A DNA stretch of 64,000 nucleotides, from the NCBI GenBank assembly GCA_035546595.1, contig DASZWO010000046.1, forward strand, positions 1,952-65,951, read 5' to 3'. The stretch is from Opitutaceae bacterium. GTDB lineage: Bacteria; Verrucomicrobiota; Verrucomicrobiia; Opitutales; Opitutaceae. This document shows, piece by piece, positions 1 to 64,000 of the stretch (position 1 is the stretch's first letter; every line of letters starts with the position of its first letter). Position numbers and translations under genes: made by a program. The notes beneath the pieces were generated by a model. The model was not told the origin of the DNA. It worked only from the letters and a program-made list of their open reading frames with translations, and did not search any database.

Positions 1-891
1 TCGCCCGTGCTCCGGCCCTTCGTGGGCCGGCCCTACCGCAAGTGCGTCCTGGCGCCCGTCGGCTGCTCCAGCAACCTCTGCCCCTACGAGGACCATCCCT
101 TCCCCCACCGATATTTCGACGGCACGGTCTATCTCAACCTCACCAGCGACCCGTTCGCCTTCCCCGAGGCGGAGTGGGACCGCATCGTGGTCGAGCTGCA
201 GGCCACCCAGCCCGAGGTGCTGGAGGGGGAGCCGGTCTATCTCTCGCTCCTGGCCCGCGCGGCGCAGCGGCGCGGGGTGAAGGTGCCGAGCGTCAAGGCC
301 GTCATCCTCACCTACGGCAAGGCCAGCCGCCAGCACAGCCGGCGGATCGCGGAGGTCTTTCCCGCGCCGCAGGTCGACCTCTACGGCTCGACCGAGGCCG
401 GCTACCTCTTCGTCGGGACCGCCTTCGGGGGCGACTCCCAGGCGATCGACGCCAACGCCTTCATCGAACTTGTGCCCTGGCGCGGGCACGCCGACGTCTT
501 CCAGACCTTCGTCACCACCCGCGACCGCCAGGCGATGCCGCTGCTGCGCTACCACACCGGCGACATCGTGCAGCGGACGGACCGGGGTTACCGCATCCTC
601 GGCCGCGAGGCGGGCCTGTACTTCCGGCCGGACGGCAGCCTGGTCTCGGCGGACGACGTCGACGCGGCCCTGCCCGGGGCCTTCGCCTGCTGGCACTACC
701 AGCTGGTGCAGACCGGCGAGAACCGCTGGGACTTTCACTACGTCGCCGATGAGACCGCCGACCACCCCGCGGTCGAGGCGGCGCTGGCGCGGCTGCTGGG
801 CGAGGGCGTGCGGGTCAGCGCCTTCCGCCGCCGGGCGATCGCGCCCGCGGCCAGCGGGAAGTTCGCGCTGCTCAAGCCCCTAGGGCGCTGA
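1..891 (+). CDS. Adenylate-forming enzyme, phenylacetate-CoA ligase / F390-synthetase-like; 5' end lies outside the window
   Basis: The frame of track ORF 7..891 is open from base 1. ANL-type motifs are present: LYGSTEAGY, YHTGDIV, and a C-terminal SGKFALL (catalytic-Lys context). GC3 is high. The family call rests on motif recollection only. Confidence 0.6.
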   Translation, partial: SPVLRPFVGRPYRKCVLAPVGCSSNLCPYEDHPFPHRYFDGTVYLNLTSDPFAFPEAEWDRIVVELQATQPEVLEGEPVYLSLLARAAQRRGVKVPSVKAVILTYGKASRQHSRRIAEVFPAPQVDLYGSTEAGYLFVGTAFGGDSQAIDANAFIELVPWRGHADVFQTFVTTRDRQAMPLLRYHTGDIVQRTDRGYRILGREAGLYFRPDGSLVSADDVDAALPGAFACWHYQLVQTGENRWDFHYVADETADHPAVEAALARLLGEGVRVSAFRRRAIAPAASGKFALLKPLGR

Positions 892-2041
892 CGGGCGCGG
901 CGCGCCGGCGCCGGAGCAGGAAGAGGGCCGCCAGGGAGAGGCCGACGAAGATCGCGCCGTACGCCGCGGGCTCGGGCGTCATCTTGGTGGTCGAGAACTC
1001 GAGGCCGTTCACCGCCATGAGGTCGATGCCGCCATAGTTCCCGTCGCCGGTGGTGGTGTTGTCCGAGGTGTTGGTCGGGTAAATCGAGGTGTTGAGGTAG
1101 TTGACCAGGTCGGCGCTGATGGTGGTGTTGATGGTCACCGCGCTGGTGGCGCTGGTGTACACGTCGGCGGCCATGATCGAGTAGCCGTAGATGGTGGTGC
1201 CGGAGCTGATGCCGAGCTGGCTCATCGTCAAGACCACCCCGCCCACGCCCTGGTCGCCCAGGTCCGTCGAGACGATGCCGGCGCCGGTGACCGCGTTGTC
1301 CGAATCGGAGATGTTGTTCACGCTGGTGGTGTCGTCGTAGCGAAAGACGGTGTAGTTCTGGTTCCCGACGGGGTTCGCGGAGGTGTCGTATTCCGAGGGC
1401 GTGACGGTGATGAGCTTGCCGCCGTAGGCGGTGGGATTGCCGTTCGAGTCCACCGCGGTGATGACCGCGATCTTGAAGCTGTCGTGGTTGCTGGCGTTGC
1501 CGCGGTCGAAGACGGCGAAGGCCTGGCCGTTGGTGGCGGTCTCGCCGGACTGGTTCAGGATGAAGTCCAGCCGCTCGACGTCGTCGCTCGACTGGGTGTT
1601 GCCGTTGTTGTTGGTGAAGAGATTGTCCGAGCCCTCGTAGAGGTTGTTGCCGAGGAGGGCGGTGTTGGCGTTGGACTCGTAGACGCCCTCGTAGGTGGGG
1701 TGGCCGGAGGTGCCGGAGTAGGCGTACCACTGCGAGTAGTGGTCGGCGCCGTAGGTGTCGCTGGCGGTGTTCCGCCGGATGATCGCCTCCTGCGCGGAGG
1801 CGGCGGCGTAGTAGGTCGTGCCGCCGGCGGAGAAATTGATCACCTGGAGCTGGTTGTTGTCGAACGTCACGGTCTCGGTGCCGTTGTCCGCGGTGGCGGT
1901 GGTCGGCGTTCCGGTGATCAGCTGGGTGGTGATGCTGGTGATGGCGGTCTGGGCGCACAGGCTGGCGGCGCTGGCCAGCACCAGGGCCAGGGCGGTCAGC
2001 CAGGCGGCCACGGAGCGGGAGGGTGGGACCGACACTTTCAC
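872..2041 (-). CDS. Secreted Thr/Ser/Asn-rich protein with C-terminal PEP-CTERM sorting signal
   Basis: N-terminal signal peptide (AAWLTALALVLASAASLCAQ). C-terminus reads TPEPAAYGAIFVGLSLAALFLLRRRR, i.e. PEP motif, TM helix and Arg cluster. GTG start at 2041. Confidence 0.8.
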   Translation of the reverse strand: MKVSVPPSRSVAAWLTALALVLASAASLCAQTAITSITTQLITGTPTTATADNGTETVTFDNNQLQVINFSAGGTTYYAAASAQEAIIRRNTASDTYGADHYSQWYAYSGTSGHPTYEGVYESNANTALLGNNLYEGSDNLFTNNNGNTQSSDDVERLDFILNQSGETATNGQAFAVFDRGNASNHDSFKIAVITAVDSNGNPTAYGGKLITVTPSEYDTSANPVGNQNYTVFRYDDTTSVNNISDSDNAVTGAGIVSTDLGDQGVGGVVLTMSQLGISSGTTIYGYSIMAADVYTSATSAVTINTTISADLVNYLNTSIYPTNTSDNTTTGDGNYGGIDLMAVNGLEFSTTKMTPEPAAYGAIFVGLSLAALFLLRRRRAAPVSALGA

Positions 2042-2148
2042 GGTTCCCAGGCTAAAACCGGCCCCGGGGGAGCCCCAGTCAAAAGGGATGCGTAGAACTA
2101 CTCCCTGGAACGTGTTGTGGGCCCGGGCGCTACCTGATTTCAGATGAT

Positions 2149-3882
2149 ATGCCCCATTTCCAGCTCCCTTGGTCCCGGTTCCCCGGCCCGGAGGACGAGG
2201 GGCTGGTTCCGGCCAGGCCCTTCCGGTGGCGGCTCTGGCTGGGCCTCGGCGTGGGGCTGCTGGTGGTGGCGGTGGGGCTGGGCCTCTGGCTCGCGCCCCG
2301 GCTGGAGCGCAACCTCTCGGCCCGGTCCGTCCGCGAGGCGCAGGAGATGCTCCGCGACCAGGACTACCGCCGCGCCCAGCTGCTGCTGGAGCAGGCGGTC
2401 CAGTCCAATCCGGGCGACTTCCAGACCCGCCGCGAGCTGGCCAAATTCTACGAGGACGCGGGCTCGCCCCGCGGCCTCATCATCTGGAGGCAGCTGATCG
2501 AGGCGGAGCCCAGCAACGACGCCGACCGGGTGGCGTACGCCAGCTTCGCCCTGCTGATGAACGACCTGGTGGCGGCCCGCTCGGCCCTGGCGGGCGTCGG
2601 CGCGGCGGGGCGGACCACGGTCGAATACCACCGCGCGGTGGCCGGCCTCGCCCTGCGCGACGGCGACCAGAAGAAGCTGGAGGGCGAGCTGGCGGAGCTG
2701 GCCGTCCTCGAGCCCGACAACCAGCGCGCCCAGTTCAACCATGCCGCGATCGAGCTGGCGATGGGCGCGGGCGCGCCGGCCCGCGGCGACGAGGCGATCC
2801 GGGTCCTGGCCAAGCTGGCCCGGGGCGACCAGCTGAGGATCCGGGCCACCCTGGAGCTGATCCGCGCCGACAGCCGCGCGCGCGCCCCGAACTATGCCGC
2901 GCTGGCGGAGCAGATCCTCCCCGCCCGCCATGGCGCCGAGTCTTTCCTGGCCTGGGCCGCCCCCCCGCGGGGGCTGATCGACCTCATCGCCTACATGGAA
3001 AACCAGCCCAAGCCGCAGCCGGAGGACGCCGCCCTCCTGGCCGACTGGATGCGCCGGCAGGGCCTGGTCTCCGAGGCGGCGTTTTGGCTTTCCCAGCTGG
3101 ATCCCCGGGTCCAGCGCACGGTGTCGGTGCTGGCGGTGCGCGCCGCCTGCTCCGTCCAGCTCCGCGACTGGCGCGGCCTGGAAAACACCCTCCGCGCGGG
3201 CGCCTGGGGCCGGGCTTCGGACGAGGCCCTCGACCTCGCCTTCGCCGCCAACCTCCAGCGGGAGAGCCGCCACGAGGAGCACGGCAAGGACACCTGGAAC
3301 GACGCGCTGGACTCGGCCGGCGGCTCGCTGGAATCGCTCCACGTCCTGCTCCGCCTGGCGGGCGAGGTCGGCTGGACGGAGGCCACCTCCCTCACCCTCG
3401 AGCGGCTGGTGAAGGTCAATCCCCACGAGATCCAGGCCTGGAACGCCCTGGTGGCGATCGACATCGCGCAGGGAGCCACCCAGCGGCTGGTGCAGCGCTA
3501 CGACGCCTGGCACCGCGCCGAGCCGGCCAACCCCGAGACCAAGGGCGGCCTGGCCTGGCTCGAGGTCCTGCTGGCCAAGCGCAATCCCCCGGTTTCGCTC
3601 GATCCCGATCCGGCGGAGAAGGGCGACGCGGCCTGGGCGGCCGCCCAGGCCCTCCGCCTCCACCAGCGCGGGCGCGACGGCGAGGCCCTGGCCTCGCTCG
3701 AAGGCCTCAACCGGGCCCAGCAGGGAGATCGGCGGGTCCTCCTGATCCGCGGGCTCATCCTCTCCGGCATGGGCCGCCGCTCCGAGAGCGACAAGTCGCT
3801 GACCGCGGCGGCCGCCAGCCCCCTGCTTCCGGAGGAGAGCGCCCTCCTCAAGATGGCGCGCGCCCACAACGGCTCGGGCTGA
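2149..3882 (+). CDS. Membrane-anchored Ala/Leu-rich TPR-like repeat protein (hypothetical)
   Basis: Single N-terminal TM helix (WLGLGVGLLVVAVGLGLWLA) followed by helical-repeat sequence (e.g. YRRAQLLLEQAVQSNPGDFQTRRELAKFYEDAG). Coding-type GC3. Confidence 0.6.
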   Translation: MPHFQLPWSRFPGPEDEGLVPARPFRWRLWLGLGVGLLVVAVGLGLWLAPRLERNLSARSVREAQEMLRDQDYRRAQLLLEQAVQSNPGDFQTRRELAKFYEDAGSPRGLIIWRQLIEAEPSNDADRVAYASFALLMNDLVAARSALAGVGAAGRTTVEYHRAVAGLALRDGDQKKLEGELAELAVLEPDNQRAQFNHAAIELAMGAGAPARGDEAIRVLAKLARGDQLRIRATLELIRADSRARAPNYAALAEQILPARHGAESFLAWAAPPRGLIDLIAYMENQPKPQPEDAALLADWMRRQGLVSEAAFWLSQLDPRVQRTVSVLAVRAACSVQLRDWRGLENTLRAGAWGRASDEALDLAFAANLQRESRHEEHGKDTWNDALDSAGGSLESLHVLLRLAGEVGWTEATSLTLERLVKVNPHEIQAWNALVAIDIAQGATQRLVQRYDAWHRAEPANPETKGGLAWLEVLLAKRNPPVSLDPDPAEKGDAAWAAAQALRLHQRGRDGEALASLEGLNRAQQGDRRVLLIRGLILSGMGRRSESDKSLTAAAASPLLPEESALLKMARAHNGSG

Positions 3883-3892
3883 ATCGCCCCTG

Positions 3893-3898
3893 TATAAT
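3893..3898 (+). promoter_or_regulatory. Candidate -10 box (TATAAT) upstream of sdhC
   Basis: Exact TATAAT preceded by TG, within an otherwise GC-rich intergenic region about 100 nt upstream of the sdhC ATG. No convincing -35 element was seen. Confidence 0.25.
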
Positions 3899-3994
3899 CC
3901 AAAAGGTTAGGGTCGCTAATAAGCGCGCCCGCCCCCTCCCGCTCCTTTACTCCCGGGCGGCGCGCGGCGAATGTGTCCTCACCCCAAGGTACCC

Positions 3995-4759
3995 ATGAAT
4001 CTCGCCGGCAGATTGTTCTGCACCACCATCGGCCGAAAGCTCCTCGTGGCGGTGACCGGCGTTTTCCTCATCCTGTTCATCATCGGGCACTTGATCGGCA
4101 ACCTTCAGGTCTTCGAGGACCCGGACAAGATCAACGGCTACGCCCATTTCCTCCGCTCCCTCGGGCCGGGCCTGTGGATCGCGCGGGTGGTGCTGCTGGC
4201 CTGCGCGGCGATCCACATCTGGGCGGCAAGCGCCCTGGCGATCGCCGACCGCAAGGCGCGCGGCCCGCAGGAATATAAGATGAACCGGTGGCTCGAGGCG
4301 ACGTTCGCCTCCCGCTATATGCGCTGGACCGGTTATGTGGTCCTGGCGTTCGTGCTATATCATCTGGCCCAGTTCACCTGGGGCGGCGTCCAGAGCGCGA
4401 CCTTCAAGGACAACCTGCCGGCCTACACCATGGCTCACGACTACACCGCCTTCGGCTTCGTCGCCGTCCCGGCCGGCACCCAGGTGCCCGATGTGCGCAC
4501 GATGGTGATCCGCGGCTTCCAAAACCCGGTGGTGGCGGTCTTCTACATCGTCGCGGTGGGGCTGCTCTCGCTCCATCTCCTCCACGGCGTCGAGAGCCTG
4601 TTCCAGACCCTCGGCTGGCGGAATTCCCGCTGGAGCCGCGGCCTGCGCGCGGCGGTGGCCCTGGCCTGCGCCGCCTATTTCCTCGGCAACCTCTCCATCC
4701 CCGGGGCCGTCCTGGCCGGGGAGCTGCAACCCGCCGCGCCGGCCACCGCCCGCCGCTGA
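3995..4759 (+). CDS. sdhC: Succinate dehydrogenase / fumarate reductase cytochrome b subunit (b558 family)
   Basis: Polytopic protein starting [40 protein letters not shown], directly upstream of sdhA and sdhB. The ATG at 3995 is preferred over the track start at 3971. Confidence 0.8.
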
Positions 4760-4762
4760 CCC

Positions 4763-6684
<1,922 letters not shown>

Positions 6685-6685
<1 letters not shown>

Positions 6686-7488
6686 TGTCCTCTTCCCCTC
6701 CGACCCTTTCCGTCACCCTCCGCGTCTGGCGCCAGCCCGGCGCGAGCCAGCCGGGGCGCTTCGTCGACTATCCGGCGCGGAATCTCAACCCGAGCATGTC
6801 CTTCCTCGAGATGCTCGACGTGGTCAACGACGAGCTGACCGCGAAGGGGGAGGAGCCGATCGCCTTCGCCCACGACTGCCGCGAGGGCATCTGCGGGACC
6901 TGCTCGCTGATGATCGACGGCAAGCCGCACGGCCCGCACCGGGGCGTGGCCACCTGCCAGACCTACCTCCGCAGCTTCCAGGACGGGGACGTGATCGTGG
7001 TCGAGCCTTTCCGCGCCCGGGCCTTTCCGGTGATCAAGGACCTGGTGACCGACCGCTCGGCCTTCGATCAGATCCAGCAGGCGGGCGGCTTCGTCACCGT
7101 GCGGACGGGCTCGGCGCCCGAGGCCAACAATCTGCCGGTGCCGAAGGACGACTCCGACCTGGCGATGGACGCGGCGGCCTGCATCGGCTGCGGCGCGTGC
7201 GTCGCGGCCTGCAAGAACGCGAGCGCCATGCTCTTTGTCGCCGCCAAGGTTTCGCACCTCGGGCTGCTGCCCCAGGGCCAGGCCGAGCGCGACCGGCGGG
7301 TGCTGGCCATGGTCCAGACGATGGACGCGGCGGGCTTCGGCGGCTGCACCAACCAATACGAGTGCGGCGCGGCCTGCCCCAAGCTGATTTCGGTCGACTT
7401 CATCGCCCGGCTGAACCGGGACTACCGGCGGGCCTCGTTCCGGGCCGCCTTCCGGCCCCAGCCGCTCGAGGCGGGCGGATCCGGCTGA
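6685..7488 (+). CDS. sdhB: Succinate dehydrogenase / fumarate reductase iron-sulfur subunit
   Basis: Cys clusters [20 protein letters not shown] and CGAACPK. The ATG overlaps the sdhA stop (TGATG at 6683-6687). Only the last 267 codons of track ORF 4288..7488 are coding. Confidence 0.9.
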
Positions 7489-7495
7489 GCCGGCC

Positions 7496-7750
7496 CTAGA
7501 ATACCGAGAACGCGCGGGCGCTTTCGACCACGAACCAGGCGGCGCCGAGCACGAGCAGGGCGAGCATGCCCTGCTTCAGCAGCTGGCGGCCCCGCAGGAC
7601 CGCGTCCTGGAGGTTGGTGTCGATCGTGCGGCGGTTGTTCTGCGAAATAAAGCTGACGAAGCGCGGGTCGCGGAAGCGGCCCCGGGGATCGCGCGCCAAC
7701 CCCATCCGGATCGCCGGACGATGCAGAAGGTTTTTGAGCGCGCGGAGCAT
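7496..7750 (-). CDS. Small hypothetical protein with C-terminal TM helix
   Basis: ATG at 7750 (MLRALKNLL...). High GC3. C-terminal hydrophobic segment GMLALLVLGAAWFVV. No family recognised. Confidence 0.4.
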   Translation of the reverse strand: MLRALKNLLHRPAIRMGLARDPRGRFRDPRFVSFISQNNRRTIDTNLQDAVLRGRQLLKQGMLALLVLGAAWFVVESARAFSVF

Positions 7751-7826
7751 AATGGGATAACCAGCAGTTATATCGGTACTTTTTGGTCGTTTTTTCAACG
7801 GGAAAGTGGAGTCTCCCTGGCCGCGC

Positions 7827-9131
7827 ATGCACCACTTCCGCTACACGGGCCAGAACCTGACCTGCGAGTCGGTCGACCTCGCGGAGGTCGCCCGCCTCTA
7901 CGGCACCCCGACCTACGTCTACAGCGCCACCACCATGGCCGACAATTACCGCCGGCTGCTCAACGGGTTAGGCGGGTTGGACGTCGAGCTGGCCTACGCG
8001 GTCAAGGCCAACTCCTCCCTGGCGGTCCTCCGGCACTTTTCGAACCTGGGGGCGGCCTTCGACTTCACCGGGATCGGGGAGCTGCGCCGGGTCCTGGCGG
8101 CGGGGGCCCGGATGTCCGCCAGCGTCTTCGCCGGGGTGGGCAAGACCGAGGAGGAGATCGCCCTCTCCCTGGAGAACGGGCTTTCGGCCTTCCACGTCGA
8201 GAGCGAGCCCGAGCTGGCCCGCATCAACCACGTGGCCGGCCGGCTCGGACGGAAGGCGGCGATCGCCATCCGGGTGAACCCGGACGTCGACGCCCACACC
8301 CACGCCAAGATCACCACCGGCAAGAGCGACAACAAGTTCGGCATCCCGATCTCGGCCGCGCCCGCCGCCTACGAGGCGGCGGCCAAGATGAAGCACATCG
8401 AGATCGCCGGGGTCCAGGCCCACATCGGCTCCCAGATCACCTCGGTCGGCCCCTTCGTCGAGGAGGTGAAGAAGCTCGCGCCCCTGGCCGCCGACCTGAA
8501 GCAGAAGTACGGGATCCGCTACCTTTCGATCGGGGGGGGCATCGGCATCGTCTACCGCGACGCCCTGGCCAGCGGCCAGGCCGCCTGGTGGGACGCCCAG
8601 CCCGAGGGCCAGCGGCCGCTGACCTTCGAGGCCTACGGCCGGGCGCTGACCCCGCTGCTCCAGCCCCTCGGGCTCAAGATCCTCCTGGAGATGGGCCGGT
8701 CCATGGTGGGCAACGCCGGAGTGCTGCTCACCCGGGTCGAGTATCTCAAGCGCGGGCAGGGGAAGAACTTCCTGGTGGTCGACTCCGCCATGAACGACCT
8801 CGTCCGCCCGGCGATGTACGACGCCTACCACGAGATCGTGCCCCTCCACCGGGACACCACCCGCCCGGCGCTGGTGGCCGACGTGGTCGGGCCGATCTGC
8901 GAGACCGGGGACTGCTTCGCCCGCGACCGCCAGCTGCAGTCGGTGGGAGAGGGCGAGTACCTCGCCATCATGAGCGCCGGCGCCTACGGGCGGGTCATGG
9001 CCAGCCGCTACAACAGCCGCTCCCTCCCCGCCGAGGTGCTGGTCCAGGGCAGCGCCTTCGAGCTGGTGACGCCCCGGGAGACCTTCGAGCAGACCATCGC
9101 GGGCGAGAAGATTCCGGCCTTTCTCAAGTAG
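7827..9131 (+). CDS. lysA: Diaminopimelate decarboxylase
   Basis: YGTPTYVYS, AYAVKANS (PLP Lys), SIGGGIGI and GPICETGD motifs. The ATG at 7827 (MHHFRY...) is preferred over the GTG at 7806. Confidence 0.9.
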   Translation: MHHFRYTGQNLTCESVDLAEVARLYGTPTYVYSATTMADNYRRLLNGLGGLDVELAYAVKANSSLAVLRHFSNLGAAFDFTGIGELRRVLAAGARMSASVFAGVGKTEEEIALSLENGLSAFHVESEPELARINHVAGRLGRKAAIAIRVNPDVDAHTHAKITTGKSDNKFGIPISAAPAAYEAAAKMKHIEIAGVQAHIGSQITSVGPFVEEVKKLAPLAADLKQKYGIRYLSIGGGIGIVYRDALASGQAAWWDAQPEGQRPLTFEAYGRALTPLLQPLGLKILLEMGRSMVGNAGVLLTRVEYLKRGQGKNFLVVDSAMNDLVRPAMYDAYHEIVPLHRDTTRPALVADVVGPICETGDCFARDRQLQSVGEGEYLAIMSAGAYGRVMASRYNSRSLPAEVLVQGSAFELVTPRETFEQTIAGEKIPAFLK

Positions 9132-9155
9132 CCCGGATTTGCTATAGGTCCGGCC

Positions 9156-10157
9156 ATGAACTTTGCGGTGGTCGGAGCAGGGGCCTGGGGCACGGCCTTC
9201 GCGCTGCATCTGGCGCGCACCGGCTGCGCCGTGAGCCTCGTCCCCCGCCGCGCCGACCACGCCACCGCCCTGGCCGCGCTGCGCGAGAACACCGACTACC
9301 TCCCCGGCGTGGCGCTGCCGCCCGAGGTGCGGATCGGGTCGGATCTGGCTGCCGGCCTGGGCGGGGCCGACGTCGTCTTCCTGGCCTGCCCGGCCCAGGC
9401 GCTGCGCGAGACCTGCGCGCGCATCCGGGCCGCGGGGGGGGCGCGCCGGCTGGTCTGCCTGGCCAAGGGCCTGGAGCGCGGCACGCACCTGCGGGCCTCC
9501 CAGGTCATCGCCTCGGCGCTGCCCGAGGCCCAGGTCGGCTCGCTCACCGGTCCGACCAACGCTGCCGAGGTGGCCCGCGGCCTGCCCGCCGCGATGGTGC
9601 TGGCGTCGGCGCCGCCGGCTCTCGCGGCGGAGGTCCAGGCCGCGATCAGCAACGGCAACCTCCGGGTCTACACCAGCGACGACGTCGCCGGGGTGGAGTT
9701 CGGCGGGGCGCTGAAGAACATCTACGCGATCGCCTCGGGCTGCTGCGACGGGCTGGGCCTGGGCGACAATGCCCGGGCCGCGCTGCTGACGCGGGCCCTG
9801 GCGGAGATGGTGCGGGTGGGCGCGGCCCTGGGGGCCCGGCCCGAGACCTTCTACGGCCTGAGCGGCTTCGGCGACCTGGTCGCGACCTGCCACGGCGGCT
9901 GGAGCCGCAACCGCGAATTCGGGCAGCTGGTCGGGGAGGGGGCGCGCGCCGCCGACCTCATCGCCCGCCGCAAGACCGTGGTCGAGGGCTACGAGACCAC
10001 CGAATCCTTCGCCGGCCTCTGCGTGGAGAAGCGCATCGACGCCCCCATCCTGCGCGAGATCCACGCCGTCCTCTTCGCCAACCGCCGCCCGGCGGACGCG
10101 CTGGCGGCGCTGATGAGCCGCGGCCTCAAGCAGGAGACCGTCGCCTCGGCCCGATAA
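9156..10157 (+). CDS. gpsA: NAD(P)H-dependent glycerol-3-phosphate dehydrogenase
   Basis: N-terminal VVGAGAWGTA Rossmann motif and GGALKNIYAIASG motif; 333 aa. Confidence 0.9.
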   Translation: MNFAVVGAGAWGTAFALHLARTGCAVSLVPRRADHATALAALRENTDYLPGVALPPEVRIGSDLAAGLGGADVVFLACPAQALRETCARIRAAGGARRLVCLAKGLERGTHLRASQVIASALPEAQVGSLTGPTNAAEVARGLPAAMVLASAPPALAAEVQAAISNGNLRVYTSDDVAGVEFGGALKNIYAIASGCCDGLGLGDNARAALLTRALAEMVRVGAALGARPETFYGLSGFGDLVATCHGGWSRNREFGQLVGEGARAADLIARRKTVVEGYETTESFAGLCVEKRIDAPILREIHAVLFANRRPADALAALMSRGLKQETVASAR

Positions 10158-10305
10158 GCGTCTCTTTCCCCATCGTCTCTTTCTATTGCGCTATTTACAG
10201 AGATATATATTCGGGTCTCAGCCGCTGCGGGCCGCTCGCCGGTGTAACCTTTGTCGTCGGATTTTTGGTTTTGCTCGAAACGAAAAACCGCGACATTAGG
10301 GGGTT

Positions 10306-11004
10306 ATGTCCACGCGCGCGGTCATCATCGAAGACGAGGCGGTATTCCGACAGATGCTGGCGATGGCGTTGGGCCGGGTGCGCGGGCTCCAGGTCGCCGG
10401 TTCCTTCGGCGACGGGCAGGCCGGACTGGAATTCTGCCTCCGGACCAAGCCGAGCCTGGTGGTGGTCGACCTTTACCTGCCGGGCATGCACGGGCTGGAG
10501 GTGATCAAGTCGGTCCGGGCCAGCCTGCCGGCCACCCGCATCCTGGTGCTAACCGGCCACCCGGACGGCGAGCTGCCCGCCCGCCTCATCGCCCAGGGGG
10601 TCCACGGCTTCGTCGACAAGAACGCCCCGATCAACTACGTCCTCCAGGCGGTCGAGTCGGTGATGAACGGCGGCATGTTCTTCGCCGCCCACGTTCCGCC
10701 GAACACCGACGAGAAGGCCGCCAAGGCGGCCACTGCCGGCCCCAAGGTGCAGCCTGACGTCAAAACCGGCCCGACCGGAACCTCGATCGAGGCGGTGCAG
10801 ATGCTTTCGGGCCGCGAGATCGAGGTCGCCCGGCTGGTGGCGGAGGGCTTCTCCTCGAAGGAGATCGCGGTGCGCCTGGACCTGAGCGTGCGGACGGTGG
10901 AGAAGCACCGCGCCAACATCATGGACAAGGTCGGCGTCCGCGAGGTCGCCAGCCTGGTCCGCTGGTGCGTCCAGTCCGGGATCGTCCGTCCCGGCCAGCG
11001 CTAG
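10306..11004 (+). CDS. Response regulator, NarL/LuxR family (REC + LuxR HTH) with long linker
   Basis: REC domain: IIEDE, VVVDLYLPGMHG (phospho-Asp), LVLTG, FVDKN. C-terminal LSGREIEVARLVAEGFSSKEIAVRLDLSVRTVEKHRANIM. Confidence 0.9.
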   Translation: MSTRAVIIEDEAVFRQMLAMALGRVRGLQVAGSFGDGQAGLEFCLRTKPSLVVVDLYLPGMHGLEVIKSVRASLPATRILVLTGHPDGELPARLIAQGVHGFVDKNAPINYVLQAVESVMNGGMFFAAHVPPNTDEKAAKAATAGPKVQPDVKTGPTGTSIEAVQMLSGREIEVARLVAEGFSSKEIAVRLDLSVRTVEKHRANIMDKVGVREVASLVRWCVQSGIVRPGQR

Positions 11005-11008
11005 CGGG

Positions 11009-11335
11009 TCACTCCCCGGCGAAGGCCCGGAGGGAGTCGGCCTCCTGCTCGAAGTCCCGCAGCACCCCCCGCAGGTCCTCGGGCGTGACGGAGGAGCCCG
11101 GCTCCTCCAGGTGCGATTCCAGCGCCGCCAGGCGGTCGGCCAGGGCGCCCAGCCCCATGTGCTGGGCGCTGCTTTTCAGGCTGTGGGCCGCCAGGTAGCA
11201 CTGGCGGCGGTCCCCGCTCGCGAGCATCCCGTGCAGCGAGGGAAACTCCTGGAGGAAGATGCGCACGAGCTCGCGCACGTCGTCCTCGCTGAGGGCCGCC
11301 GCGAGATGGGCGAGGGTGGGGTTGGGCGCGGGCAC
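11009..11335 (-). CDS. Single-domain histidine phosphotransfer (Hpt) protein
   Basis: The C-terminal 109 codons of track ORF 11009..13450 contain the Hpt signature AAHSLKSSAQHMGLGAL. The GTG at 11335 is the first plausible start after the upstream gene stop at 11356, so the start is uncertain. Confidence 0.65.
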   Translation of the reverse strand: MPAPNPTLAHLAAALSEDDVRELVRIFLQEFPSLHGMLASGDRRQCYLAAHSLKSSAQHMGLGALADRLAALESHLEEPGSSVTPEDLRGVLRDFEQEADSLRAFAGE

Positions 11336-11355
11336 CGACGAGGGGGCGGCCGCCG

Positions 11356-11790
11356 CTAGCGGGAGGAAGCCGAAGATGCGCGCGGGGCGGTTCCGGGGAG
11401 CGGGGCCAGGAGGGCGAGGCGGGTCTTCAGCCGCGCGTTCTCGGACGCGAGTTCGGCCACCTGGTCCTGGAGCTGGCGGACCCGCTCGCGCAGGGCCTGG
11501 GCCTGCGCGGCCAGGGGGGCCTGGGGCCGGAGGACGGCGAGTTCGGAGGCCTCCTTCGCCTCCTGGTCCTTCAGCCGGCTGTTCTGGTCGTCGAGCAGGG
11601 AGTAGCTGTGCAGCGCCGTGGCCAGCTTGTCCTGGGCGTCCGCCAGCTGCTGCTTGAGGGCCGCGACGTCGCTGTCGCTGGCCGCCGGCGGGGCCTCCGC
11701 CGGAGCCTCGGGGGGGGTGTCGGCGCGCAGCGCCGGGAGCGCCAGCGCGAACAGCGGCGCCAGGGCGTAGGGGAGGAGAGACTTCGGCAT
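11356..11790 (-). CDS. Secreted coiled-coil protein (hypothetical)
   Basis: Signal peptide MPKSLLPYALAPLFALALPALRA, followed by heptad-like Q/L/A/E-rich sequence. Lies between glpK and the Hpt gene on the same strand. Confidence 0.6.
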   Translation of the reverse strand: MPKSLLPYALAPLFALALPALRADTPPEAPAEAPPAASDSDVAALKQQLADAQDKLATALHSYSLLDDQNSRLKDQEAKEASELAVLRPQAPLAAQAQALRERVRQLQDQVAELASENARLKTRLALLAPLPGTAPRASSASSR

Positions 11791-11847
11791 GAGGCCGGAC
11801 CCTAGGGAGGGGGGCGGCTGGATTCAACACCGCACCCGTCGCGGCTA

Positions 11848-13350
11848 CTACGTAGGGCTGGCCCAGCGGCGGCTCCGTTCGACCGCCCGGCGCCACTCCC
11901 CCTGCAGGGCCCGCATCCTCGCGGCCGGGGCGGCGGCCCGGAAGACCCGGCCCGCCTGCCAGAGCCGGGCGATCTCGCTCCGGCTCTTCCAGAAGCCGAC
12001 GGCCAGGCCGGCGAGGTAGCCCGCCCCGAGGGCCGTGGTTTCGGTGACGCGGGGCCGCACCACCCGGGTCCGGAGGAGGTCGCACTGGAACTGGATCAGG
12101 GCGTCGTTGACGCTCGCCCCGCCGTCGACCCGGAGCTCGCGCAGCGGCTGCGGGAAGTCCGCCCGCATCGCCCCGATCAGGTCCGCGCTCTGGAAGGCGA
12201 TGCTTTCCAGCGCCGCGCGGGCCAGGTGGGATCCGGTCGTCCCGCGGGTCAGCCCGACGATGGCTCCCCGGGCGGCGGCGTCCCAGTGAGGGGCCCCCAG
12301 GCCGGCGAAGGCCGGCACCAGGTACACCCCGCCGTTGTCCGCCGCCTTCGCGGCCAGCGCCTCGATATCGGAGGACTGGGCGATCAGGCCGAGGCCGTCC
12401 CGCAGCCACTGCACCACCGCGCCGCCGATGAAGACGCTGCCTTCCAGCGCATATTCCAGGGGGCCGCCGGGCCCGAGGCGCCAGGCCACCGTGGTGAGGA
12501 GATGATGGCGCGAGACGACCGGCTTCGCGCCGGTGTGGAGGAGCAGGAAGCAGCCGGTGCCGTAGGTGTTCTTCGCCATCCCGGGCCGGAAGCAGGCCTG
12601 GCCGAAGAGGGCGGCCTGCTGGTCCCCCGCCATCCCGGCGACCGGGATCCCGTTCAGGGCCGGGATGGCCGAGATCTCCCCGTAGACCTCGCTGCTGGCC
12701 CGCACCTCGGGAAGCACCTCCGGCGGGATGCGCAGGAGCTTCAGCATCCCCTCGTCCCAGGAGCCGGTGCGCAGGTCCAGCAGCAGGGTGCGGGAGGCGT
12801 TGGAGACGTCGGTCGCGTGCACCCTGCCGCCGGTGAGCTTCCAAAGCAGCCAGGTGTCCACCGTGCCGAAGGCCAGCTCGCCCCGGCCGGCGCGGCGGCG
12901 CGCGCCGGGAAGGTGGTCCAGCAGCCAGGCGAGCTTGGTGCCGCTGAAATACGGGTCCGCCAGCAGGCCCGTCCGCCTCCGGATCGCCGGCTCGGCGCCC
13001 CGCGCGCGGAGCTTCCGGCAGTCCTCGGCCGTCCGGCGGTCCTGCCAGACGATCGCCCGGTGCAGCGGCCGGCCGCTGGAGCGCTCCCACAGCAGCGTGG
13101 TCTCCCGCTGGTTGGCGATCCCGACGGCGGCCAGGTCCGCGCGCGCGAGGTTGGCCTCGGCCGCGGCGGCCAGGGCGACCCGCCGCGTCGTCTCCCAAAG
13201 GTCCTCCGGATCGTGCTCCACCCAGCCCGGCTGCGGGAAATGCTGCGGGAATTCCTGCTGGGCGCTGGCCCGCGGCAGGCCCTGCCGGTCGAAGACGATC
13301 GCGCGCGAGGAGGTCGTGCCCTGGTCCAGCGCGAGGACGAAGCGGCTCAC
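11848..13350 (-). CDS. glpK: Glycerol kinase
   Basis: FGGY kinase N-terminus [16 protein letters not shown]. 500 aa with full-length family resemblance. Confidence 0.95.
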
Positions 13351-13400
13351 GGATTTTTTGTAGCGACCTCCCGCGCCGCGGCGATAGGATTCGGGCTTTC

Positions 13401-15524
13401 ATGCCGGACCAAAGTGGAGCCTGGCGCCGCTGGCTCGCCCCCGGATCCATCGCGCTCGCGGTGGCCGGCGCTTATGCGAACAGCGGCCGGGGGGTGTTCC
13501 TCCTCGACGACTTCGCCTCGATCGGGCTCAACCCCACGATCCGGCGCCTCGGCGCCCTCGGGACGGTCCTGCGGCCGCCCGCCGAGGGCTTCACCGTCAC
13601 CGCCCGGCCGGTGCTCAACCTCTCGCTCGCGATCGACTATGCGCTGGGCGGCGATTCACCCGGGATCTACCACGCCACCAACGCCCTGATCCACCTCGGG
13701 GCGGCCCTGGCCCTTTTCGGGATCGCCCGCCGGACGCTGGGGCGGTGGCGGCCGGAGGCCGCGGGCCTCGGCGCCTGGGCGTTGGCCCTGCTCTGGGCGG
13801 TGCATCCGCTCCAGACGGAGTCGGTGACCTACGTCATCCAGCGGGCGGAGTCGCTGATGGGTCTCTTCTACCTGCTCACCCTCTATGGCCTCGTCCGCGG
13901 CTGGCTCGGCGCCTCGGTGCTCGCCTGCCTGCTGGGCATGGGGACCAAGGAGGTCATGGTGTCGGCCCCGCTGGTCATGCTGCTCTACGACCGGACGTTT
14001 CTGGCCGGTAGCTTCCGCGAGGCCTGGCGCCGCCGCCGCTCCTACTACCTCCTGCTGGCGGCGACCTGGGCGCCGCTGATCTGGCTGGCGGCGGCGGCCG
14101 GCGGCAGCCGCGGCCACACCTCCGGTTTCGGCGCGGGCGTGGCGCCCTGGACGTATTGGATGACGCAGGGGGAGGCGGTGCTGGCCTACCTGCGGCTGGC
14201 GCTCTGGCCGGCGCCGCTGGTTTTCGACTACGGCTCGGTCCGGATCCACCAGCCGGCGGCGCTGGCCGGCGGCGCGCTCGCGCTGGCCGCGGCCGGAGCG
14301 ACCGTCTGGGCCCTCGTCCGCGCCCCGCGGCTGGGCTTCCGGGAGAGGGCGCTCGGCTTCGCCGGCGCCTGCTTCTTCGCGATCCTCGCCCCCACCTCGC
14401 TCGTCCCCGGGCCGGTGCAGCGGATCGCCGAGCACCGGATGTACCTGCCGCTGGCGGCCGTCCTGGCGGCGGTCCTGATCGGCGCCGGCGCGCTGCTGCC
14501 GCGGATCTCTCGGAAGGCGGCCGCCGCCGCGGTGGCGGCGTGGGCCCTCGCGCTGGGGGCGGCGACCTTCGCGCGGAACGCGGTTTACGCCTCGGAGGTC
14601 GGCCTTTGGCGGGACACGGCCGCGGAGGAGCCGGCCGAAGCGCGGCCGCGTTTCTGGCTGGGCAATGCCCTGCTCAAGGCCGGCCGGTACGGCGAGGCCG
14701 CCGGCGAGCTGGAGGCGGCGCTGCGCCTCCAGCCGCGCTACGTCGACGCGCAGGAGGCCCTGGCGACCGCCGACTACCATCTGGGCCGGCGCGAGCAGGC
14801 CGCGGCGGGCTACCGGCGGGTGCTGGACTGGAATCCGGGCTACGCCGAGGCCCAGGACAACCTGGGGCTGCTGGCCGAAGAGGACGGCCGCTGGTCGGAG
14901 GCGGCGGGGCGGTTTGAGGAGGCGCTGCGGCTGCAGCCGCGCTGGGCCGACGCGCGCGCCCATCTGGCCGGCGCCCTGGCGCGGCAGGGCAACGAGGCCT
15001 TCCGGCGGGGCGGGGCGGCCGCGGCGGCGGAGGCCTACCGTCGGGCGCTCGCCCTGGATCCCGGCGACCCCGAGGTGCACGTCGACCTCGGGCTCGCGCT
15101 TTCGGCGGCCGGGCGGCTGGCCGAGGCGCAGGGGGAATTCGAGGCGGCGCTGCGGCTGCGGCCGGACGACGGCCCGGCGCACTACAACCTGGCCAACAGC
15201 CTGGCGCAGGCGGGGCGCCTCGGGGAGGCCGCGCCGCACTACCAGGCGGCGCTGCGCGCCGACCCGGGCAACGCCGCGGCCCGGATCAACCTCGGCAACT
15301 GCCTCTTCCAGCTCGGACGCACGCCGGAGGCGATCGCGCAGTACGAGGCGGCCCTTCCGCTCCAGCCCGGCAACGCACGGCTCCATTTCGACCTGGCCAA
15401 CGCCCTGGCCGCCGCCGGGCGGCTGGCCGGGGCGCGCGCGCACTACGGCGAGGCGCTGCGCCTGCGGCCGGACTTCGCCGCGGCGCGCGCGATGCTGGAC
15501 CGCCTGGGAGGCGCCGCGCCATGA
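13401..15524 (+). CDS. Polytopic GT-C-like (TMTC/PMT-like) membrane domain + C-terminal TPR array, paralog 1 of 5
   Basis: Motifs FLLDDFASIGLNPTIRRLG, ARPVLNLSLAIDYA, YHATNALIHLGAAL, HPLQTESVTYVIQRAESLMGLFYLL, GMGTKEVMVSAPLVMLLYDRTF, AEHRMYLPLA, followed by 34-residue TPR repeats. Confidence 0.8.
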   Translation: MPDQSGAWRRWLAPGSIALAVAGAYANSGRGVFLLDDFASIGLNPTIRRLGALGTVLRPPAEGFTVTARPVLNLSLAIDYALGGDSPGIYHATNALIHLGAALALFGIARRTLGRWRPEAAGLGAWALALLWAVHPLQTESVTYVIQRAESLMGLFYLLTLYGLVRGWLGASVLACLLGMGTKEVMVSAPLVMLLYDRTFLAGSFREAWRRRRSYYLLLAATWAPLIWLAAAAGGSRGHTSGFGAGVAPWTYWMTQGEAVLAYLRLALWPAPLVFDYGSVRIHQPAALAGGALALAAAGATVWALVRAPRLGFRERALGFAGACFFAILAPTSLVPGPVQRIAEHRMYLPLAAVLAAVLIGAGALLPRISRKAAAAAVAAWALALGAATFARNAVYASEVGLWRDTAAEEPAEARPRFWLGNALLKAGRYGEAAGELEAALRLQPRYVDAQEALATADYHLGRREQAAAGYRRVLDWNPGYAEAQDNLGLLAEEDGRWSEAAGRFEEALRLQPRWADARAHLAGALARQGNEAFRRGGAAAAAEAYRRALALDPGDPEVHVDLGLALSAAGRLAEAQGEFEAALRLRPDDGPAHYNLANSLAQAGRLGEAAPHYQAALRADPGNAAARINLGNCLFQLGRTPEAIAQYEAALPLQPGNARLHFDLANALAAAGRLAGARAHYGEALRLRPDFAAARAMLDRLGGAAP

Positions 15525-17527
15525 AGCCGCGCCGGGGAGTCCTCCTCGCGGCGCTGGGCATCGTCCTGGCCACGGTCCTCGCCTACGCCGGCACCCTCGC
15601 GGCGCCGTTCGTCTTCGACGACATCCCCGCCATCGCGAACAACCCGACGATCCGGCGCCTGGGCGACCTGCGCCGGGTGCTCTCCCCCTCCGCCACCGAC
15701 GGCAGCGGCGTCAGCGGCCGGCCGGTCGTGAATCTTTCCCTCGCCCTGAACTACGCCGCCGGCGGGCTGTCGGTCCGCGGCTACCACGCGGCCAACCTCG
15801 CCATCCATCTCGGAGCGGCCCTGCTGCTCTTCGGCATCGTGCGCCGCACGGCGGAGCGGGCCGGGCGGCCCGACGCGCTGCTGCTGGGCGCCGCGGTGGC
15901 GGGAATCTGGGCGGCGCATCCGCTGCTGACCGAGTCGGTCAGCTGCGTCATCCAGCGGACCGAATCGCTGATGGGGTTCTTCTATCTCCTGACGGTGTAC
16001 GCCTTCGTCCGGGGCACCGCGGGCCCGCGGCGGGGCGCGTGGCTTCTCCTCTCCTGGGCGGCATGCCTGCTGGGCATGGGGACGAAGGAGGTCATGGTGT
16101 CCGCGCCCCTCATCGTGTTCCTGTTCGACCGCACCTTCGTGGCCGGGACGTTCCGCCGCGCCTGGTCGGAGCGGCGGGGCTATTACGTCCCGCTGGCGGC
16201 GACCTGGCTCCTGCTGGCCTGGCTGATGGCGGGCAACGGGGCGAGCCGGGGCGGATCGGTGGGTTTCGGCCACGGCATCGGCGTCTGGAGCTACGCCCTG
16301 ACCCAGTGCTGGGCCCTGGCGCACTACCTGCGCCTCTGCTTCTGGCCGCACCCGCTGGTCATCGACTACGGCACCGCGGTCGCGCCCGGCCTCGGCGCGG
16401 TTTGGCCTCAGGGGCTGCTGGTGCTCGCCCTGCTCGGCCTCACCGCCTGGGCCCTGGCGCGGCGTCCGGTCGCCGGGTTCCTGGGCGCTTGGTGCTTCGC
16501 GATCCTGGCGCCCAGCTCGAGCTTCGTCCCCCTCGTCACGCAGACCGCCGCCGAGCACCGCATGTATCTGCCCCTGGCGGGGGTGGTCGCGCTGGTGGTC
16601 CTGGGCGTCGCCGGGCCGGCCCGCACCCTTCTGGCGCCGCCGCTGCGGATCGCGGGCGCCCTTGGCCTGGTCGCCGGGCTGGCCTTCGCCACCTGGGAGC
16701 GCAACCTCGACTACCGCACGGAGCATGCGATCTGGGCCCAGGCGGTCCGGGCATACCCAAGCAACGCGCGGGCGCACTACAACCTCGGGACCACCCTCGA
16801 GCACGCCGGCGCCCGGGGTGAGGCGGAGGCCCAGTACCGGGAGGCGATCCGCCTCAAGCCCGACTACGCCGACCCGCGCAACAACCTGGGGGAGCAGCTC
16901 CTCGGCGAGGGCCGCGTCGCCGAGGCCGAGGCTGAATTCCGGGCGGCGCTGCGGCTGCAGCCGGCCAACGCCCAGATCGCATACAACCTGGGCAACGCCC
17001 TGATCCAGGCGGGGCGTCCCGACGAGGCGATCCGCTTCCTGGAGGGCGCGCTGAAGCTGAGGCCCGCCTATGCCGAGGCGGAAAGCAACCTGGGCGTCGC
17101 CTATTCGCTGCTCGGCCGCTACCAGGACGCCCGACTGCACTACGCGGCCTCGCTGCGGATCGACCCGCGCTATGAGGTGGCCCATTTCGACTTGGGCAAC
17201 GTCCTGGCGCACCTCGGAGACATGCCCGCGGCGGCGGCGGAGTACGAGGCCGCGCTCCGTCTCAACCCGGGCGACGCCCGCGCCCGCGTCAACCTGGGCA
17301 ACGCCCTCGTGCAGCTCGGCCGGCCCGACGAGGCCCTGGCCCATTTCCAGGCGGCGATCCGGACCGACCCGCGCAGCGCCGCGGCGCACTTCAGCTTGGG
17401 GAGCCTTTATGTCCAGTCCGGCCGTTACGCGGAGGCCCGGGCCGAATTCGAGGCCGCGCTGCGGCTGAACCCCGGGCTCCAGCCCGCCCGCGACCTGCTC
17501 GAGCGCCTGCATGCCCTCCGACCCTGA
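15521..17527 (+). CDS. GT-C-like membrane domain + TPR array, paralog 2 of 5
   Basis: Same motif set (FVFDDIPAIANNPTIRRLG, HPLLTESVSCVIQRTESLMGFFYLL, GMGTKEVMVSAPLIVFLFDRTF, AEHRMYLPLA). The ATG overlaps the paralog 1 stop (ATGA at 15521-15524). Confidence 0.8.
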   Translation: MKPRRGVLLAALGIVLATVLAYAGTLAAPFVFDDIPAIANNPTIRRLGDLRRVLSPSATDGSGVSGRPVVNLSLALNYAAGGLSVRGYHAANLAIHLGAALLLFGIVRRTAERAGRPDALLLGAAVAGIWAAHPLLTESVSCVIQRTESLMGFFYLLTVYAFVRGTAGPRRGAWLLLSWAACLLGMGTKEVMVSAPLIVFLFDRTFVAGTFRRAWSERRGYYVPLAATWLLLAWLMAGNGASRGGSVGFGHGIGVWSYALTQCWALAHYLRLCFWPHPLVIDYGTAVAPGLGAVWPQGLLVLALLGLTAWALARRPVAGFLGAWCFAILAPSSSFVPLVTQTAAEHRMYLPLAGVVALVVLGVAGPARTLLAPPLRIAGALGLVAGLAFATWERNLDYRTEHAIWAQAVRAYPSNARAHYNLGTTLEHAGARGEAEAQYREAIRLKPDYADPRNNLGEQLLGEGRVAEAEAEFRAALRLQPANAQIAYNLGNALIQAGRPDEAIRFLEGALKLRPAYAEAESNLGVAYSLLGRYQDARLHYAASLRIDPRYEVAHFDLGNVLAHLGDMPAAAAEYEAALRLNPGDARARVNLGNALVQLGRPDEALAHFQAAIRTDPRSAAAHFSLGSLYVQSGRYAEARAEFEAALRLNPGLQPARDLLERLHALRP

Positions 17528-19451
17528 CAGCGCCGGCAGGCTGACGCCGAGTCGGTCCGCCGCCATCCTGGTCCTGGCCGTGGCCCTGGCCTACGCCGGG
17601 AGCTTCGCCGCGCCCTTCGTCTTCGACGCCTCGCCGATCGCGACCGCCTATCCCACGATCCGCCACCTCTGGCCGCTGACCCGCTCGCTGAGCCCGCCGC
17701 ATGACGGCTCGACCATCGAGGGGCGCCCCCTGCTGAACTTCTCGCTGGCGCTCAGCTACGCGCTCAGCGGCACCCGGGTCTGGGGCTATCACCTGCTGAA
17801 CCTGCTCATCCATCTCGGGGCCTGCCTGGCGCTCTTCGGGATCGTGCGGCGCACGCTGGGGCTCCGCGGCCGAGGCGGCGCGACGGCGACCGCCCTGGTG
17901 GCGGCCCTGGGGTGGGGCCTGCACCCGCTCCAGACCGAGTCGGTGACCTACGTCATCCAGCGGGCCGAATCGCAGATGGGGCTCTGCCTGCTGCTGACGC
18001 TCTACGGGTTCATCCGCGGGGCGGACCGGGACCGGCCGCTTCCCTGGTATTCCTTCTCCGTGGGCTGCTGCCTCGCGGGCATGGCGTCCAAGGAGGTCAT
18101 GGCGGTGGCCCCGGTCCTGGTCCTGCTCTACGACCGGACTTTCCTCGCCGGGAGCTTCCGCGCCGCCTGGCGCAGCCGCCGGGGCTATTACGCGGCGCTG
18201 GGCGCCACCTGGATCCTGCTCGGCGCCCTGGTGCTCGGCTCGCACAGCCGCAACGGCACCGCCGGCTTCGGCAGCGCGGTTCCCTGGGGCAGGTACGCGC
18301 TCACGCAGGTCTACGCCCTCGCGCACTACCTCCGCCTGGCGCTGTGGCCGCGGCCGCTGGTGTTCGACTACGGCGTCCTTCTGGTCGGCGATCCCCGGGT
18401 CCTGGCGGCGTCGGCCCTCGTCCTGGCGCTGCTGCTCGCCGCGGCGGCGGGGCTGGCGTCTCGCCGGGAGGCGCCGCGGGCCGCCGGCTTTCTGGCCGCC
18501 TGGTTCCTTCTCCCCCTCGCTCCGACCTCGCTCGTCCCCATTGCCACCGAGACCGTCGCGGAGCACCGTCTCTACGTCTCGCTCGCGGCGGTGGCGGTCG
18601 CCGCCGCCCTGGCGCTGCGGCGGATCTGCGGCGCCAGGCGGGGAGTGTTCCTCGCGGCCGGCGCCGCCGCCGCCCTCGGCCTCGGGGCCCTCACCCTCCA
18701 GCGCAATCGGATCTACCGGAGCGAGGAGCGCCTCTGGGCCGACACCGTCGCCAAGCGGCCGGACAATCCCCGCGCCCGGGTCCAGTACGGCTCGGTGCTC
18801 TTCAAGGCCGGGCGGATCGACCCGGCGGCGGCGCAGTTCCGGCGCGCCCTCGAGCTCGAACCGGCCAACTTCTGGGCGCACTACGACCTCGGCCAGTGCC
18901 TCTACCAGCGGGGGCGGTTCCGCGAAGCCATCGCGGAATTCGGGCTGGCGGTCCGGATCCTGCCGGAGAACGTGGACGCCCGCGGCGAACTGGGCAGCGC
19001 GCTGCTGCGGGCCGGCGATCCGGCGGACGCCGCTTCCCAGTACGAGCAGGCCCTCCGGCTCGACCCCTCGCGGGGCGACATCCGCGGCAACCTGGCCCGG
19101 GCGCAGTACAACTGGGGCACCCTGCTGGCGGCCCGGCACGACCTGGCGGGCGCCATCGTCCACTTCGAGCAGGCGGTGCGATCCCAGCCCGACTATCCGG
19201 AGGCCGAGGACAATTGGGGCAACGCGCTGCTGGAGGAGGGGAGGACGGACGAGGCCGCCGCCCACCACCGGCGGGCCCTGGCGCTGCGGCCGGACTACCC
19301 CGAGGCCCACGCCAATCTCGGCCTGGCCCTCCTCCGGCAGGGCCGGATCGCGGAGGCGGCCCGGGAATACCGGGAGGCGCTGCGGCTGCGGCCGGACTAC
19401 CCGGAGGCCCGCGCCATGCTCGAGCGGATCCGGGAGGCCGGCCTGCGCTGA
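17511..19451 (+). CDS. GT-C-like membrane domain + TPR array, paralog 3 of 5
   Basis: Motifs FVFDASPIATAYPTIRHL, HPLQTESVTYVIQRAESQMGLCLLL, GMASKEVMAVAPVLVLLYDRTF, AEHRLYVSLA. Overlaps paralog 2 by 17 nt. Confidence 0.8.
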   Translation: MPSDPDSAGRLTPSRSAAILVLAVALAYAGSFAAPFVFDASPIATAYPTIRHLWPLTRSLSPPHDGSTIEGRPLLNFSLALSYALSGTRVWGYHLLNLLIHLGACLALFGIVRRTLGLRGRGGATATALVAALGWGLHPLQTESVTYVIQRAESQMGLCLLLTLYGFIRGADRDRPLPWYSFSVGCCLAGMASKEVMAVAPVLVLLYDRTFLAGSFRAAWRSRRGYYAALGATWILLGALVLGSHSRNGTAGFGSAVPWGRYALTQVYALAHYLRLALWPRPLVFDYGVLLVGDPRVLAASALVLALLLAAAAGLASRREAPRAAGFLAAWFLLPLAPTSLVPIATETVAEHRLYVSLAAVAVAAALALRRICGARRGVFLAAGAAAALGLGALTLQRNRIYRSEERLWADTVAKRPDNPRARVQYGSVLFKAGRIDPAAAQFRRALELEPANFWAHYDLGQCLYQRGRFREAIAEFGLAVRILPENVDARGELGSALLRAGDPADAASQYEQALRLDPSRGDIRGNLARAQYNWGTLLAARHDLAGAIVHFEQAVRSQPDYPEAEDNWGNALLEEGRTDEAAAHHRRALALRPDYPEAHANLGLALLRQGRIAEAAREYREALRLRPDYPEARAMLERIREAGLR

Positions 19452-19489
19452 GTCTTGTCGTCGCGCCCGGGTCTTCCCATAACTCGCCG

Positions 19490-21184
19490 ATGCCGGAAAG
19501 AAACGCCGCGAGCCTGCCCTTTTGGATGGGCGCCGTCCTCGCCGCCGCGGTCCTGGCGGCGTACGCCGGCACCCTGGGGGAGCCGCTGCTCTTCGAATCC
19601 GCGTCGGTCCTGGCCGACAATCCCACGCTCCGGCAGCTCGGCGCCGCCCTGCGGCCGCCCCACGACGGCTCGCCGGTGGAGGGCCGGCCCGTCCTCAACC
19701 TATCGCTCGCGCTCAACTATGCCGCCGGCGGCGCCGCGCCGGACGGCTACCACCTGGCCAACCTCGCGATCCACGCCCTGGCCGCGCTCGTCCTGTTCGG
19801 GATCGTGCGCCGGACGCTGGCCCGGTTCCCCGACGAGTTCGGCGGACGCGAGGGCGCCGTGCTGGCCGGCTGCGCCGCGCTCCTCTGGGCGGTCCATCCC
19901 CTGCAGACCGAGGCGGTGACCAATGTCATCCAGCGGGCCGAATCGCTCATGGGGCTTTTCTATCTGCTGACCCTCTACTGCTTCATCCGGGGCTGGCGGG
20001 GCCTCTCGGTCGCGGCCTGCCTCCTCGGCATGGGGACGAAGGAGGTCATGGTCTCCGCGCCGCTGATCGTGCTGCTCTACGACCGGACCTTCGTCGCCGG
20101 CACATTCCGGAGAGCCTGGTCCGAGCGGCGGGGCTACTACCTCGGGCTGGCCGCGACCTGGCTGCTCCTGGGCTGGCTCCTGGTCGGAGCGGGCAGCCGC
20201 CACGGGACCGCCGGCTTCGGGAGCGCGATCCGGTGGTTCGACTATCTGCGGACGCAGGCCTACGCCGTCACGCTCTACCTCGGGCTCGCGATCTGGCCCC
20301 ACCACCAGATCTTCGACTACGGCACCCGCCTCATCACCCGCTGGACGGTGGTGCTGCCCTCGGCCCTGGTGGTCCTGGCGGTGGTCGGCTTCACCGCGGC
20401 CAGCATCCTCGCGCCCGGGCGGCGCTGGCACTGGAAGGGCTTCCTCGGGGCCTGGTTCCTGGCGCTGCTCGCCCCGACCGCGCTGGTGCCGGTCGCGACC
20501 CAGACCCTGGCGGAGCACCGCATGTACCTCCCGCTTGCGGCCCTGGCGGTGGCGACGGTGCTGGTTTTGCGCAAGGTTTGCGGCCGCCGGTGGGAGGCGG
20601 TCGCGCTGGTCTCGGCGGCGGCCGCCGCCGGCCTGGGGGCCGCGACGGTCCAGCGCAACCGCGTCTACCGGAGCGAGGAGGCGCTCTGGTCGGACACGGT
20701 GGCCAAGATCCCCTACAACGAACGCGCGCACAACAACCTGGGCAACGCCCTATACCTGGAGGGGCGGGCGCGGGAAGCGGCGGCGGAGTATGAGCGCGCC
20801 CTCGAGCTCCAGCCGGAGGATAATCCCGAGGCGCAATACAACCTCGGCAACTGCCTCCTCCAGGAGGGCCGGCCGCAGGAGGCCGCGGCCCGCTTCCGCG
20901 AGGCCATCCGCCTGGCTCCGCTCAACCCGGACGCGCACAACCAGCTCGGCGACGCGCTGGCCCAGGCCGGCCGCCTGGACCAGGCCCGGGCCGAGTTCGA
21001 GCGGGCCGAGAGCCTGGATCCGGGCCGGGCCGAGCCCCATTACAACCTCGGCAACATCTGGGCGATGACGGGCCATCGCGACCGGGCCCTGGCGGAATAC
21101 CGCCGGGCGGCGGAGCTCGATCCCGGCTTCGCCGACGCCCGGGCCGCGCTGGAGCGTCTCCAGGCGGCGCCGGCGGGCCCCTGA
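19490..21184 (+). CDS. GT-C-like membrane domain + shorter TPR array, paralog 4 of 5
   Basis: ATG at 19490 inside track ORF 17912..21184 (MPERNAASLPFWMGAV...). Motifs LLFESASVLADNPTLRQLG, HPLQTEAVTNVIQRAESLMGLFYLL, GMGTKEVMVSAPLIVLLYDRTF, AEHRMYLPLA. Confidence 0.8.
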   Translation: MPERNAASLPFWMGAVLAAAVLAAYAGTLGEPLLFESASVLADNPTLRQLGAALRPPHDGSPVEGRPVLNLSLALNYAAGGAAPDGYHLANLAIHALAALVLFGIVRRTLARFPDEFGGREGAVLAGCAALLWAVHPLQTEAVTNVIQRAESLMGLFYLLTLYCFIRGWRGLSVAACLLGMGTKEVMVSAPLIVLLYDRTFVAGTFRRAWSERRGYYLGLAATWLLLGWLLVGAGSRHGTAGFGSAIRWFDYLRTQAYAVTLYLGLAIWPHHQIFDYGTRLITRWTVVLPSALVVLAVVGFTAASILAPGRRWHWKGFLGAWFLALLAPTALVPVATQTLAEHRMYLPLAALAVATVLVLRKVCGRRWEAVALVSAAAAAGLGAATVQRNRVYRSEEALWSDTVAKIPYNERAHNNLGNALYLEGRAREAAAEYERALELQPEDNPEAQYNLGNCLLQEGRPQEAAARFREAIRLAPLNPDAHNQLGDALAQAGRLDQARAEFERAESLDPGRAEPHYNLGNIWAMTGHRDRALAEYRRAAELDPGFADARAALERLQAAPAGP

Positions 21185-21186
21185 TC

Positions 21187-23145
21187 ATGGTCCGCCGCCT
21201 CCTGCGCCGCCTCCCGCCCGCCGCCTGGCGGGGCGGGGCCCTGATTTTCTTCGCCACCTTCGCGGCCTACTGGCCGGCATTCGGCGCCAAGCTGATCTGG
21301 AACGACGAGGACTACGTCACCAAGCCCGCGCTCACCTCGCTGCGGGGCCTGGCGCAGATCTGGCTCAAGGTCGGGGCCACGCAGCAGTACTATCCGCTGC
21401 TCCACACCGCCTTCTGGGTCCAGCACCGGCTCTGGGGAGACGCCCCGCTCGGCTATCACCTCGCGAACGTGCTGTTCCACGCGCTCTCCGCCTGCCTCTT
21501 CGCGGGCCTGCTGCGGCGGCTGGACCTGCCGGCCTTCGGCTGCTGGCTGGCGGGGCTGCTCTTCGCTCTCCATCCGATCTGCGTCGAATCGGTCGCCTGG
21601 GTCTCGGAGGAGAAAAACACCTTCTCGCTGATCTTCTACCTGCTGGCCGCGTGGGCGTACTTCGACTTTGACCGGGACCGGCGCGGCCGCCAGTACGCCG
21701 CGGCCTCGGGCCTCTTCCTCGCCTCGATCCTGAGCAAGAGCCTCAACGCCACGCTGCCGGGCGCCCTCCTGGTCGTCCTCTGGTGGCGGCGCGGGCGGCT
21801 GTCCTGGCGCCGCGATGTGGCGCCGCTCCTGCCCTGGATGGCCGCGGGGGCCGCCGACGGCCTCTTCACCGGGTGGGTCGAGAAGCACTTCCTCGGCGCC
21901 CAGGGCTCGCTCTTCGCCCTCGGCTTCCTGCAGCGGCTGCTCGTCGCCGGCCGCACCTTCTGGTTTTACCTCGGCAAGATCGTCTGGCCCTCGCCGCTGA
22001 TCTTCATCTATCCCAAATGGGCCCCCGACCCCGGGGTCTGGTGGCAGTGGCTGTTCCCGCTCGCGGCCCTGGGCCTGCTCGCCGCCCTCGCCGTCCTGGC
22101 CGCGCGTTCGCGGGCGCCGCTGGCGGCGGCCCTCTTCTTCGCCGGCTCCCTCTTCCCGACGTCGGGCTTCCTGACCGTCTTCGGCTTCCTCTTCTCCTTC
22201 GTCGCCGACCACTGGGCCTACCTGCCGAGCCTCGGAATCGTCGCGCTGGCGGCGGCCGGCTGGGAGCGCGCCACCCGGGGCGGGGCCCGCCGCCTCTGGC
22301 GCTGGGCCGTCCCGGCCGCCGTCCTGGCCGCCTTCTCCTGCCTGACCTGGCGACAGACGCGCCTCTACGCGGACGCCGAGACGCTGTACAATTCCATCCT
22401 CGCGCGCAATCCGGGCGCCTGGATGGCGCACATCAACCTCGGGATCATCCTGCACGAGCAGCGCCGCGACGCGGAGGCGCTGGCGCACGACCGCGAAGCG
22501 GTCCGGCTCGCTCCCGACTACCCGCAGGGGCACAACGACTTGGGAAACGCGCTGCTCACCGCCGGCAGGCCGGCGGAGGCGCTGGCGGAATACCGGCGGG
22601 CCATCGAGCTCTGGCCCGCCTATTCAACCGCGCGCATCAACCTAGGCAACGTCCTCCGCGACTCCGGGCACCTGGAGGAGGCGGTGTCCCAGTACCGGCT
22701 CGCGATCCAGGCCGACCCGGACTCGGCCCAGGCCTACAACAGCCTCGGCATCGCCTTCGGGCAGCTCCGCCGGCCGGAGGATTCGATCGAGGCGTTCCGC
22801 CACGCCCTGCGGCTCTACCCCGCGTATGCGCAGGCGCATTACGACCTGGCGGTGGAGTTCGACGCCCTGGGCCGGCCGGCGGAGGCGCTGCCGGAGTTCG
22901 CGGCCACGGTGGCGCTGGCCCCGAACTTCCTCGACGGCCAGAAGGGCTACGGCCTCGAGCTGGCGCGGCAGAAGCGCTACGCCGAGGCGCTGGAGCACTT
23001 CCAGGAGGCGGTCCGGATCGATCCCCGCGACGCCCAGGCCCAATACGCCCTCTCGCTCATGCTGCGGCTGGCGGGCCGGGAGGACGAGGCCCGCGCGCAC
23101 TACGGCGAGGCGATGCGGCTGCAGGGAAAACCCGCGGCCCGGTGA
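21187..23145 (+). CDS. GT-C-like membrane domain + TPR array, divergent paralog 5 of 5
   Basis: Same architecture with diverged motifs ([43 protein letters not shown]), followed by TPR repeats. Starts 2 nt after the paralog 4 stop. Confidence 0.75.
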
Positions 23146-23204
23146 AATTAATTTGCGGTCCCTCGTTGACCGCCGCGCGCTCGTGCTTTGAGGTGATTGC
23201 GCCA

Positions 23205-23519
23205 ATGCTCCGCAAAGCCTTCGTCATGAGTGTGAACCCCGGCCAGGAGGCGGAATACGCCCAGCGTCACCAGCCGATCTGGCGGGAGCTGGCCGACGTC
23301 CTCAAGGCCCATGGGGTGCACCAGTACTCGATCTTCCTGCACCCGGAGACGCGCCAGCTCTTCGGGTACGTCGAGATTGAGGACGAGTCCCGGTGGGCCG
23401 CGATCGCCCGCACCGAGGTCTGCCGCCGCTGGTGGAAGCACATGAGCCCCATCATGCCGAGCAACCCGGACCACAGCCCGGTTTCCCACGACCTCCAGGA
23501 GGTCTTCCACCTCGACTGA
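23205..23519 (+). CDS. rhaM: L-rhamnose mutarotase
   Basis: 104 aa, [44 protein letters not shown]...[14 protein letters not shown]. By recollection it is near-colinear with E. coli RhaM (MIRKAFVMQVNP...NSPVSSELQEVFYL). Confidence 0.85.
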
Positions 23520-23531
23520 GAGGGCGGCGCC

Positions 23532-24011
23532 ATGCGCCTCATCCACGAGTCCCAGGTCCCGATCGAGCGGCGCCAGTCGCCGCGGGGCGCCTTCGAGCTG
23601 ACCCGGCAGCACATCTCGCTGGCGCTCGGCGGGGTGAAGGACAAGGGACCCTGGGGCGGCGGCCATCCCTTCGACGTCGAGCGGGTGGTGCTGGCGCCGG
23701 GGAAGAAGAATTACCCCTACCACTCCCATGCGGCCCAGACGGAGCATTACATCATCGTCGCCGGGCGGGGAAAGGCGGTGGACGGCGGGGGCCAGCTGCA
23801 TCCGATCCGCGCCGGCGACCACCTCATCTGCCCGCCCGGGGAGGCGCACCAGCTGGTGAACGACTCCGAGGGGCCGCTGGAGTATTTCGTCATCGCCGAC
23901 CACCATCCCGCGGATGTGACCACCTATCCGAAGACCGGGAAGCGGCAGCTCAAGCCCGAGGGCCGGCTCGTGCGGCTGCAGGACGCGGACTACTACGAGG
24001 GCGAGGAGTAG
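23532..24011 (+). CDS. Cupin-domain protein
   Basis: Cupin motifs YHSHAAQTEHYIIVAGRG and GDHLICPPGEAHQLVN; 159 aa. Confidence 0.75.
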   Translation: MRLIHESQVPIERRQSPRGAFELTRQHISLALGGVKDKGPWGGGHPFDVERVVLAPGKKNYPYHSHAAQTEHYIIVAGRGKAVDGGGQLHPIRAGDHLICPPGEAHQLVNDSEGPLEYFVIADHHPADVTTYPKTGKRQLKPEGRLVRLQDADYYEGEE

Positions 24012-24076
24012 CCGGCGCAACCGGACGAATCGGGTTGATTTGGGGCCGCCTCCCATGAGAGCCTCAGCCCTCGGTT

Positions 24077-24153
24077 CGGACGCTTAGCTCAGTTGGTTAG
24101 AGCACGTGCTTCACACGCACGGGGTCACTGGTTCGAGTCCAGTAGCGTCCACC
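24077..24153 (+). tRNA. tRNA-Val (anticodon CAC), with encoded CCA
   Basis: Cloverleaf folded by hand. Acceptor stem GGACGCT/AGCGTCC, D stem GCTC/GAGC, anticodon stem CGTGC/GCACG with loop TTCACAC, T stem ACTGG/CCAGT with loop TTCGAGT, discriminator A, then CCA. Confidence 0.9.
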
Positions 24154-24154
24154 A
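24124..24154 (+). repeat. attL core: 31-bp direct repeat (3' part of the intact tRNA-Val)
   Basis: TCACTGGTTCGAGTCCAGTAGCGTCCACCAT, identical to 32998..33028. Confidence 0.9.
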
Positions 24155-24191
24155 TGTTGGAAGAGAATAAGTTAGGAAAAATAATTTCATC

Positions 24192-24214
24192 AGTCTCAGC
24201 ACCTAGTCTCAGCA
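24192..24214 (+). repeat. Two direct copies of AGTCTCAGCA (candidate integrase arm-type sites, attL side)
   Basis: AGTCTCAGCA at 24192-24201 and 24205-24214. The same 10-mer occurs twice near attR in the same orientation. Confidence 0.6.
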
Positions 24215-24541
24215 AGCCCACTCTTGTTCCTGCTGTTCGCTGATGATGTTCATCGGCACGAGGTACCCGGCGACGGTGCCCGCTTTGGGATCAATGTTGA
24301 AGGGACCCCAAATTTTCCCGCAGTAGCGATCCGGACCGTTTGGAAGGATTCGCTTCAAATCTTCAGCGCGCACAATGACAGTCGGTCCGGACTTGCAGAT
24401 GAATTTGGCTTCCCTCAATCGCTGATCGGATAGAACGGACTTGTGCATGTCCGTCCGCCACACGGGTCCGGCCATTTTCCACGGGACGTTTCGTTCCCAA
24501 CGCCCGTTGGTTATTATCGCGCGTGAAGTCACTGTGGACAC
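24209..24541 (-). CDS. Hypothetical protein (island cargo)
   Basis: 110-aa ORF, last gene of the relaxase-side operon. No family recognised. Confidence 0.5.
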   Translation of the reverse strand: MSTVTSRAIITNGRWERNVPWKMAGPVWRTDMHKSVLSDQRLREAKFICKSGPTVIVRAEDLKRILPNGPDRYCGKIWGPFNIDPKAGTVAGYLVPMNIISEQQEQEWAC

Positions 24542-24599
24542 GGGCTCCCGCGGCTCAGCCGGCGACCCGCGGCCATCGCTCTGACGATTTTCGGCTCCG

Positions 24600-24959
24600 T
24601 CAAATAATCCATGGTGCAGGTTCGCCGGCGAATGTGATCGTCATGCTTTCGTACTGATCGGAGCTGTCCTCAAGGTGCATCTCCAATCCATTTTCGAGTT
24701 CAATTGTGATCAGGCGATCGCCGACAATCTGGCATCGGACAGCCTTCACATTCATGATGTCGTAGAATCCAGCGTCCGGCCACCGACCTTCCTCCCAGGC
24801 GGCAATCAGTGTGCCGGCGCGAAAGAGCTTTACTGGCGATTCAATGGCGAAATTGACGCGACCGAATGTAAATTGGAGGTCGAACTGACCGACACGGACT
24901 TGCGTCGTGAATTCACCAACGACTGGAGAAAGGTCGAGGTGTTTGGGTATCCGGTACAT
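24600..24959 (-). CDS. Small hypothetical protein, immunity-protein-like (DUF6188-like by recollection)
   Basis: 119 aa. Alternating beta-strand-like pattern (FDLQFTFGRVNFAIESPVKLF...LITIELENGLEMHLEDSSDQYESMTITF). No signal peptide. Confidence 0.55.
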   Translation of the reverse strand: MYRIPKHLDLSPVVGEFTTQVRVGQFDLQFTFGRVNFAIESPVKLFRAGTLIAAWEEGRWPDAGFYDIMNVKAVRCQIVGDRLITIELENGLEMHLEDSSDQYESMTITFAGEPAPWII

Positions 24960-24980
24960 TTTGTCGAGTGGGAGTGGGAG

Positions 24981-25604
24981 CTACGCCGCGCGATGAACTG
25001 AAAGGCCGCCGGGAGGCAGGCCGAGTGCTCGCCACGCGGTTCTGATGTTATCTAGTTTTTCGTCGGTGCTGGAATGGGTCAGCACGTAAAACTGCGTTCC
25101 GGGGAGTTGCTGATGCTGATAGGTGAGGCCGCTCTTTGAATTGCGGTAGTCAACCTCCGGCTTCGCGGAGACGAGAGGGCCCCTGTTTACACGAACTTGG
25201 GCCAATCGTTCCAAGGTTTCCGGGCCGCGCGCGGCGACCAGCTCGGCGACGAACGCGACGAGCGTTTCGGACGCCTTCGCTTCGCAAACGACGGCTCTCG
25301 GACGCGCAATGCCGCAAGCGGCCCAATCGAGGGTCGCCTGCAATTCTCCCCGGCGACCCGACGGTTCAAAGGGAAACGACTGCGCGGCTGGCGCGTGCGG
25401 TTGGATCGAATCTGCGCCGCGATCGACTGCGGCATTGAGGTCGGTCAGTTCCGTAGTCAACGACGTCAAATGAAGGTCGATCTCTTTTGCCCTTTTCGCG
25501 ATTCGGGAAAGGCGTTCGATTTCCGAAACATCAGCGCGCCGTGAGGCTTCCTGGATAAGCTTCATCGTCTTGGCCAAGATATCGCCCGGTGTCATTGAGT
25601 TCAT
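24981..25604 (-). CDS. Hypothetical protein (island cargo)
   Basis: The ATG at 25604 (MNSMTPGDIL...) is preferred over the track start at 25673. N-terminal helical or coiled region. No family recognised. Confidence 0.5.
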   Translation of the reverse strand: MNSMTPGDILAKTMKLIQEASRRADVSEIERLSRIAKRAKEIDLHLTSLTTELTDLNAAVDRGADSIQPHAPAAQSFPFEPSGRRGELQATLDWAACGIARPRAVVCEAKASETLVAFVAELVAARGPETLERLAQVRVNRGPLVSAKPEVDYRNSKSGLTYQHQQLPGTQFYVLTHSSTDEKLDNIRTAWRALGLPPGGLSVHRAA

Positions 25605-25697
25605 TTGGACATACTGGGTACTACTTAATACCAAGTAAAGACAGATGATCCAAAGTAACTCGCTGATTACCAATCGCGACGTACGTCGGGTGCGCGA

Positions 25698-26045
25698 TCA
25701 CTGCTCTGACTGCTGAACCACAATTCTTGTAACGAAAGGCTCCCCTGGGTCCGCCAGCGCCCCATAGTCCGGCGGCAATTCCCGGAGCGTTTCGAGGTGA
25801 AACTGTCTGATGTCACCGAGCAGCTTTGGCAGATTGCGACCTTGAATTTCAATTCGCTCGTCCGCGAACGTTAGCACGAGCTTTTCGCGGTCGAAATGGT
25901 AGCGGCTGAATCGAGCCCAGGCGAAACCCAGTGACTCGCCGTTTGCCAACTCAATCGAGAGTGTCGCCGTCGAGTGACCTCCGGTGTAGCAGCGGTAACG
26001 CGGGTCGGGCCTGCGGAGCGGGGCCGATTGTTGAGAAAGGCTCAT
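25698..26045 (-). CDS. Hypothetical protein translationally coupled to the relaxase
   Basis: The ATG overlaps the relaxase stop (ATGA on the minus strand at 26045-26042). 115 aa, no family recognised. Confidence 0.55.
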   Translation of the reverse strand: MSLSQQSAPLRRPDPRYRCYTGGHSTATLSIELANGESLGFAWARFSRYHFDREKLVLTFADERIEIQGRNLPKLLGDIRQFHLETLRELPPDYGALADPGEPFVTRIVVQQSEQ

Positions 26046-28795
26046 ATCCGCATCCCCCGTCGCTCGCCGTAGTGTTCTCGTTGTTCGATGAATTGGCGCA
26101 TTCGGGCGAGGTCGATCATTTCAGCGACGCGACGGGAACAGCCGGGGATGCGCATCATCTGGGTCGTCTCGGCGCCCGCCACGTCTATCGCTAACTCGCG
26201 CTCGCTGCTGCGCTGGATATTCAGGCGTAGGCTTTCCTTGTTTGGTGTGAGTACGACGACCCGCTTCCGCCCGCGCGAAATGCCGACGTACCATTGCTGC
26301 GCGCTCGTGGCGGCGCGAATGCCGGCGTCGGCGACGATGACGGTGTCCACCGTCTTCCCCTGGGACGAATACGAGGTGACGGCGTACCCCCGGACAAAAA
26401 GGCGCTGCGAGTGAGCGAGTGTTTTGGTCTCCCCTCGTTCATCGGCGACTACCAACGTACCCGATGGTTCGATGCGCGCCACTGTCACCAGCTCGCCATT
26501 GCGCAGTTTCGCGCCTTCCACGCTCCGCCCGTTCACTTTGAGTTGTACCCGGTCGCCCGGTGATAGCTCCATTTCGACTGCTTTCGCGACCGTGAATCGG
26601 TTCGCGTAACGATAGCTCATGGTCGAACGCCGACCGTCTTTCACCAGGACCACGCCGTGCTTGTCCGCCCCGGCGATTTCGTACAACTCGCCCTTCTTGA
26701 AACGACCGTAGCCTTTCAGGAATGCTGCCCAGTGGCCTTGCTCATAAAATCGGGGGTCGCATCTCTGCGATTCATCCCGGTCCACCGGCTGGAAAGCAGA
26801 GATGCACACTCCATCTGCCAATTGCCCGTTGGCCCGCAACGCCGCGCGGATGGCATCGTTTACGGCGTGGACTTCGCTCCACGTCTGGGCGACGACGAGC
26901 GGGCGCTCGCCTCTGGCCAAGGCCGTCAGGTACTCCCCGGCTATCGCTTCCCGCCTGGGTTCGTCCGGGAGTTCGCGGACGCAGCCCATCTTTTCTAGGC
27001 GATCAAACGATTCGACGATTTTCCCGTCCGCCGCGTCTTTCACGGCGGTGCGATATTGACGGATGAAGCGCCGTTCGTCGATTGATCGGGCTAGGCGTGG
27101 GTCCTGGCGCCGGATAGTCCGAAGGGTCGCCATCCGTGGACGGGAATGCTTTTCGATAGCCCGAAGTGCGTCAGACGCCGCCACCGCCCCGTGTTGGCGG
27201 GTATCGCCGGACAGGATCAACCGGCTGTCGTGCGCTTTCACCAACCGAATCAATTCGCGCAACTCACGACCGCCGACTTGGCCCGCCTCGTCCAAAATAA
27301 CGACTGCGCGGGGCGGCAGCCGGCGGACGGCCAAGGCGTGGGTCAGCGTTTGGGCAGGCAGTCCGTCTCTCTCCAGATCGTGCGCCTGCTGGCGCTGCGG
27401 GGCGAGCACCACGACCGGATGCCCTGCTTTCGTGAGACCGCGTTGGATTTCAGCGATCGTCCGAGTCTTTCCGGTGCCGGCACCGCCTCGGAACAGTGTG
27501 ACAAAGTCTTCGCTTGCCAGAATCCGACGTGCTGCCCGGGCCTGTTCCTCCGACAGCGCGGAGTCCGGCACGTAGTCGCAGTTGAATCCGACGAAGCAGT
27601 TCCGGCCGTCGCGTACCGAGAGCACGATTTCGAGTTCGTAGCCAAGCAGTTCCCGGGAAGTCAGCTTCCGGCTCCCCTCCTGGCGCACGTACCCGCGTTC
27701 CGCCACGGCCCGGCTGAGGGCGGCCAAGTCGAAATCCTGGCCGCGACCGCGAGCGAGCGCCGCCGACATCAGCTCAAAGTCGTTCACGATTGCCCTCCGT
27801 TCGAACAGGTGGCCCTCGGCCCAGGTCACGGCCGCGCGTACGTCTACCGTCTCTCGCTGCGCCTCGGCGGGGTCCTGAAGCCTCTGTAGTGCGTCCCTTT
27901 CGTTGGCTTCGAGCTGGGACCGCCAATAGGATCTGAGTTCGTCGGCGGTCGCATTCTTGACCTTGCGGCGCCGATGCTCGTGCGCGATTCGGCTCCGCAG
28001 CTCACCTACGTCGCCGGAATAACCTTCGGCGATTTGGCGCTCCGCCTCGGCCGCGATCTGATCGTGTCGCTTCGAAAACCGGGCGATGACGCCAGCCGGG
28101 ACACCCTTGATCTCGAAGTCCCGGGCGTTGTTCTCGATCTGGTACCCGAGCCCGCAAAGCCCCTTGGCCAGTTCGTGGTAGTACAGATTTTCCGCGAATT
28201 TCTGAGCGCGGTACATGCCCTCCGTTTGCAGGGCCTTCCATCGACCCTCAACCGGATCGAACGTCGCGTTAAAGACGACGCAATGCGTGTGCAAATGCGG
28301 GTCCAATTCCCGACTGGTGTCATGGCGGAAGCATGCAGCGACCAGATTGCCAGTGACGTGGGAGTCATTCCGCTTCGACCGCCGGACCCGCGTTTCCGCC
28401 ATCTTCTCCAGTTCCACCAGTGCCGTGCGCACCGCTCTCTCATGCAATTCGACGATCCGGTTGTCTTGACAAAGCCCGACGACGGAGACGCTCTTCGGCG
28501 GACTGATCGTGAAATCGTGGAAGATGCGCCGGTTCGCGGCTTGTCGGCCGTCCTCCCATCGAACGGAATTCAGTCGCTGCGTCAGTCGGGTTCCGCTTTG
28601 CGGATTCAGACCATCGCAAAGTGCCAGGAAGTCTCTCTCGCCGACCTTCCCTAAAAGCCCCAGCATTTCGGCTGCACGTCCGATCCATTCGCCGGTGACC
28701 TGCTGGCCTTCCGAGTAATAGTCGCCGACGCAAAGGTGCTCGCGAAAGTATTCGCGGGCATTCTGCAGGTTTAGTTGAGGCTTCGGCCTGAGCAT
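26042..28795 (-). CDS. MOBF-family conjugative relaxase (TrwC/TraI-like) fused to an AAA/UvrD-like helicase
   Basis: N-terminal TrwC-type region (YFREHLCVGDYYSEG, HDTSRELDPHLHTHCVVFN 3-His motif). Walker A GGAGTGKT, Walker B VVILDEAGQV. 917 aa. Confidence 0.9.
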   Translation of the reverse strand: MLRPKPQLNLQNAREYFREHLCVGDYYSEGQQVTGEWIGRAAEMLGLLGKVGERDFLALCDGLNPQSGTRLTQRLNSVRWEDGRQAANRRIFHDFTISPPKSVSVVGLCQDNRIVELHERAVRTALVELEKMAETRVRRSKRNDSHVTGNLVAACFRHDTSRELDPHLHTHCVVFNATFDPVEGRWKALQTEGMYRAQKFAENLYYHELAKGLCGLGYQIENNARDFEIKGVPAGVIARFSKRHDQIAAEAERQIAEGYSGDVGELRSRIAHEHRRRKVKNATADELRSYWRSQLEANERDALQRLQDPAEAQRETVDVRAAVTWAEGHLFERRAIVNDFELMSAALARGRGQDFDLAALSRAVAERGYVRQEGSRKLTSRELLGYELEIVLSVRDGRNCFVGFNCDYVPDSALSEEQARAARRILASEDFVTLFRGGAGTGKTRTIAEIQRGLTKAGHPVVVLAPQRQQAHDLERDGLPAQTLTHALAVRRLPPRAVVILDEAGQVGGRELRELIRLVKAHDSRLILSGDTRQHGAVAASDALRAIEKHSRPRMATLRTIRRQDPRLARSIDERRFIRQYRTAVKDAADGKIVESFDRLEKMGCVRELPDEPRREAIAGEYLTALARGERPLVVAQTWSEVHAVNDAIRAALRANGQLADGVCISAFQPVDRDESQRCDPRFYEQGHWAAFLKGYGRFKKGELYEIAGADKHGVVLVKDGRRSTMSYRYANRFTVAKAVEMELSPGDRVQLKVNGRSVEGAKLRNGELVTVARIEPSGTLVVADERGETKTLAHSQRLFVRGYAVTSYSSQGKTVDTVIVADAGIRAATSAQQWYVGISRGRKRVVVLTPNKESLRLNIQRSSERELAIDVAGAETTQMMRIPGCSRRVAEMIDLARMRQFIEQREHYGERRGMRI

Positions 28796-28848
28796 TGGCA
28801 GAAATCGCGCAAGTGTCGCAATTGAGTCCGACTTCGCGTGTCACCATG

Positions 28849-28865
28849 GGAACGCTCCGCGTTCC
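28849..28865. promoter_or_regulatory. Inverted repeat GGAACGC-tcc-GCGTTCC upstream of the relaxase gene (oriT/operator candidate)
   Basis: Perfect 7-bp arms, read directly from the sequence, 54-70 nt upstream of the relaxase start codon. Confidence 0.3.
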
Positions 28866-28962
28866 ATTTTCTCGGGCAGACGCATTACCCCTTGCCGGAT
28901 CGGCAATGAATCCGACCCATCAATACGGCATCCATGAACATCGCTGACAGCAGGCAGATTCG

Positions 28963-28993
28963 CCGTCGGACAGCACTTGCAAAAGTCCGACGG
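28963..28993. promoter_or_regulatory. Inverted repeat CCGTCGGAC-N13-GTCCGACGG (oriT/operator candidate)
   Basis: Perfect 9-bp arms with a 13-nt loop, in the 235-bp gap between the Xis-like and relaxase genes. Confidence 0.35.
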
Positions 28994-29030
28994 ACTTCGG
29001 GTCTGCCGCCAAACTCTCGATTTCGGTGAT

Positions 29031-29321
29031 TCACGACGCGGGCGTGATAGTCTCAGCGGAGCGCCGGATATAGTCCAAGACAGAGTCGAGAACTACCAAG
29101 CGGATGCCGCGCAGTGCGCCTCGCTGGCGCACCGCGACCATTTTGATTTCGCCCGCAGCTGCGGCCTTGTAGTACCATCCGCGTGAGAGGCCGAAGTACG
29201 GGTCGCGTTTGCCTGGCTGCGGCAAGCGGTAGAACTCGGCTCGGGCAGTCGGATGGATCGCATTGATTGAGAATTCAGGTGGATTCATTGTCGGGTCCTT
29301 TTGTTGATACTGCGTCATCAA
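29031..29321 (-). CDS. Small DNA-binding protein, excisionase/AlpA-like (putative Xis)
   Basis: 96 aa. Segment FGLSRGWYYKAAAAGEIKMVAVRQRGALRGIRLVVLDSVLDYI resembles the HTH/winged-helix Xis-type proteins found next to island integrases and relaxases. Assignment is by recollection. Confidence 0.55.
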   Translation of the reverse strand: MMTQYQQKDPTMNPPEFSINAIHPTARAEFYRLPQPGKRDPYFGLSRGWYYKAAAAGEIKMVAVRQRGALRGIRLVVLDSVLDYIRRSAETITPAS

Positions 29322-29487
29322 TGCGACATCGCTTTGGGGCGGACGAGAGCGTCTGCATACCCAAAAAAGGGCAGGCGTATTACCTTTTTTGGCGTAGCCC
29401 CGTCGCGGAGTCGTGGCAGCGGCCGCTATGCGGCTGAAGGGGCGCCCAGTGGCGCGCCGTCATTCCGACCGTGTGTCGTGGTGAACG

Positions 29488-30294
29488 TTAATTAAGCGCT
29501 CGCCGCACGATTGGCACTAACGCAGTCAGGGAAGTCGCTAAGAAAAGACGATCTCGTTCCACGTAGTTAGTGGTGACACCGGCCAACCGATAGTTTGGAT
29601 GTTCTCCTGAAAATACGGGCCCGCCGCTCATTCCATGAGGATCGGCATCAAAGTTAATGGGCCCACCCGCCAAAGATGTTTCTCGAAGAAAGCCGTGGGG
29701 CAATTCACCCGCTGGAACCACGGGGAGGTTGAATACAATGGGTTGGAGTACGATTTGGGCTCCTTCTGCCATTTGATGCAGCGGCCGATTCTGGATATTG
29801 TTGGGCGCTTGTCCTGGATACCCACAAAATCGGAGCCGAGGTCCTACCGGTTGGGCATGGCAATCGGCTTCAACGATTGGCCAATAGCCTTGACCATCTC
29901 TCGCGATGTTTTCGGCCAATTCGCGGCCAAGCCTCAGTACAGCGAGGTCCACGAAGTCATCCGCTCTAGACCCACCGTCCGGAATGGAGGTTTTCGAAAA
30001 GCGATCTGGAACAGCGTGCACTTCATTTTTTTGAGGAAGCAGTACAGCAATTCCTTCAGGTGCGTCATCGACCACGTGAGCGGCGGTCACCAAAACCGGA
30101 TGTTCGTTGAAGAGCAGCAGAAATCCAGTGCCGTGGTGCCGGTAAGGTCCTTCCGGATTGCGGGGCGTAAGTTTGTATATCGGAATGTAGCAGTCAGGGG
30201 GCGGAACCTGTGCATTTCCGGCCAAGATAAGGCTACTCCGAGGTTTGTGATCCTCTATGCAAGAAACCGATGCGCGGCCAGCCTTAGACCGCAA
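29488..30294 (-). CDS. Trypsin-like (S1/Trypsin_2) serine protease without signal peptide
   Basis: Catalytic triad contexts VLVTAAHVV (His), DLAVLRL (Asp), HGMSGGPVF (Ser). No ATG lies upstream of the His motif. The TTG at 30294 overlaps the upstream gene by 11 nt. Confidence 0.75.
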   Translation of the reverse strand: MRSKAGRASVSCIEDHKPRSSLILAGNAQVPPPDCYIPIYKLTPRNPEGPYRHHGTGFLLLFNEHPVLVTAAHVVDDAPEGIAVLLPQKNEVHAVPDRFSKTSIPDGGSRADDFVDLAVLRLGRELAENIARDGQGYWPIVEADCHAQPVGPRLRFCGYPGQAPNNIQNRPLHQMAEGAQIVLQPIVFNLPVVPAGELPHGFLRETSLAGGPINFDADPHGMSGGPVFSGEHPNYRLAGVTTNYVERDRLFLATSLTALVPIVRRALN

Positions 30295-30523
30295 TGGCGC
30301 GGACGCTCAATACCTCGTCGTCCCTGAGCGCCTCGACGGCTTTCGCCGCAACGGCGACCACGGCAAGAGTCTGTCCTTTTGCCCCGAGGACTTCGGCTGA
30401 GTATCCTTCTTCGCCGTCGGGGGCCACATGATGCTCCACCAACCGCAGCAAGTCGCCGCGACGAAGCCGATATTCCGGCAGATCGCGGGCGAGAGCTACA
30501 TCAGTGTACAGAGGGAACGTCAT
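30284..30523 (-). CDS. DUF4926-like small protein
   Basis: 79 aa. The pattern VALARDLPEYRLRRGDLLRLVEHH...YSAEVLGAKGQTLAVVAV fits my recollection of DUF4926. The ATG overlaps the upstream stop (ATGA at 30523-30520). Confidence 0.65.
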   Translation of the reverse strand: MTFPLYTDVALARDLPEYRLRRGDLLRLVEHHVAPDGEEGYSAEVLGAKGQTLAVVAVAAKAVEALRDDEVLSVRAIAV

Positions 30524-30855
30524 TTGGTGAGGACTTCGACCGGAATCAAGGTTATGAACTTCGTCGCTCCTGACAAGTGTTCCGTCATCCAGATAGTCCT
30601 GACCCGCAGCCTCATGCCGCTGGGGCCGCTTAACACCCCTGGAACTTCGAAATACCGGCCGAACTTGTTTTCATCGACGAGCTGCGCGTCGTTTTCGTCC
30701 CTGACCGCGACCAGGGCTTCGATCAAAGCGTCGGGATTGGCAAGGCCGAAGCCGGCTAGCTCCAGGAACGCCGACTTGTCGCTTCGGCTTTGGCGGACAA
30801 GCAGGTACTGGGTAATCTTTTCCCGAGCGATGGTCGCTGATTTCGGCAATCTCAT
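30520..30855 (-). CDS. DUF6883-like small protein
   Basis: The ATG at 30855 (MRLPKSATIAREKITQYLL...) overlaps the stop of the upstream gene (ATGA). C-terminus reads RVRTIWMTEHLSGATKFITLIP. The family call is by recollection. Confidence 0.6.
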   Translation of the reverse strand: MRLPKSATIAREKITQYLLVRQSRSDKSAFLELAGFGLANPDALIEALVAVRDENDAQLVDENKFGRYFEVPGVLSGPSGMRLRVRTIWMTEHLSGATKFITLIPVEVLTK

Positions 30856-31304
30856 TGCAAGCCCCCTGCTACGGGCTCTCGGATTGGGTAGGCACGGAGA
30901 ATGGCGCCTAGGCACGCGATGAGATTGGGCAGATACGACTGGTCCGAGCTGAATTGAAACTCGTGCCGCTCCGAAAGATGCTCGCCTGTGATTGAAACCT
31001 TGCAGTCGAAATGTCCGGTCCGCGGATTCCGTCCGTCAAATTCGACGGCGAGATTCGGCTCTATCGTGGGGAGTTCGACCTTGCCCTCCAACGTCCGCTG
31101 AAATTCCTCAACTGCTTTTTTCCATCGGCAAAGTTCTCCGAGATGAAGAAAGTTGCCTTGGATTCTAACCACCGAGCCTTCGCCGATGCACTCGGCCGTC
31201 GCCCGTAACCAATTGCCGTCCCAGTAGTCGCCAGCGTCGGGAAACTGGCGGCCATGCACCCAAATCCGCAGCGGCCCGAACGCGATTGACGGTTCTTCGT
31301 CCAT
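30852..31304 (-). CDS. WapI-like immunity-family protein
   Basis: ATG at 31304 (MDEEPSIAFGPLRIWVHGRQFPDAGDYWDGNWL...). The F-x-L-x-I-x-V-x-G-x-Q-F-P...D-x-NWL pattern and the later IEPNLAVEF match my recollection of the WapI family. Confidence 0.55.
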   Translation of the reverse strand: MDEEPSIAFGPLRIWVHGRQFPDAGDYWDGNWLRATAECIGEGSVVRIQGNFLHLGELCRWKKAVEEFQRTLEGKVELPTIEPNLAVEFDGRNPRTGHFDCKVSITGEHLSERHEFQFSSDQSYLPNLIACLGAILRAYPIREPVAGGLQ

Positions 31305-31311
31305 GGCGGCG

Positions 31312-31710
31312 CTACACGGATTGAGTACGACCAAACTCGGAATACGGGAAAAGCTGGCCCGGGGCGGGAATACGGGCCGGAATTTCAAGGCCGTCAACGC
31401 TCCAGATTTCCAATTCCACGAGGCGTCCGGATTGCGCAAAACAAATCGCGCCGCAGAGATGTCCGGCGTCAGTGTGCCACAAGAAGTCGGCTACCGGCTC
31501 GACCCCGAGCTTAGGGTCCCTTTTGTGACCGTCGACCTGAAGGCACACGGTTGCGCATCCGCAACCGCATCTTCCCGTAACGTGCGCCCGTTCAATTTGG
31601 GGAACCATGGCTTCGGCGCCGGGCGTACCGTGAGAAAGCAGCCAATGCAGAAGCTGGGTCTCCTCTGGCGTTAGAGGACGATCTTCCGGAATTATGCCCC
31701 TGTGCTCCAT
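31312..31710 (-). CDS. Small protein with CGCGC motif, DUF6984-like (immunity-like)
   Basis: ATG at 31710 (MEHRGIIPEDRPLTPEETQLLHWLL...GRCGCGCATV...GRLVELEIWSVDG). The upstream part of track ORF 31312..32088 overlaps the integrase out of frame and is rejected. Confidence 0.55.
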   Translation of the reverse strand: MEHRGIIPEDRPLTPEETQLLHWLLSHGTPGAEAMVPQIERAHVTGRCGCGCATVCLQVDGHKRDPKLGVEPVADFLWHTDAGHLCGAICFAQSGRLVELEIWSVDGLEIPARIPAPGQLFPYSEFGRTQSV

Positions 31711-31738
31711 TGGTTCTCCGCTTCCCAAGTAGAGCGGG

Positions 31739-32896
31739 TCAACCAATGCTTGGCAATTTATTGAGAGCCTTCCTCTTGGCCTTCGCCTCCACGTGGGTGT
31801 AATGGCGGCTGATTGCCGTGCTGTCGTGACCGATGATGTCCATGGCCACCGACTCGGGTACACCGGCGTTTTTGAGAAGGCTGGTCGCTGTGTGGCGGAG
31901 CGAATGGAAGGAGATTTCGCTGACGGGGCGGCGGTTTGAATGCCCCACGCCGGTTTCGGCCTTCGTCCTGGGATCGGCCATGCCGGCAGCGACCAAGATG
32001 CCGTGGAATTGCTGGGACAATCGGCTGTCGCTGCCTTCTTTGCTCGCGATGGCGTGAGCCTCCGGGAAGAGCGGGGCCGAGGCATCATCGCCGGCAGGCG
32101 TCGATTGGAGATGGGCGAGGAGGGGAGCGGCGAGCGGAATCACCATGCGGCGCCCGGTCTTGGCGGTGACGAAGCGCAGTTCCTCACTCTCGATGTCGAT
32201 GTTGTCCCAAGTGAGACGGGCGATGTCCTTGAGGCGCTGACCCGTGTAAAGGCCGAAAAGGATGATGCCTCTCCATTCGCCGGACGCGTGAGCCAGGATG
32301 GTCTTGAGTTCCTTCACCGTGAACGGGCGGCGAGCGGAGCGGTCCGCCTCGCGGCGCTTCAAGATGTCGAGCTTCGCTGCCGCGTTGTCCTGGGCGAGGC
32401 CGTCCTTGTAGGCGGCGCCGAGGGCCACGCGGAGGTATTTCAGCGACTTGTTCGCAGTCGCAACGGATGTTCGCTTGTGGACCTCATCCCGGTACTTGGC
32501 GATGTCGGCCTTCGTGAGTTGCGAAATGTCGATGGACGCACGTTCACCGAGCGACTTCAGGAAATCTCGGGTGACTTGGGTGTACGCCTGGTACGTCCGC
32601 AACGACGTGTCGGCCTTTCGCTTCTCCGCCCAATCCGCCAGGAATTGCTTCGCAGTCGCCGAGCGCAGCGGCTCGTTCGTGACCGCCGCATAAATGTCTG
32701 AGAGGACGCGACGGGCCTGGGCTTCGCCCAATCGCTTCTCAGCGGCGAGCCGGGCAGCCTTCTCCCACTCGTTGGCAACAAGCTGAGCCTTCTTCCGCTG
32801 GCTCTGTTTAGTCGAGCGCTGAACGCGCCGGCCGTCAGGCGCGGTGTAGCCGGCGAACCAGTAGGGCGAGCGCGGAAATTTGCGAAGAAAGGCCAT
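31739..32896 (-). CDS. int: Tyrosine-type site-specific integrase
   Basis: Catalytic contexts LYTGQRLKD (Arg), FHSLRHT (His-x-x-Arg), IGHDS...HYTH (His/Tyr). N-terminal SAM-like domain. Lies 100 bp from attR. Confidence 0.9.
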   Translation of the reverse strand: MAFLRKFPRSPYWFAGYTAPDGRRVQRSTKQSQRKKAQLVANEWEKAARLAAEKRLGEAQARRVLSDIYAAVTNEPLRSATAKQFLADWAEKRKADTSLRTYQAYTQVTRDFLKSLGERASIDISQLTKADIAKYRDEVHKRTSVATANKSLKYLRVALGAAYKDGLAQDNAAAKLDILKRREADRSARRPFTVKELKTILAHASGEWRGIILFGLYTGQRLKDIARLTWDNIDIESEELRFVTAKTGRRMVIPLAAPLLAHLQSTPAGDDASAPLFPEAHAIASKEGSDSRLSQQFHGILVAAGMADPRTKAETGVGHSNRRPVSEISFHSLRHTATSLLKNAGVPESVAMDIIGHDSTAISRHYTHVEAKAKRKALNKLPSIG

Positions 32897-32901
32897 GATT
32901 C

Positions 32902-32923
32902 AGTCTCAGCAAAAGTCTCAGCA
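32902..32923 (+). repeat. Two direct copies of AGTCTCAGCA (candidate arm-type sites, attR side / int promoter region)
   Basis: AGTCTCAGCA at 32902-32911 and 32914-32923, immediately upstream of the int start codon (32896). Confidence 0.6.
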
Positions 32924-32997
32924 TCGACCCTTGTTTTTTGATGTCGTTCCTTGTCATTTCCCTCTGATGGAGACATCTATGAACGTCAAAACCCGAA

Positions 32998-33028
32998 TCA
33001 CTGGTTCGAGTCCAGTAGCGTCCACCAT
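32998..33028 (+). repeat. attR core: orphan 31-bp copy of the tRNA-Val 3' end
   Basis: Identical to 24124..24154. No tRNA 5' half lies upstream of it. Confidence 0.9.
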
Positions 33029-33030
33029 CG

Positions 33031-33513
33031 TCAGTCGGACCCAAGGACCGGATCCGAGGCGGGATAGGGGACGGCGCGGATCCGCGCCAGGGTCGCGGCC
33101 TCGGCCGGGGAGCGGCAGGTATCCCATTCCTGCCCGGCGGGATAGCCCCCGATGACCAGAAAATCCTGACTAGCGGACAGGCGGCAATGCCCCGTGCCCG
33201 CGGGAAGGACGGCGACGTCGCCAGGGTGGACGGCGGTTTCGTGGCCGCCTTCGCCGCCAAAGACCAGCCGGGCGGTGCCGGCGGCGAAACCGAGCACCTC
33301 ATGCGCGGTGGAATGATAGTGGTGAAAGGGATAGACGCCGTCGCGCCACTGCGGCGGCCATCCGTTCCGGCGGAAAAGCTCCTCCAGGCGCGCCGCCAGA
33401 TCTCCCGGCCCCGCCGGGTCCACGGCGCGCCGGTAGATCAGCAGGGGGTGCTGGCCGTTGTTGGGGACCCAGCCCCGCGGCTTCAGCACCAGGCGCTCGC
33501 ATTCGATGGGCAT
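33031..33513 (-). CDS. Cupin-domain protein (YjlB-like)
   Basis: ATG at 33513 (MPIECERLVLKPRGWVPNN...). Motifs HHYHSTAHEVLG and GDVAVLPAGTGH. The stop lies 2 nt from attR. Confidence 0.7.
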   Translation of the reverse strand: MPIECERLVLKPRGWVPNNGQHPLLIYRRAVDPAGPGDLAARLEELFRRNGWPPQWRDGVYPFHHYHSTAHEVLGFAAGTARLVFGGEGGHETAVHPGDVAVLPAGTGHCRLSASQDFLVIGGYPAGQEWDTCRSPAEAATLARIRAVPYPASDPVLGSD

Positions 33514-33562
33514 CCGCCCAGCGAATGCAGAGGCGGGCCGGCCGCAACCGGCGCCGGAGCGC

Positions 33563-35260
33563 TCAGAGCGACTGGTTGTCCGCCCGCGCCACCTGCCGGT
33601 CCGGGATGCTGGAAGAGTCGCCGACGGAAAAGTCCGCGACCTGCCGCAGGACAAAGAACGGCGCCCCGCCGGGGCGGGGGGCCTTCACGTCCTTGAATTC
33701 GGCGCCGGCGACATCGTCGAGGACGACGACCGGCCGGGTGTCGTCCTTTTCCAGGCTCCACTTGATGTCTCGGAACGCGAGGTCCCTGGCATGCCGGACA
33801 TAGAGGCCCCACGCCGGCAGCACCCCGAACATGGAGGGTTCGGGATACGCGGCCACCTGCTCCGGCGGAAGGTAGGGATTGCGCGGATCGGCCGCGCCGG
33901 GGCCGCGGAGGAAGAAGCGGTTGACGAGCGCGGCCGGCTGCCGGGCCGCGTCCTCGAGCGAGAGGCCCCCGCGCGAGCTGATGCGGATGTCGCTCAGCCG
34001 GACATCCTCGACGGGATGGCCGGGAATGCCGGCAATGATGATGGGGAAGCGGCCGTCCACCCCGGTGGCGACGATGTGGCTGATGCTCACCCCGCGGATC
34101 GTGCCGACCGCCCCGCCCGGCCCATGGGCCCGGTTGCCGACCCGCAGGAAGATGGCCGCATTGGAGGCATTCCGCATGGCGATGTTGGTGATGGTGACGT
34201 TCTCGATCGTGCCGCCGTCCACCGCCTCCAGCGCCAGGCCCCGGCTGCGGTCAAAGACGCAGTTGGAGATCGTGATGTTCTTGAAGCCGCCGGCCGATCC
34301 GGTGCCGAACTTGATCCGGCCGGTGGGCCCGTCGCGGTCCGGGGCCAGCGGCTGCGCCGTCCGGTAGGTGCCATCGAAGACCGAGCCGGTATCGTAGCCG
34401 CTGACCACGCAGCCGGTGATGGTGATGTTTTCGCAGGCGCGGAGCGGGGAGCCGAGCGAGTCCGGCGACTTCAGGCAGATCCCGTCGTCGTTCAGGGCGT
34501 TGACCAGGCAGTTGGACACCCGGACGTTGCGGCAGCAGTCGATGTCGAAGCCGTCGCGGTTGGTGTCCACCTTGACGTTGTCGATGGTGAAATTGCTGAC
34601 GCCGAGGGCATCCATCGCGCTCCAGCCGCCCTGGCGGATCCAGAAGTCGCGCAGGAGCACGTCGCGGCAGTTGACCAGCCCGATTGACTTGTTGCCGCCG
34701 CGGCCGGGGAGCGTCACGCCCGCGCTGGCGATTTCCAGCGGCCGGACGGAGGAGCGCGCCGAGGTCTTGTCCGGCCCGCCTCCCTCCCCGCCGTTGGAGC
34801 GCGGCAGGCCCTTGCCGTAGATGACGCCGGGGCCGGTGATGGCGACGTCCTCCAGGCTGTCGCCCCAGATCAGCGCGTTGTGGAAGCTCCCGCCGATGCC
34901 GGAGCCGCCGGAGCGGTTCGGCTCGGCCTCGTCGTAGTGCCCGAATCCGGGGGCTTCCGCCGCCGCCTCGATCACCGAGCCCGGGTCGAGGTGCAGCCAG
35001 ACGTGGCTCTTGAGCCGGATGGAGAAGCTCAGGTAGGTGCCGGGCGGGAATTCAACGGTCCCGCCGCCCGCCGCGGCCGCCGCCTCGATGGTCCGGTTGA
35101 TCGCATCGGTGTCCAGGGTCTTGCCGTCGCCGGTGGCGCCGAAGGCCCGCACGTCGTACTGCCGGCCGGGGTTGGGGGCCGGGGGCGGCGTCTGGGCGGG
35201 GAGGGCGGCTCCGGCGGCAAGCGCCAGGGAGGAGAGGGCGAGGAGGCGGGGAAGGGGCAT
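33563..35260 (-). CDS. Glycoside hydrolase family 28 (polygalacturonase/rhamnogalacturonase-like), secreted
   Basis: Signal peptide. YDVRAFGATGDGKTLDTDAINRTI N-terminus. GH28 active-site motifs NRDGFDID, NDDGICLKS and RIKFG. Confidence 0.85.
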   Translation of the reverse strand: MPLPRLLALSSLALAAGAALPAQTPPPAPNPGRQYDVRAFGATGDGKTLDTDAINRTIEAAAAAGGGTVEFPPGTYLSFSIRLKSHVWLHLDPGSVIEAAAEAPGFGHYDEAEPNRSGGSGIGGSFHNALIWGDSLEDVAITGPGVIYGKGLPRSNGGEGGGPDKTSARSSVRPLEIASAGVTLPGRGGNKSIGLVNCRDVLLRDFWIRQGGWSAMDALGVSNFTIDNVKVDTNRDGFDIDCCRNVRVSNCLVNALNDDGICLKSPDSLGSPLRACENITITGCVVSGYDTGSVFDGTYRTAQPLAPDRDGPTGRIKFGTGSAGGFKNITISNCVFDRSRGLALEAVDGGTIENVTITNIAMRNASNAAIFLRVGNRAHGPGGAVGTIRGVSISHIVATGVDGRFPIIIAGIPGHPVEDVRLSDIRISSRGGLSLEDAARQPAALVNRFFLRGPGAADPRNPYLPPEQVAAYPEPSMFGVLPAWGLYVRHARDLAFRDIKWSLEKDDTRPVVVLDDVAGAEFKDVKAPRPGGAPFFVLRQVADFSVGDSSSIPDRQVARADNQSL

Positions 35261-35413
35261 GGAGTGGCGGGGTCACAGGATTGACGCACCGCCGGCATCA
35301 GGGGATGCGGCGGAGGGCGCCGGATTCGCGGGTGGTCCGGTGGGCTCGGAGCCGGAGCGCCTTCGGAGCTTGCGGCCGGCCGCCCGGGCCCGATTTAAAG
35401 GACGCCCTTCCCC

Positions 35414-36181
35414 ATGAACCCCCTCCGGACCCTGCGCGTGTTCCTTCTGTTCCCGATGCTCGCCGGCCTCGCCATCGGCCAGACCGTGGCTCCGGGCGCG
35501 GCGGCGGCCCGGCCCCTCTGGCCGGCCGACGGCGTCTTTCCGGGCAAGGGCAAGGTTTCGTCCTGGACCGGCTTCAAGGCCCGCGATCTCGATCGGCGGA
35601 CTTTCTTTGCCGGCCGGCGGGCCTTCGATCAGGACGGGGTCGTCTTTGTCGGGGATTCCATCACGGAGGGTTGGAGCAGCCTGGAGCAGGACTGGGCCGG
35701 CCTGGGCGTGAAGGTCGTCAACCGCGGCATCGGCGGCGACACGACGCCCAATCTGCTCTACCGGCTGGAGGAGGACGTGCTCTCGCTGCATCCGAGGGCC
35801 CTGGTGATCCTGATCGGGACCAATGACCTTGGGGAGCACACCCCGCCGGCGGACATCGCGGACAACCTCAAAACGATGCTGGCCCGGATCCGCGCTGAAT
35901 GCCCCACGATCCCGATCGCATGGTGCCTGGTCATGCCCCGGACCGGCAACGACGCCTTCCCGGCCCGGATCCATGAGCTCAACGGGCGCATCCGGCAGCT
36001 CGCCGCGGGCGATCCCCGGATCATCCTTTGCGACACCTTCACCCCGTTCGCGCTGCCCGACGGGACCTCGAAAGCCCAGGATTTCAAGCCCGACCATCTC
36101 CACCCCAATCCCGCCGGCTACGCGGTGTGGCGCCGGGTGATCGCTCCGGTCCTTTTCGGCTGGAGGCTCGGGGTGCGCTAG
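35414..36181 (+). CDS. SGNH/GDSL hydrolase (carbohydrate esterase-like), secreted
   Basis: Signal peptide. Blocks FVGDSITEGW, GIGGDTT, LIGTNDL, DHLHPN. Confidence 0.8.
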   Translation: MNPLRTLRVFLLFPMLAGLAIGQTVAPGAAAARPLWPADGVFPGKGKVSSWTGFKARDLDRRTFFAGRRAFDQDGVVFVGDSITEGWSSLEQDWAGLGVKVVNRGIGGDTTPNLLYRLEEDVLSLHPRALVILIGTNDLGEHTPPADIADNLKTMLARIRAECPTIPIAWCLVMPRTGNDAFPARIHELNGRIRQLAAGDPRIILCDTFTPFALPDGTSKAQDFKPDHLHPNPAGYAVWRRVIAPVLFGWRLGVR

Positions 36182-36203
36182 CTCCCGCGGCGCCCCGCGC
36201 CCG

Positions 36204-37295
36204 TCAGGCGCGGCCGCCGGCCGGCGCGGCTCCGCGCGGCTCCGCCACCGAGGCGCGGGTGACCAATTCGACGGGAAAGACCACGGACTTGTCGGTCGAG
36301 CCCGCGGTGGTTCCGGGCTGGGTGATGCGGGTGAGCAGGATCTCCACCGCCCGGCCCCCCATCGCGCGCAGGGGCTGGCGCACGGTGGTGAGCTGCGGCA
36401 CGCAGATCCGGGCCGCGATGGAGTCGTCGAAGCCGGCGACGGAGACGTCCTCCGGCACGCGCAGGCCGACCTCGGCCAGGGCCTCGATGCAGCCGATCGC
36501 CACCCCGTCGTTGACGCAGAAGATCGCTTCGGGAAGTTCGCCCTTGCCGTGCCGCCGGAGCCAATGGCGCATGGCGTCCCGGCCCTCCGACGCGTGGAAA
36601 CCCGCGGACACGACCAGGGCCGGGCCGGCGGAGCGCTGGTTGGCCAGCGCCCGCTCGTAGCCGCGGATGCGGCGGGCCGGCCCGAGGAGCCCGTCGGGCC
36701 CGGCCAGGTGCATGATCCGCCGATGGCCCAGTCCGAGCAGCCGGCGGGTCATCTCGTAGGCGCCGCGCTCCTCGTCGCTCTCGATATTGAGCACCCCGGG
36801 AAGCGGGACGTTGGCGTGGATCGACACGAAGGGGGTGTGGGCGGGAAGCGCGACGTGGTCCTCGCGGAAGGCCGGAGCGAGGAGGATGAGGCCGTCGATG
36901 CGGCCGTCGCAGAAGCGGTGCAGCCGCTCCGGATCCCGCGCCCAGTCGTGCAGCGAGAAGACCGTGGCATTCTGGTCGTGGCGGGCGGCGGCCTCGAGGA
37001 TGCCGTTGAAGACCTCGAGGAAATAGTGGTTGAGCTCGCCGCCCTCGATCACGGCCGCCACGCCGATCGTCTGCATGCGCCGGTTGGCGAGGGCCCGGGC
37101 GGCGGCGTTGGGCCGGTAGGACAGCTTGCTCGCCGCCTCGCGGATGCGCTCGCGCGTCTCGGGCGCGATGCGCGAGGAGGTCCGGGCGCCGTTCAGGACC
37201 GCGGAAACGGCCATCGCGGAAACGCCGGCCATGCGCCCGACGTCGGCGAGCGTGGCGGCCCGGATCAGCTTGGTTTTTTTCGGGCCGCGGGGCAT
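36204..37295 (-). CDS. LacI-family transcriptional regulator
   Basis: N-terminal HTH ATLADVGRMAGVSAMAVSAVLNG plus a periplasmic-binding-protein-like sugar-binding domain. Lies 7 nt downstream of the GH31 gene on the same strand. Confidence 0.9.
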   Translation of the reverse strand: MPRGPKKTKLIRAATLADVGRMAGVSAMAVSAVLNGARTSSRIAPETRERIREAASKLSYRPNAAARALANRRMQTIGVAAVIEGGELNHYFLEVFNGILEAAARHDQNATVFSLHDWARDPERLHRFCDGRIDGLILLAPAFREDHVALPAHTPFVSIHANVPLPGVLNIESDEERGAYEMTRRLLGLGHRRIMHLAGPDGLLGPARRIRGYERALANQRSAGPALVVSAGFHASEGRDAMRHWLRRHGKGELPEAIFCVNDGVAIGCIEALAEVGLRVPEDVSVAGFDDSIAARICVPQLTTVRQPLRAMGGRAVEILLTRITQPGTTAGSTDKSVVFPVELVTRASVAEPRGAAPAGGRA

Positions 37296-37302
37296 GGAGG
37301 GA

Positions 37303-39582
37303 TCAGTCGGGGAGCTGCAGGCGCAGGGTGCGGGCGCCTGACGGCGCAGGGGCGGGGGAGGTTCCGACCTGCGCCGACCATTGCGGGGGCGGGGCGCCTT
37401 TCCACGAGAAGTCGACGTGGCGGCCGCTGCGCCGGGCCTGGGCCGTGGGGCCGGGGCCCCCGTCGCGCGCCGGGATTTCGAAAGCGGCCTCGGCGCCGTC
37501 CTCCAGGTCGCCCAGGCGCAGCGTCACCCCGGCGGCGAAGTCGTAGTCGGGCCGGTCGTCTCGCGCGCCCAGCGCCACCAGGTGGCCCGGACGGATGAAA
37601 AGCGGCAGGCTGAGGAAACCGTGGCGGCCCCGGTGCCAGCGGCCCCCCTCCTGCGACTCGCCGGTCAGCAGGTGGACCCAGCGGCCCTGGGGCAGGTAGT
37701 AGTCGACCGCGCCGTCCTCGGCGAAGACGGGCGCGACCAGCAGGGAGGGCCCCAGGAAATATTGGCGGTCGAGGGTGTCGCAGGCGGGGTCATCCGGGTA
37801 TTCGAGCGGCATCGCCCGCATCACCGGCAGGCCTTCCCGGTGCGCGGCCACCGCCGCGTGCCAGAGCGTGGGCATCAGCCGGCACTTCAGCTTGGTGAAG
37901 AACCGCACGACGTCGCAGGCCTCGTCGTCGTAGGCCCAAGGGACGCGGTAGCTGCCGCTGCCGTGGAGGCGGCTGTGGGAGGAGAGCAGGCCGAAGGCCG
38001 CCCAGCGCTTGTAGACATAGGCGGGGGCCGTGCCCTCGAAGCCGCCGATGTCATGGCTCCAGAACCCGAAGCCGCAGAGCCCGAGGGAAAGGCCGCCGCG
38101 GAGCGACTCGGCCATCGATTCCATCGTCGACCAGCAGTCGCCGCCCCAGTGCACCGGGAACCGCTGGCCGGTCGCGTAGCTGGAGCGGGCGAACAGCACC
38201 GCCTCGCCCCGGCCGCGGGCGGCCTCGACGGCGCGAAACACGCACTCGTTGTAGAGCAGCGAATAGAAGTTGTGCATCCGCGCCGGATCCGCCCCGTCGT
38301 GGTAGACGACGCCCTCGGTGGGGATGCGCTCGCCGAAATCGGTCTTGATCGCATCCACGCCCATCTGCAGCAGCCGGGTGACGTGGCCGGCGAACCAGCC
38401 GGCGGCGGCGGGGTTGGTGAAGTCGACGATGGCCATGCCCGGCTGCCAGAGGTCGGTTTGCCAGACGGAGCCGTCGGTCCGGCGGATGAAATAGCCCTCC
38501 CGGGCGCCCTCGGCGAAAAGCGGCGACCTCTGCGCGACGTAGGGATTGAGCCAGAGGCTGATCCGCAGGCCCCGCTCCCGGAGCCGGGCGAGCAGTCCGG
38601 CCGGATCGGGGAAGACGCGGGGATCCCAGGTGAAGTCGCACCAGTTGAACTCCCGCATCCAGAAGCAGTCGAAATGGAAGACGTGCAGCGGAAGGTCGCG
38701 CGACTTCATCCCCTCGATGATGCCCATCACGGTCGCCTCGTCGTAATTGGTGGTGAACGAGGTGGAAAGCCAGAGCCCGAACGACCAGGCCGGCGGCAGC
38801 GCGGGCCGGCCGGTCAGGGCGGTGAGGCGGCGGAGGACGTCCTTCGGGTCCGGGCCGAGGAAGACGAGGTACTCCAGGCTCTCGCCGGCCGCCGAAAACT
38901 GGACCCGGGAGACCTTCTCGGTCGCGACCTCGAGGGAGACATGGCGGGTCTCATTGATGAGCACGCCGTAGCCGCGGTTGGTGAGATAGAAGGGCACGTT
39001 CTTGTAGGCCTGGTCGCTGCCCGTGCCGCCGTCCCGGTTGGCGATCTCGACCGCCTGGCCGTTCTTGACGAAGGCGGTGAAGCGCTCCCCCAGGCCGTAG
39101 ACGCACTCGCCGACGCCGAGGGAGAGGTTTTCGACCACGTGGGCGTCCGCGCCGGGGCCCTGCATGTAGGCGGCGCCGCGCCAGCCGCTGCGGGTGAGGA
39201 CGCGCCCGCCCTGCCGGAAGGAAAGCTCCCACCCGTTTTTGCGCTCGATCCGGGCGGTCAGGCCGGAGCTGGTCAGGGTCGCGGCGTCCTCCTCCAGCGA
39301 GACCTCGACCTTGGGCGGGGGCAGCGGCTGGAAGGCCAGCCGCGGTCCCCGCGCTCGCTCCCCCGTGAAATGCTCGATCCGCACCCGGATCACCCCCTCG
39401 GCCGGCGAGTCGATCCGCAGCGTCAGGAGCGGCCCCTGCAGGGTGTCGCCCCGGTGCCGGATCGGCCGGGTGGGGGCGTACACCGCCAGCGAGTCGCCTT
39501 CGCGGACGACGTCGTTGACCTCGGTGGCGTAGTGGGCCTGGACGCCCGGCCTCATCAGCCAGGCGCCGTCGGTGAACTTCAT
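37303..39582 (-). CDS. GH31 alpha-xylosidase (YicI-like)
   Basis: The ATG at 39582 gives MKFTDGAWLMRPGVQ..., colinear with E. coli YicI (MKISDGNWLIQPG...) by recollection. Catalytic region IKTDFGE. Confidence 0.85.
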   Translation of the reverse strand: MKFTDGAWLMRPGVQAHYATEVNDVVREGDSLAVYAPTRPIRHRGDTLQGPLLTLRIDSPAEGVIRVRIEHFTGERARGPRLAFQPLPPPKVEVSLEEDAATLTSSGLTARIERKNGWELSFRQGGRVLTRSGWRGAAYMQGPGADAHVVENLSLGVGECVYGLGERFTAFVKNGQAVEIANRDGGTGSDQAYKNVPFYLTNRGYGVLINETRHVSLEVATEKVSRVQFSAAGESLEYLVFLGPDPKDVLRRLTALTGRPALPPAWSFGLWLSTSFTTNYDEATVMGIIEGMKSRDLPLHVFHFDCFWMREFNWCDFTWDPRVFPDPAGLLARLRERGLRISLWLNPYVAQRSPLFAEGAREGYFIRRTDGSVWQTDLWQPGMAIVDFTNPAAAGWFAGHVTRLLQMGVDAIKTDFGERIPTEGVVYHDGADPARMHNFYSLLYNECVFRAVEAARGRGEAVLFARSSYATGQRFPVHWGGDCWSTMESMAESLRGGLSLGLCGFGFWSHDIGGFEGTAPAYVYKRWAAFGLLSSHSRLHGSGSYRVPWAYDDEACDVVRFFTKLKCRLMPTLWHAAVAAHREGLPVMRAMPLEYPDDPACDTLDRQYFLGPSLLVAPVFAEDGAVDYYLPQGRWVHLLTGESQEGGRWHRGRHGFLSLPLFIRPGHLVALGARDDRPDYDFAAGVTLRLGDLEDGAEAAFEIPARDGGPGPTAQARRSGRHVDFSWKGAPPPQWSAQVGTSPAPAPSGARTLRLQLPD

Positions 39583-39613
39583 GGGCGGAACACGGGGTAA
39601 GGGTGGCGGGGAG

Positions 39614-39631
39614 TGATGTATCGTTAAATCA
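39614..39631. promoter_or_regulatory. Imperfect 18-bp palindrome TGATGTATCGTTAAATCA with central CG (candidate LacI-family operator)
   Basis: 14 of 18 positions are symmetric. Lies in the 101-bp divergent GH31/GH74 promoter region. The right arm CGTTAAATCAG recurs at 43262-43272 on the opposite strand. Confidence 0.45.
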
Positions 39632-39683
39632 GACTTGGCAAACCGAAACATCGGGGGCTAAAGGAACAGGACCGTTACCCTGA

Positions 39684-41849
39684 ATGAACCGCCGGTTTGC
39701 CGCCCGCATCCTCCTGGCCGGATTGGCCCCCCTGGCTTCGGCCGCCGCCGCGGCGGCGCCCTTCCAGGCCTACACCTGGCGCAACCTCGCGATCCATGGG
39801 GGAGGCTATGTGACAGGGCTGGTCTATCACCCCTCGGAACCGGACCTGCTCTATGCCCGCACCGACGTCGGAGGCGCCTACCGCTGGGACGCCGCGCGCC
39901 GGGCCTGGCGGCCGATCACCGATATCTTCAGCCGGGCCGGCGGCGACTCGGACCTCGACGGCGTCCTCAGCCTCGCCCTCGACCCGCGCGACCCCGACAA
40001 GGTCTACCTCGCCTGCGGCGAATACACCTCGGAACGGGCGCACCCGGCCGCGGTGCTCTGGTCGGCCGACCGGGGCCGGACCTGGGGCGCCACGGCCCTG
40101 CCCTTCAGGCTCGGCGCGAACGAGGACGGCCGCGGCGCCGGGGAGCGGCTGGCGGTCGACCCGCATGACGGCCGCGTGCTGTTCCTCGGCACCAGCCGCG
40201 ACGGGCTGTGGGCCAGCACGGACGCCGGCCGGCATTGGCGCGCCGCGGGGGGCCTGCCGGGAAGGCAGGGCATCACCTTTGTGCTCTTCGACGCCGCCAG
40301 CGGCGCCGACGGGCGGCCGACGCCGGTGATCTACGCGGGACTGGCGGAGGGCGCCGGGCCCGCGCTTTTCCGCAGCGCGGACGGGGGCGGCACGTGGGCG
40401 CCGGTGGCCGGCCAGCCGGCGGGGCTTCTGGTCCAGCATGCGGCCCTCAGCGGCGGCGCTCTCTATCTGGCCGCCGGCAACGGCTTGGGCCCGAACGGCG
40501 TGACGGGCGGCGCGGTCTGGCGGTTCCAGCCCGCCGCCGGCCGCTGGCGGGACGTGACTCCGGTCAGGCCCGCCGGCGCCGACCGCTTCGGCTACGCGGG
40601 CCTGGCGGCCGACCCGGCGCGGCCGGGCACGCTCTTCGTCTCGACCCTCGACCGCTGGGCGCGGGGCGACGAGATCTTCCGGACGGAGGATGGCGGGGCG
40701 AGCTGGGTGCCGTTGCTGGCCGCGTCGTCCCTGGATCCGGCCGGGACGCCCTATGTCTCGGCGCTGAGGCCGCACTGGATCAGCGACCTGGCGCTGGACC
40801 CGCGCCATCCGGGCCGGCTGTGGTTCGTCACCGGTTACGGCGTGTGGACCACGGAGCAGGCGCGCGCCGACGTGTCGCGGGGAGAGAGGCTCTCATGGGC
40901 GTTTGCCGACAGCGGCCTGGAGGAGACGGTGGTGGACGAGCTCGTCAGCCCCGCGGAGGGCGCCCCCCTGCTCAGCGCCGTCGGCGATCTCGGCGGATTC
41001 CGGCACGAGGACTTCGCGGCCTCGCCGGCCGCGGGCATGTTCCGGCCCTTCGCGGGCGGCTGCCCCGGCCTGAGCGCGGCGGCGGGGGAGCCGAGGCGGA
41101 TGGTGCGCACGGACCAAGGCCCGACCCGGGGCGCGGTCTCGGACGACGGGGGGCTGAGCTGGAGGAATTTCGGCTCGGCGCCGGCGGAGGCGCGGGAATT
41201 CGGGGCGGGCATCGCCGCGATCGCGGCGGACGGGCGCCGGATCGTCTGGCTGCCGAAGGGCTCAGGCCCGTTCTATTCGGACGACGACGGCTCAAGCTGG
41301 CGCCGGAGCCGCGCCGCCCTGGTCTCGACCAGAACCTGGAAGACCTACGGCCCGGTGGCCGATCCGGCGAACCCGCGGAGATTCTACCTTTACGATCCGC
41401 TCAGCGGCGCGTTCTACGCCAGCGCCGATGGCGGCGAAAGCTTCGGCCAAACCGCGGCGCTGCCCGCCGGCGGCGGCCTGCTGCGCGCGGAACCCGGGGC
41501 GGAAGGCCGGCTGTGGCTGCCGTTGGAGGGCGGGCTGAGGCTTTCCGAGGACGGAGGAAGGACGTTCCGGCCGCTGCCCGGGGTTGCCACGGCCTACCAG
41601 GTCGGCTTCGGCGCGCCCGCCCCGGGCGCGAGGCGCCCGGCGGTCTATCTCGACGGGGAGGTTGGCGGCGTCGGCGCCTTCTTCCGCTCGGACGACGGGG
41701 GGAGGACCTGGGTGCGGATCAGCGACGAGCGGATTCGCCTGGGCTACATCCGGACGCTGGCGGGCGATCCCCGGGCCTACGGGCGCATTTACGTCGGCAC
41801 CAGCGGCCGGGGAATCTTCGTGGGAGAGCCGGCCGCCGCGGCCCGGTAG
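39684..41849 (+). CDS. GH74-like xyloglucanase (double beta-propeller with BNR/Asp-box repeats), secreted
   Basis: Signal peptide. N-terminus YTWRNLAIHGGGYVTGLVYHPSEPDLLYARTDVGGAYRW is typical of GH74. Nine S-x-D-x-G-x-T/S-W/F boxes are present (SADRGRTWG, STDAGRHWR, SADGGGTWA and others). Confidence 0.8.
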   Translation: MNRRFAARILLAGLAPLASAAAAAAPFQAYTWRNLAIHGGGYVTGLVYHPSEPDLLYARTDVGGAYRWDAARRAWRPITDIFSRAGGDSDLDGVLSLALDPRDPDKVYLACGEYTSERAHPAAVLWSADRGRTWGATALPFRLGANEDGRGAGERLAVDPHDGRVLFLGTSRDGLWASTDAGRHWRAAGGLPGRQGITFVLFDAASGADGRPTPVIYAGLAEGAGPALFRSADGGGTWAPVAGQPAGLLVQHAALSGGALYLAAGNGLGPNGVTGGAVWRFQPAAGRWRDVTPVRPAGADRFGYAGLAADPARPGTLFVSTLDRWARGDEIFRTEDGGASWVPLLAASSLDPAGTPYVSALRPHWISDLALDPRHPGRLWFVTGYGVWTTEQARADVSRGERLSWAFADSGLEETVVDELVSPAEGAPLLSAVGDLGGFRHEDFAASPAAGMFRPFAGGCPGLSAAAGEPRRMVRTDQGPTRGAVSDDGGLSWRNFGSAPAEAREFGAGIAAIAADGRRIVWLPKGSGPFYSDDDGSSWRRSRAALVSTRTWKTYGPVADPANPRRFYLYDPLSGAFYASADGGESFGQTAALPAGGGLLRAEPGAEGRLWLPLEGGLRLSEDGGRTFRPLPGVATAYQVGFGAPAPGARRPAVYLDGEVGGVGAFFRSDDGGRTWVRISDERIRLGYIRTLAGDPRAYGRIYVGTSGRGIFVGEPAAAAR

Positions 41850-41861
41850 CCCCGCTCGGGA

Positions 41862-43214
41862 TCAGACCACGCGGTTTTCCGCGATGATCCTGGAATAATA
41901 GCGCGCGGAGAGCTTGGGCGTCCGCTTTTGCGTGCCGTAGTCGACGTGGACGAGGCCGAAGCGCCGCTCATAGCCGTCCTCCCACTCGAAGTTGTCCATG
42001 AAGGACCAGTGGAAATAGCCGGCGACCGGCACGCCGTCCGCGATGGCGCGGCGCACCTCGCGCAGGTGCGAGCGGAGGAATTCGCGGCGGTGGAGGTCGA
42101 TCACCTCGCCGTTGACCACGGCCTCGTCGTTGTAGCCGCAGCCGTTCTCGGTGATGTAGATCGGGCCGGGGTGGTAGGCTTCGTGGGCGAGGCGGGTGCC
42201 CCAGTACATCACCTGGGGCGCCAGGTGCAGCCACGGGCTGTCGGCCTTCGGGAAGTGCGCGGGGAGCGGCAGCTCCTCGGGCGCCCCGCCGGCGCCGGCC
42301 CGGACGAAGGTGCCGGTGTAGAGGTTGAGTCCGAGAAAATCGGTCGGCGCGCTGATCAGGCCGAAATCCCCGGGGGCGACGCGCGGGGCGTCCGCCCCGC
42401 AGCGCGCCAGATAGGCCGGCGAATACCCGCCGCGGTAGAGCGCGCCGAGGAGAAAGTCGTTCCGCCGCTCGTACCAGGCGCGCGCCGCAGCGATGTCCGC
42501 CGCCGTCTCCGTGGCCGGCATGCAGATGTCGCTGTTGTCGGTCAGGCCGACGCGCGCCCCGGCCCCGCCGAACTCGCGGACGGCGCGCACCGCGTGGCCG
42601 TGGCAGAGCAGGGCGTGATGATAGGCCTGGTTGAGCTCGGCCGCCGAGATCTTGCGCCCGGGCGCCTTGCCGCCGAATCCGTAGGCGAGGGTGGTGAAGC
42701 AGCGGATTTCGTTCAGCGAGATCCAGTTCTTCACCTCGCTCTTGAAGGCGCGCACCACGGTGTCGGCATAGCGGCCGAAGGCGTCGACCGTGGCGCGGGC
42801 GGGCCAGCCGCCGCGGTCCTCGAGGGCCTGCGGGAGGTCCCAGTGGAAGAGGGTGACCCAGGGGGTGATGCCCCGTTCGGCCAGCGCGGCGAACAGCCGG
42901 CGGTAGAAATCGAGGCCGGCCTGATTCGGCGGCCCGTCGCCCTGGGGGAAGATGCGGGGCCAGGCCAGCGAGAGCCGATAATGCCTCAGGCCGAGCGAGC
43001 GCATGAGGTCGAAGTCCTCGCGGAAGCGGTGGTAGTGGTCGCAGGCGACCTCGAGGGTGTCGCCGCCATGAATCCGGCCCGGCTGCCGCGCGAAGCGGTC
43101 CCAGATGGACTCGCCCTTGCCGTCCGCAAAGGCGGCCCCCTCGACCTGGGGAGCGGCGGTGGCGGCCCCCCAGGTGAAATCCGGCGGGAAGGAATCGGCC
43201 GCTTCGGGTGGCAT
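41862..43214 (-). CDS. GH1 beta-glucosidase (copy 1)
   Basis: FPPDFTWGAATAAPQVEG, acid/base LNEIRC, nucleophile ITENGCGY. The ATG at 43214 was chosen; the track start at 43484 would run across the divergent GH2 gene start. Confidence 0.85.
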   Translation of the reverse strand: MPPEAADSFPPDFTWGAATAAPQVEGAAFADGKGESIWDRFARQPGRIHGGDTLEVACDHYHRFREDFDLMRSLGLRHYRLSLAWPRIFPQGDGPPNQAGLDFYRRLFAALAERGITPWVTLFHWDLPQALEDRGGWPARATVDAFGRYADTVVRAFKSEVKNWISLNEIRCFTTLAYGFGGKAPGRKISAAELNQAYHHALLCHGHAVRAVREFGGAGARVGLTDNSDICMPATETAADIAAARAWYERRNDFLLGALYRGGYSPAYLARCGADAPRVAPGDFGLISAPTDFLGLNLYTGTFVRAGAGGAPEELPLPAHFPKADSPWLHLAPQVMYWGTRLAHEAYHPGPIYITENGCGYNDEAVVNGEVIDLHRREFLRSHLREVRRAIADGVPVAGYFHWSFMDNFEWEDGYERRFGLVHVDYGTQKRTPKLSARYYSRIIAENRVV

Positions 43215-43262
43215 CACGGCGACAGAGCCCAGCGCCGCAGCCGAACACAAGCCCGGAACCGC

Positions 43263-43272
43263 TGATTTAACG
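43263..43272. promoter_or_regulatory. Operator half-site TGATTTAACG in the GH1/GH2 divergent promoter
   Basis: The reverse complement CGTTAAATCA equals the right arm of the 39614-39631 palindrome. The identity extends to the 11-mer CGTTAAATCAG. Confidence 0.35.
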
Positions 43273-43332
43273 AAAAACTTGCATTTATGGGCCGAGCACC
43301 CACGGTCGCGAGCCAACCCCGTACCCCCGGTC

Positions 43333-45744
43333 ATGAAGAAGCCCGTCGTCGCGCTGCTCCTCGCGCTCGTCCCGGCCCTCGCTGCCCCCGGCGGTACGCC
43401 GCGCGAGCGGACTGCCTTCGATGCCGGCTGGCGCTTCGCCCTCGGCGACCGGTGCGACCCGGCGAAAGACTTCAACCATGGCACCGGCTATTTCTCCTAC
43501 CTGGCCAAGGCCGGGTACGGGGACGGGCCGGCGGATCCGAAGTTTGACGCCTCGGCCTGGCGGAGGCTCGACCTGCCGCACGATTGGGCGGTGGAGGCGC
43601 CCTTCGACGAGCGCGCCAGCCCCAGCCACGGCTTCAAGGCGGTCGGCCGGGGATTTCCGCAGCGCAGCGTGGGCTGGTACCGGAAGACGTTCACGGTCCC
43701 CGCCGGCGGGCAGGGCAGCCGCTTCAGCCTGGAATTCGACGGGGTGCAGCGGGACGCCCAGGTCTGGGTCAACGGCTTCTATCTCGGGCGAGAGGCGAGC
43801 GGCAGCGAGAGCTTTGCCTACGACATCACCGACTATCTCAACTACGGCGGCGACAACGTCGTGGCCGTGCGGGCCGACGTGACGCTGGAGGAGGGCTGGT
43901 ACTACGAGGGCGCCGGCATCTACCGGCACGTCTGGCTCGCCCGGACGGCGCCGCTGCACGTCGCGCACTGGGGCACCTTCGTCACCGCCGAGCTGAACGC
44001 CGACCTTTCGTCGGCGGAGGTGCGCGCGCGCGCGACGGTCGCCAATGACGGGCCGAGGCCGGCGGCCTTCGTGCTGGAGCAGAGCGTGGTGTCGCCGGAG
44101 GGCCGGACGCTCGCGACCCGGACGCTTCACGGGCTCGCGCTGGCCCCCGGCGGCAGCGCGGAATTCTCCCTCGGGCTGCCGGTGGCGAAGCCCCGCCTCT
44201 GGTCGACGGAAACGCCCGCCCTCCACGTCCTGGTCACCGTGCTGCGCGACGCCTCGGGCGCCGTGGTCGACCGCTGCGAGACCCCCTTCGGCATCCGCTC
44301 GGTCCGCTTCGATCCGGACCGCGGGTTCTTCCTCAACGGCCGGCGCCTGGAGCTGAAGGGCGCGGACGTCCACCAGGACCACGCGGGGGTGGGGGTGGCG
44401 GTCCCCGACGCCCTCTGGGAGTACCGCTTGAGGCGGCTGCGCGCGTTCGGCTGCAACGCCATCCGCACCGCCCACCAGCCGCCCGCCCCGGCGCTGCTCG
44501 ATGCCTGCGACCGGCTGGGCATGCTGGTGATCGACGAGAACCGGGAGATGGGCCTGAGCCCGGCCCAGCTCGGCCCGCTCGAGGCCATGGTCCGCCGGGA
44601 CCGGAACCACCCCAGCGTCATCCTCTGGTCGGTCGGGAACGAGGAGTGGCGGATCGAGGGCAACGCCCTGGGCGCCCGGATCACCGCCGCGATGCAGGCC
44701 ATCGTCCGGCGGCTGGATCCGAGCCGGCGGGCGACCGTCGCGATCAGCGGCGGGTGGGGGGGCAGCTCCACCACCACCGACGTCGTGGGCTACAATTACA
44801 TCTCGCAGTCGAATCCCGACGCGCAGCACGCCAAGTTTCCCCTTCAGCCCGGCGTGGGCACCGAGGAAACCACGACCCAGGGGACGCGGGGCATCTATTT
44901 CGACGACAAGCCGCGCGCCCACCTGGCGCCGATGGCGCGGGGCGACAGCGGCGGCAATTGCGAGGTGGGATGGCGCTACTACGCGGCCCGGCCCTTTCTG
45001 GCCGGCCTGTTCTTCTGGACGGGCTTCGACTACCGCGGCGAGCCGACGCCGCTGGGCTGGCCGGCGATCAGCTCCCAGTTCGGCATCCTCGACACCTGCG
45101 GGTTTCCCAAGGACAGCTTTTACTACCTCAAGTCCTGGTGGACCGACCAGCCGGTGCTGCACATTTTCCCGCACTGGAACTGGCCGGGCAAGGTCGGCCA
45201 GAGGCTCACCGTCGGCTGCTACAGCAACTTCGAGGCGGTCGAGCTCGTGCTCAACGGCGTTTCGCTCGGCAAGAAGGAGATGCCGCGGAACGGGCACCTG
45301 GAGTGGCAGGTGGCCTACCAGCCCGGCGTGCTCGAAGCGCGCGGCTACCGCGCCGGGCGCGTGGCGGCGACGGTGCGCGAGGAGACCACCGGCGCGCCGG
45401 CGCGCCTCGAGCTCTCGGCGGACCGGCGGACGGTGCGCGCCGATGGCGCGGACGTCGCCGTGGTCGCGGTGCGCGCGGTGGACGCGCGGGGCCGCACGGT
45501 GCCGACGGCGGGCGACCCCGTCAGCTTCACCGCGGAAGGCGGGCGCATCCTGGGAGTCGGCAACGGCGACCCCGGCTGCCACGAGGCCGACGCCGGGAGC
45601 GAGCGCAGCCTCTTCAACGGCTGGGCGCAGGTCATCGTGCAGGCGCCCCGAGCGCCGGGCGCGGTCATCCTGCGGGCCGCCGCCCCCGGCCTGGAGGGGG
45701 CCGCCCTCACCCTCACCGCGCAACCAGCGAATTCTACCCCATGA
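43333..45744 (+). CDS. GH2 glycosidase (beta-galactosidase-like), secreted
   Basis: Signal peptide MKKPVVALLLALVPALAA. GH2 sugar-binding region (WRRLDLPHDWAVE, FDGVQRDAQVWVNG). Acid/base context WSVGNEEW. Confidence 0.85.
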   Translation: MKKPVVALLLALVPALAAPGGTPRERTAFDAGWRFALGDRCDPAKDFNHGTGYFSYLAKAGYGDGPADPKFDASAWRRLDLPHDWAVEAPFDERASPSHGFKAVGRGFPQRSVGWYRKTFTVPAGGQGSRFSLEFDGVQRDAQVWVNGFYLGREASGSESFAYDITDYLNYGGDNVVAVRADVTLEEGWYYEGAGIYRHVWLARTAPLHVAHWGTFVTAELNADLSSAEVRARATVANDGPRPAAFVLEQSVVSPEGRTLATRTLHGLALAPGGSAEFSLGLPVAKPRLWSTETPALHVLVTVLRDASGAVVDRCETPFGIRSVRFDPDRGFFLNGRRLELKGADVHQDHAGVGVAVPDALWEYRLRRLRAFGCNAIRTAHQPPAPALLDACDRLGMLVIDENREMGLSPAQLGPLEAMVRRDRNHPSVILWSVGNEEWRIEGNALGARITAAMQAIVRRLDPSRRATVAISGGWGGSSTTTDVVGYNYISQSNPDAQHAKFPLQPGVGTEETTTQGTRGIYFDDKPRAHLAPMARGDSGGNCEVGWRYYAARPFLAGLFFWTGFDYRGEPTPLGWPAISSQFGILDTCGFPKDSFYYLKSWWTDQPVLHIFPHWNWPGKVGQRLTVGCYSNFEAVELVLNGVSLGKKEMPRNGHLEWQVAYQPGVLEARGYRAGRVAATVREETTGAPARLELSADRRTVRADGADVAVVAVRAVDARGRTVPTAGDPVSFTAEGGRILGVGNGDPGCHEADAGSERSLFNGWAQVIVQAPRAPGAVILRAAAPGLEGAALTLTAQPANSTP

Positions 45745-47264
45745 GTGAAATGACCGCCCATCCCGCATCCGCCCCGATCGCCCCCACCGCCCCGGAGGAC
45801 CGGGTGCCGAAGGTCCAGAAGCTCGGCTACGGCCTCGGCACCTTCCTGGACATGTGGGGGCACTGGCTCTACCCGACGCTGGCCAACCAGGTGTTCAACA
45901 TCGGGCTCGGCGTGTCCCCGGCGCTGGTGAGCTCCGCCATCATGCTGAACCGCGTCTTCGACGCGTTCTCCGATCCGCTCTTCGGCTGGTGGTCGGACAA
46001 CACCCGGACGCGCTGGGGCCGCCGCCGCCCCTTCATGCTGGTGGGCTCGGTCGTCGCCGGCGCCTGCCTGCCGCTCCTGTTCTGGGTCCACCCCGGCTGG
46101 AGCCAGATGCACTACTTCTGGTTCATGGTGCTCACCTCGGCCGTCTACATTCCGGTGATGAGCTGCTTCTTCATGCCCTACGTGAGCCTGGGCGCGGAGA
46201 TGACGCCGGACTACCACGAGCGGACCAGCGTGATGTCCTACAAGTACGCGGTGCAGAAGCTGCCCGAGCTCGGATTGTTCTTCGCGGCGCAGTTCACGAC
46301 CCTGGCGGTCTGGGTGGGGGCGAACTCGTCCAACGCCGGCGCGCGCATCCGCGGCCTGCTGCGCCACCGCTCGGCCTGGGCGGCGGCCCCGGCCGGCACC
46401 GCGCCCAACATCCTGATGGGCGCCGAGGTCTACTGCATGATCCTGGGGGCCCTGATGATCCTCGCCGGGGTGACGCTCGTGCTGACGGTGCGCGAGCGCT
46501 ACTATGACAAGCTGGTGGAGGGGCGCCAGGGGCGGATTTCCCTCTTCAAGTCCCTGGGGCAGACGGTGGGGTGCCGGCCGTTCCGGCTCCTGATCGGAAT
46601 GCGGCTGGCCTACGGGATGGGGCTGAGCATGGTCAGCACCCTCGGCTACTACGACACGGTCTACTACGTCTGCCACGGGGACCTCGGCTCGGGCGCCCGC
46701 TGGAACTTCTGGATGGGCGTCTCGGGAATGATCCTCGGCTTTCTCGGCATCCCGACCTTCACGGCGGTGGCGCGCCGCCTGGGCAAGCGCCACAGCATGC
46801 GGACGGTGATGTGCATCGCCATCGCCGCCTTCGTCGCGACCTGGTGGCTGTACGACCCGGCCCGCCCCTGGCTCCAGCCGCTCGCCTCCGGCTTCATCGC
46901 CTTCATCGGGGCGGGCTTCTGGACGCTCGACGGGTCCATGCTGGCGGACATCATCGACTACGACGAGCTGGCCACCGGCAACCGCCGGGAAGGGGTGTTC
47001 GCCTCGGCCGGCTCCTGGATCATGAAGTGCGGGATGGCGCTGGGGGCCGGGGCGGCGGGCTTTATCCTCAGCGGTACCGGCTTCGACGTGGCCCTGGGCG
47101 GAAACCAGACCGCCCATTCCATCTTCATGATCCGCCTGCTGCTGGGAGTGATTCCGATCCTCGGCCTGCTACTGTCGCTGCTCGCCCTGGCGCGGTACAC
47201 CCTGTCCCAAGAGGTGATGGCGGACATCCGCCGCCAATTGGAGGCCCGCCGCGGGGTGGTCTGA
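45741..47264 (+). CDS. MFS glycoside-pentoside-hexuronide (GPH) family cation symporter
   Basis: About 12 TM segments. GPH signature region RVFDAFSDPLFGWWSDNTRTRWGRRRPF. The ATG overlaps the GH2 stop (ATGA at 45741-45744). Confidence 0.85.
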   Translation: MSEMTAHPASAPIAPTAPEDRVPKVQKLGYGLGTFLDMWGHWLYPTLANQVFNIGLGVSPALVSSAIMLNRVFDAFSDPLFGWWSDNTRTRWGRRRPFMLVGSVVAGACLPLLFWVHPGWSQMHYFWFMVLTSAVYIPVMSCFFMPYVSLGAEMTPDYHERTSVMSYKYAVQKLPELGLFFAAQFTTLAVWVGANSSNAGARIRGLLRHRSAWAAAPAGTAPNILMGAEVYCMILGALMILAGVTLVLTVRERYYDKLVEGRQGRISLFKSLGQTVGCRPFRLLIGMRLAYGMGLSMVSTLGYYDTVYYVCHGDLGSGARWNFWMGVSGMILGFLGIPTFTAVARRLGKRHSMRTVMCIAIAAFVATWWLYDPARPWLQPLASGFIAFIGAGFWTLDGSMLADIIDYDELATGNRREGVFASAGSWIMKCGMALGAGAAGFILSGTGFDVALGGNQTAHSIFMIRLLLGVIPILGLLLSLLALARYTLSQEVMADIRRQLEARRGVV

Positions 47265-47295
47265 GCCCGGACCGCGGGGCGGCGCCGCAGCGGAC

Positions 47296-47324
47296 TCTTA
47301 ATTCGCGGACAACGGGTCTCATTC
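47296..47324 (+). promoter_or_regulatory. Bipartite motif TCTTAATTCG-N12-CTCATTC upstream of the esterase gene
   Basis: Exact two-block match with identical 12-nt spacing to 55205-55233, and a degenerate copy at 51364-51392. Confidence 0.45.
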
Positions 47325-47377
47325 CCATGGAGGAAGGATTGTCCTAGGCTCGCCCCCGCCCCGCCCCGCTTTCCGCC

Positions 47378-48754
47378 ATGCCCGCCTGGATCCCCCGCCT
47401 CGCTCCGGCCGCCGCCGGCCTCCTCTTCGCCGCCATGAACGCCCTCGCGGGCGATCCGCCCGCCTCCACCCCGATCACCCCCGTCCCGCCGCAGGCGCAG
47501 CTGCGCGTCGCCACCGTGCAGGTCCGCGTCTCGCCCGACCACGGCGACTGGACCTATTCGCTCGGAGAGCCCGCCCGGTTCCGGGTGAGCATCGTCGCCG
47601 ACAACGAGCCCGTCGAGGGCGTCACGGTCTCCTACAGCGCCGGCCAGGAACAGCGGCCCGCCGAGACGCGCGCCGCCGCGGTTCCGCCGGGAGGGCTGGT
47701 GATCGACGGGGGGACGCTGAAGGAGCCCGGGTTCCTCCGCTGCGCCGTGACGGCGGAGGTGGCGGGCAGGGCCTACCGGGGCCTCGCCACCGCCGCCTAC
47801 GAGCCGGAGAAGATCCGGCCCACCCAGGCGGAGCCGGCGGACTTCGACGCGTTCTGGCGGAAGCAGCGGGCGGATCTGGCCCAGGTGCCGATGGAGGCCA
47901 AGCTCACCCTGCTGCCGGACCAGTGCACCGACAAGGTGAACGTCTACCAGGTGAGCTTCCGGAACGTCAGCCCCGACTGGCTGGAGACGAAGGGGCGCAT
48001 CTACGGCATCTATTGCGAGCCGAAGAAGCCCGGGAAGTACCCCGCGCTGCTCCGCGTCCCGGGCGCGGGCGTGCGGCCCTACTTCGGCGACAAGGCCACC
48101 GCGGACGAGGGGGCGATCACGCTCGAGATCGGCATCCACGGCATCCCGGTCAACCTGCCCCTGGAGCTCTACGACCAGCTCCAGGCCGGCGCGCTCGACG
48201 GCTATTCGCTGTTCAATCTCGACGACAAGGAGACGTACTACTACCGGCGCGTCTTCCTCGGCGTGCTGCGGGCCGACGACTTTCTCGCCTCGCGGGAGTG
48301 CTGGGACGGCCGGCGCCTCGTCGTCGCCGGTGCCAGCCAGGGCGGCTGGCTGACGATCATGGCGGCCGCCCTCGATTCGCGCGTCACCGCCATCGCGGTG
48401 ACCCACCCGGCGGGCTGCGACATGACCGGCGACCTGCACGGCCGCGCCGGCGGCTGGCCCTGGCCCTTCCGCCAGTGGAACTATCCCGCCCCCTCGCCCA
48501 ACGCGACCCAGGCCAAGATCGACACCACCGCCTACTACGACACCGTCAACTTCGCCAAACGCGTGAAGGTGCCCGGCTACTATTCCTGGGGGTATAACGA
48601 CGAGGTCTGCGGACCGACGTCGGTCTACGCCGCCTACAACCTGATCCGCGCGCCGAAGACGCTCGGGGTCACGCTCGAGCTCGGCCATACCTACACCCCC
48701 GAGCAGGGCGAGGCGACCCAGGCGTTCGTCAGGAAATTCCTCGGCCTGAAATAG
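47378..48754 (+). CDS. Acetyl-xylan-esterase (AXE1/CE7-like) alpha/beta hydrolase with N-terminal Ig-like domain, secreted
   Basis: Signal peptide. DFDAFWRKQ...VYQVSF...GIYCEPK region. Nucleophile elbow GASQGG. Confidence 0.75.
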   Translation: MPAWIPRLAPAAAGLLFAAMNALAGDPPASTPITPVPPQAQLRVATVQVRVSPDHGDWTYSLGEPARFRVSIVADNEPVEGVTVSYSAGQEQRPAETRAAAVPPGGLVIDGGTLKEPGFLRCAVTAEVAGRAYRGLATAAYEPEKIRPTQAEPADFDAFWRKQRADLAQVPMEAKLTLLPDQCTDKVNVYQVSFRNVSPDWLETKGRIYGIYCEPKKPGKYPALLRVPGAGVRPYFGDKATADEGAITLEIGIHGIPVNLPLELYDQLQAGALDGYSLFNLDDKETYYYRRVFLGVLRADDFLASRECWDGRRLVVAGASQGGWLTIMAAALDSRVTAIAVTHPAGCDMTGDLHGRAGGWPWPFRQWNYPAPSPNATQAKIDTTAYYDTVNFAKRVKVPGYYSWGYNDEVCGPTSVYAAYNLIRAPKTLGVTLELGHTYTPEQGEATQAFVRKFLGLK

Positions 48755-48765
48755 CCCGCCCCGCC

Positions 48766-50145
48766 GTGAGTTTCCCCTCCGACTTCGCCTGGGGCGCCGC
48801 CGCCGCCGCCTATCAGATCGAGGGCGCCGCCGCGGCGGACGGGCGCAGCCCGTCGATTTGGGACGTCTTCGCGCATGCGCCGGGCAACACCTTCGAGGGG
48901 CACACCGGCGACGTCGCCTGCGACCACTACCACCGGCATGCCGAGGACGTCGCGCTGATGCGAGGCCTCGGCCTGGGCGCCTACCGCCTCTCGCTCTCCT
49001 GGCCGCGCATCATTCCGGGGGGGACCGGCCGGCCGAACGAGGCGGGTTTGGCGTTTTACGACCGCCTGGTCGACGCGCTGCTGGCCGCCGGCATCGCCCC
49101 CTGGGTCACCCTCTACCACTGGGACTTGCCGCAGGCGCTCCAGCTCCGCGGCGGCTGGATGAACCGGGACATCGTGGAATGGTTCGGGGAATACGCGGCG
49201 CTCGTGGCCGGACGGCTGGGCGACCGCGTCGGCCACTGGATGACGATCAACGAGCCGCCGTGCGTGATCGGGCTCGGCTACCAGGAGGGCCTCTTCGCCC
49301 CGGGGCTCAAGCTGGGCTTCCGCGAATGCCTGCTGGGCGCCCACCACCTGCTGCTGGCCCACGGCCGCGGCGTGCAGGCGCTGCGGGCGGGCTGCCGCAG
49401 GCCGGTGAAGATCTCGCTGGCGCACACCAGCCGGGAGCGGATCCCCGCCACGGCGGACGACCGGGAGGCGGCCCGCCGCGACTATTTCGCGAGCACGAGC
49501 CCGGGCCTCTGGAACCTTTCGTGGTGGGCCGACCCCGTCTTCCTCGGCCATTACCCGCACGACGGCCTCGAGGCCTTCCGCGCCGACCTTCCGGCCATCA
49601 CCCATGCCGATCTGAAGCTGATCGGCGAGCCGGTCGATTTCATCGGGTACAACTGCTACACCGGCTGGCGGGTTCGCACGGCGGCGGACGGCGGGGCCGA
49701 GCGGCTGCCGGGCGGGTGGGGCATCGGCAATCCCCGCGGGACCCTCCCCTGGCTCGATGTCGCCCCGGCCGCGCCCTACTGGGCGGCGCATTTCCTGCAC
49801 GAGCGCTACCGCCTGCCGGTGGTCTTCACCGAAAACGGGTTCTGCAACACCGACTTCGTCCAGCTCGACGGCGCCGTGCACGACCCCCAGCGCGTCGACT
49901 TCATGGCCCGCTACCTCGGCGCGATCCGCCGGGCCTGCGCCGAGGGCGTCCCCGTCGCGGGCTACTTCTACTGGTCCATCCTCGACAACTTCGAGTGGAG
50001 GGAGGGCTACAAGGACCGGTTTGGCCTGATCCACGTCGACTACCAAACCCAGAAGCGGACCCCGAAGGATTCCTACGCCTGGTACCGCGGCACGATCCGC
50101 GCCCGCGGGGAGAACCTGCCGCACTTCGCGCCCTTTCCCGCATGA
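48766..50145 (+). CDS. GH1 beta-glucosidase (copy 2)
   Basis: FPSDFAWGAAAAAYQIEG, acid/base TINEPPC, nucleophile FTENGFC. GTG start. Confidence 0.9.
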   Translation: MSFPSDFAWGAAAAAYQIEGAAAADGRSPSIWDVFAHAPGNTFEGHTGDVACDHYHRHAEDVALMRGLGLGAYRLSLSWPRIIPGGTGRPNEAGLAFYDRLVDALLAAGIAPWVTLYHWDLPQALQLRGGWMNRDIVEWFGEYAALVAGRLGDRVGHWMTINEPPCVIGLGYQEGLFAPGLKLGFRECLLGAHHLLLAHGRGVQALRAGCRRPVKISLAHTSRERIPATADDREAARRDYFASTSPGLWNLSWWADPVFLGHYPHDGLEAFRADLPAITHADLKLIGEPVDFIGYNCYTGWRVRTAADGGAERLPGGWGIGNPRGTLPWLDVAPAAPYWAAHFLHERYRLPVVFTENGFCNTDFVQLDGAVHDPQRVDFMARYLGAIRRACAEGVPVAGYFYWSILDNFEWREGYKDRFGLIHVDYQTQKRTPKDSYAWYRGTIRARGENLPHFAPFPA

Positions 50146-51350
50146 AAAAACTGCTGCTCCTCCTCCTCGTCCCGCTCTCCCCGCTCCCCGCCATGGCCCA
50201 GAAATTCGCCGGTCTCGCTTTGACGCCCCCGATGGGCTGGAACAGCTGGAACACGTTCGCCACCGACGTCCGCGAGTCGCTGGTGAGGACCACGGCCGAC
50301 GCGATGGTGGCCAACGGCATGCGCGACGCCGGCTACGTCTACCTCGTGCTCGACGACGGCTGGTCGCAGAAGCAGCGGGACGGGGCCGGCAACCTCGTCC
50401 CCGACCCCGGCAAGTTCCCCGGCGGGATGAAGGCGCTGGCCGACTACCTGCACGCCCGCGGCCTCAAGCTCGGCATCTATTCCTGCGCCGGCCCGCGCAC
50501 CTGCGCCGACTACCCCGGCAGCTGGGGCCACGAATTCCAGGACGCCCGCCTCTTCGCCTCCTGGGGGGTGGACTACCTCAAATACGATTGGTGCAACCAC
50601 GGCACGGCCGACGCGCGGGACGCCTACAGCCGGATGCGGGACGCCCTCCATGCGGCGGGCCGGCCCGTCGTCTTCAGCATCTGCGAATGGGGCCAGAACC
50701 GGCCCTGGGAGTGGGGGGCGGACGTCGGCAACCTCTGGCGCACGACGGGCGACATCTATGCCTCCTACGACGGACTGAAGGGATGGGCGCGGGGCTGGAA
50801 GCGCATCCTGGACCTCCAGTACAGCCTGGTGGACAACATCGGCGCGGACGGCCTGAACAAGTACGCCGGCCCCGGGCACTGGAACGATCCCGACATGCTG
50901 GAGGTGGGCAACGCCGGCCTGAGCCTGGCGGAGTCGCGCGCGCATTTCTCGCTTTGGTGCGTCATCGCCGCCCCCCTCATGGCCGGAAACGACGTCACGA
51001 GGATGACGCCGGAGGTCCGCGCCATCCTGACGGACAGGGACGTGATCGCGATCGACCAGGATCCCCTGGGGAAGCAGGGCTTCCGCGCCCTGGCCGAGCC
51101 GGCCAAGAACATCGAGGTCTGGGTCAAGCCCCTGCAGGGCGGCGAGTGGGCGGTCTGCGCCCTCAACACCGCGGCCGAGCCCGCCGACCTGACCGTCGAA
51201 TGGAGCCAGCTCTGGACGCTCGGCCCGGGGACCTACGCGGTGCGCGACGTCTGGTCGAAGCAGGCCGCGGGCGACACCCGCCGGCCGCTGACGGTGCGCG
51301 TGGCCTCGCACGACGTCGCGCTCTACCGGCTGACCCCGGAGGCGAAGTGA
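50142..51350 (+). CDS. GH27 alpha-galactosidase, secreted
   Basis: Signal peptide MKKLLLLLLVPLSPLPAMA. TPPMGWNSWN, VLDDGW, YLKYDWC motifs. The ATG overlaps the GH1 stop (ATGA). Confidence 0.9.
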   Translation: MKKLLLLLLVPLSPLPAMAQKFAGLALTPPMGWNSWNTFATDVRESLVRTTADAMVANGMRDAGYVYLVLDDGWSQKQRDGAGNLVPDPGKFPGGMKALADYLHARGLKLGIYSCAGPRTCADYPGSWGHEFQDARLFASWGVDYLKYDWCNHGTADARDAYSRMRDALHAAGRPVVFSICEWGQNRPWEWGADVGNLWRTTGDIYASYDGLKGWARGWKRILDLQYSLVDNIGADGLNKYAGPGHWNDPDMLEVGNAGLSLAESRAHFSLWCVIAAPLMAGNDVTRMTPEVRAILTDRDVIAIDQDPLGKQGFRALAEPAKNIEVWVKPLQGGEWAVCALNTAAEPADLTVEWSQLWTLGPGTYAVRDVWSKQAAGDTRRPLTVRVASHDVALYRLTPEAK

Positions 51351-51363
51351 GGGCGGGCCCGAC

Positions 51364-51392
51364 TCTCAACCCGGCGACAAAGGATCTCATTA
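51364..51392 (+). promoter_or_regulatory. Degenerate copy of the bipartite motif (TCTCAACCCG-N12-CTCATTA) upstream of the beta-mannosidase gene
   Basis: 7 of 10 and 6 of 7 positions match, with the same 12-nt spacer. Ends about 70 nt upstream of the GTG start at 51464. Confidence 0.35.
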
Positions 51393-51463
51393 ACAATCCC
51401 GCCGCTCTCGGGTAAAGGTTAGGCGCGGCCCCGGGCCGCACCACCCCGAGACGTTCCGCTGCT

Positions 51464-53935
51464 GTGCAACGACTTTCCCTAGCCGCCGCCTCCTGGCGCT
51501 TTCGCGACTGCTCCGGCCGGAAATGGCTTCCGGCCGCGGTTCCCGGCTGCGTCCACCAGGACCTGCGGCGGGCCGGGGCGATTCCCGACCCGTTCTGGGG
51601 GCGCAATGAGCTGGACCTCCAGTGGATCGAGGAGCGCGACTGGGAGTACCGCGCCGAATTCGACGTGCCCGCGGCGCTCCTGGCCGAGGAGGCGGTGGAG
51701 CTCGTCGCCGACGGCCTCGACACGCTGGCGACGGTCTCGCTCAACGGCCGGGAGATCGGGCGGACGGACAACATGTTCGTCGCCCACCGCTGGAGCGTGC
51801 GGGGCCGCCTGCGCCGGGGCCGCAACGTCCTCCTCGTCCGCTTCGCCAGCGCCGCCGCCTACATCCGCACCCACCGGCTCGGCCACCGGCCGCGCGAATT
51901 CAACGACCCGGTCGGCCGCTGCCAGGTCCTGCGCAAGCAGCAGTGCCAGTTCGGCTGGGACTGGGGGCCGCGCTTCGTCACCGCCGGCATCTGGCGCGAT
52001 CTCCGGCTCGAGGCCTGGAGCGGCAACCGCCTCGCCGGCCTGCGGGTGTCCCAGGCCCACGCGCCCAACGGGACGGTCGCGCTCACGCTCGCCCCCGAGC
52101 TGGCTCGGCCGGAGCGGCCCGTGGTCTGCCACTACCGCCTCAAGCTCGGCGACATCCTCGTCGAGGAGGGCTCGGGCAGCCGCATCCTGGTCGAGCATCC
52201 GCAGCTTTGGTGGCCCAACGGGCACGGCGGCCAGCCGCTCTACAGCCTGGCGGTCGAGGTCCGGCGGCGCGACGGCACCCTGCTGGGGACCTGGATGAAC
52301 CGGATCGGGCTGCGGACCGTCGCCCTCGACCGCCATCGGGACGGCGGGGGCGAGACCTTCCAGTTCGTCGTCAACGGGCGCCCGCTCTTCGCCAAGGGGG
52401 CCAACTGGATCCCGGCCCACAGCTTCGTCGCCGGGCTCCAGCGGGAGGACTACGCCCGCGACCTCCGCGCCGCGAAGGCGGCGCACATGAACATGGTCCG
52501 GGTCTGGGGGGGCGGGATCTACGAGGCGGAGGATTTCTACGACCTCTGCGACGAGCTCGGCCTCCTGGTCTGGCAGGACTTCATGTTCGCCTGCTCGATC
52601 TACCCCGGGGACGCCGCCTTCCAGCGCAGCGTCCGGGCGGAGGCCGAGCAGCAGGTCCGCCGGCTCCGCCACCGCGCCTGCCTGGCGCTGTGGTGCGGCA
52701 ACAACGAGATCGAGCAGCTCAACGCGGACCTGCTGGAGCAGCCGGGGCTGCGGCGCAACTACCGCGACCTCTTCGAGCGCCTGCTCCCGCGCGCCGTGGG
52801 CCGGCACGACGGGGTCACCGCCTACTGGCCCTCGTCCGCCCACCGGCCGGACCGCGACAACGGCCCGGCGGCCGGGGAGCGGCACGGCGACACCCATTTT
52901 TGGGACGTCTGGCACATCCGCCGCCCGGTGAAGGACTACGAGAAATGGCGTTTCCGCTTCGTGTCGGAATTCGGGATGCAGAGCTACAGCTCGCCGGAGA
53001 CCCAGGCCACCTTCTGCCCGGCCGGGGACGGCAATGTCTTCGGGCCGGAGATGGAGAACCACCAGAAGAACCGGGCGGGCAACCAGGTGATCCTGGACTA
53101 CGTCTCCCGCCGCTACCGCTTCCCCAAGTCCCAGACCGACCTGGTCTACCTCTCCCAGCTCAACCAGGCCTATTGCATGCAGACCGGGGTGGAGCACTAC
53201 CGCCGGCTGATGCCGCACTGCATGGGGGCGCTCTACTGGCAGCTCAACGACTGCTGGCCGGCGGCCTCCTGGAGCTCGATCGAATTCACCGGCCGCTGGC
53301 GCGCGCTGCATTTCCTCGCCCGGCGGTTCTTCGCGCCGGCCCTGGTCAGCGTCCACCTCCCGGGCGACGAGGAGATCACCATCGGCAACTACCGGCGCTC
53401 CAGCGTCGACACGGCGCACCTCTACACCGTCTACGACGCCCCCGCCCCCGCCCGCGGCCTGCTCCGCTGGGAGCTTTTCCATGTCGGCGGCAAGGTGCTG
53501 CTGCGGGGCCGCTGCGCCGTGGGGCTGCGCTACGGCCACAGCGTGCGGCACCGGACCCTCCGGCTCGGCGGGCTCCTTGGCCGCCACGGGCGCGACAACC
53601 TCGTCCTCCGGGCGGTGCTGGAGGTCGGGGGCCGCCGCGTGAGCGAGACCTCGGCCTTCTTCGCCCCGCCCCGCTTCGTGGCGCTGCCCAAGGCGCGGAC
53701 CACGGCCACGGTCACCCTGCGGGGGCCGAACCGAGCGAGGCTGAGCTTCGCCTCCGACGCCTTCCAGCACCGCTTCGCCTTCGACCTGGCCGGCGTCGCC
53801 TACCAGGCGGACGACAACTACTTCGACCTCTTCCCCGGCGAGACCAGGACGGTGGAGATCGCCCTCGCCCGCCCGCGGACGGCCGCCCAGCTGCGGGCGG
53901 CGCTCAGCCACCGCTCCCTCGCTGACACCTACTGA
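51464..53935 (+). CDS. GH2 beta-mannosidase
   Basis: N-terminus WRFRD...VPGCVHQDLRRAGAIPDPFWGRNE is typical of beta-mannosidases. Acid/base WCGNNEIE, nucleophile FVSEFGMQS. 823 aa. Confidence 0.85.
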   Translation: MQRLSLAAASWRFRDCSGRKWLPAAVPGCVHQDLRRAGAIPDPFWGRNELDLQWIEERDWEYRAEFDVPAALLAEEAVELVADGLDTLATVSLNGREIGRTDNMFVAHRWSVRGRLRRGRNVLLVRFASAAAYIRTHRLGHRPREFNDPVGRCQVLRKQQCQFGWDWGPRFVTAGIWRDLRLEAWSGNRLAGLRVSQAHAPNGTVALTLAPELARPERPVVCHYRLKLGDILVEEGSGSRILVEHPQLWWPNGHGGQPLYSLAVEVRRRDGTLLGTWMNRIGLRTVALDRHRDGGGETFQFVVNGRPLFAKGANWIPAHSFVAGLQREDYARDLRAAKAAHMNMVRVWGGGIYEAEDFYDLCDELGLLVWQDFMFACSIYPGDAAFQRSVRAEAEQQVRRLRHRACLALWCGNNEIEQLNADLLEQPGLRRNYRDLFERLLPRAVGRHDGVTAYWPSSAHRPDRDNGPAAGERHGDTHFWDVWHIRRPVKDYEKWRFRFVSEFGMQSYSSPETQATFCPAGDGNVFGPEMENHQKNRAGNQVILDYVSRRYRFPKSQTDLVYLSQLNQAYCMQTGVEHYRRLMPHCMGALYWQLNDCWPAASWSSIEFTGRWRALHFLARRFFAPALVSVHLPGDEEITIGNYRRSSVDTAHLYTVYDAPAPARGLLRWELFHVGGKVLLRGRCAVGLRYGHSVRHRTLRLGGLLGRHGRDNLVLRAVLEVGGRRVSETSAFFAPPRFVALPKARTTATVTLRGPNRARLSFASDAFQHRFAFDLAGVAYQADDNYFDLFPGETRTVEIALARPRTAAQLRAALSHRSLADTY

Positions 53936-53980
53936 CCTGCGGGCTTGCGCGGGGCCCGCCCGGTTCCCAGGGTCCGAGGC

Positions 53981-55144
53981 GTGAGACCCCAGGTCCTCCT
54001 GGTCTTCCTGACGCGCTTCGAGGAGAGCATGGCCATGCTGAAGGGCGTCATGCACTACGAGCGCACCCACCAGATCTGGACCGCCTTCCACGACGACCAG
54101 GCGCGGGCCGAACTCGACCCCCGCTGGCTCGACGGCAAGCAGTGGGACGGGGTGATCAGCCGGCACACCACGCCCGGCCTGGTCGCCACCTGCCGGAAGC
54201 TCAACCTGCCGCTGGTGGACCTGAACGACACCCCGGTTTTTCCCGGCGTCCCCAAGATCCGGCCGGACAACGTCGCGATCGGCCATCTCGCGGCCGAGCA
54301 TTTCCTCGAGCGCGGCTTTCAGAATTTCGGGTTCACCGGCTTTTCCAACGAGGGATGGTCGTGCGAGCGCCGCGACGGATTCCTCGAGGCGCTGCGCCTC
54401 GCCGGCCGCGACTGCCACCTCCACGACGTCAACTATCCGGGCGACGTCACGCCGGCCTGGGACCTGGACCAGATCTCGGGGCTCTCCGCCTGGCTGCGCC
54501 GGCTGCCCAAGCCGGTCGGCGTGATGGCCTGCTTCGACCTGCGCGCGCACCAGATCCTGACCGCGGCCCACGCCAACGGCATCCTGGTCCCGGAGGAGAT
54601 CGCGGTGGTCGGGGCCAACAACGATCCGATCCGGTGCGAGCTCGCCTCGCCGCCGCTCAGCAGCGTCGCCCCCAACGCCTTCCAGTCCGGCTACCGCGCC
54701 GCCGAGGTCCTCGCCGGGCTCCTCGCCGGGAGCAAGTTTCCGGACTTCGACGAGCGCATCGAGCCCGTCGGGATCGTGACCCGGCTTTCCAGCGACGTGC
54801 TCGCGATCGACGACCGCGCGGTCGCCTCGGCGCTCAGCGTGATCCGGGAGCACGCCTGCCACGGGCTGACGGTCGACGAGATCGTGAGGCAGGCGCACGC
54901 CTCCCGCAGCCAGCTGGAGAAGAAGTTCCGGCGCCACCTCGGGCGCTCGCCCCAGGCGGAGATCCGCCGGGTCCAGGTGGAGAAAATCCGGCGGCTGCTG
55001 ATCGAAACCGACTTCCCCCTGAAGAAGGTGGCCGAGCTCGCCGGCTTCGAGCACGTGGAGTACATGTGCGTCGTTTTCAAGCGGTTGGTGGGGGATTCGC
55101 CCGGCGAATTCCGCCGCAAAACCCAAGCAAAGAGCATTCAGTAG
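53981..55144 (+). CDS. XylR-type regulator (sugar-binding PBP-like domain + AraC-family HTH)
   Basis: C-terminal AraC HTH (SRSQLEKKFRRHLGRSPQAEIRR...KKVAELAGFEHVEYMCVVFKRLVGDSPGEFRR). The GTG at 53981 is preferred and the TTG at 53945 is also possible. Confidence 0.8.
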   Translation: MRPQVLLVFLTRFEESMAMLKGVMHYERTHQIWTAFHDDQARAELDPRWLDGKQWDGVISRHTTPGLVATCRKLNLPLVDLNDTPVFPGVPKIRPDNVAIGHLAAEHFLERGFQNFGFTGFSNEGWSCERRDGFLEALRLAGRDCHLHDVNYPGDVTPAWDLDQISGLSAWLRRLPKPVGVMACFDLRAHQILTAAHANGILVPEEIAVVGANNDPIRCELASPPLSSVAPNAFQSGYRAAEVLAGLLAGSKFPDFDERIEPVGIVTRLSSDVLAIDDRAVASALSVIREHACHGLTVDEIVRQAHASRSQLEKKFRRHLGRSPQAEIRRVQVEKIRRLLIETDFPLKKVAELAGFEHVEYMCVVFKRLVGDSPGEFRRKTQAKSIQ

Positions 55145-55204
55145 AGCCCCGGGCCGGCGGAACAGCCGCGCTGGGAGATAGCGTTAAATCTAGTCGGCAA
55201 TAGG

Positions 55205-55233
55205 TCTTAATTCGGGTGCAAGTGAACTCATTC
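55205..55233 (+). promoter_or_regulatory. Bipartite motif TCTTAATTCG-N12-CTCATTC upstream of the TonB-dependent receptor gene
   Basis: Exact match to 47296-47324, 100 nt upstream of the ATG at 55333. Preceded at 55182-55190 by CGTTAAATC. Confidence 0.45.
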
Positions 55234-55332
55234 ACGGCGGAGGGGCCGGCTGCTATAGTCGCCACGCTCCCACACCCCGCGACGGAACCGAAACCCTACA
55301 TTCGGGCCGCTCTGTAGGCCCTTTTCTACCCC

Positions 55333-58300
55333 ATGCAATCCGCACTCCGTACCCGCGTGCCGTTTGGCGCCTTCGGCGCCATCTCCGCACTCTGCCTGAT
55401 GACCGGCACCGGTCTTTGGGCCCAGGTGGCTAATCCCAACTCCGCGGCCGCCACGGCCCCGGCACCCAGCACGACGGCGACGCCGACGCCCACCCAGGTG
55501 GCGGCAGCCTCGGACTCCTACACTCCGCCGGAAAGCGTCGTGCGGATGGACCCCTTCTCCGTCTCGACGGAGAACGAGGGCTATCAGGCCGTCGACACCC
55601 TGGGCGGCGCCCGGGTCGCGACGAAGCTGAAGGACACGCCGTCGGCGCTCACGGTCGTCACCCCGGCGCTGCTGGCGGACACCGGCATCACCAACGCCAC
55701 CGACCTCTACGTCTATACGACCAACACCGAAGTCGCGGGCCTCAACGGCAACTTCTCGGGCGTGTCCTCGCGCGGCATCGGCGTGAGCAACAACGCGGAG
55801 GCCGGGCGGCTGGCCAATCCCGCCGGCACCAACCGGGCGCGCGGGCTGACCGCGATGGACAGCACCCGCAACTACTTCGTCAGCGACATTCCCTGGGACT
55901 CCTTCGACATCAGCCGCATCGACATCTCGCGCGGCCCGAACTCCTTCCTCTTCGGCGTCGGCAGCCCCTCGGGCATCGCGAACTACTCCACCAACGAGGC
56001 GATCTTCAAGGACGAGGGCAACGTCGAGCTGCGCACCGGCAGCTACGGAACCACCCGGCAGTCGCTGGACTATAACAAGACGCTCATCCCCGGGGAGCTC
56101 GCCCTGCGGGTCGACCTGCTGAACGACGACACCCAGTTCCGGCAGAAGCCGGCGTTCAATCACCAGCAGCGCGCCTACGCCGCCCTGCGCTTCGATCCCG
56201 CGGCGCTGGCCACCAGCTCCAGCCACATGAAGATCGACCTCAACGCCGAGGCCGGCCGGGTCCGCTCGAACAACCCGCGCGAACTGCCCCCGCTGGACTT
56301 CATCAGCGGCTATTTCGCGGGAGGCCTGAACAAGGGCGGCTACGATCCCTTCGTCTACAACACCAACCAGCAGCTGACCGGCGTGGGCTCCTTCACCGGC
56401 GTCTCGGCCTGGGTCAACGCCCAGGACATCCACTACCTCTGGCCGGGCCCGAACGCCTCGTACATCTACGACGGGAACAGCGGCGCCCTGCTGGGGGCCC
56501 GGACCACGTTCAACGGGGCGAACGACGTGAACGGCGTCGGTCTCACGTCCTTCCCGCAGGCGGCCCCCCTCTACACGACCGGCTTCGCCAACTACGCGCG
56601 CACCGTGAACTACCGCACCCTGGTGAACGGGGCGGACACGACCGCGAGCAAGTTCAACGGGGCCTATGCGGGCACGGTCACCTACGGCGACAAGTCGCTG
56701 ACCAATCCCTCGATCTTCAACTTCTACGACAACCTGATCGACGGCCCGAACAAGCAGGAGTGGCAGGACTGGAAGGCGTTCAACGCCACGGTGGAGGAAT
56801 CGCTGCTCAGCGGCCGCCTCGCGATCCAGGGAGTGGTCGACCACCAGGACTACACCCAGGGCCAGGCCACCATCTTCGGCTACACCGAGCCGTTCATCTC
56901 GGTCGATCTCGACTCCAACCTGATCGAATACCCCTCCTGGTCCGGCATGGCGGTGGCCAATCCGAACGCCGGGCGGCCCTTCATCGCCGGCGACTTCAGC
57001 AACGGCGACAACAGCACCCACACCATCCGCGACAACTACCAGCTGACCGCCAACGGTGAAATCCGCGCGGATGACTTCCTGCCCAAGGGGGGGCTGCTCG
57101 CCGAGATCCTCGGCACCCACTCGATCACCGGCCTGCTCGGCGAGTACCGGACCAAGATCGACTACCGCGCCTGGGACGGCGACGCCACCGACGTGGCCTT
57201 CGCCAACGCCATGGGCGACGCCACCGGAAACATCTCCGGCTACCGCGGGATTTCCTGGGTTTCGTACCTCGGGGCCAGCATGGTCAACACCCCGTCCGCC
57301 TCGGGCCTGAACCTCAGCCGGATCGCCAACCCGATCCAGCCGATCAGCGGCTCGGTGCTGAGCTTCAACAACACCTGGACCGCCACGGGCGTCAGCCCGA
57401 GCGCCCCCTGGACGGATCCCTCGCCCTATGCGACGAACCCGTCCACCCAGGCGGAGAACCCGGCGAACTACAAGGGCTGGACCTCGATGACCGCCAACGT
57501 GCTCAACTGGCATGACAACATCAGCCAGCTGTACACCAACGGCAATCTGACCCAGCAGAACCTGCGCTCCGGGGCCTTCATGTACCAGGGCCACCTCTGG
57601 GACGACATCATCGTCCCCGAATTCGGCTGGAGGCGCGACGAGATCGACCAGAGCTCCGCCAACGCCCCGCTGGACCCCAACACCCACGTGGCCAGCATGA
57701 ACTACGGGATCACCGGCAGCCCGGCCACGGTCACCACGACCTCGACCAGCTGGGGCGTGAGCCTGCACCTGCCGAAGCAGATCCAGAGCCGCCTGCCGCT
57801 GGGTTCGGACCTGAGCGTCTATTACTTCCACGGCAACAACCAGACGCCGAAGGTCCGCTACGCCTTCGACACCACCCAGCTGCCCAATGAGTCGGGCAAG
57901 ACGGACGACTACGGCGTCCAGCTCGACACCTTGAACGGCCACGCCACGGTCCGGGTCACGTTCTTCAAGACGCTCGACCAGAACGCCGCCGCCGGTTCGG
58001 GCGCCGCGGACCCGCTCGGGGCCAACGGCTACTACCTCTACCTGCTCCCCGCCTGGGGCGCGGGCGACGCCGGCCTCGACGCGCTGGGCCTCGCCGGCAG
58101 CACGGCCGACGGCGGCTTCTCCCAGAACACCGGAGACCTCAAGGCCGAGGCGGCGAGCGTGGCGGACTGGAAGGCGAACTTCGCCAAGTACTTCCCGCAG
58201 CAGTTCTTCGACGCCTACGGCCTCGGAGTGAACGTGGGGGCGATCACCTCGGGCAATTGGGCCAACGTCTACAACAACCCGAACACGGTCAACTACCCCT

Positions 58301-59046
58301 GGGTCATCGCCAACACCGGCGGCGGCCGCATCAACGGCTCGTTCCCCATCATCACCCAGGACATCGAGTCGAAGGGCTTCGAGGTCGAGGCCACGGTCCG
58401 CCCGGTCAGCAATTGGGACCTGACGTTCAACGCCTCCAAGGTGAACGCCTCCCAGACCGCGCTGGGGGCGCAGGATTCCGCCTTCATCCAGGCGGAGTAC
58501 AAGTTCCTCAGCGGCCCGGCGGGCCAGCTGCCGCTCTGGGGCTACTGGGGCAGCGCCGGCGGCGGCACCAGCACGCTCTACAGCTACTTCCTGCAGAACA
58601 TCTGGTCCGCCTACCAGCTGCAGCAGGCCCAGACCGGCACGGAGCAGCCCGAGCTGGCGGAGTGGAACTTCAAGGCGATCACCAACTACCACTTCCGGAC
58701 CGGCTGGACCAAGGGCTTCAACGTCGGCGGCGGCTACCGGTGGGAATCGCGGCCGATCCTCGGCTACGGGATCTCCCAGGTCACCGATCCGACGAGCGGC
58801 GCCCAGAGCTGGATCATGGACGTGCGGAAGCCGCTCTACGGCAAGACCGACTATCACTTCGACGCCTGGGCCGGCTACCAGCACCGGCTGACCTCGAAGA
58901 TCGACTGGCGCCTGCAGATCAACCTGAAGAACGTGGCGGAAAGCCCGCACCTGGTCCCGGTCAGCGTCGAACCCGACGGCAGCTGGGCCCAGGAGCGCAT
59001 CGAGGAGGGCCAGATCTGGGAGCTCACCTACAAGCTCATGTTCTGA
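55333..59046 (+). CDS. TonB-dependent outer-membrane receptor (very large, 1237 aa)
   Basis: Signal peptide, Ala/Thr/Pro linker, plug-domain region (VATKLKDTPSALTVVTPALLADTGITNATDL) and a long beta-barrel with terminal aromatic residue (YKLMF). Confidence 0.85.
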   Translation: MQSALRTRVPFGAFGAISALCLMTGTGLWAQVANPNSAAATAPAPSTTATPTPTQVAAASDSYTPPESVVRMDPFSVSTENEGYQAVDTLGGARVATKLKDTPSALTVVTPALLADTGITNATDLYVYTTNTEVAGLNGNFSGVSSRGIGVSNNAEAGRLANPAGTNRARGLTAMDSTRNYFVSDIPWDSFDISRIDISRGPNSFLFGVGSPSGIANYSTNEAIFKDEGNVELRTGSYGTTRQSLDYNKTLIPGELALRVDLLNDDTQFRQKPAFNHQQRAYAALRFDPAALATSSSHMKIDLNAEAGRVRSNNPRELPPLDFISGYFAGGLNKGGYDPFVYNTNQQLTGVGSFTGVSAWVNAQDIHYLWPGPNASYIYDGNSGALLGARTTFNGANDVNGVGLTSFPQAAPLYTTGFANYARTVNYRTLVNGADTTASKFNGAYAGTVTYGDKSLTNPSIFNFYDNLIDGPNKQEWQDWKAFNATVEESLLSGRLAIQGVVDHQDYTQGQATIFGYTEPFISVDLDSNLIEYPSWSGMAVANPNAGRPFIAGDFSNGDNSTHTIRDNYQLTANGEIRADDFLPKGGLLAEILGTHSITGLLGEYRTKIDYRAWDGDATDVAFANAMGDATGNISGYRGISWVSYLGASMVNTPSASGLNLSRIANPIQPISGSVLSFNNTWTATGVSPSAPWTDPSPYATNPSTQAENPANYKGWTSMTANVLNWHDNISQLYTNGNLTQQNLRSGAFMYQGHLWDDIIVPEFGWRRDEIDQSSANAPLDPNTHVASMNYGITGSPATVTTTSTSWGVSLHLPKQIQSRLPLGSDLSVYYFHGNNQTPKVRYAFDTTQLPNESGKTDDYGVQLDTLNGHATVRVTFFKTLDQNAAAGSGAADPLGANGYYLYLLPAWGAGDAGLDALGLAGSTADGGFSQNTGDLKAEAASVADWKANFAKYFPQQFFDAYGLGVNVGAITSGNWANVYNNPNTVNYPWVIANTGGGRINGSFPIITQDIESKGFEVEATVRPVSNWDLTFNASKVNASQTALGAQDSAFIQAEYKFLSGPAGQLPLWGYWGSAGGGTSTLYSYFLQNIWSAYQLQQAQTGTEQPELAEWNFKAITNYHFRTGWTKGFNVGGGYRWESRPILGYGISQVTDPTSGAQSWIMDVRKPLYGKTDYHFDAWAGYQHRLTSKIDWRLQINLKNVAESPHLVPVSVEPDGSWAQERIEEGQIWELTYKLMF

Positions 59047-59112
59047 TCCGTCGGGATGCGCGGCCCGCCGCCTTCGGGCGCGGCGCCGCCATCGTCAAGT
59101 CATCATGGCACC

Positions 59113-59144
59113 GGGGCATCCCAGCGCGGGATGCCCCTTTTTTT
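59113..59144 (+). terminator. Rho-independent terminator after the receptor gene
   Basis: GGGGCATCCC-agcgc-GGGATGCCCC: a perfect 10-bp GC-rich stem followed by TTTTTTT. Confidence 0.85.
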
Positions 59145-59179
59145 GACATCGCGCCCCGGATGCCCTTCCTCAGTCCCCC

Positions 59180-61249
59180 ATGCGCCGCTTGAGCCGGCTC
59201 CTGCTGCTCCTGGCTATGGCGCCGGCGGCGATCGCCGCCGGGCCGGTGGAGTTCCGCTTCGCCCTCCCGCCGGACCCGCGCGCGGCGGATCCCTTCGCCC
59301 GCGAGATCTGGGCCCGGGTGGCAACGCCCTCCGGCCGCATCCTCGAGCTGCCGGCCTTCTACCGCGGCGGGGGGATCTTCGCGGTGCGCGCCCGGCCGGA
59401 CGAGGCGGGGGTCTACCGGATGGGGCGCGTGACGGAGGCGGCGCCGGGCGCGCCGGGAGAGGCCCTGGCTGCCCGGGCGCTCTCGCCAGCGCGGGTGGAG
59501 GTGGCGCCGTCCGGCCGGACCCGCCTGCCCGCGATCGGCCTCGATCCGCGCGACCGGCACGGGTTTCGGGACAGCGACGGGCGCGTTTACTTTCCGGTCG
59601 GGGCCAACCTCGCCTGGCCCGAGGGCGACTGCGTCCCGTACTACCGGCGCGCGCTGGCGGCGTTCAGCGCCGCCGACCTCAACTGGATGCGGGTCTGGAT
59701 GGTGCATTGGGGCGGGCTCAACCTCGACTGGCTGCCCCCCGGGGCGGGCCCGTCCCCGAAGCCCGGCGGGATCGACGCCGCGGTGGCGGCCCGCTGGGAC
59801 GAGCTGCTGGAGGAGGCGGAGGCGCGGGGGGTCTACCTCCAGGTCGTGTTCCAGCACCACGGCCAGTACACCACCGGCGCGAATTCGAACTGGGCGGAAA
59901 ACCCCTGGAACGCGGCGAACCCCGGGGGCTTCCTCAAGGCCCCGGAGGACTTCTTCACCGATCCCCGGGCCCTCCGGCTCACCGCGCGCAAGTACCGCTA
60001 CATCGCGGCGCGCTGGGGCTGGTCGCCGGCGGTCTTCGCCTGGGAATTCTTCAACGAGGTGCACTGGACCGACGCCTGGGCGCATGGGCACCAGGCCGAG
60101 GTCGCCCGCTGGCACGACGCCATGGCGGCCCTGGTCCGCTCGGTCGACCCCTACCGGCACCTCCTCACCACCAGCGCCGACGACCTCCGCAGCGCGGTCT
60201 ACGCCCACCTCGACTTCTACCAGCCGCACCTCTACGCCGCCAACCTGCTGGCGGGGGTCCGCAGCTACGATCCGCCCGCCGCCGAACTCGGGCGGCCGGT
60301 GTTCTACGGCGAGTTCGGCGGCGACCACCTGCCGGTCGCCGAGGCCGCGAAACAGGCCGGCCTCACGCTCGTCCCGCCGGCCTGGGCCGCGCTGATGGGC
60401 GAGGGGATGCTGGCCGCCCAGCCCTGGGAGGGGGCGAAGCTCCTCGCCACCGGCCGGGCCGCCGAGCTCGGCGCCGTCCACCGGTTCGCCCTGGCGAGCC
60501 GCCTGCTGGATCACCCGGCGGCGCGGCCCTTCTCCGCGGTGGCCGAGACGGCCGCGCACCTGCCGCTCCAAATCCGCGCCGGGCAGATCTGGCAGCGCCG
60601 CGCCGCGCCGGAGCTGACCGTGCCGGTCGACGGGCGCGAGCCGCTCGGCCTGGCGGACGTGCCCGGCGTGCTGGTGGGCTCGCCGGACAGCCTGGCCGAC
60701 GGGTTCCCGGGGCGGGCCACCTATCACTTCGAGCTGCCGCGGCCCGTCGCCCTGCGGGTCCGCGTCGGCGCCGTCGGCGCCGCGGGCTCGGCGCTGCGCG
60801 TGCGGCTGGACGGGCGGGTGGTGGTGGACCGGACCTTCGCCGCCGGCGGCCGGGCGTCGCTGCCAGCCTCGTTTTCGTTCCCGGCGGATGCCGGCGGGCA
60901 CACCCTGGTGGTCGAGAATCCCGGCGGCCCCGACTGGGTCGAGATCCCGGCCATCGACCTCGGGCTCGAGATCCCCGTGCTCGCCGCCGTCGGCCGCCGC
61001 GACGACGCCTTCCTCGCCCTCTGGCTCTGGCGGCGCGACGGGCTCTACGCCGCGGCGGAGCCCGCCCCCGTCGGCGGCACCCTCGTCCTGGACCGGGTGC
61101 CCGCCGGCGCCTGGGCGGTGAGCTGGTGGGACGCCGGGGCCGGGCGCCTCGGCCCGCCCGCGACCGTGGATCATCCCGGCGGCACGCTGCGGCTGCCCAT
61201 CCCGCCCGTGGCGCGGTGCGCGGCCGTCGTCCTCTCCCGCCGGCCCTGA
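59180..61249 (+). CDS. Secreted putative glycoside hydrolase (DUF5060-like N-domain + GH5/cellulase-like TIM barrel + C-terminal beta-rich domain)
   Basis: Signal peptide. Central region NWMRVWMVHWG...FAWEFFNEVHW contains the NE acid/base-type motif of clan GH-A. The family call is tentative. Confidence 0.6.
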   Translation: MRRLSRLLLLLAMAPAAIAAGPVEFRFALPPDPRAADPFAREIWARVATPSGRILELPAFYRGGGIFAVRARPDEAGVYRMGRVTEAAPGAPGEALAARALSPARVEVAPSGRTRLPAIGLDPRDRHGFRDSDGRVYFPVGANLAWPEGDCVPYYRRALAAFSAADLNWMRVWMVHWGGLNLDWLPPGAGPSPKPGGIDAAVAARWDELLEEAEARGVYLQVVFQHHGQYTTGANSNWAENPWNAANPGGFLKAPEDFFTDPRALRLTARKYRYIAARWGWSPAVFAWEFFNEVHWTDAWAHGHQAEVARWHDAMAALVRSVDPYRHLLTTSADDLRSAVYAHLDFYQPHLYAANLLAGVRSYDPPAAELGRPVFYGEFGGDHLPVAEAAKQAGLTLVPPAWAALMGEGMLAAQPWEGAKLLATGRAAELGAVHRFALASRLLDHPAARPFSAVAETAAHLPLQIRAGQIWQRRAAPELTVPVDGREPLGLADVPGVLVGSPDSLADGFPGRATYHFELPRPVALRVRVGAVGAAGSALRVRLDGRVVVDRTFAAGGRASLPASFSFPADAGGHTLVVENPGGPDWVEIPAIDLGLEIPVLAAVGRRDDAFLALWLWRRDGLYAAAEPAPVGGTLVLDRVPAGAWAVSWWDAGAGRLGPPATVDHPGGTLRLPIPPVARCAAVVLSRRP

Positions 61250-61254
61250 GCCCC

Positions 61255-61899
61255 ATGCCGCTGCTTCCCGGCGAACGCCTGGTCATGATCGGCGACTCGA
61301 TCACCGAGTGGGGCCGTCCCAAGCCCGGAACCCCGGGCCGCGCCACGGCGCTCGGCCACGGCTACGTCTCGCTGGTGGCCGCGCGCCTGGGGAGGCAGGT
61401 TCCCCCGCCCGGGGTCGAGGTGCTCAACCGCGGCGTGGGCGGCAACACGGTGAGGGACCTCGCGGCCCGCTGGGAGGAAGACGCCCTCGGGACGCGGCCG
61501 CACTGGCTCTCGGTCATGATCGGGATCAACGACGTCTGGCGGTCCTTCGATCCGGCGCGCCGAGCCGAGGCGGTGCCGCCCGAGGAGTATGAACGGACGC
61601 TCGACCTCCTGCTCGCCCGGGCCCGGCCGGCGGTGCGCGGCCTGGTGCTGCTCGCGCCGTTCTACGTCGAGCCCGACCGCTCGGCGCCGATGCGGGCGCG
61701 GATGGACCAGTTCGGGGCGATTGTGGCCCGCCTGGCCCGCCGCCACCGGGCTCGCTTCGTCGACACTCAGGCGGAGATGGACGAGCTGATGAAGCGGGCC
61801 GCTCCGGGGGCGATCGCCGGGGACCGCGTCCACGTCGGGGCCTCGGGCCACGAGGCGATCGCCCGCGCCTTCCTGGCCGCGGCCGCGGCGGACGGTTGA
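61255..61899 (+). CDS. SGNH/GDSL hydrolase
   Basis: ATG at 61255 inside track ORF 59056..61899. Blocks MIGDSITEWG, GVGGNT, GINDVW, DRVHVGASGH. Confidence 0.8.
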   Translation: MPLLPGERLVMIGDSITEWGRPKPGTPGRATALGHGYVSLVAARLGRQVPPPGVEVLNRGVGGNTVRDLAARWEEDALGTRPHWLSVMIGINDVWRSFDPARRAEAVPPEEYERTLDLLLARARPAVRGLVLLAPFYVEPDRSAPMRARMDQFGAIVARLARRHRARFVDTQAEMDELMKRAAPGAIAGDRVHVGASGHEAIARAFLAAAAADG

Positions 61900-61930
61900 G
61901 CCGGCCCGCGGCGGCGCCCTTCGGCCGGGA

Positions 61931-62404
61931 TCACCACTTCTGCTCGCCGGAGACCTGGCGGGTCGGCACGTTGATGCGGTTGAAGAGATTGACCACCGCG
62001 ATGACGAGGACCAGGCCGGCCATCCCGGACTCGTCATAGTGCCGGCTCGCCTCGTCCCAGACGGCGTCCGGCACCCCCTCCGGGGAATCGGCGATGCGGG
62101 TGGCCGCCTCGGCGAGGTCCAGGGCGGCGCGCTCGGCCGCGGTGAAGTAGGGCGCCTCGCGCCAGGCGGAGAGCGCGAAGAGCCGCTCGGCGGTCTCGCC
62201 GTCCTTGAGGGCATGCTTGGCCCCGCCGTCGATGCATTGGCCGCAGCCGTTGATCTGGCTGACGCGCAGGTGCACCAGGGCGACGGTGGCGGGAGGCACG
62301 CCCTGGCAGGCGGCGCCATACAGCGCCTGGAGCGGGCCGGCCGCGCCGGCCAGCACCTCGACGGGACTTCTCATCCGGGCAGTGGGTTTGACTCGGTTGT
62401 TCAT
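61931..62404 (-). CDS. Carboxymuconolactone decarboxylase / AhpD-like family protein
   Basis: 157 aa with a CxxC motif in the context VSQINGCGQCIDGG, typical of AhpD-like proteins. Confidence 0.75.
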   Translation of the reverse strand: MNNRVKPTARMRSPVEVLAGAAGPLQALYGAACQGVPPATVALVHLRVSQINGCGQCIDGGAKHALKDGETAERLFALSAWREAPYFTAAERAALDLAEAATRIADSPEGVPDAVWDEASRHYDESGMAGLVLVIAVVNLFNRINVPTRQVSGEQKW

Positions 62405-62498
62405 GGGTTATCGAGTTGATGACGGGCGAAAACGCCAGGCCAGGACGTAATCTGCGACGGGGTTGCCGTCGGGCGGGCCCTCCCGGTTAATTCCCGCC

Positions 62499-63194
62499 AT
62501 GCCTTTTCCCATCCTGAGCGTCGACCGCCTGCAGAAGACCTACGCCACCGCGGCGGGGCCGCTGACCGTCCTGCACGAGATCAGCTTCGAATTGGCGGAG
62601 GGGGCGACCCTTGCGATCGTGGGCCCGAGCGGCAGCGGCAAGACCACCCTGCTCGGCCTCTGCGCCGGCCTCGACCGGGCCAGCGCCGGCAGCGTCACCC
62701 TCGCCGGCGAGCGGCTGGACGGCCTGGACGAGGACGCCCGGGCGAGGGTCCGCAACCGCCACGTCGGCTTCGTCTTCCAGAACTTCCAGCTCATCCCCAC
62801 TCTGACCGCGCTCGAGAACGTGCTGGTCCCGATCGAATTGCGGGGCGAGCGGGGAAGGGAATCCTACGGCCGGGAGCTGCTCCGGCGCGTCGGGCTGGGG
62901 GAGCGCTTCGACCACTATCCGGTCCAGCTTTCCGGCGGCGAGCAGCAGCGCGTCGCCCTGGCCCGGGCCTTCATCAGCAGCCCGAAAATCCTCTTCTGCG
63001 ACGAGCCCACCGGCAACCTGGACAACGACACCGGCCAGGCGATGATCGAGCTGATCTTCGCGCTGAACCGGGAGAAGGCGACGACGCTGGTCCTGGTCAC
63101 GCACGACTCCGACCTGGCCCGCCGGTGCCGGCGGGTGATCCGCCTGAAGGGCGGGGCGGTGGTTTCCGACGGGCCTCCCGGGCCGGCAGCGTGA
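62499..63194 (+). CDS. ABC transporter ATP-binding protein (LolD/YbbA-like)
   Basis: Walker A GPSGSGKTT, signature LSGGEQQR, Walker B ILFCDEPT. The ATG at 62499 is preferred over 62463. Confidence 0.9.
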   Translation: MPFPILSVDRLQKTYATAAGPLTVLHEISFELAEGATLAIVGPSGSGKTTLLGLCAGLDRASAGSVTLAGERLDGLDEDARARVRNRHVGFVFQNFQLIPTLTALENVLVPIELRGERGRESYGRELLRRVGLGERFDHYPVQLSGGEQQRVALARAFISSPKILFCDEPTGNLDNDTGQAMIELIFALNREKATTLVLVTHDSDLARRCRRVIRLKGGAVVSDGPPGPAA

Positions 63195-63278
63195 GCCCCG
63201 CCCCCGGGAGGCCCTGACAGCAATGTCAGTTTCGCCCGGCTTGCAGCGGGGGCCGGATATGGCTGGGATGGCCTGCCC

Positions 63279-63992
63279 GTGGCCGCTGCCGGTTCATTGC
63301 CTGCTCCCGAGGTGCTGCTGATCGAGGACGAGCGCAAGACGCGCGATTCGGTCTTGGAGGGCCTGCGCCTGGAGGGCTGGCGCGTCTCCGGCGCGGGCTC
63401 GGCCGAGCGGGGCTGGGAAATGCTCGCCGCCGCCTCCTTCGACCTGATCGTGCTCGACCGCATGCTGCCGGACGGCGACGGCCTGGACCTGCTGCAGCGC
63501 CTGCGCCAGCGCGGCCAGCCGACCCCGGTGCTGGTGCTGACCGCGCGCGGCGCGCTGGATGAGCGCGTCCAGGCGCTGGAGGGGGGGGCGGACGACTATC
63601 TGACCAAGCCCTTCGCCTTCGCCGAGCTCGTCGCGCGCTGCCGGGCGCTGCTGCGCCGGCCGGTGCTCGCGATCGGCACCTTCCTGCGCTGCGAGGACCT
63701 GAACTTCGACCTGCACACCCGCCTGGTCTCCCGCGGCGGCGATCCCATCGGGCTGACCCCGCGCGAGTGCGAGATCATGGAGTACCTCCTCCGCTACCAG
63801 GGCCAGGTCGTGACCCGGGAGATGCTGGAGCGGGACGTCTGGAAGCAGTCCCACCGCTTCACCTCCCTGGACAACGTCATCGACGTCCAGATGATGCGCC
63901 TGCGCCGCAAGATCGATGGCGAGGGCCGCCCCCGGCTGCTGCACACGCTGCGCGGGGTGGGGTACCGCCTGGGCCGCGAAGAGGAGGCATGA
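63279..63992 (+). CDS. OmpR/PhoB-family response regulator
   Basis: REC domain (LLIEDE, LIVLDRMLPDGDG, VLVLTA, YLTKPF) plus winged helix (LTPRECEIMEYLL, LHTLRGVGYRL). The start is uncertain: GTG at 63279 or GTG at 63312. Confidence 0.85.
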   Translation: MAAAGSLPAPEVLLIEDERKTRDSVLEGLRLEGWRVSGAGSAERGWEMLAAASFDLIVLDRMLPDGDGLDLLQRLRQRGQPTPVLVLTARGALDERVQALEGGADDYLTKPFAFAELVARCRALLRRPVLAIGTFLRCEDLNFDLHTRLVSRGGDPIGLTPRECEIMEYLLRYQGQVVTREMLERDVWKQSHRFTSLDNVIDVQMMRLRRKIDGEGRPRLLHTLRGVGYRLGREEEA

Positions 63993-64000
63993 ACTGGTGG
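63989..64000 (+). CDS. 5' end of the downstream gene (probably the cognate sensor kinase), truncated by the window
   Basis: The ATG overlaps the regulator stop (ATGA at 63989-63992) and is preceded by GAGGAGG. Only 4 codons are visible. Confidence 0.3.

Follow-up and report, generated by a model that had tools for sequence, protein, structure and literature searches.

Five consecutive genes of an Opitutaceae genome, g1 to g5, encode proteins in which a polytopic membrane domain is followed by an array of TPR repeats, and all five are very probably GT-C enzymes homologous to the animal TMTC proteins. Our favoured explanation, which we hold to be probable as a whole, is that they are inner-membrane GT-C_A glycosyltransferases and true homologues of TMTC1-4 that would transfer a sugar from a lipid-linked donor to exported envelope proteins held by the TPR arrays.

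The gene array and its neighbours

The window, by which we mean the whole 64-kb stretch of DNA that was analysed, contains five + strand open reading frames of 564-707 aa exactly where the original prediction had placed them, so that the genes are confirmed as a real observation. Each is documented by its ORF, its translation and Pfam TPR matches, and the features are as follows:

13401..15524, + strand: g1, 707-aa TMTC-like GT-C protein; membrane domain ~aa 1-396 (13401-14588), TPR array ~aa 397-707, roughly 9 repeats
15521..17527, + strand: g2, 668-aa TMTC-like GT-C protein; membrane domain ~aa 1-398, TPR array ~270 aa, roughly 8 repeats
17511..19451, + strand: g3, 646-aa TMTC-like GT-C protein; membrane domain ~aa 1-402, TPR array ~244 aa, roughly 7 repeats
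19490..21184, + strand: g4, 564-aa TMTC-like GT-C protein; membrane domain aa 1-393, short TPR array of 171 aa, ~4 repeats and a cap
21187..23145, + strand: g5, 652-aa protein of a sister subfamily; membrane domain aa 1-393, TPR array ~259 aa, roughly 7 repeats
23205-23519: rhaM, downstream of the array
23532-24011: cupin gene, downstream of the array

All five frames are intact and co-directional, and the starts of g3, g4 and g5 are those of the deposited proteins P0040, P0001 and P0121 (100% identity, equal lengths), of which P0001, the match to g4, comes from an Opitutaceae MAG. The junctions calculated from the coordinates agree with those originally given: a 4-nt overlap (g1/g2), a 17-nt overlap (g2/g3), a 38-nt gap (g3/g4) and a 2-nt gap (g4/g5). 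Such tight spacing suggests co-transcription, no terminator signals above chance were detected inside the array, and a single operon, as had been proposed, is probable.

The array is bordered by glpK and by the rhaM and cupin genes, the latter two downstream as anticipated, and the synteny comparison that had been suggested recovered the glpK-array-rhaM order in the independent Opitutaceae assemblies L001, L014 and L085. Tandem sets of 2-7 copies were present in one third of 81 related loci. We note that the syntenic array of L001 has an EpsH exosortase gene at a distance of 6 kb and that polysaccharide genes abound in Opitutaceae loci. The rarity implied by the original prediction is wrong, because the family is large (~33,000 clusters at 50% identity match it), labelled (members appear at JGI as "protein O-mannosyl-transferase") and published (Eisenhaber et al. 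2021, PMC7801869, drew attention to full-length TMTC homologues in prokaryotes), and arrays of tandem copies are a common arrangement.

Among the scanned gene-like ORFs of the 64-kb window (all but a few stretches, such as ~45.8-47.3 kb) there was no GT2 or sugar-activation gene, in line with the original prediction, and no pilin or DprE-like genes were found there. A flippase, a GT2 polyprenyl-phosphate sugar synthase and an obvious acceptor gene were likewise found neither in the scanned window nor as recurrent genes beside relatives, which weighs against our favoured explanation. No conserved partner gene was found beside related loci; the only recurrent neighbour is a gene for a TonB-dependent receptor, located directly upstream on the same strand at at least 7-9 of them.

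Homology to TMTC, fold and topology

For comparison we used TMTC1-4 alignments and sequences from the PMC7801869 supplement. When the N-domains of human and fly TMTCs were compared with g1-g5 by BLASTP, scores were 31-75 bits, mostly 40-75, with g2 reaching the highest score of 75 bits, and the same search with ArnT detected nothing. A TMTC HMM matched all five proteins at E=5e-19 to 8e-27 (g1, 5e-19; g2, 1e-26; g3, 8e-27), and profile alignment by hhalign extended the homology over the whole domain, both for the g1-g4 family (99.9%, E=1.5e-34, 376 columns) and for the g5 family (99.3%, E=1.4e-20, 365 columns). The two families also align with each other at E=3e-47. The predicted relationship to TMTC thus stands at the level of the whole domain but not at that of the Pfam signature TMTC_DUF1736, which covers the EL4 loop between TM7 and TM8: none of 79 N-domains matched it at E<=0.01, and the best of the five, g3, scored E=0.059 and 13.8 bits against a cut-off of 27. 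This loop does align to TMTC in hhalign, although it lacks the DNP motif and carries DY where TMTC has DW, and both the unmatched signature and the absent DNP motif count against the favoured explanation. Pfam PMT_2 (PF13231) is exceeded by g3 alone (34.4 bits against a gathering score of 26.1), with no match for g1, g2, g4 and g5. It matches 26 of 79 relatives at E<=0.01, and many g5-type relatives, which form a large subfamily, carry a precomputed PF13231 assignment.

The predicted structures give the same assignment. The full-length AlphaFold2 model of g4 (pLDDT 92.1, pTM 0.90) displays 11 TM helices followed by a TPR solenoid and, together with strong C-terminal TPR matches in all five proteins, upholds the proposed architecture of a polytopic half preceding TPRs. 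When the AlphaFold2 model of the g5 N-domain (pLDDT 89.4) was submitted to Foldseek, ranks 1-22 were all GT-C enzymes (probability 0.85-1.0, TMq 0.37-0.54), among them STT3, Pmt4, ArnT (5f15), PglB, AglB, AftD, EmbB, ALG3 and DPY19, and from rank 23 onwards further GT-C entries were mixed with unrelated membrane proteins at a probability of ~0.1. The GT-C similarity that was to be checked is therefore borne out at high probability, but the E-values of these matches are modest (5e-4 to 0.2), a further point against the favoured explanation. No MIR beta-trefoil domain was matched in any of the five proteins.

Charge distribution supports a topology in which the N terminus is predicted to be cytoplasmic and the acidic loop-1 motif and TPRs periplasmic, the orientation that the original prediction had asked to be verified. 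Across all five proteins, the predicted cytoplasmic loops contain 17-20 K/R per 50-66 residues and the periplasmic loops only 9-11 per ~140 residues; in g1 the counts are 18 in 61 aa versus 11 in 141 aa, as the positive-inside rule would require.

Putative active-site residues, proposed acceptor and alternatives

Judged by sequence, the set is composed of four close paralogues, g1-g4, and one member of a sister subfamily, g5. The g1-g4 membrane domains are 52-58% identical to each other (g1 versus g2-g4, 54-56%), and that of g5 is 26-30% identical to them. In a neighbour-joining tree g2 and g4 grouped together (67% bootstrap), g3 fell with the positional copies L001_4, L014_4 and L002_2 (89%), and g5 was orthologous to the last array gene in L014, L002 and L064 (100%), such that a type-B (g5-type) gene appears to close each array. 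The motifs originally described as common to all five follow this division: GRPxLNLSLA, HPLQTE.V, GM.TKEVM and AEHRMY are present in g1-g4 only, and g5 has motifs of its own in their place, ADHWAY among them. The array-protein motifs align with the motifs DD, SHKSYRP/GRP, HP.HTE, KE and AER, to which PMC7801869 assigns catalysis and donor binding in TMTC.

The acidic motif of EL1, F-x-F-D-D in the original prediction, is complete only in g1 (LLDD) and g2 (FVFDD) and deviates in g3 (FDA), g4 (FES) and g5 (WNDED). Its first acidic position is nevertheless acidic in all 60 relatives compared (D in 57, E in 3), with Asp in g1, g2 and g3, Glu in g4, and an invariant D40, within WND, in the g5 family. 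The second position is Asp in only 36 of the 60, and this second Asp is absent from g3 (DA), g4 (ES) and g5 (ND(ED)). At the EL5 position where TMTC has a phosphate-binding Arg, the g5 family carries His or Trp. The incomplete DD of g3-g5, the leading Glu of g4 and the EL5 substitution in the g5 family all weigh against the favoured explanation. By comparison, R66, P67, H136, P137, K184, E185, H343 and R344 are invariant among the 60 relatives.

Under the favoured explanation, we propose for each protein an N terminus in the cytoplasm, 11 membrane passes and a C-terminal TPR solenoid in the periplasm. The putative active site would lie at the periplasmic face, formed by EL1 (F-x-F-D/E and G-R-P), EL2 (HPLQTE) and EL3 (TKE) and completed by EL4 (WP.PL.FDYG) and EL5 (AEHRMY). 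One sugar would be taken from a polyprenyl-phosphate-linked donor that had been flipped to the periplasm, and the TPR array would hold the acceptor, for which the hydroxyl of a Ser or Thr in an exported envelope protein is the likeliest candidate. A protein acceptor is somewhat favoured because TMTCs modify cadherin domains and TfpW of Pseudomonas aeruginosa modifies pilin; mannose as the transferred sugar is doubtful. The TPR modules (171-311 aa, 40-45% identity) are more variable than the membrane domains (52-61% identity in that comparison), and the paralogues, which keep the catalytic domain and vary mainly in TPR length and sequence, would probably serve different clients. The several acceptor specificities suggested for the array copies are a reasonable hypothesis.

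A more ambitious form of this explanation, which we consider quite unlikely when all its parts are taken together, would make the array a battery of TMTC-type enzymes in which each TPR array chooses another class of envelope protein in transit, a bacterial counterpart of animal domain-specific O-mannosylation with the large outer-membrane TonB-dependent receptors encoded upstream at related loci as one client class. If true, Gram-negative bacteria would have their first described GT-C glycosylation network that is specific to protein clients, and the many copies in Opitutaceae and other polysaccharide-degrading phyla would be explained.

The same GT-C enzymes could instead act on a glycan or lipid, an alternative that we regard as rather unlikely. 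Candidate acceptors would be lipid A/LPS core, capsular or exopolysaccharide, or peptidoglycan-linked polymers, with ArnT, the Emb/Aft enzymes and GtrC-type 'three-component' side-chain glycosylation as models, and the TPR arrays would be docking modules that bring the enzyme to export or assembly machinery, in the manner of the TPRs of BcsC, PgaA and AlgK. The structural neighbours ArnT, AftD and EmbB do act on lipid or polysaccharide, and the polysaccharide-rich Opitutaceae loci, including the EpsH gene near the L001 array, are consistent with such a role; however, by far the closest proteins in sequence are the protein-modifying TMTCs and not ArnT, and polysaccharide-synthesis or export genes are never recurrent neighbours. 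The TPRs resemble the export proteins BcsC, PgaA and PrsT at a generic TPR level, but these similarities all fall far under the family cut-offs, and TfpW, the one characterised bacterial enzyme with such an architecture, modifies a protein.

It is very unlikely that the five proteins lack catalytic activity and serve envelope proteins as TPR scaffolds or chaperones fixed in the membrane, with the GT-C domain kept only as an anchor or lipid-binding module. The departures from the canonical DD in g3, g4 and g5, the missing EL5 Arg of the g5 family, the sub-threshold PMT_2 scores of most copies and the lack of a donor pathway nearby would all fit this possibility. Against it stands strong purifying conservation exactly at the periplasmic-loop residues of the GT-C active site: an EL1 acid in 60/60 relatives and the invariant R66, H136, K184, E185, H343 and R344 would be hard to explain in a mere anchor, and the Asp-to-Glu change in the catalytic loop of g4 is conservative and kept in its closest orthologues. 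Finally, an artefact of assembly or binning, such as a chimeric contig or a repeat that was collapsed or duplicated, might be suspected because the sequence comes from a metagenome-assembled genome and assemblers can be misled by genes rich in TPR repeats. It is rejected for practical purposes, because the intact copies differ by >40% at the protein level, g5 most of all, and independent assemblies contain the same array.

The locus itself is mainly one more clean and conserved case of a common tandem arrangement. Its useful outputs are the evidence that connects the proteins to TMTC directly by sequence, their 4+1 division into subfamilies and the lead offered by receptor genes beside related loci. 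If envelope proteins are glycosylated as the favoured explanation holds, these enzymes would constitute a widespread, unstudied periplasmic route in Verrucomicrobiota, Planctomycetota, Acidobacteriota and Myxococcota, and bacteria would offer a tractable model of the human TMTC enzymes, which are poorly understood and have been linked to deafness and malformation of the brain.

Comparison with known systems

ArnT (GT83), the lipid A aminoarabinose transferase, is a structural neighbour of the array fold (5f15), a periplasm-facing GT-C enzyme that uses an undecaprenyl-phosphate sugar, and the literature gives it as the best modelling template for TMTCs. It differs from the array proteins in having 13 TM helices, no TPR array, a lipid acceptor and no detectable sequence similarity. 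The PMT/POMT protein O-mannosyltransferases (GT39, PMT/PMT_2, including actinobacterial Pmt) share the GT-C_A fold, with Pmt4 and Pmt1 among the structural matches, and an acidic EL1 motif with the array proteins, but they carry a MIR beta-trefoil where the latter have TPRs, along with 11 TM helices, and most array copies fall below the PMT_2 threshold.

The literature searched gave no substrate, donor or phenotype for bacterial TMTC-like GT-C/TPR proteins, so that the statement that no bacterial member has been characterised holds for this family; it does not hold for GT-C/TPR proteins at large, of which TfpW is a characterised bacterial analogue. This 646-aa P. aeruginosa GT-C enzyme is a pilin D-arabinofuranosyl transferase with a polyprenyl-phosphate donor and is needed for pilin glycosylation. 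Its N terminus is cytoplasmic, 11 TM helices are predicted, the first periplasmic loop bears a GT-C DDX motif and a TPR domain forms the periplasmic C-terminal part; it is best modelled on ArnT. Its likeness to the array proteins lies in the architecture, as described, and in the protein acceptor and polyprenyl-phosphate donor proposed for them; the tfpW gene directly follows pilA and has D-Araf synthesis genes nearby, in contrast to the array, which has no flanking pilin or donor genes.

Closest are the animal protein O-mannosyltransferases TMTC1-4 (CAZy GT105), which, like the array proteins, join an 11-TM GT-C domain to TPRs on the non-cytoplasmic side and share motifs in EL1 (FVFDD; RP), EL2 (HP.(H/Q)TE.V), EL3 (KE) and EL5 (AE(H)R.Y). 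Identity between the two groups is only ~22%; the EL4 DUF1736 signature DNP...DW of TMTC1-4 is replaced by GFG...FDYG in the array proteins, and the DD motif of TMTC1-4 varies at its second Asp in the bacterial relatives. The animal enzymes work in the ER with Dol-P-Man, whereas the array proteins are predicted to face the periplasm and would use a bacterial polyprenyl phosphate sugar donor, and bacterial TMTC-like proteins are present as many more paralogues per genome than their animal counterparts.

Gene content and composition of the array

The original prediction placed five consecutive genes on the + strand, and an open reading frame (ORF) listing of the window, whose G+C content is about 71%, returned all five at exactly these coordinates:

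13401-15524, +, g1, type A
15521-17527, +, g2, type A
17511-19451, +, g3, type A
19490-21184, +, g4, type A
21187-23145, +, g5, type B

Genes g1, g2, g3 and g5 are ORFs as listed, and the g4 ATG at 19490 sits within a longer open frame (17912-21184). The calls for g3, g4 and g5 are also supported by deposited proteins with a 100% match (P0040, 646 aa; P0001, 564 aa; and P0121, 652 aa, respectively), encoded on an 80-kb contig of an Opitutaceae metagenome-assembled genome. Read off the coordinates, the junctions are those originally described, namely overlaps of 4 and 17 nt and then gaps of 38 and 2 nt. Because these junctions are tight and a consensus scan found terminator-like sites in numbers no higher than in shuffled sequence, we infer that the proposed single operon is plausible as a putative transcription unit; the promoter scan, like the terminator scan, was at chance level.

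Each of the five products gave strong C-terminal TPR hits, as anticipated, and in tblastn the N-terminal 395 residues matched only the g1-g5 loci in the window. Over this membrane part, hereafter the N-domain (~395 aa, 11 TM helices), g1-g4 are 52-58% identical to one another whereas g5 is 26-30% identical to them, and the set therefore comprises four close paralogues and one distant one. The earlier description of five paralogues thus stands for the shared architecture and gives way to a 4+1 set. Likewise, the motifs listed as common to all five hold for g1-g4 but not for g5, which has 18 residues of other sequence and ADHWAY in their place.

Fold, topology and relation to TMTC proteins

Pfam was almost silent on the isolated N-terminal halves, with g3 alone passing PMT_2 (34.4 bits, cut-off 26.1) and showing a sub-threshold match to TMTC_DUF1736 (E=0.059). 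Neither a single N-domain sequence nor a 9-sequence profile matched any PDB sequence, even at E≤10, and NCBIfam returned sub-threshold generic TPR similarities alone (PrsT, PilW, Tgl, MamA, BcsC), to which we attach no interpretation. For full-length g4, AlphaFold2 with 60 homologues as input gave a confident model (pLDDT 92.1, pTM 0.90) in which a TPR solenoid follows a helical membrane bundle. Foldseek searches with this model retrieved TPR proteins only (OGT, designed CTPRs, APC subunits) and were uninformative on the membrane domain, which was therefore modelled alone. For the g5 domain (pLDDT 89.4), ranks 1-22 were GT-C glycosyltransferases without exception (probability 0.85-1.0, TMq 0.37-0.54), the GT-C matches being STT3 (OST-A, yeast OST), Pmt4, ArnT 5f15, PglB, AglB, AftD, EmbB, ALG3 and DPY19; from rank 23 on, more GT-C entries were mixed with unrelated transporters at a probability of ~0.1 and TMq of ~0.15. 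The E-values were modest (5e-4 to 0.2), as is usual for the GT-C fold. Since the g1-g4 and g5 families are clearly homologous (hhalign 100%, E=3e-47), the GT-C fold assignment, which agrees with the original prediction, extends to all five proteins.

As a reference for TMTC1-4, the animal O-mannosyltransferases (GT105), we transcribed the human and Drosophila rows of the N-terminal domain alignment in the supplement of Eisenhaber et al. 2021 (PMC7801869). In BLASTP these domains matched g1-g5 with 31-75 bits, mostly 40-75, and the ArnT row gave nothing. An HMM made from eight TMTC sequences matched all five proteins (E=5e-19 to 8e-27), and hhalign aligned 79 g1-g4-type N-domains with TMTC over 376 columns, the whole domain (99.9%, E=1.5e-34), and the g5 family over 365 columns (99.3%, E=1.4e-20). 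An hhalign run with one ArnT sequence as target told little, since the TMTC profile too failed to match that sequence; the comparison therefore shows only that TMTC is by far the nearer of the two. Pfam's PMT_2 model matched 26/79 N-domains and its DUF1736 model 0/79. The aligned motifs, set out below for the periplasmic loops EL1-EL5, are those assigned to catalysis and ligand binding in TMTCs (PMC7801869).

Motifs of TMTCs and their bacterial counterparts
EL1, catalytic DD: TMTC FVFDD, aligned with the EL1 motif of the bacterial family
TMTC SHKSYRPL; bacterial GRPvLNLS
EL2: TMTC AVHPIHTEAV; bacterial tlHPLQTEsV
EL3, Lys: TMTC CKE; bacterial TKE
EL4: TMTC L.(C/F)DW; bacterial LVFDYG
EL5, phosphate-binding Arg: TMTC VAERVLY.PS; bacterial AEHRMYLPL

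The first acidic residue of EL1 is present in 60/60 relatives (D in 57, E in 3), among which R66, P67, H136, P137, K184, E185, H343 and R344 are invariant, and the second Asp of the DD pair occurs in only 36 of the 60. The pair reads Asp-Ala in g3 and Glu-Ser in g4 (FES; codons 36-37, window 19595-19600); the latter is shared by the two closest orthologues, P0002 and P0004, and is a conservative Asp-to-Glu change that the g4 group has retained. In g5 the corresponding residues lie in WNDE (residues 38-41, window 21301-21312), of which W-N-D is invariant in the g5 family and ND is aligned by hhalign to the TMTC DD. At EL5 the g5 family has D-H-W (ADHWAY) where TMTC has E-R-V (AERVLY), which puts His/Trp at the position of the TMTC phosphate-binding Arg. 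These type-B deviations from the canonical motifs could mean a different donor or chemistry in the g5 subfamily. Judged by sequence, g1-g5 are TMTC homologues of the same architecture that lack some signatures of the animal family: the TMTC match originally proposed is borne out by HMM, hhalign, motifs and domain order, but not by the DUF1736 model or by the variable second Asp.

When helix boundaries taken from the g4 model were projected onto all five proteins, the predicted cytoplasmic loops contained 17-20 Lys/Arg per 50-66 residues versus 9-11 per about 140 in the predicted periplasmic loops. Given a cytoplasmic N terminus and 11 TM helices, both the acidic motif of EL1 and the TPR array are predicted to face the periplasm in all five, in keeping with the original proposal. 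The same arrangement has been deduced for TMTCs (PMC7801869), and that of TfpW, the P. aeruginosa pilin glycosyltransferase, is partly supported by reporter fusions.

Conservation of the array and abundance of the family

In a related locus on a 317-kb contig (L001), a divergent glpK is followed by five type-A genes, one type-B gene and rhaM, with a 4-nt overlap at the first junction as in the window; L014 has six copies in the L001 order, and four copies are present in each of L002 and L064, the last being a g5-type gene. The closer relative L085 (82-85% identity) keeps g4-g5-rhaM. In a neighbour-joining tree g5 clusters with the genes that end the other arrays (bootstrap 100%), g3 with L001_4, L014_4 and L002_2 (89%) and g2 with g4 (67%), and the placement of g1 is unresolved. 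Synteny and tree grouping together indicate that the array is old and closed by the type-B gene, and that it evolves by birth and death of its type-A copies. Among g1-g4 the TPR modules (311, 270, 244 and 171 aa) are 40-45% identical versus 52-61% for the membrane domain, a higher divergence that would fit specialised acceptor binding.

Two array copies of L001 are called as split genes (5929-7994, 140+551 aa; 11703-13522, 323+264 aa), through either pseudogenisation or long-read frameshift errors. Separately, the library protein P0241 (1,270 aa) apparently holds two complete GT-C/TPR modules in one chain. The idea of a natural fusion hinting at hetero-oligomers was dropped, since such a fusion would be topologically inconsistent, and the Arg/Ala/Gly-rich junction leads us to read P0241 as a read-through of two tandem genes.

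A word-indexed search with the g4 N-domain gave at least 7,316 matches at E≤1e-5, many carrying the JGI name "protein O-mannosyl-transferase", and the g5 subfamily gave 3,982. Exhaustive phmmer over 1.84 billion 50%-identity representatives found 33,458 clusters at E≤1e-3, of which 14,086 also pass E≤1e-10. In GTDB species representatives two short peptide patterns alone match at least 595 stretches, 581 of them confirmed; the best 80 loci are mostly from Opitutaceae/Opitutales, also take in metagenome-assembled genomes labelled Planctomycetaceae, Aggregatilineales, Thermoanaerobaculaceae and Myxococcales, and include up to five separate loci from one such genome. Two to seven N-domains lie within ±10 kb in 26/81 loci. 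Full-length prokaryotic TMTC homologues were already noted by Eisenhaber et al. 2021 (PMC7801869), and g1-g5 are new members of a family that is known, very large and already labelled, and in which tandem arrays are commonplace. The literature searched gave no characterised bacterial TMTC-like enzyme apart from the architectural analogue TfpW, consistent with the original statement. For the question of what bacterial TMTC-like enzymes glycosylate, this locus is no more tractable than thousands of others.

Genomic surroundings and proposed activity

Upstream of the array lie genes for a lysA-like decarboxylase, gpsA, a LuxR-type response regulator, a small coiled-coil ORF and glpK; downstream, as first reported, are rhaM, now matched at equivalog level, and a cupin gene, followed by tRNA-Val. 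A reading of glpK as a rhamnulokinase tying the array to rhaM was rejected, the gene being a clear glycerol kinase. Genes for a GT2, a flippase, a pilin or sugar activation are absent from the gene-like ORFs scanned in the window, which upholds the earlier remark on GT2 and sugar activation beside the array. The region beyond rhaM and the cupin gene contains:

24078-33028, 8.9-kb integrated mobilisable element in tRNA-Val (24078-24154), flanked by perfect 31-nt direct repeats at 24125-24155 and 32998-33028, G+C 0.57-0.64 versus about 0.71
26042-28795, -, TrwC-type relaxase/helicase gene of the element
29488-30294, -, trypsin-like peptidase gene of the element
30852-31439, -, WapI-like immunity gene of the element
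31739-32896, -, tyrosine integrase gene of the element
33563-61249, dense carbohydrate-utilisation region, an extended series of genes for glycoside hydrolases and regulators: GH28/pectate-lyase-like, GDSL esterase, LacI regulator, GH31, BNR/sortilin-like, two GH1, two GH2-type enzymes (one mannosidase-like), AXE1 esterase, AraC-type sugar-binding regulator and GH5-like
55318-59046, TonB-dependent receptor-like protein of 1,242 aa, within the carbohydrate region

L085 carries a different integrase-bearing insert downstream of rhaM. L001 also has a gene for the exosortase EpsH and one with weak TPR similarity (17386-20656) ~6 kb downstream of the syntenic array; no equivalent was found at the matching position of the window.

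Among 128 flanking genes at 80 loci, representing 161 different Pfam families, no GT2, GtrA-like flippase, pilin or exosortase recurs as a partner. The commonest family is the TonB-dependent receptor Plug domain (11/128). Matches to a locally built receptor HMM account for 9/143 directly adjacent ORFs versus 4/393 further away (Fisher p=0.0014, with loci not shown to be independent), and in seven to nine loci (receptor-like genes upstream in L028, L039, L045, L058, L062, L065, L073, L082 and L083) the first TMTC-like gene is immediately preceded, at 190-420 nt and in the same orientation, by a receptor gene of about 1,200 aa (range ~1,000-1,260 aa). We treat this adjacency as a lead and not a result, because several loci may be orthologous; no receptor gene adjoins the window's own array.

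The tests of fold, homology and topology bear out the core of the original prediction, TMTC-type GT-C domains fused to TPRs, and the best-supported reading is that g1-g5 would act as periplasm-facing GT-C glycosyltransferases of TMTC type. The donor would be a polyprenyl-phosphate sugar, and acceptors would be chosen through the TPR arrays. A glycan or lipid acceptor, as with ArnT, Emb or GtrC, has precedent within the GT-C fold but seems less probable than a protein. That the five are inactive scaffolds is unlikely, because residues of the active-site loops are invariant among the 60 relatives, and an artefactual array produced by assembly duplication is excluded by the deep divergence of the copies and their intact ORFs. 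A protein acceptor is favoured for these putative glycosyltransferases because proteins are what is modified both by the TMTCs, their nearest sequence relatives, and by TfpW, the sole characterised bacterial enzyme with this architecture.

Follow-up and report, generated by a model that had tools for sequence, protein, structure and literature searches.

DUF6883 has been classified as 'BECR-Tox3', a BECR RNase of the colicin-like type whose conserved partner, DUF4926, is encoded downstream, and Phage_Mu_F-DUF6883 fusions have also been reported (bioRxiv 10.64898/2026.08.28.747851, 2026 preprint). As a reference for toxins of this fold we have used the properties published for the CdiA-CT toxin of Kp342 (PMC9086364). 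In addition, the toxin-antitoxin system sgiAT is known to stabilise the mobilizable island SGI1 (PMC5006074), and the sPC4L/Whirly-type fold is known as an immunity scaffold (PMC9424270). The locus described here, consisting of an integrase gene (int) followed by five genes, g1 to g5, lies in a 64-kb stretch of DNA from an Opitutaceae bacterium (the window). An initial annotation had interpreted it as an array of orphan immunity-type genes resembling the recombinase-associated acquired interbacterial defence clusters of Bacteroidales (rAID-1), the alternative being that it stabilises the element as a toxin-antitoxin or abortive-infection module. We consider it fairly probable that the array is a mosaic of addiction and defence cargo, not one system, carried by an integrative mobilizable element and having a g3-g4 toxin-antitoxin pair as its core. 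Toxin-antitoxin cargo is rather usual in islands of this type.

The island and its integration site

The five genes occupy the variable cargo slot next to the integrase of an integrative mobilizable element, 8.9 kb in length, that is inserted in an Opitutaceae tRNA-Val gene (Table 1). The presence of a mobile element had already been proposed, and its limits are now given by perfect 31-bp direct repeats spaced 8,873 bp apart, the left copy being located in the 3' end of tRNA-Val-CAC, while the GC content of the element is 0.594 as compared with 0.71-0.72 in the flanks. The same 31-bp repeat flanks the sibling islands L105 and L111, the latter a mini-island that also keeps the 110-aa tRNA-proximal ORF. 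Besides the two decamers adjoining int, a second pair is found at 24192-24214; these four occurrences are the only ones in the window, restricted to the island ends and all in the same orientation. The island can be regarded as mobilizable because it encodes a TrwC relaxase and no conjugation pore genes are present on it. The small basic protein proposed as xis-like candidate matched no Pfam family, and is kept beside int and TrwC in sibling islands.

Table 1. Features of the island and its integration site (positions in the window)
Feature	Position	Strand	Basis or remark
Integration target tRNA-Val (anticodon CAC)	24078..24154	+	ARAGORN; 3' end is the left att repeat copy
attL-side 31-bp direct repeat TCACTGGTTCGAGTCCAGTAGCGTCCACCAT	24125..24155	.	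100% identical to 32998-33028
Four small ORFs (115, 230, 119, 110 aa), tRNA-proximal end	24209..26045	-	
TrwC-type (MOBF) relaxase-helicase, 917 aa	26042..28795	-	Pfam TrwC E 1e-81, AAA_30 E 2e-39
Small basic protein, pI 10, excisionase/AlpA-like (xis-like) candidate	29031..29321	-	phmmer matches in >30 related loci
g5, cytoplasmic trypsin-like serine protease (predicted)	29488..30294	-	Pfam Trypsin_2 E 3e-8
g4, DUF4926, 79 aa, pI 5.0, predicted antitoxin/immunity partner of g3	30284..30523	-	Pfam E 5e-10
g3, DUF6883 / BECR-Tox3, predicted BECR-fold RNase (tRNase-like) toxin, 111 aa, pI 9.15	30520..30855	-	Pfam E 2e-13
g2, WapI-like, 150 aa, pI 5.2	30852..31304	-	Pfam WapI E 4e-25
g1, acidic 132-aa protein, DUF6984-like (sub-threshold), element-specific cargo	31312..31710	-	
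Tyrosine integrase of the island (int), 385 aa	31739..32896	-	Pfam Phage_integrase E 6.6e-20
Two copies of decamer AGTCTCAGCA, directly upstream of int start	32902..32923	+	Candidate integrase arm sites
attR-side 31-bp direct repeat, duplicated tRNA-Val 3' end	32998..33028	.	

The six ORFs, int and g1-g5, were all located on the minus strand at the positions first assigned to them, with 28 nt between the int stop and g1, 7 nt between g1 and g2, and ATGA overlaps at g2/g3 and g3/g4, as had been described. In a crude check, none of the five cargo proteins had an apolar run of at least 12 residues and hence neither signal peptides nor membrane segments are evident in them, in agreement with the earlier reading. 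The family labels WapI, DUF6883, DUF4926 and Trypsin_2 were above the Pfam gathering scores. The exception was g1, which covers the full DUF6984 model with only 17.3 bits (cut-off 24.6; E 0.005), and a homolog of g1 with 39% identity matches this model just as weakly; the motif GRCGCGCATV is invariant, and g1 homologs are solitary in their neighbourhoods.

Related islands and the variable slot

Relatives of the integrase (38-98% identity) are encoded at 65 metagenome loci, usually accompanied by the same xis-like and TrwC genes. The integrase-proximal slot varies among these islands and is rich in PIN, ParE, HipA and HepT toxins (PIN x5, PIN_3 x4, ParE x2, HipA_C, HepT, SLFN_AlbA_2 x2 and one methylase). 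While g1 and g5 were found in 0/65 of them, g2-g3-g4 is shared by two relatives only. When the window was compared by blastn with the sibling island L024, homology was confined to three blocks, att plus int, g2-g4, and xis plus trwC, with g1 and g5 lying exactly in the gaps and the edges of the middle block coinciding with the start of g2 and the stop of g4. The two non-shared genes may thus be later, element-specific insertions.

The g2-g3-g4 order is common to three related islands (that of the window, L010/L024 and L105), with the ATGA overlaps in two of them, and the 3.7-kb mini-island L105 keeps int, exactly these three genes and one extra ORF. Since they are kept together in this way, g2 may belong to the module, a point that counts against the mosaic proposed above. 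The three proteins could act jointly, with g2 as a second, broader neutraliser, for example of diverged BECR-Tox3 from competing sibling islands or phages, or else as a regulator that binds nucleic acid and controls the operon, in a manner analogous to omega-epsilon-zeta; the fold of g2, common to CdiI immunity proteins and nucleic-acid binders, and a g4 devoid of DNA-binding domain would agree with such a module. However, the int genes of these islands are 86-89% identical and represent one lineage, so that the linkage may simply be inherited. Furthermore, g3-g4 is found without g2 in 3/3 independent chromosomal contexts, DUF6883 adjoins just 1/80 genomic WapI-like loci, which is precisely the sibling island, and an unrelated 155-aa ORF splits g2 from g3 in L105. 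Joint action of g2, g3 and g4 therefore seems unlikely to us.

The g3-g4 pair and its neighbours

No toxin domain had been recognised in the array at first, a statement that has to be revised with respect to g3, which the classification of one preprint, together with structure prediction, identifies as a predicted BECR-fold RNase toxin. Its AF2 model (pLDDT 93.4) consists of three helices followed by four strands, and the best PDB match obtained with Foldseek was, over the full length, the CdiA-CT Kp342 tRNase complex 6CP9 (prob 1.0, TM 0.65-0.71). The conserved residues K13, Y17, R24/K27, E92/H93, K99 and T102 appear to resemble the K/Y/H/R/T site of the Kp342 toxin. Among viral proteins, g3 was best matched by the C-terminal domains of minor capsid proteins of phages (TMq 0.86, E 1.4e-7), two models of which, of 473 and 497 aa, were aligned over about 104-114 residues with TMq 0.86 and 0.70, respectively.

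In 6/6 distinct contexts, three of them unrelated chromosomal sites with an upstream spacer of 290-470 nt, the g3 homolog was immediately followed by a g4 homolog that overlapped it by 4 nt, and the two proteins are opposite in charge (Table 1). This evidence favours a predicted two-gene toxin-antitoxin cassette. The alternative initially offered, a module stabilising the element, is therefore the one we favour for these two genes, in line with the PIN/ParE/HipA/HepT cargo of sibling islands. Two observations count against the mosaic with this pair at its core: g4 copies are 99% identical where g3 is only 68-71% identical, which is unusual for a co-evolving pair, and g4 lacks the kind of recognisable DNA-binding domain that most type II antitoxins possess. 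In the proposed mechanism, the basic g3 protein would be an RNase closest to acceptor-stem tRNases, and the acidic g4 protein would bind and neutralise it. As long as the island is present, both would be made from one transcript; upon loss of the island or collapse of its expression, the less stable g4 antidote would decay and the g3 RNase would arrest translation, the island thereby being retained through addiction. Infected cells may abort in the same manner.

The gene preceding this pair, g2, encodes an orphan immunity-type protein and is the sole member of the array to which that description, originally given to the set, still applies, g3 being a predicted toxin and g4 its conserved partner. 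The AF2 model of g2 (pLDDT 92.6) has an sPC4L/Whirly-type fold with a duplicated four-strands-plus-helix arrangement, and matches in Foldseek included Whirly, PurA, MRP and CdiI-ECL 4NTQ_B. Relatives of g2 are solitary in 79/80 genomes, and a cognate toxin of the WapA, Rhs or Cdi type was found neither beside it here nor in 80 relatives. The subfamily is unusually conserved across phyla. We propose that g2 has been passed on together with the cassette within this lineage of islands and probably neutralises some RNase toxin.

A bona fide WapI-family protein of immunity fold beside which no toxin of the corresponding type is encoded, along with the small and acidic nature of g1, g2 and g4, the shared orientation of the genes that follow a tyrosine recombinase on a mobile element of low GC and the variation of the cargo slot among relatives, could also be explained if the recombinase had gathered orphan immunity genes against toxins delivered by competitors. 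We nevertheless regard this as very unlikely and have set aside the rAID-like reading. The locus departs from the published definition of rAID-1 (10.1101/471110): its recombinase is the integrase of an island that sits at a tRNA site and has att repeats, a xis-like gene and TrwC, and, because the genes abut or overlap (gaps of 28, 7, -4 and -4 nt), there is no room for integron-like intergenic repeats. The GC content of the array (0.54-0.62) is also near that of int (0.63), g4 is a predicted cognate partner and not an orphan, the sibling slots carry classical toxin-antitoxin toxins and not immunity arrays, and no homology to a validated T6SS immunity gene emerged.

As for g5, residues H73, D116 and S223 are invariant and the catalytic triad is intact, and this gene is predicted to encode an active cytoplasmic serine protease, belonging to a rare clade that elsewhere lies beside defence-type genes. 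Only 3 homologs were found, with at most 31% identity, and they start about 17-30 residues later than TTG 30294, the start codon on which the previously described 11-nt g4/g5 overlap hinges. An in-frame TTG at 30225, with GGAG 10 nt upstream, is probably the actual start, in which case the protein would have 245 aa and its gene would be separated from g4 by 58 nt. The GC3 of g5 is 0.49 versus 0.65-0.78 in neighbouring genes, which indicates a separate, recent origin. This gene is thus rare, compositionally foreign, element-specific cargo.

The tight packing of g1 and g5 with the other genes on one strand would also fit a single-function operon, which again counts against a mosaic. The five genes could then form one defence system with the protease as trigger or effector, for instance degrading DUF4926 upon phage infection and so releasing the RNase. 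The intact triad and absence of an export signal in g5, its weak PADLOC matches to protease modules of defence proteins (LmuA, PDC-S45, PDC-M35A, RT-Protease_XI) and the CHAT, SIR2/SIR2_2 and JetD_C genes adjoining its three distant homologs are consistent with this idea, but neither the 65 related islands nor any of the remaining g3-g4 contexts contain g5, the small ORF that precedes one g5 homolog bears no relation to either g3 or g4, and both the base composition of g5 and the gap left by its likely start, with a GGAG of its own, set it apart. A single five-gene system is, in our opinion, highly improbable.

Comparison with known systems

With rAID-1 of Bacteroidales (10.1101/471110) the locus shares a tyrosine recombinase followed by co-directional small genes, acquired DNA and at least one immunity family (g2), and differs in having an island integrase with att sites, no intergenic repeats, no GC contrast with the recombinase, and a predicted toxin-antidote pair plus a protease in the array, with toxin-antitoxin toxins in the sibling slots. 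g2 itself resembles WapI/CdiI-ECL-type sPC4L-fold immunity proteins (PMC9424270) in family and in the fold shared with CdiI 4NTQ_B, although toxins of the WapA, Rhs or Cdi type do not accompany it. The phage minor capsid matches of g3 recall the MuF-fused BECR (PBECR) toxins of polyvalent proteins; unlike these, g3 is unfused, no member of its subfamily turned up among the viral contigs of IMG/VR and it had no PHROG match.

The best structural match of the g3 model is the toxin of the CdiA-CT/CdiI pair of K. pneumoniae 342 (6CP9), a BECR-fold tRNase of contact-dependent inhibition, and the two appear similar in their pattern of conserved residues, with K/Y, a basic position and, towards the C-terminus, K-x-x-T (PMC9086364). 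In contrast, identity is only 16-18%, g3 is a free-standing protein of 111 aa without delivery domain, and its DUF4926 partner (79 aa) is much smaller than CdiI and unrelated to it. The overlapping g3-g4 genes, which combine a basic toxin of RNase fold with a partner that is small and acidic, are also reminiscent of toxin-first type II modules with RelE/BECR-type RNases (HigBA, BrnTA), as is the scattering of such pairs over unrelated chromosomal sites elsewhere, and their location on an integrative mobilizable element parallels that of the island-stabilising sgiAT of SGI1 (PMC5006074); the difference from all of these modules lies in a putative antitoxin without recognisable DNA-binding domain. 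The predicted BECR-Tox3/DUF4926 pairs (bioRxiv 10.64898/2026.08.28.747851) are matched in Pfam assignments above threshold for both proteins, in the gene order, in which the toxin precedes DUF4926 as reported, and in the colicin-like topology of the g3 model, helices then four strands; what distinguishes the present pair is its location on a tRNA-Val mobilizable island, beside a WapI-like gene and a protease.

The tRNA-Val island and its integrase-proximal slot

The GC content, about 72% across the window, falls to 0.56-0.65 between roughly 24.1 and 33.0 kb, where a tRNA-Val gene and a second copy of its last 31 bases enclose a set of genes that all lie on the minus strand. None of the 12 ORFs of this 8.9-kb island corresponds to conjugation pore genes, a T4SS or a coupling protein. 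The island carries a tyrosine integrase gene (int), repeats at the tRNA gene and a TrwC relaxase, and is therefore an integrative mobilizable element.

Features of the tRNA-Val island, in window coordinates
Feature	Position	Strand	Remarks
tRNA-Val(CAC)	24078-24154		last 31 bases perfectly duplicated
Four small ORFs (110, 119, 230 and 115 aa)	24209-26045	minus	tRNA-proximal island end
TrwC relaxase-helicase	28795-26042	minus	917 aa
xis-like ORF	29321-29031	minus	small, basic
g5 (Trypsin_2 protease)	29488-30294	minus	g1 to g5 tightly packed, directly after int
g3-g4 cassette (DUF6883, DUF4926)	30284-30855	minus
g2 (WapI-like)	30852-31304	minus
g1 (DUF6984-like)	31312-31710	minus
int	32896-31739	minus
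Second copy of the 31-base tRNA-Val repeat	32998-33028		perfect, 8,873 bp from the first

The same element is present in two Logan metagenome assemblies, and proteins identical to g2, g3 and g4, the central members of the five-gene array that follows int, are recorded for an Opitutaceae MAG (VHC86_09725-09735). NCBIfam and PHROGs gave nothing useful for any island protein, and searches of Pfam, NCBIfam, PADLOC and PHROGs left the four tRNA-proximal small ORFs without a match; two of these, of 115 and 230 aa, are also found behind TrwC in sibling islands, and a third, of 110 aa, in a mini-island (L111). The decamer AGTCTCAGCA has four copies in the 64-kb window, all in one orientation and just inside the island ends (24192-24214 and 32902-32923), arranged in pairs 12-13 nt apart, with one pair immediately 5' of the int start codon; the pairs are candidates for arm-type sites of the integrase or for an operator of int. 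Elsewhere in the window, positions 55000-59000 show a lower GC content (0.66), a strongly negative GC skew and a positive AT skew compared with their surroundings.

The coordinates and spacing reported for the array in the initial annotation were borne out, with gaps of 28 and 7 nt followed by two ATGA overlaps, as was the apparent lack of signal peptides, a long apolar run being absent from all five proteins. The 11-nt overlap proposed between g4 and g5 is doubtful: it rests on a TTG at 30294, and the g5 homologs (n=3) begin 17-30 residues later, while an alternative in-frame TTG at 30225, with GGAG 10 nt upstream, leaves a 58-nt gap. The family names given there were recovered in Pfam for WapI (E 4e-25), DUF6883 (2e-13), DUF4926 (5e-10) and Trypsin_2 (3e-8), and that of DUF6984 stayed below threshold. 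The spacer between g5 and the xis-like gene (29330-29487) holds a GC-rich hairpin GGCGCGCCACUGGGCGCC and an A6/U6 palindrome CCAAAAAAGG...CCCUUUUUUGG. Its fold was no better than that of shuffled sequences (z -1.5), and a consensus scan for promoters and terminators gave background levels, with no terminator called on the strand of this spacer.

A metagenome scan with the integrase yielded 65 loci with integrases 38-98% identical, most of them with the same xis-like and TrwC genes; int and the xis-like gene lie between 0 and about 4.6 kb apart. In the siblings this slot holds 110 distinct ORFs, among them PIN (5), PIN_3 (4), ParE (2), HipA_C and HepT, along with SLFN_AlbA_2 (2), a LexA-DBD/N6_N4 methylase fusion, Endonuclease_NS and RtcB. 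Among the 65 loci, g2-g3-g4 are present only in L105, and neither g1 nor g5 appears in any. A blastn comparison with the sibling island L024 gave three homology blocks, namely att plus int, g2-g4 (73% at the nucleotide level) and xis plus trwC, and g1 and g5 are located exactly in the gaps between them; in addition, GC3 is 0.49 in g5 and 0.65-0.78 in its neighbours. The array is therefore a mosaic, with an older g2-g3-g4 block and with g1 and g5 inserted later.

Two mini-islands at tRNA-Val, L105 (6868-10637, ~3.7 kb) and L111 (1569-3932, ~2.3 kb), are bounded by the same 31-bp repeat and retain the integrase with a small number of cargo genes, but have neither a relaxase nor a xis-like gene; the L105 cargo comprises a WapI-like gene, a 155-aa ORF, DUF6883 and DUF4926. 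At another locus, L104 (547-4010), integrase DNA 95% identical to that of the window is followed in the same position by different cargo, a 414-aa LexA-DNA-binding/N6_N4 methyltransferase fusion and then a 331-aa ORF.

The g3-g4 cassette as a predicted toxin-antitoxin pair

The initial annotation saw no toxin domain in the array, which was incorrect, as g3 is a predicted BECR-fold (Barnase/EndoU/Colicin/RelE) RNase toxin according to its published class, its AlphaFold2 model and Foldseek comparisons. The protein scores 51.0 bits against Pfam DUF6883 (cut-off 27), spanning positions 7-109 of the 110 in the model. A 2026 preprint describes DUF6883 as "BECR-Tox3", a colicin-like member of the BECR RNase fold, with DUF4926 as its conserved downstream partner, and also reports the domain fused to phage MuF proteins (bioRxiv 10.64898/2026.08.28.747851). 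The model, made from 50 homologs (pLDDT 93.4), consists of three helices followed by four strands (DSSP: H11-18, H27-32, H41-54, E58-62, E66-76, E82-92, E98-109), and this predicted topology agrees with the colicin-like BECR arrangement of the preprint, in which pre-helices precede a helix and four antiparallel strands. Strong PDB matches were limited to four chains of entry 6CP9, in which CdiA-CT and CdiI of Klebsiella pneumoniae 342 form a complex, and extended over the whole length (prob 1.0, TM 0.65-0.71); PDB sequence searches with g1-g4 and with family profiles of g3, g2 and g5 gave nothing significant. The best matches in the viral library were models of "minor capsid proteins" of 473 and 497 aa (~104-114 residues aligned, TMq 0.86 and 0.70), and no relatives of the g3 family turned up when IMG/VR viral contigs were scanned.

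The Kp342 CdiA-CT is listed in a review as a BECR tRNase acting on tRNA-Ile that needs EF-Tu/Ts, with site residues K157, Y160, H170, R252 and T255 (PMC9086364). Across the g3 family there is little or no variation at K13, Y17, R24, D26, K27, E92, H93, T98, K99 and T102, a set that would be compatible with a similar active site. The g3 protein is basic (pI 9.15), and g4, g2 and g1 are acidic (5.0-5.4).

Close homologs of g3 amount to 336 proteins, 55-76% identical and all of ~111 aa. Six distinct contexts of the pair were compared, three on islands (that of the window, its sibling L010/L024 and the mini-island of L105) and three at unrelated chromosomal sites (L016, L169 and L174 groups), and in 6/6 a DUF4926 gene lies directly 3' of the g3 homolog with a 4-nt overlap. 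The same order was found by tblastn in 13/13 extra loci, including genes missed by gene callers. At two chromosomal sites, one of them near an MNT/HepT pair, g3-g4 stand alone behind a spacer of 290-470 nt, and no homologs of g1, g2 or g5 were found at the chromosomal g3-g4 loci examined.

Such conserved pairing is the hallmark of a mobile toxin-antitoxin module made up of two genes. Like type II systems, g3-g4 combine a pairing kept across unrelated contexts with a toxin fold in one partner; no DNA-binding domain was detected in g4. The second option of the initial annotation, a toxin-antitoxin or abortive-infection module that stabilises the element, is thus the best-supported reading for this core pair. 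Most likely g3-g4 would serve the island as an addiction (post-segregational) module, for which sgiAT of the mobilizable island SGI1 provides a model (PMC5006074), and they might also act as an abortive-infection device; this role would involve RNase activity of g3, its neutralisation by a labile g4, and co-transcription with int.

The divergence of the two genes does not fit a simple co-evolving pair. Compared with the copies at L105 (9153-9724) and L169 (3501-4072), g4 is 99% identical as a protein and 89-91% at the nucleotide level (dS 0.42-0.57), while the adjoining g3 is only 68-71% identical, with dS above 1.2. This mismatch suggests recombination inside the cassette, very different constraints on its two genes, or an interaction of g4 with the toxin through the latter's invariant C-terminal half.

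The WapI-like protein, g1 and the protease

The second gene, g2, scores 89 bits against Pfam WapI (cut-off 27), covering positions 10-138 of 138. Its AlphaFold2 model (pLDDT 92.6) shows a duplicated fold of four strands plus a helix that matches Whirly/PBF-2, PurA and MRP1/2, as well as CdiI of Enterobacter cloacae (4NTQ_B; prob 0.98, TM 0.45). Whirly/PBF-2, PurA, MRP and CdiI have been grouped in the sPC4L fold, a scaffold used by immunity proteins (PMC9424270), so the "immunity-type" label is reasonable.

The WapI-like family is large (856 representatives), and its genes are solitary in 79/80 genomes from many phyla. Clustering the neighbours of 80 loci revealed no recurrent partner family, the top clusters being shadow ORFs, and no polymorphic-toxin domain of the WapA, Rhs or Cdi type was among the top 25 families listed per scan for the neighbours of the 80 relatives, 67 of them upstream and 65 downstream. 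Ten tightly coupled upstream genes encode GluRS, MTHFR, FtsJ, an ABC ATPase, proline racemase, thiolase, DUF4279 or unknowns. Only in the sibling island does DUF6883 adjoin the WapI-like gene among the 80 genomes; thus, g2 is an immunity-family orphan, linked to g3-g4 within a single island lineage only. In the g2 subfamily, often found directly behind housekeeping genes (loci L024-L103), the motifs DYWDGNW, EPxL, TPDH and DQSYLP hardly vary from phylum to phylum over many phyla, a conservation that is unusual for an immunity protein family.

The first gene, g1, reaches 17.3 bits against DUF6984, below the cut-off of 24.6 (homolog P0006, 17.6 bits), and is probably only a distant relative of that family. 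Just two distant homologs were found in 5.8 billion clusters, in addition to tblastn matches on Paraburkholderia megaplasmids, all of them solitary, and the motif GRCGCGCATV is invariant in g1 and these few homologs (including L182 5992-6375). The megaplasmid copies are unannotated and one adjoins a DDE transposase; the neighbours of the Paraburkholderia homologs (IS, ClpB, a decarboxylase) are uninformative.

The protease g5 scores 34.9 bits against Trypsin_2 (cut-off 27.6), and its triad, H73 (TAAHVV), D116 and S223 (GMSGGP), is intact and invariant in a four-sequence alignment. It is extremely rare, with just three homologs (27-31% identity) among 5.8 billion protein clusters, and an exact look-up with either start returned no record, though neighbouring proteins of the same MAG are recorded. 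One homolog lies between a JetD_C-like gene and a gene for a 772-aa CHAT protein, and another before a large SIR2_2 protein; a small ORF upstream of a g5 homolog was compared with g3 and g4 and is unrelated to both. PADLOC gave only weak protease-domain matches on the island proteins (LmuA, PDC-S45, PDC-M35A and RT-Protease_XI modules). A defence-related role for g5 is plausible but unproven, and nothing beyond adjacency in this one element ties it to g3-g4.

We considered whether g2 could be the cognate immunity protein of g3, and rejected this as the main reading because g3-g4 are self-sufficient elsewhere and WapI-like genes almost never lie beside DUF6883. It is also possible, if unlikely, that the WapI-like gene, BECR-Tox3 and DUF4926 form a three-part unit kept by the island lineage, with two unrelated neutralisers for one toxin. 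The near-invariant DUF4926 would then hold the resident toxin, and the WapI-like protein would guard against diverged BECR toxins of islands competing for the same tRNA-Val site, or alternatively against phage MuF-fused toxins; in the window, the acquired protease might act as a trigger by removing the antidote. This possible unit, the rare protease and the solitary, highly conserved WapI-like subfamily are where some novelty may lie.

Comparison with rAID-1 and significance

The main interpretation offered in the initial annotation was an array of orphan immunity genes without a toxin, resembling the recombinase-associated acquired interbacterial defence clusters of Bacteroidales (rAID-1). 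What defines these clusters is a specific XerD-like recombinase, repetitive sequences of integron-like type between the genes, a GC content that contrasts with that of the recombinase, and homology to T6SS immunity genes that have been validated (10.1101/471110). Here, in contrast, the recombinase has a different role, being the integrase of an island at tRNA-Val that is bounded by att repeats, with xis-like and TrwC genes as conserved partners. Instead of intergenic repeats there are gaps of 28 and 7 nt, two 4-nt overlaps and then either an 11-nt overlap or a 58-nt gap, and no repeat family was found inside the array save one chance-level 25-nt pair with 80% identity. Nor is the GC contrast matched, with 0.626 in int, 0.565-0.617 in g1-g4 and a lower value only in g5 (0.539); low GC relative to the host is common to the entire island and extends to int. 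Of the five proteins, g2 alone falls in a named immunity family, and g4 does not count as an orphan, since its predicted toxin, g3, is encoded next to it. With the recombinase explained by island integration, no intergenic repeats, a GC content close to that of int and a predicted toxin in g3, the likeness to rAID-1 is unsupported.

The original observation was largely right and its family labels good, and the main interpretation was unsupported: the small acidic, "immunity-like" genes after a recombinase are here probably ordinary addiction and defence cargo of a mobilizable island, with one "DUF" being a predicted toxin. The locus shows the BECR-Tox3/DUF4926 pair in a clean and compact natural form, carried by a mobile element of the Verrucomicrobiota, and belongs to about 65 related tRNA-Val islands that swap toxin-antitoxin and defence genes in the integrase-proximal slot, which makes the pair and the slot easy experimental targets. 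Of moderate interest are the rare protease g5 and the conserved solitary WapI-like subfamily, labelled immunity yet without a toxin neighbour in 79/80 genomes. Set against known systems, the locus combines two known kinds, a mobilizable island whose cargo is of toxin-antitoxin and defence type, and the computationally predicted BECR-Tox3/DUF4926 pair.
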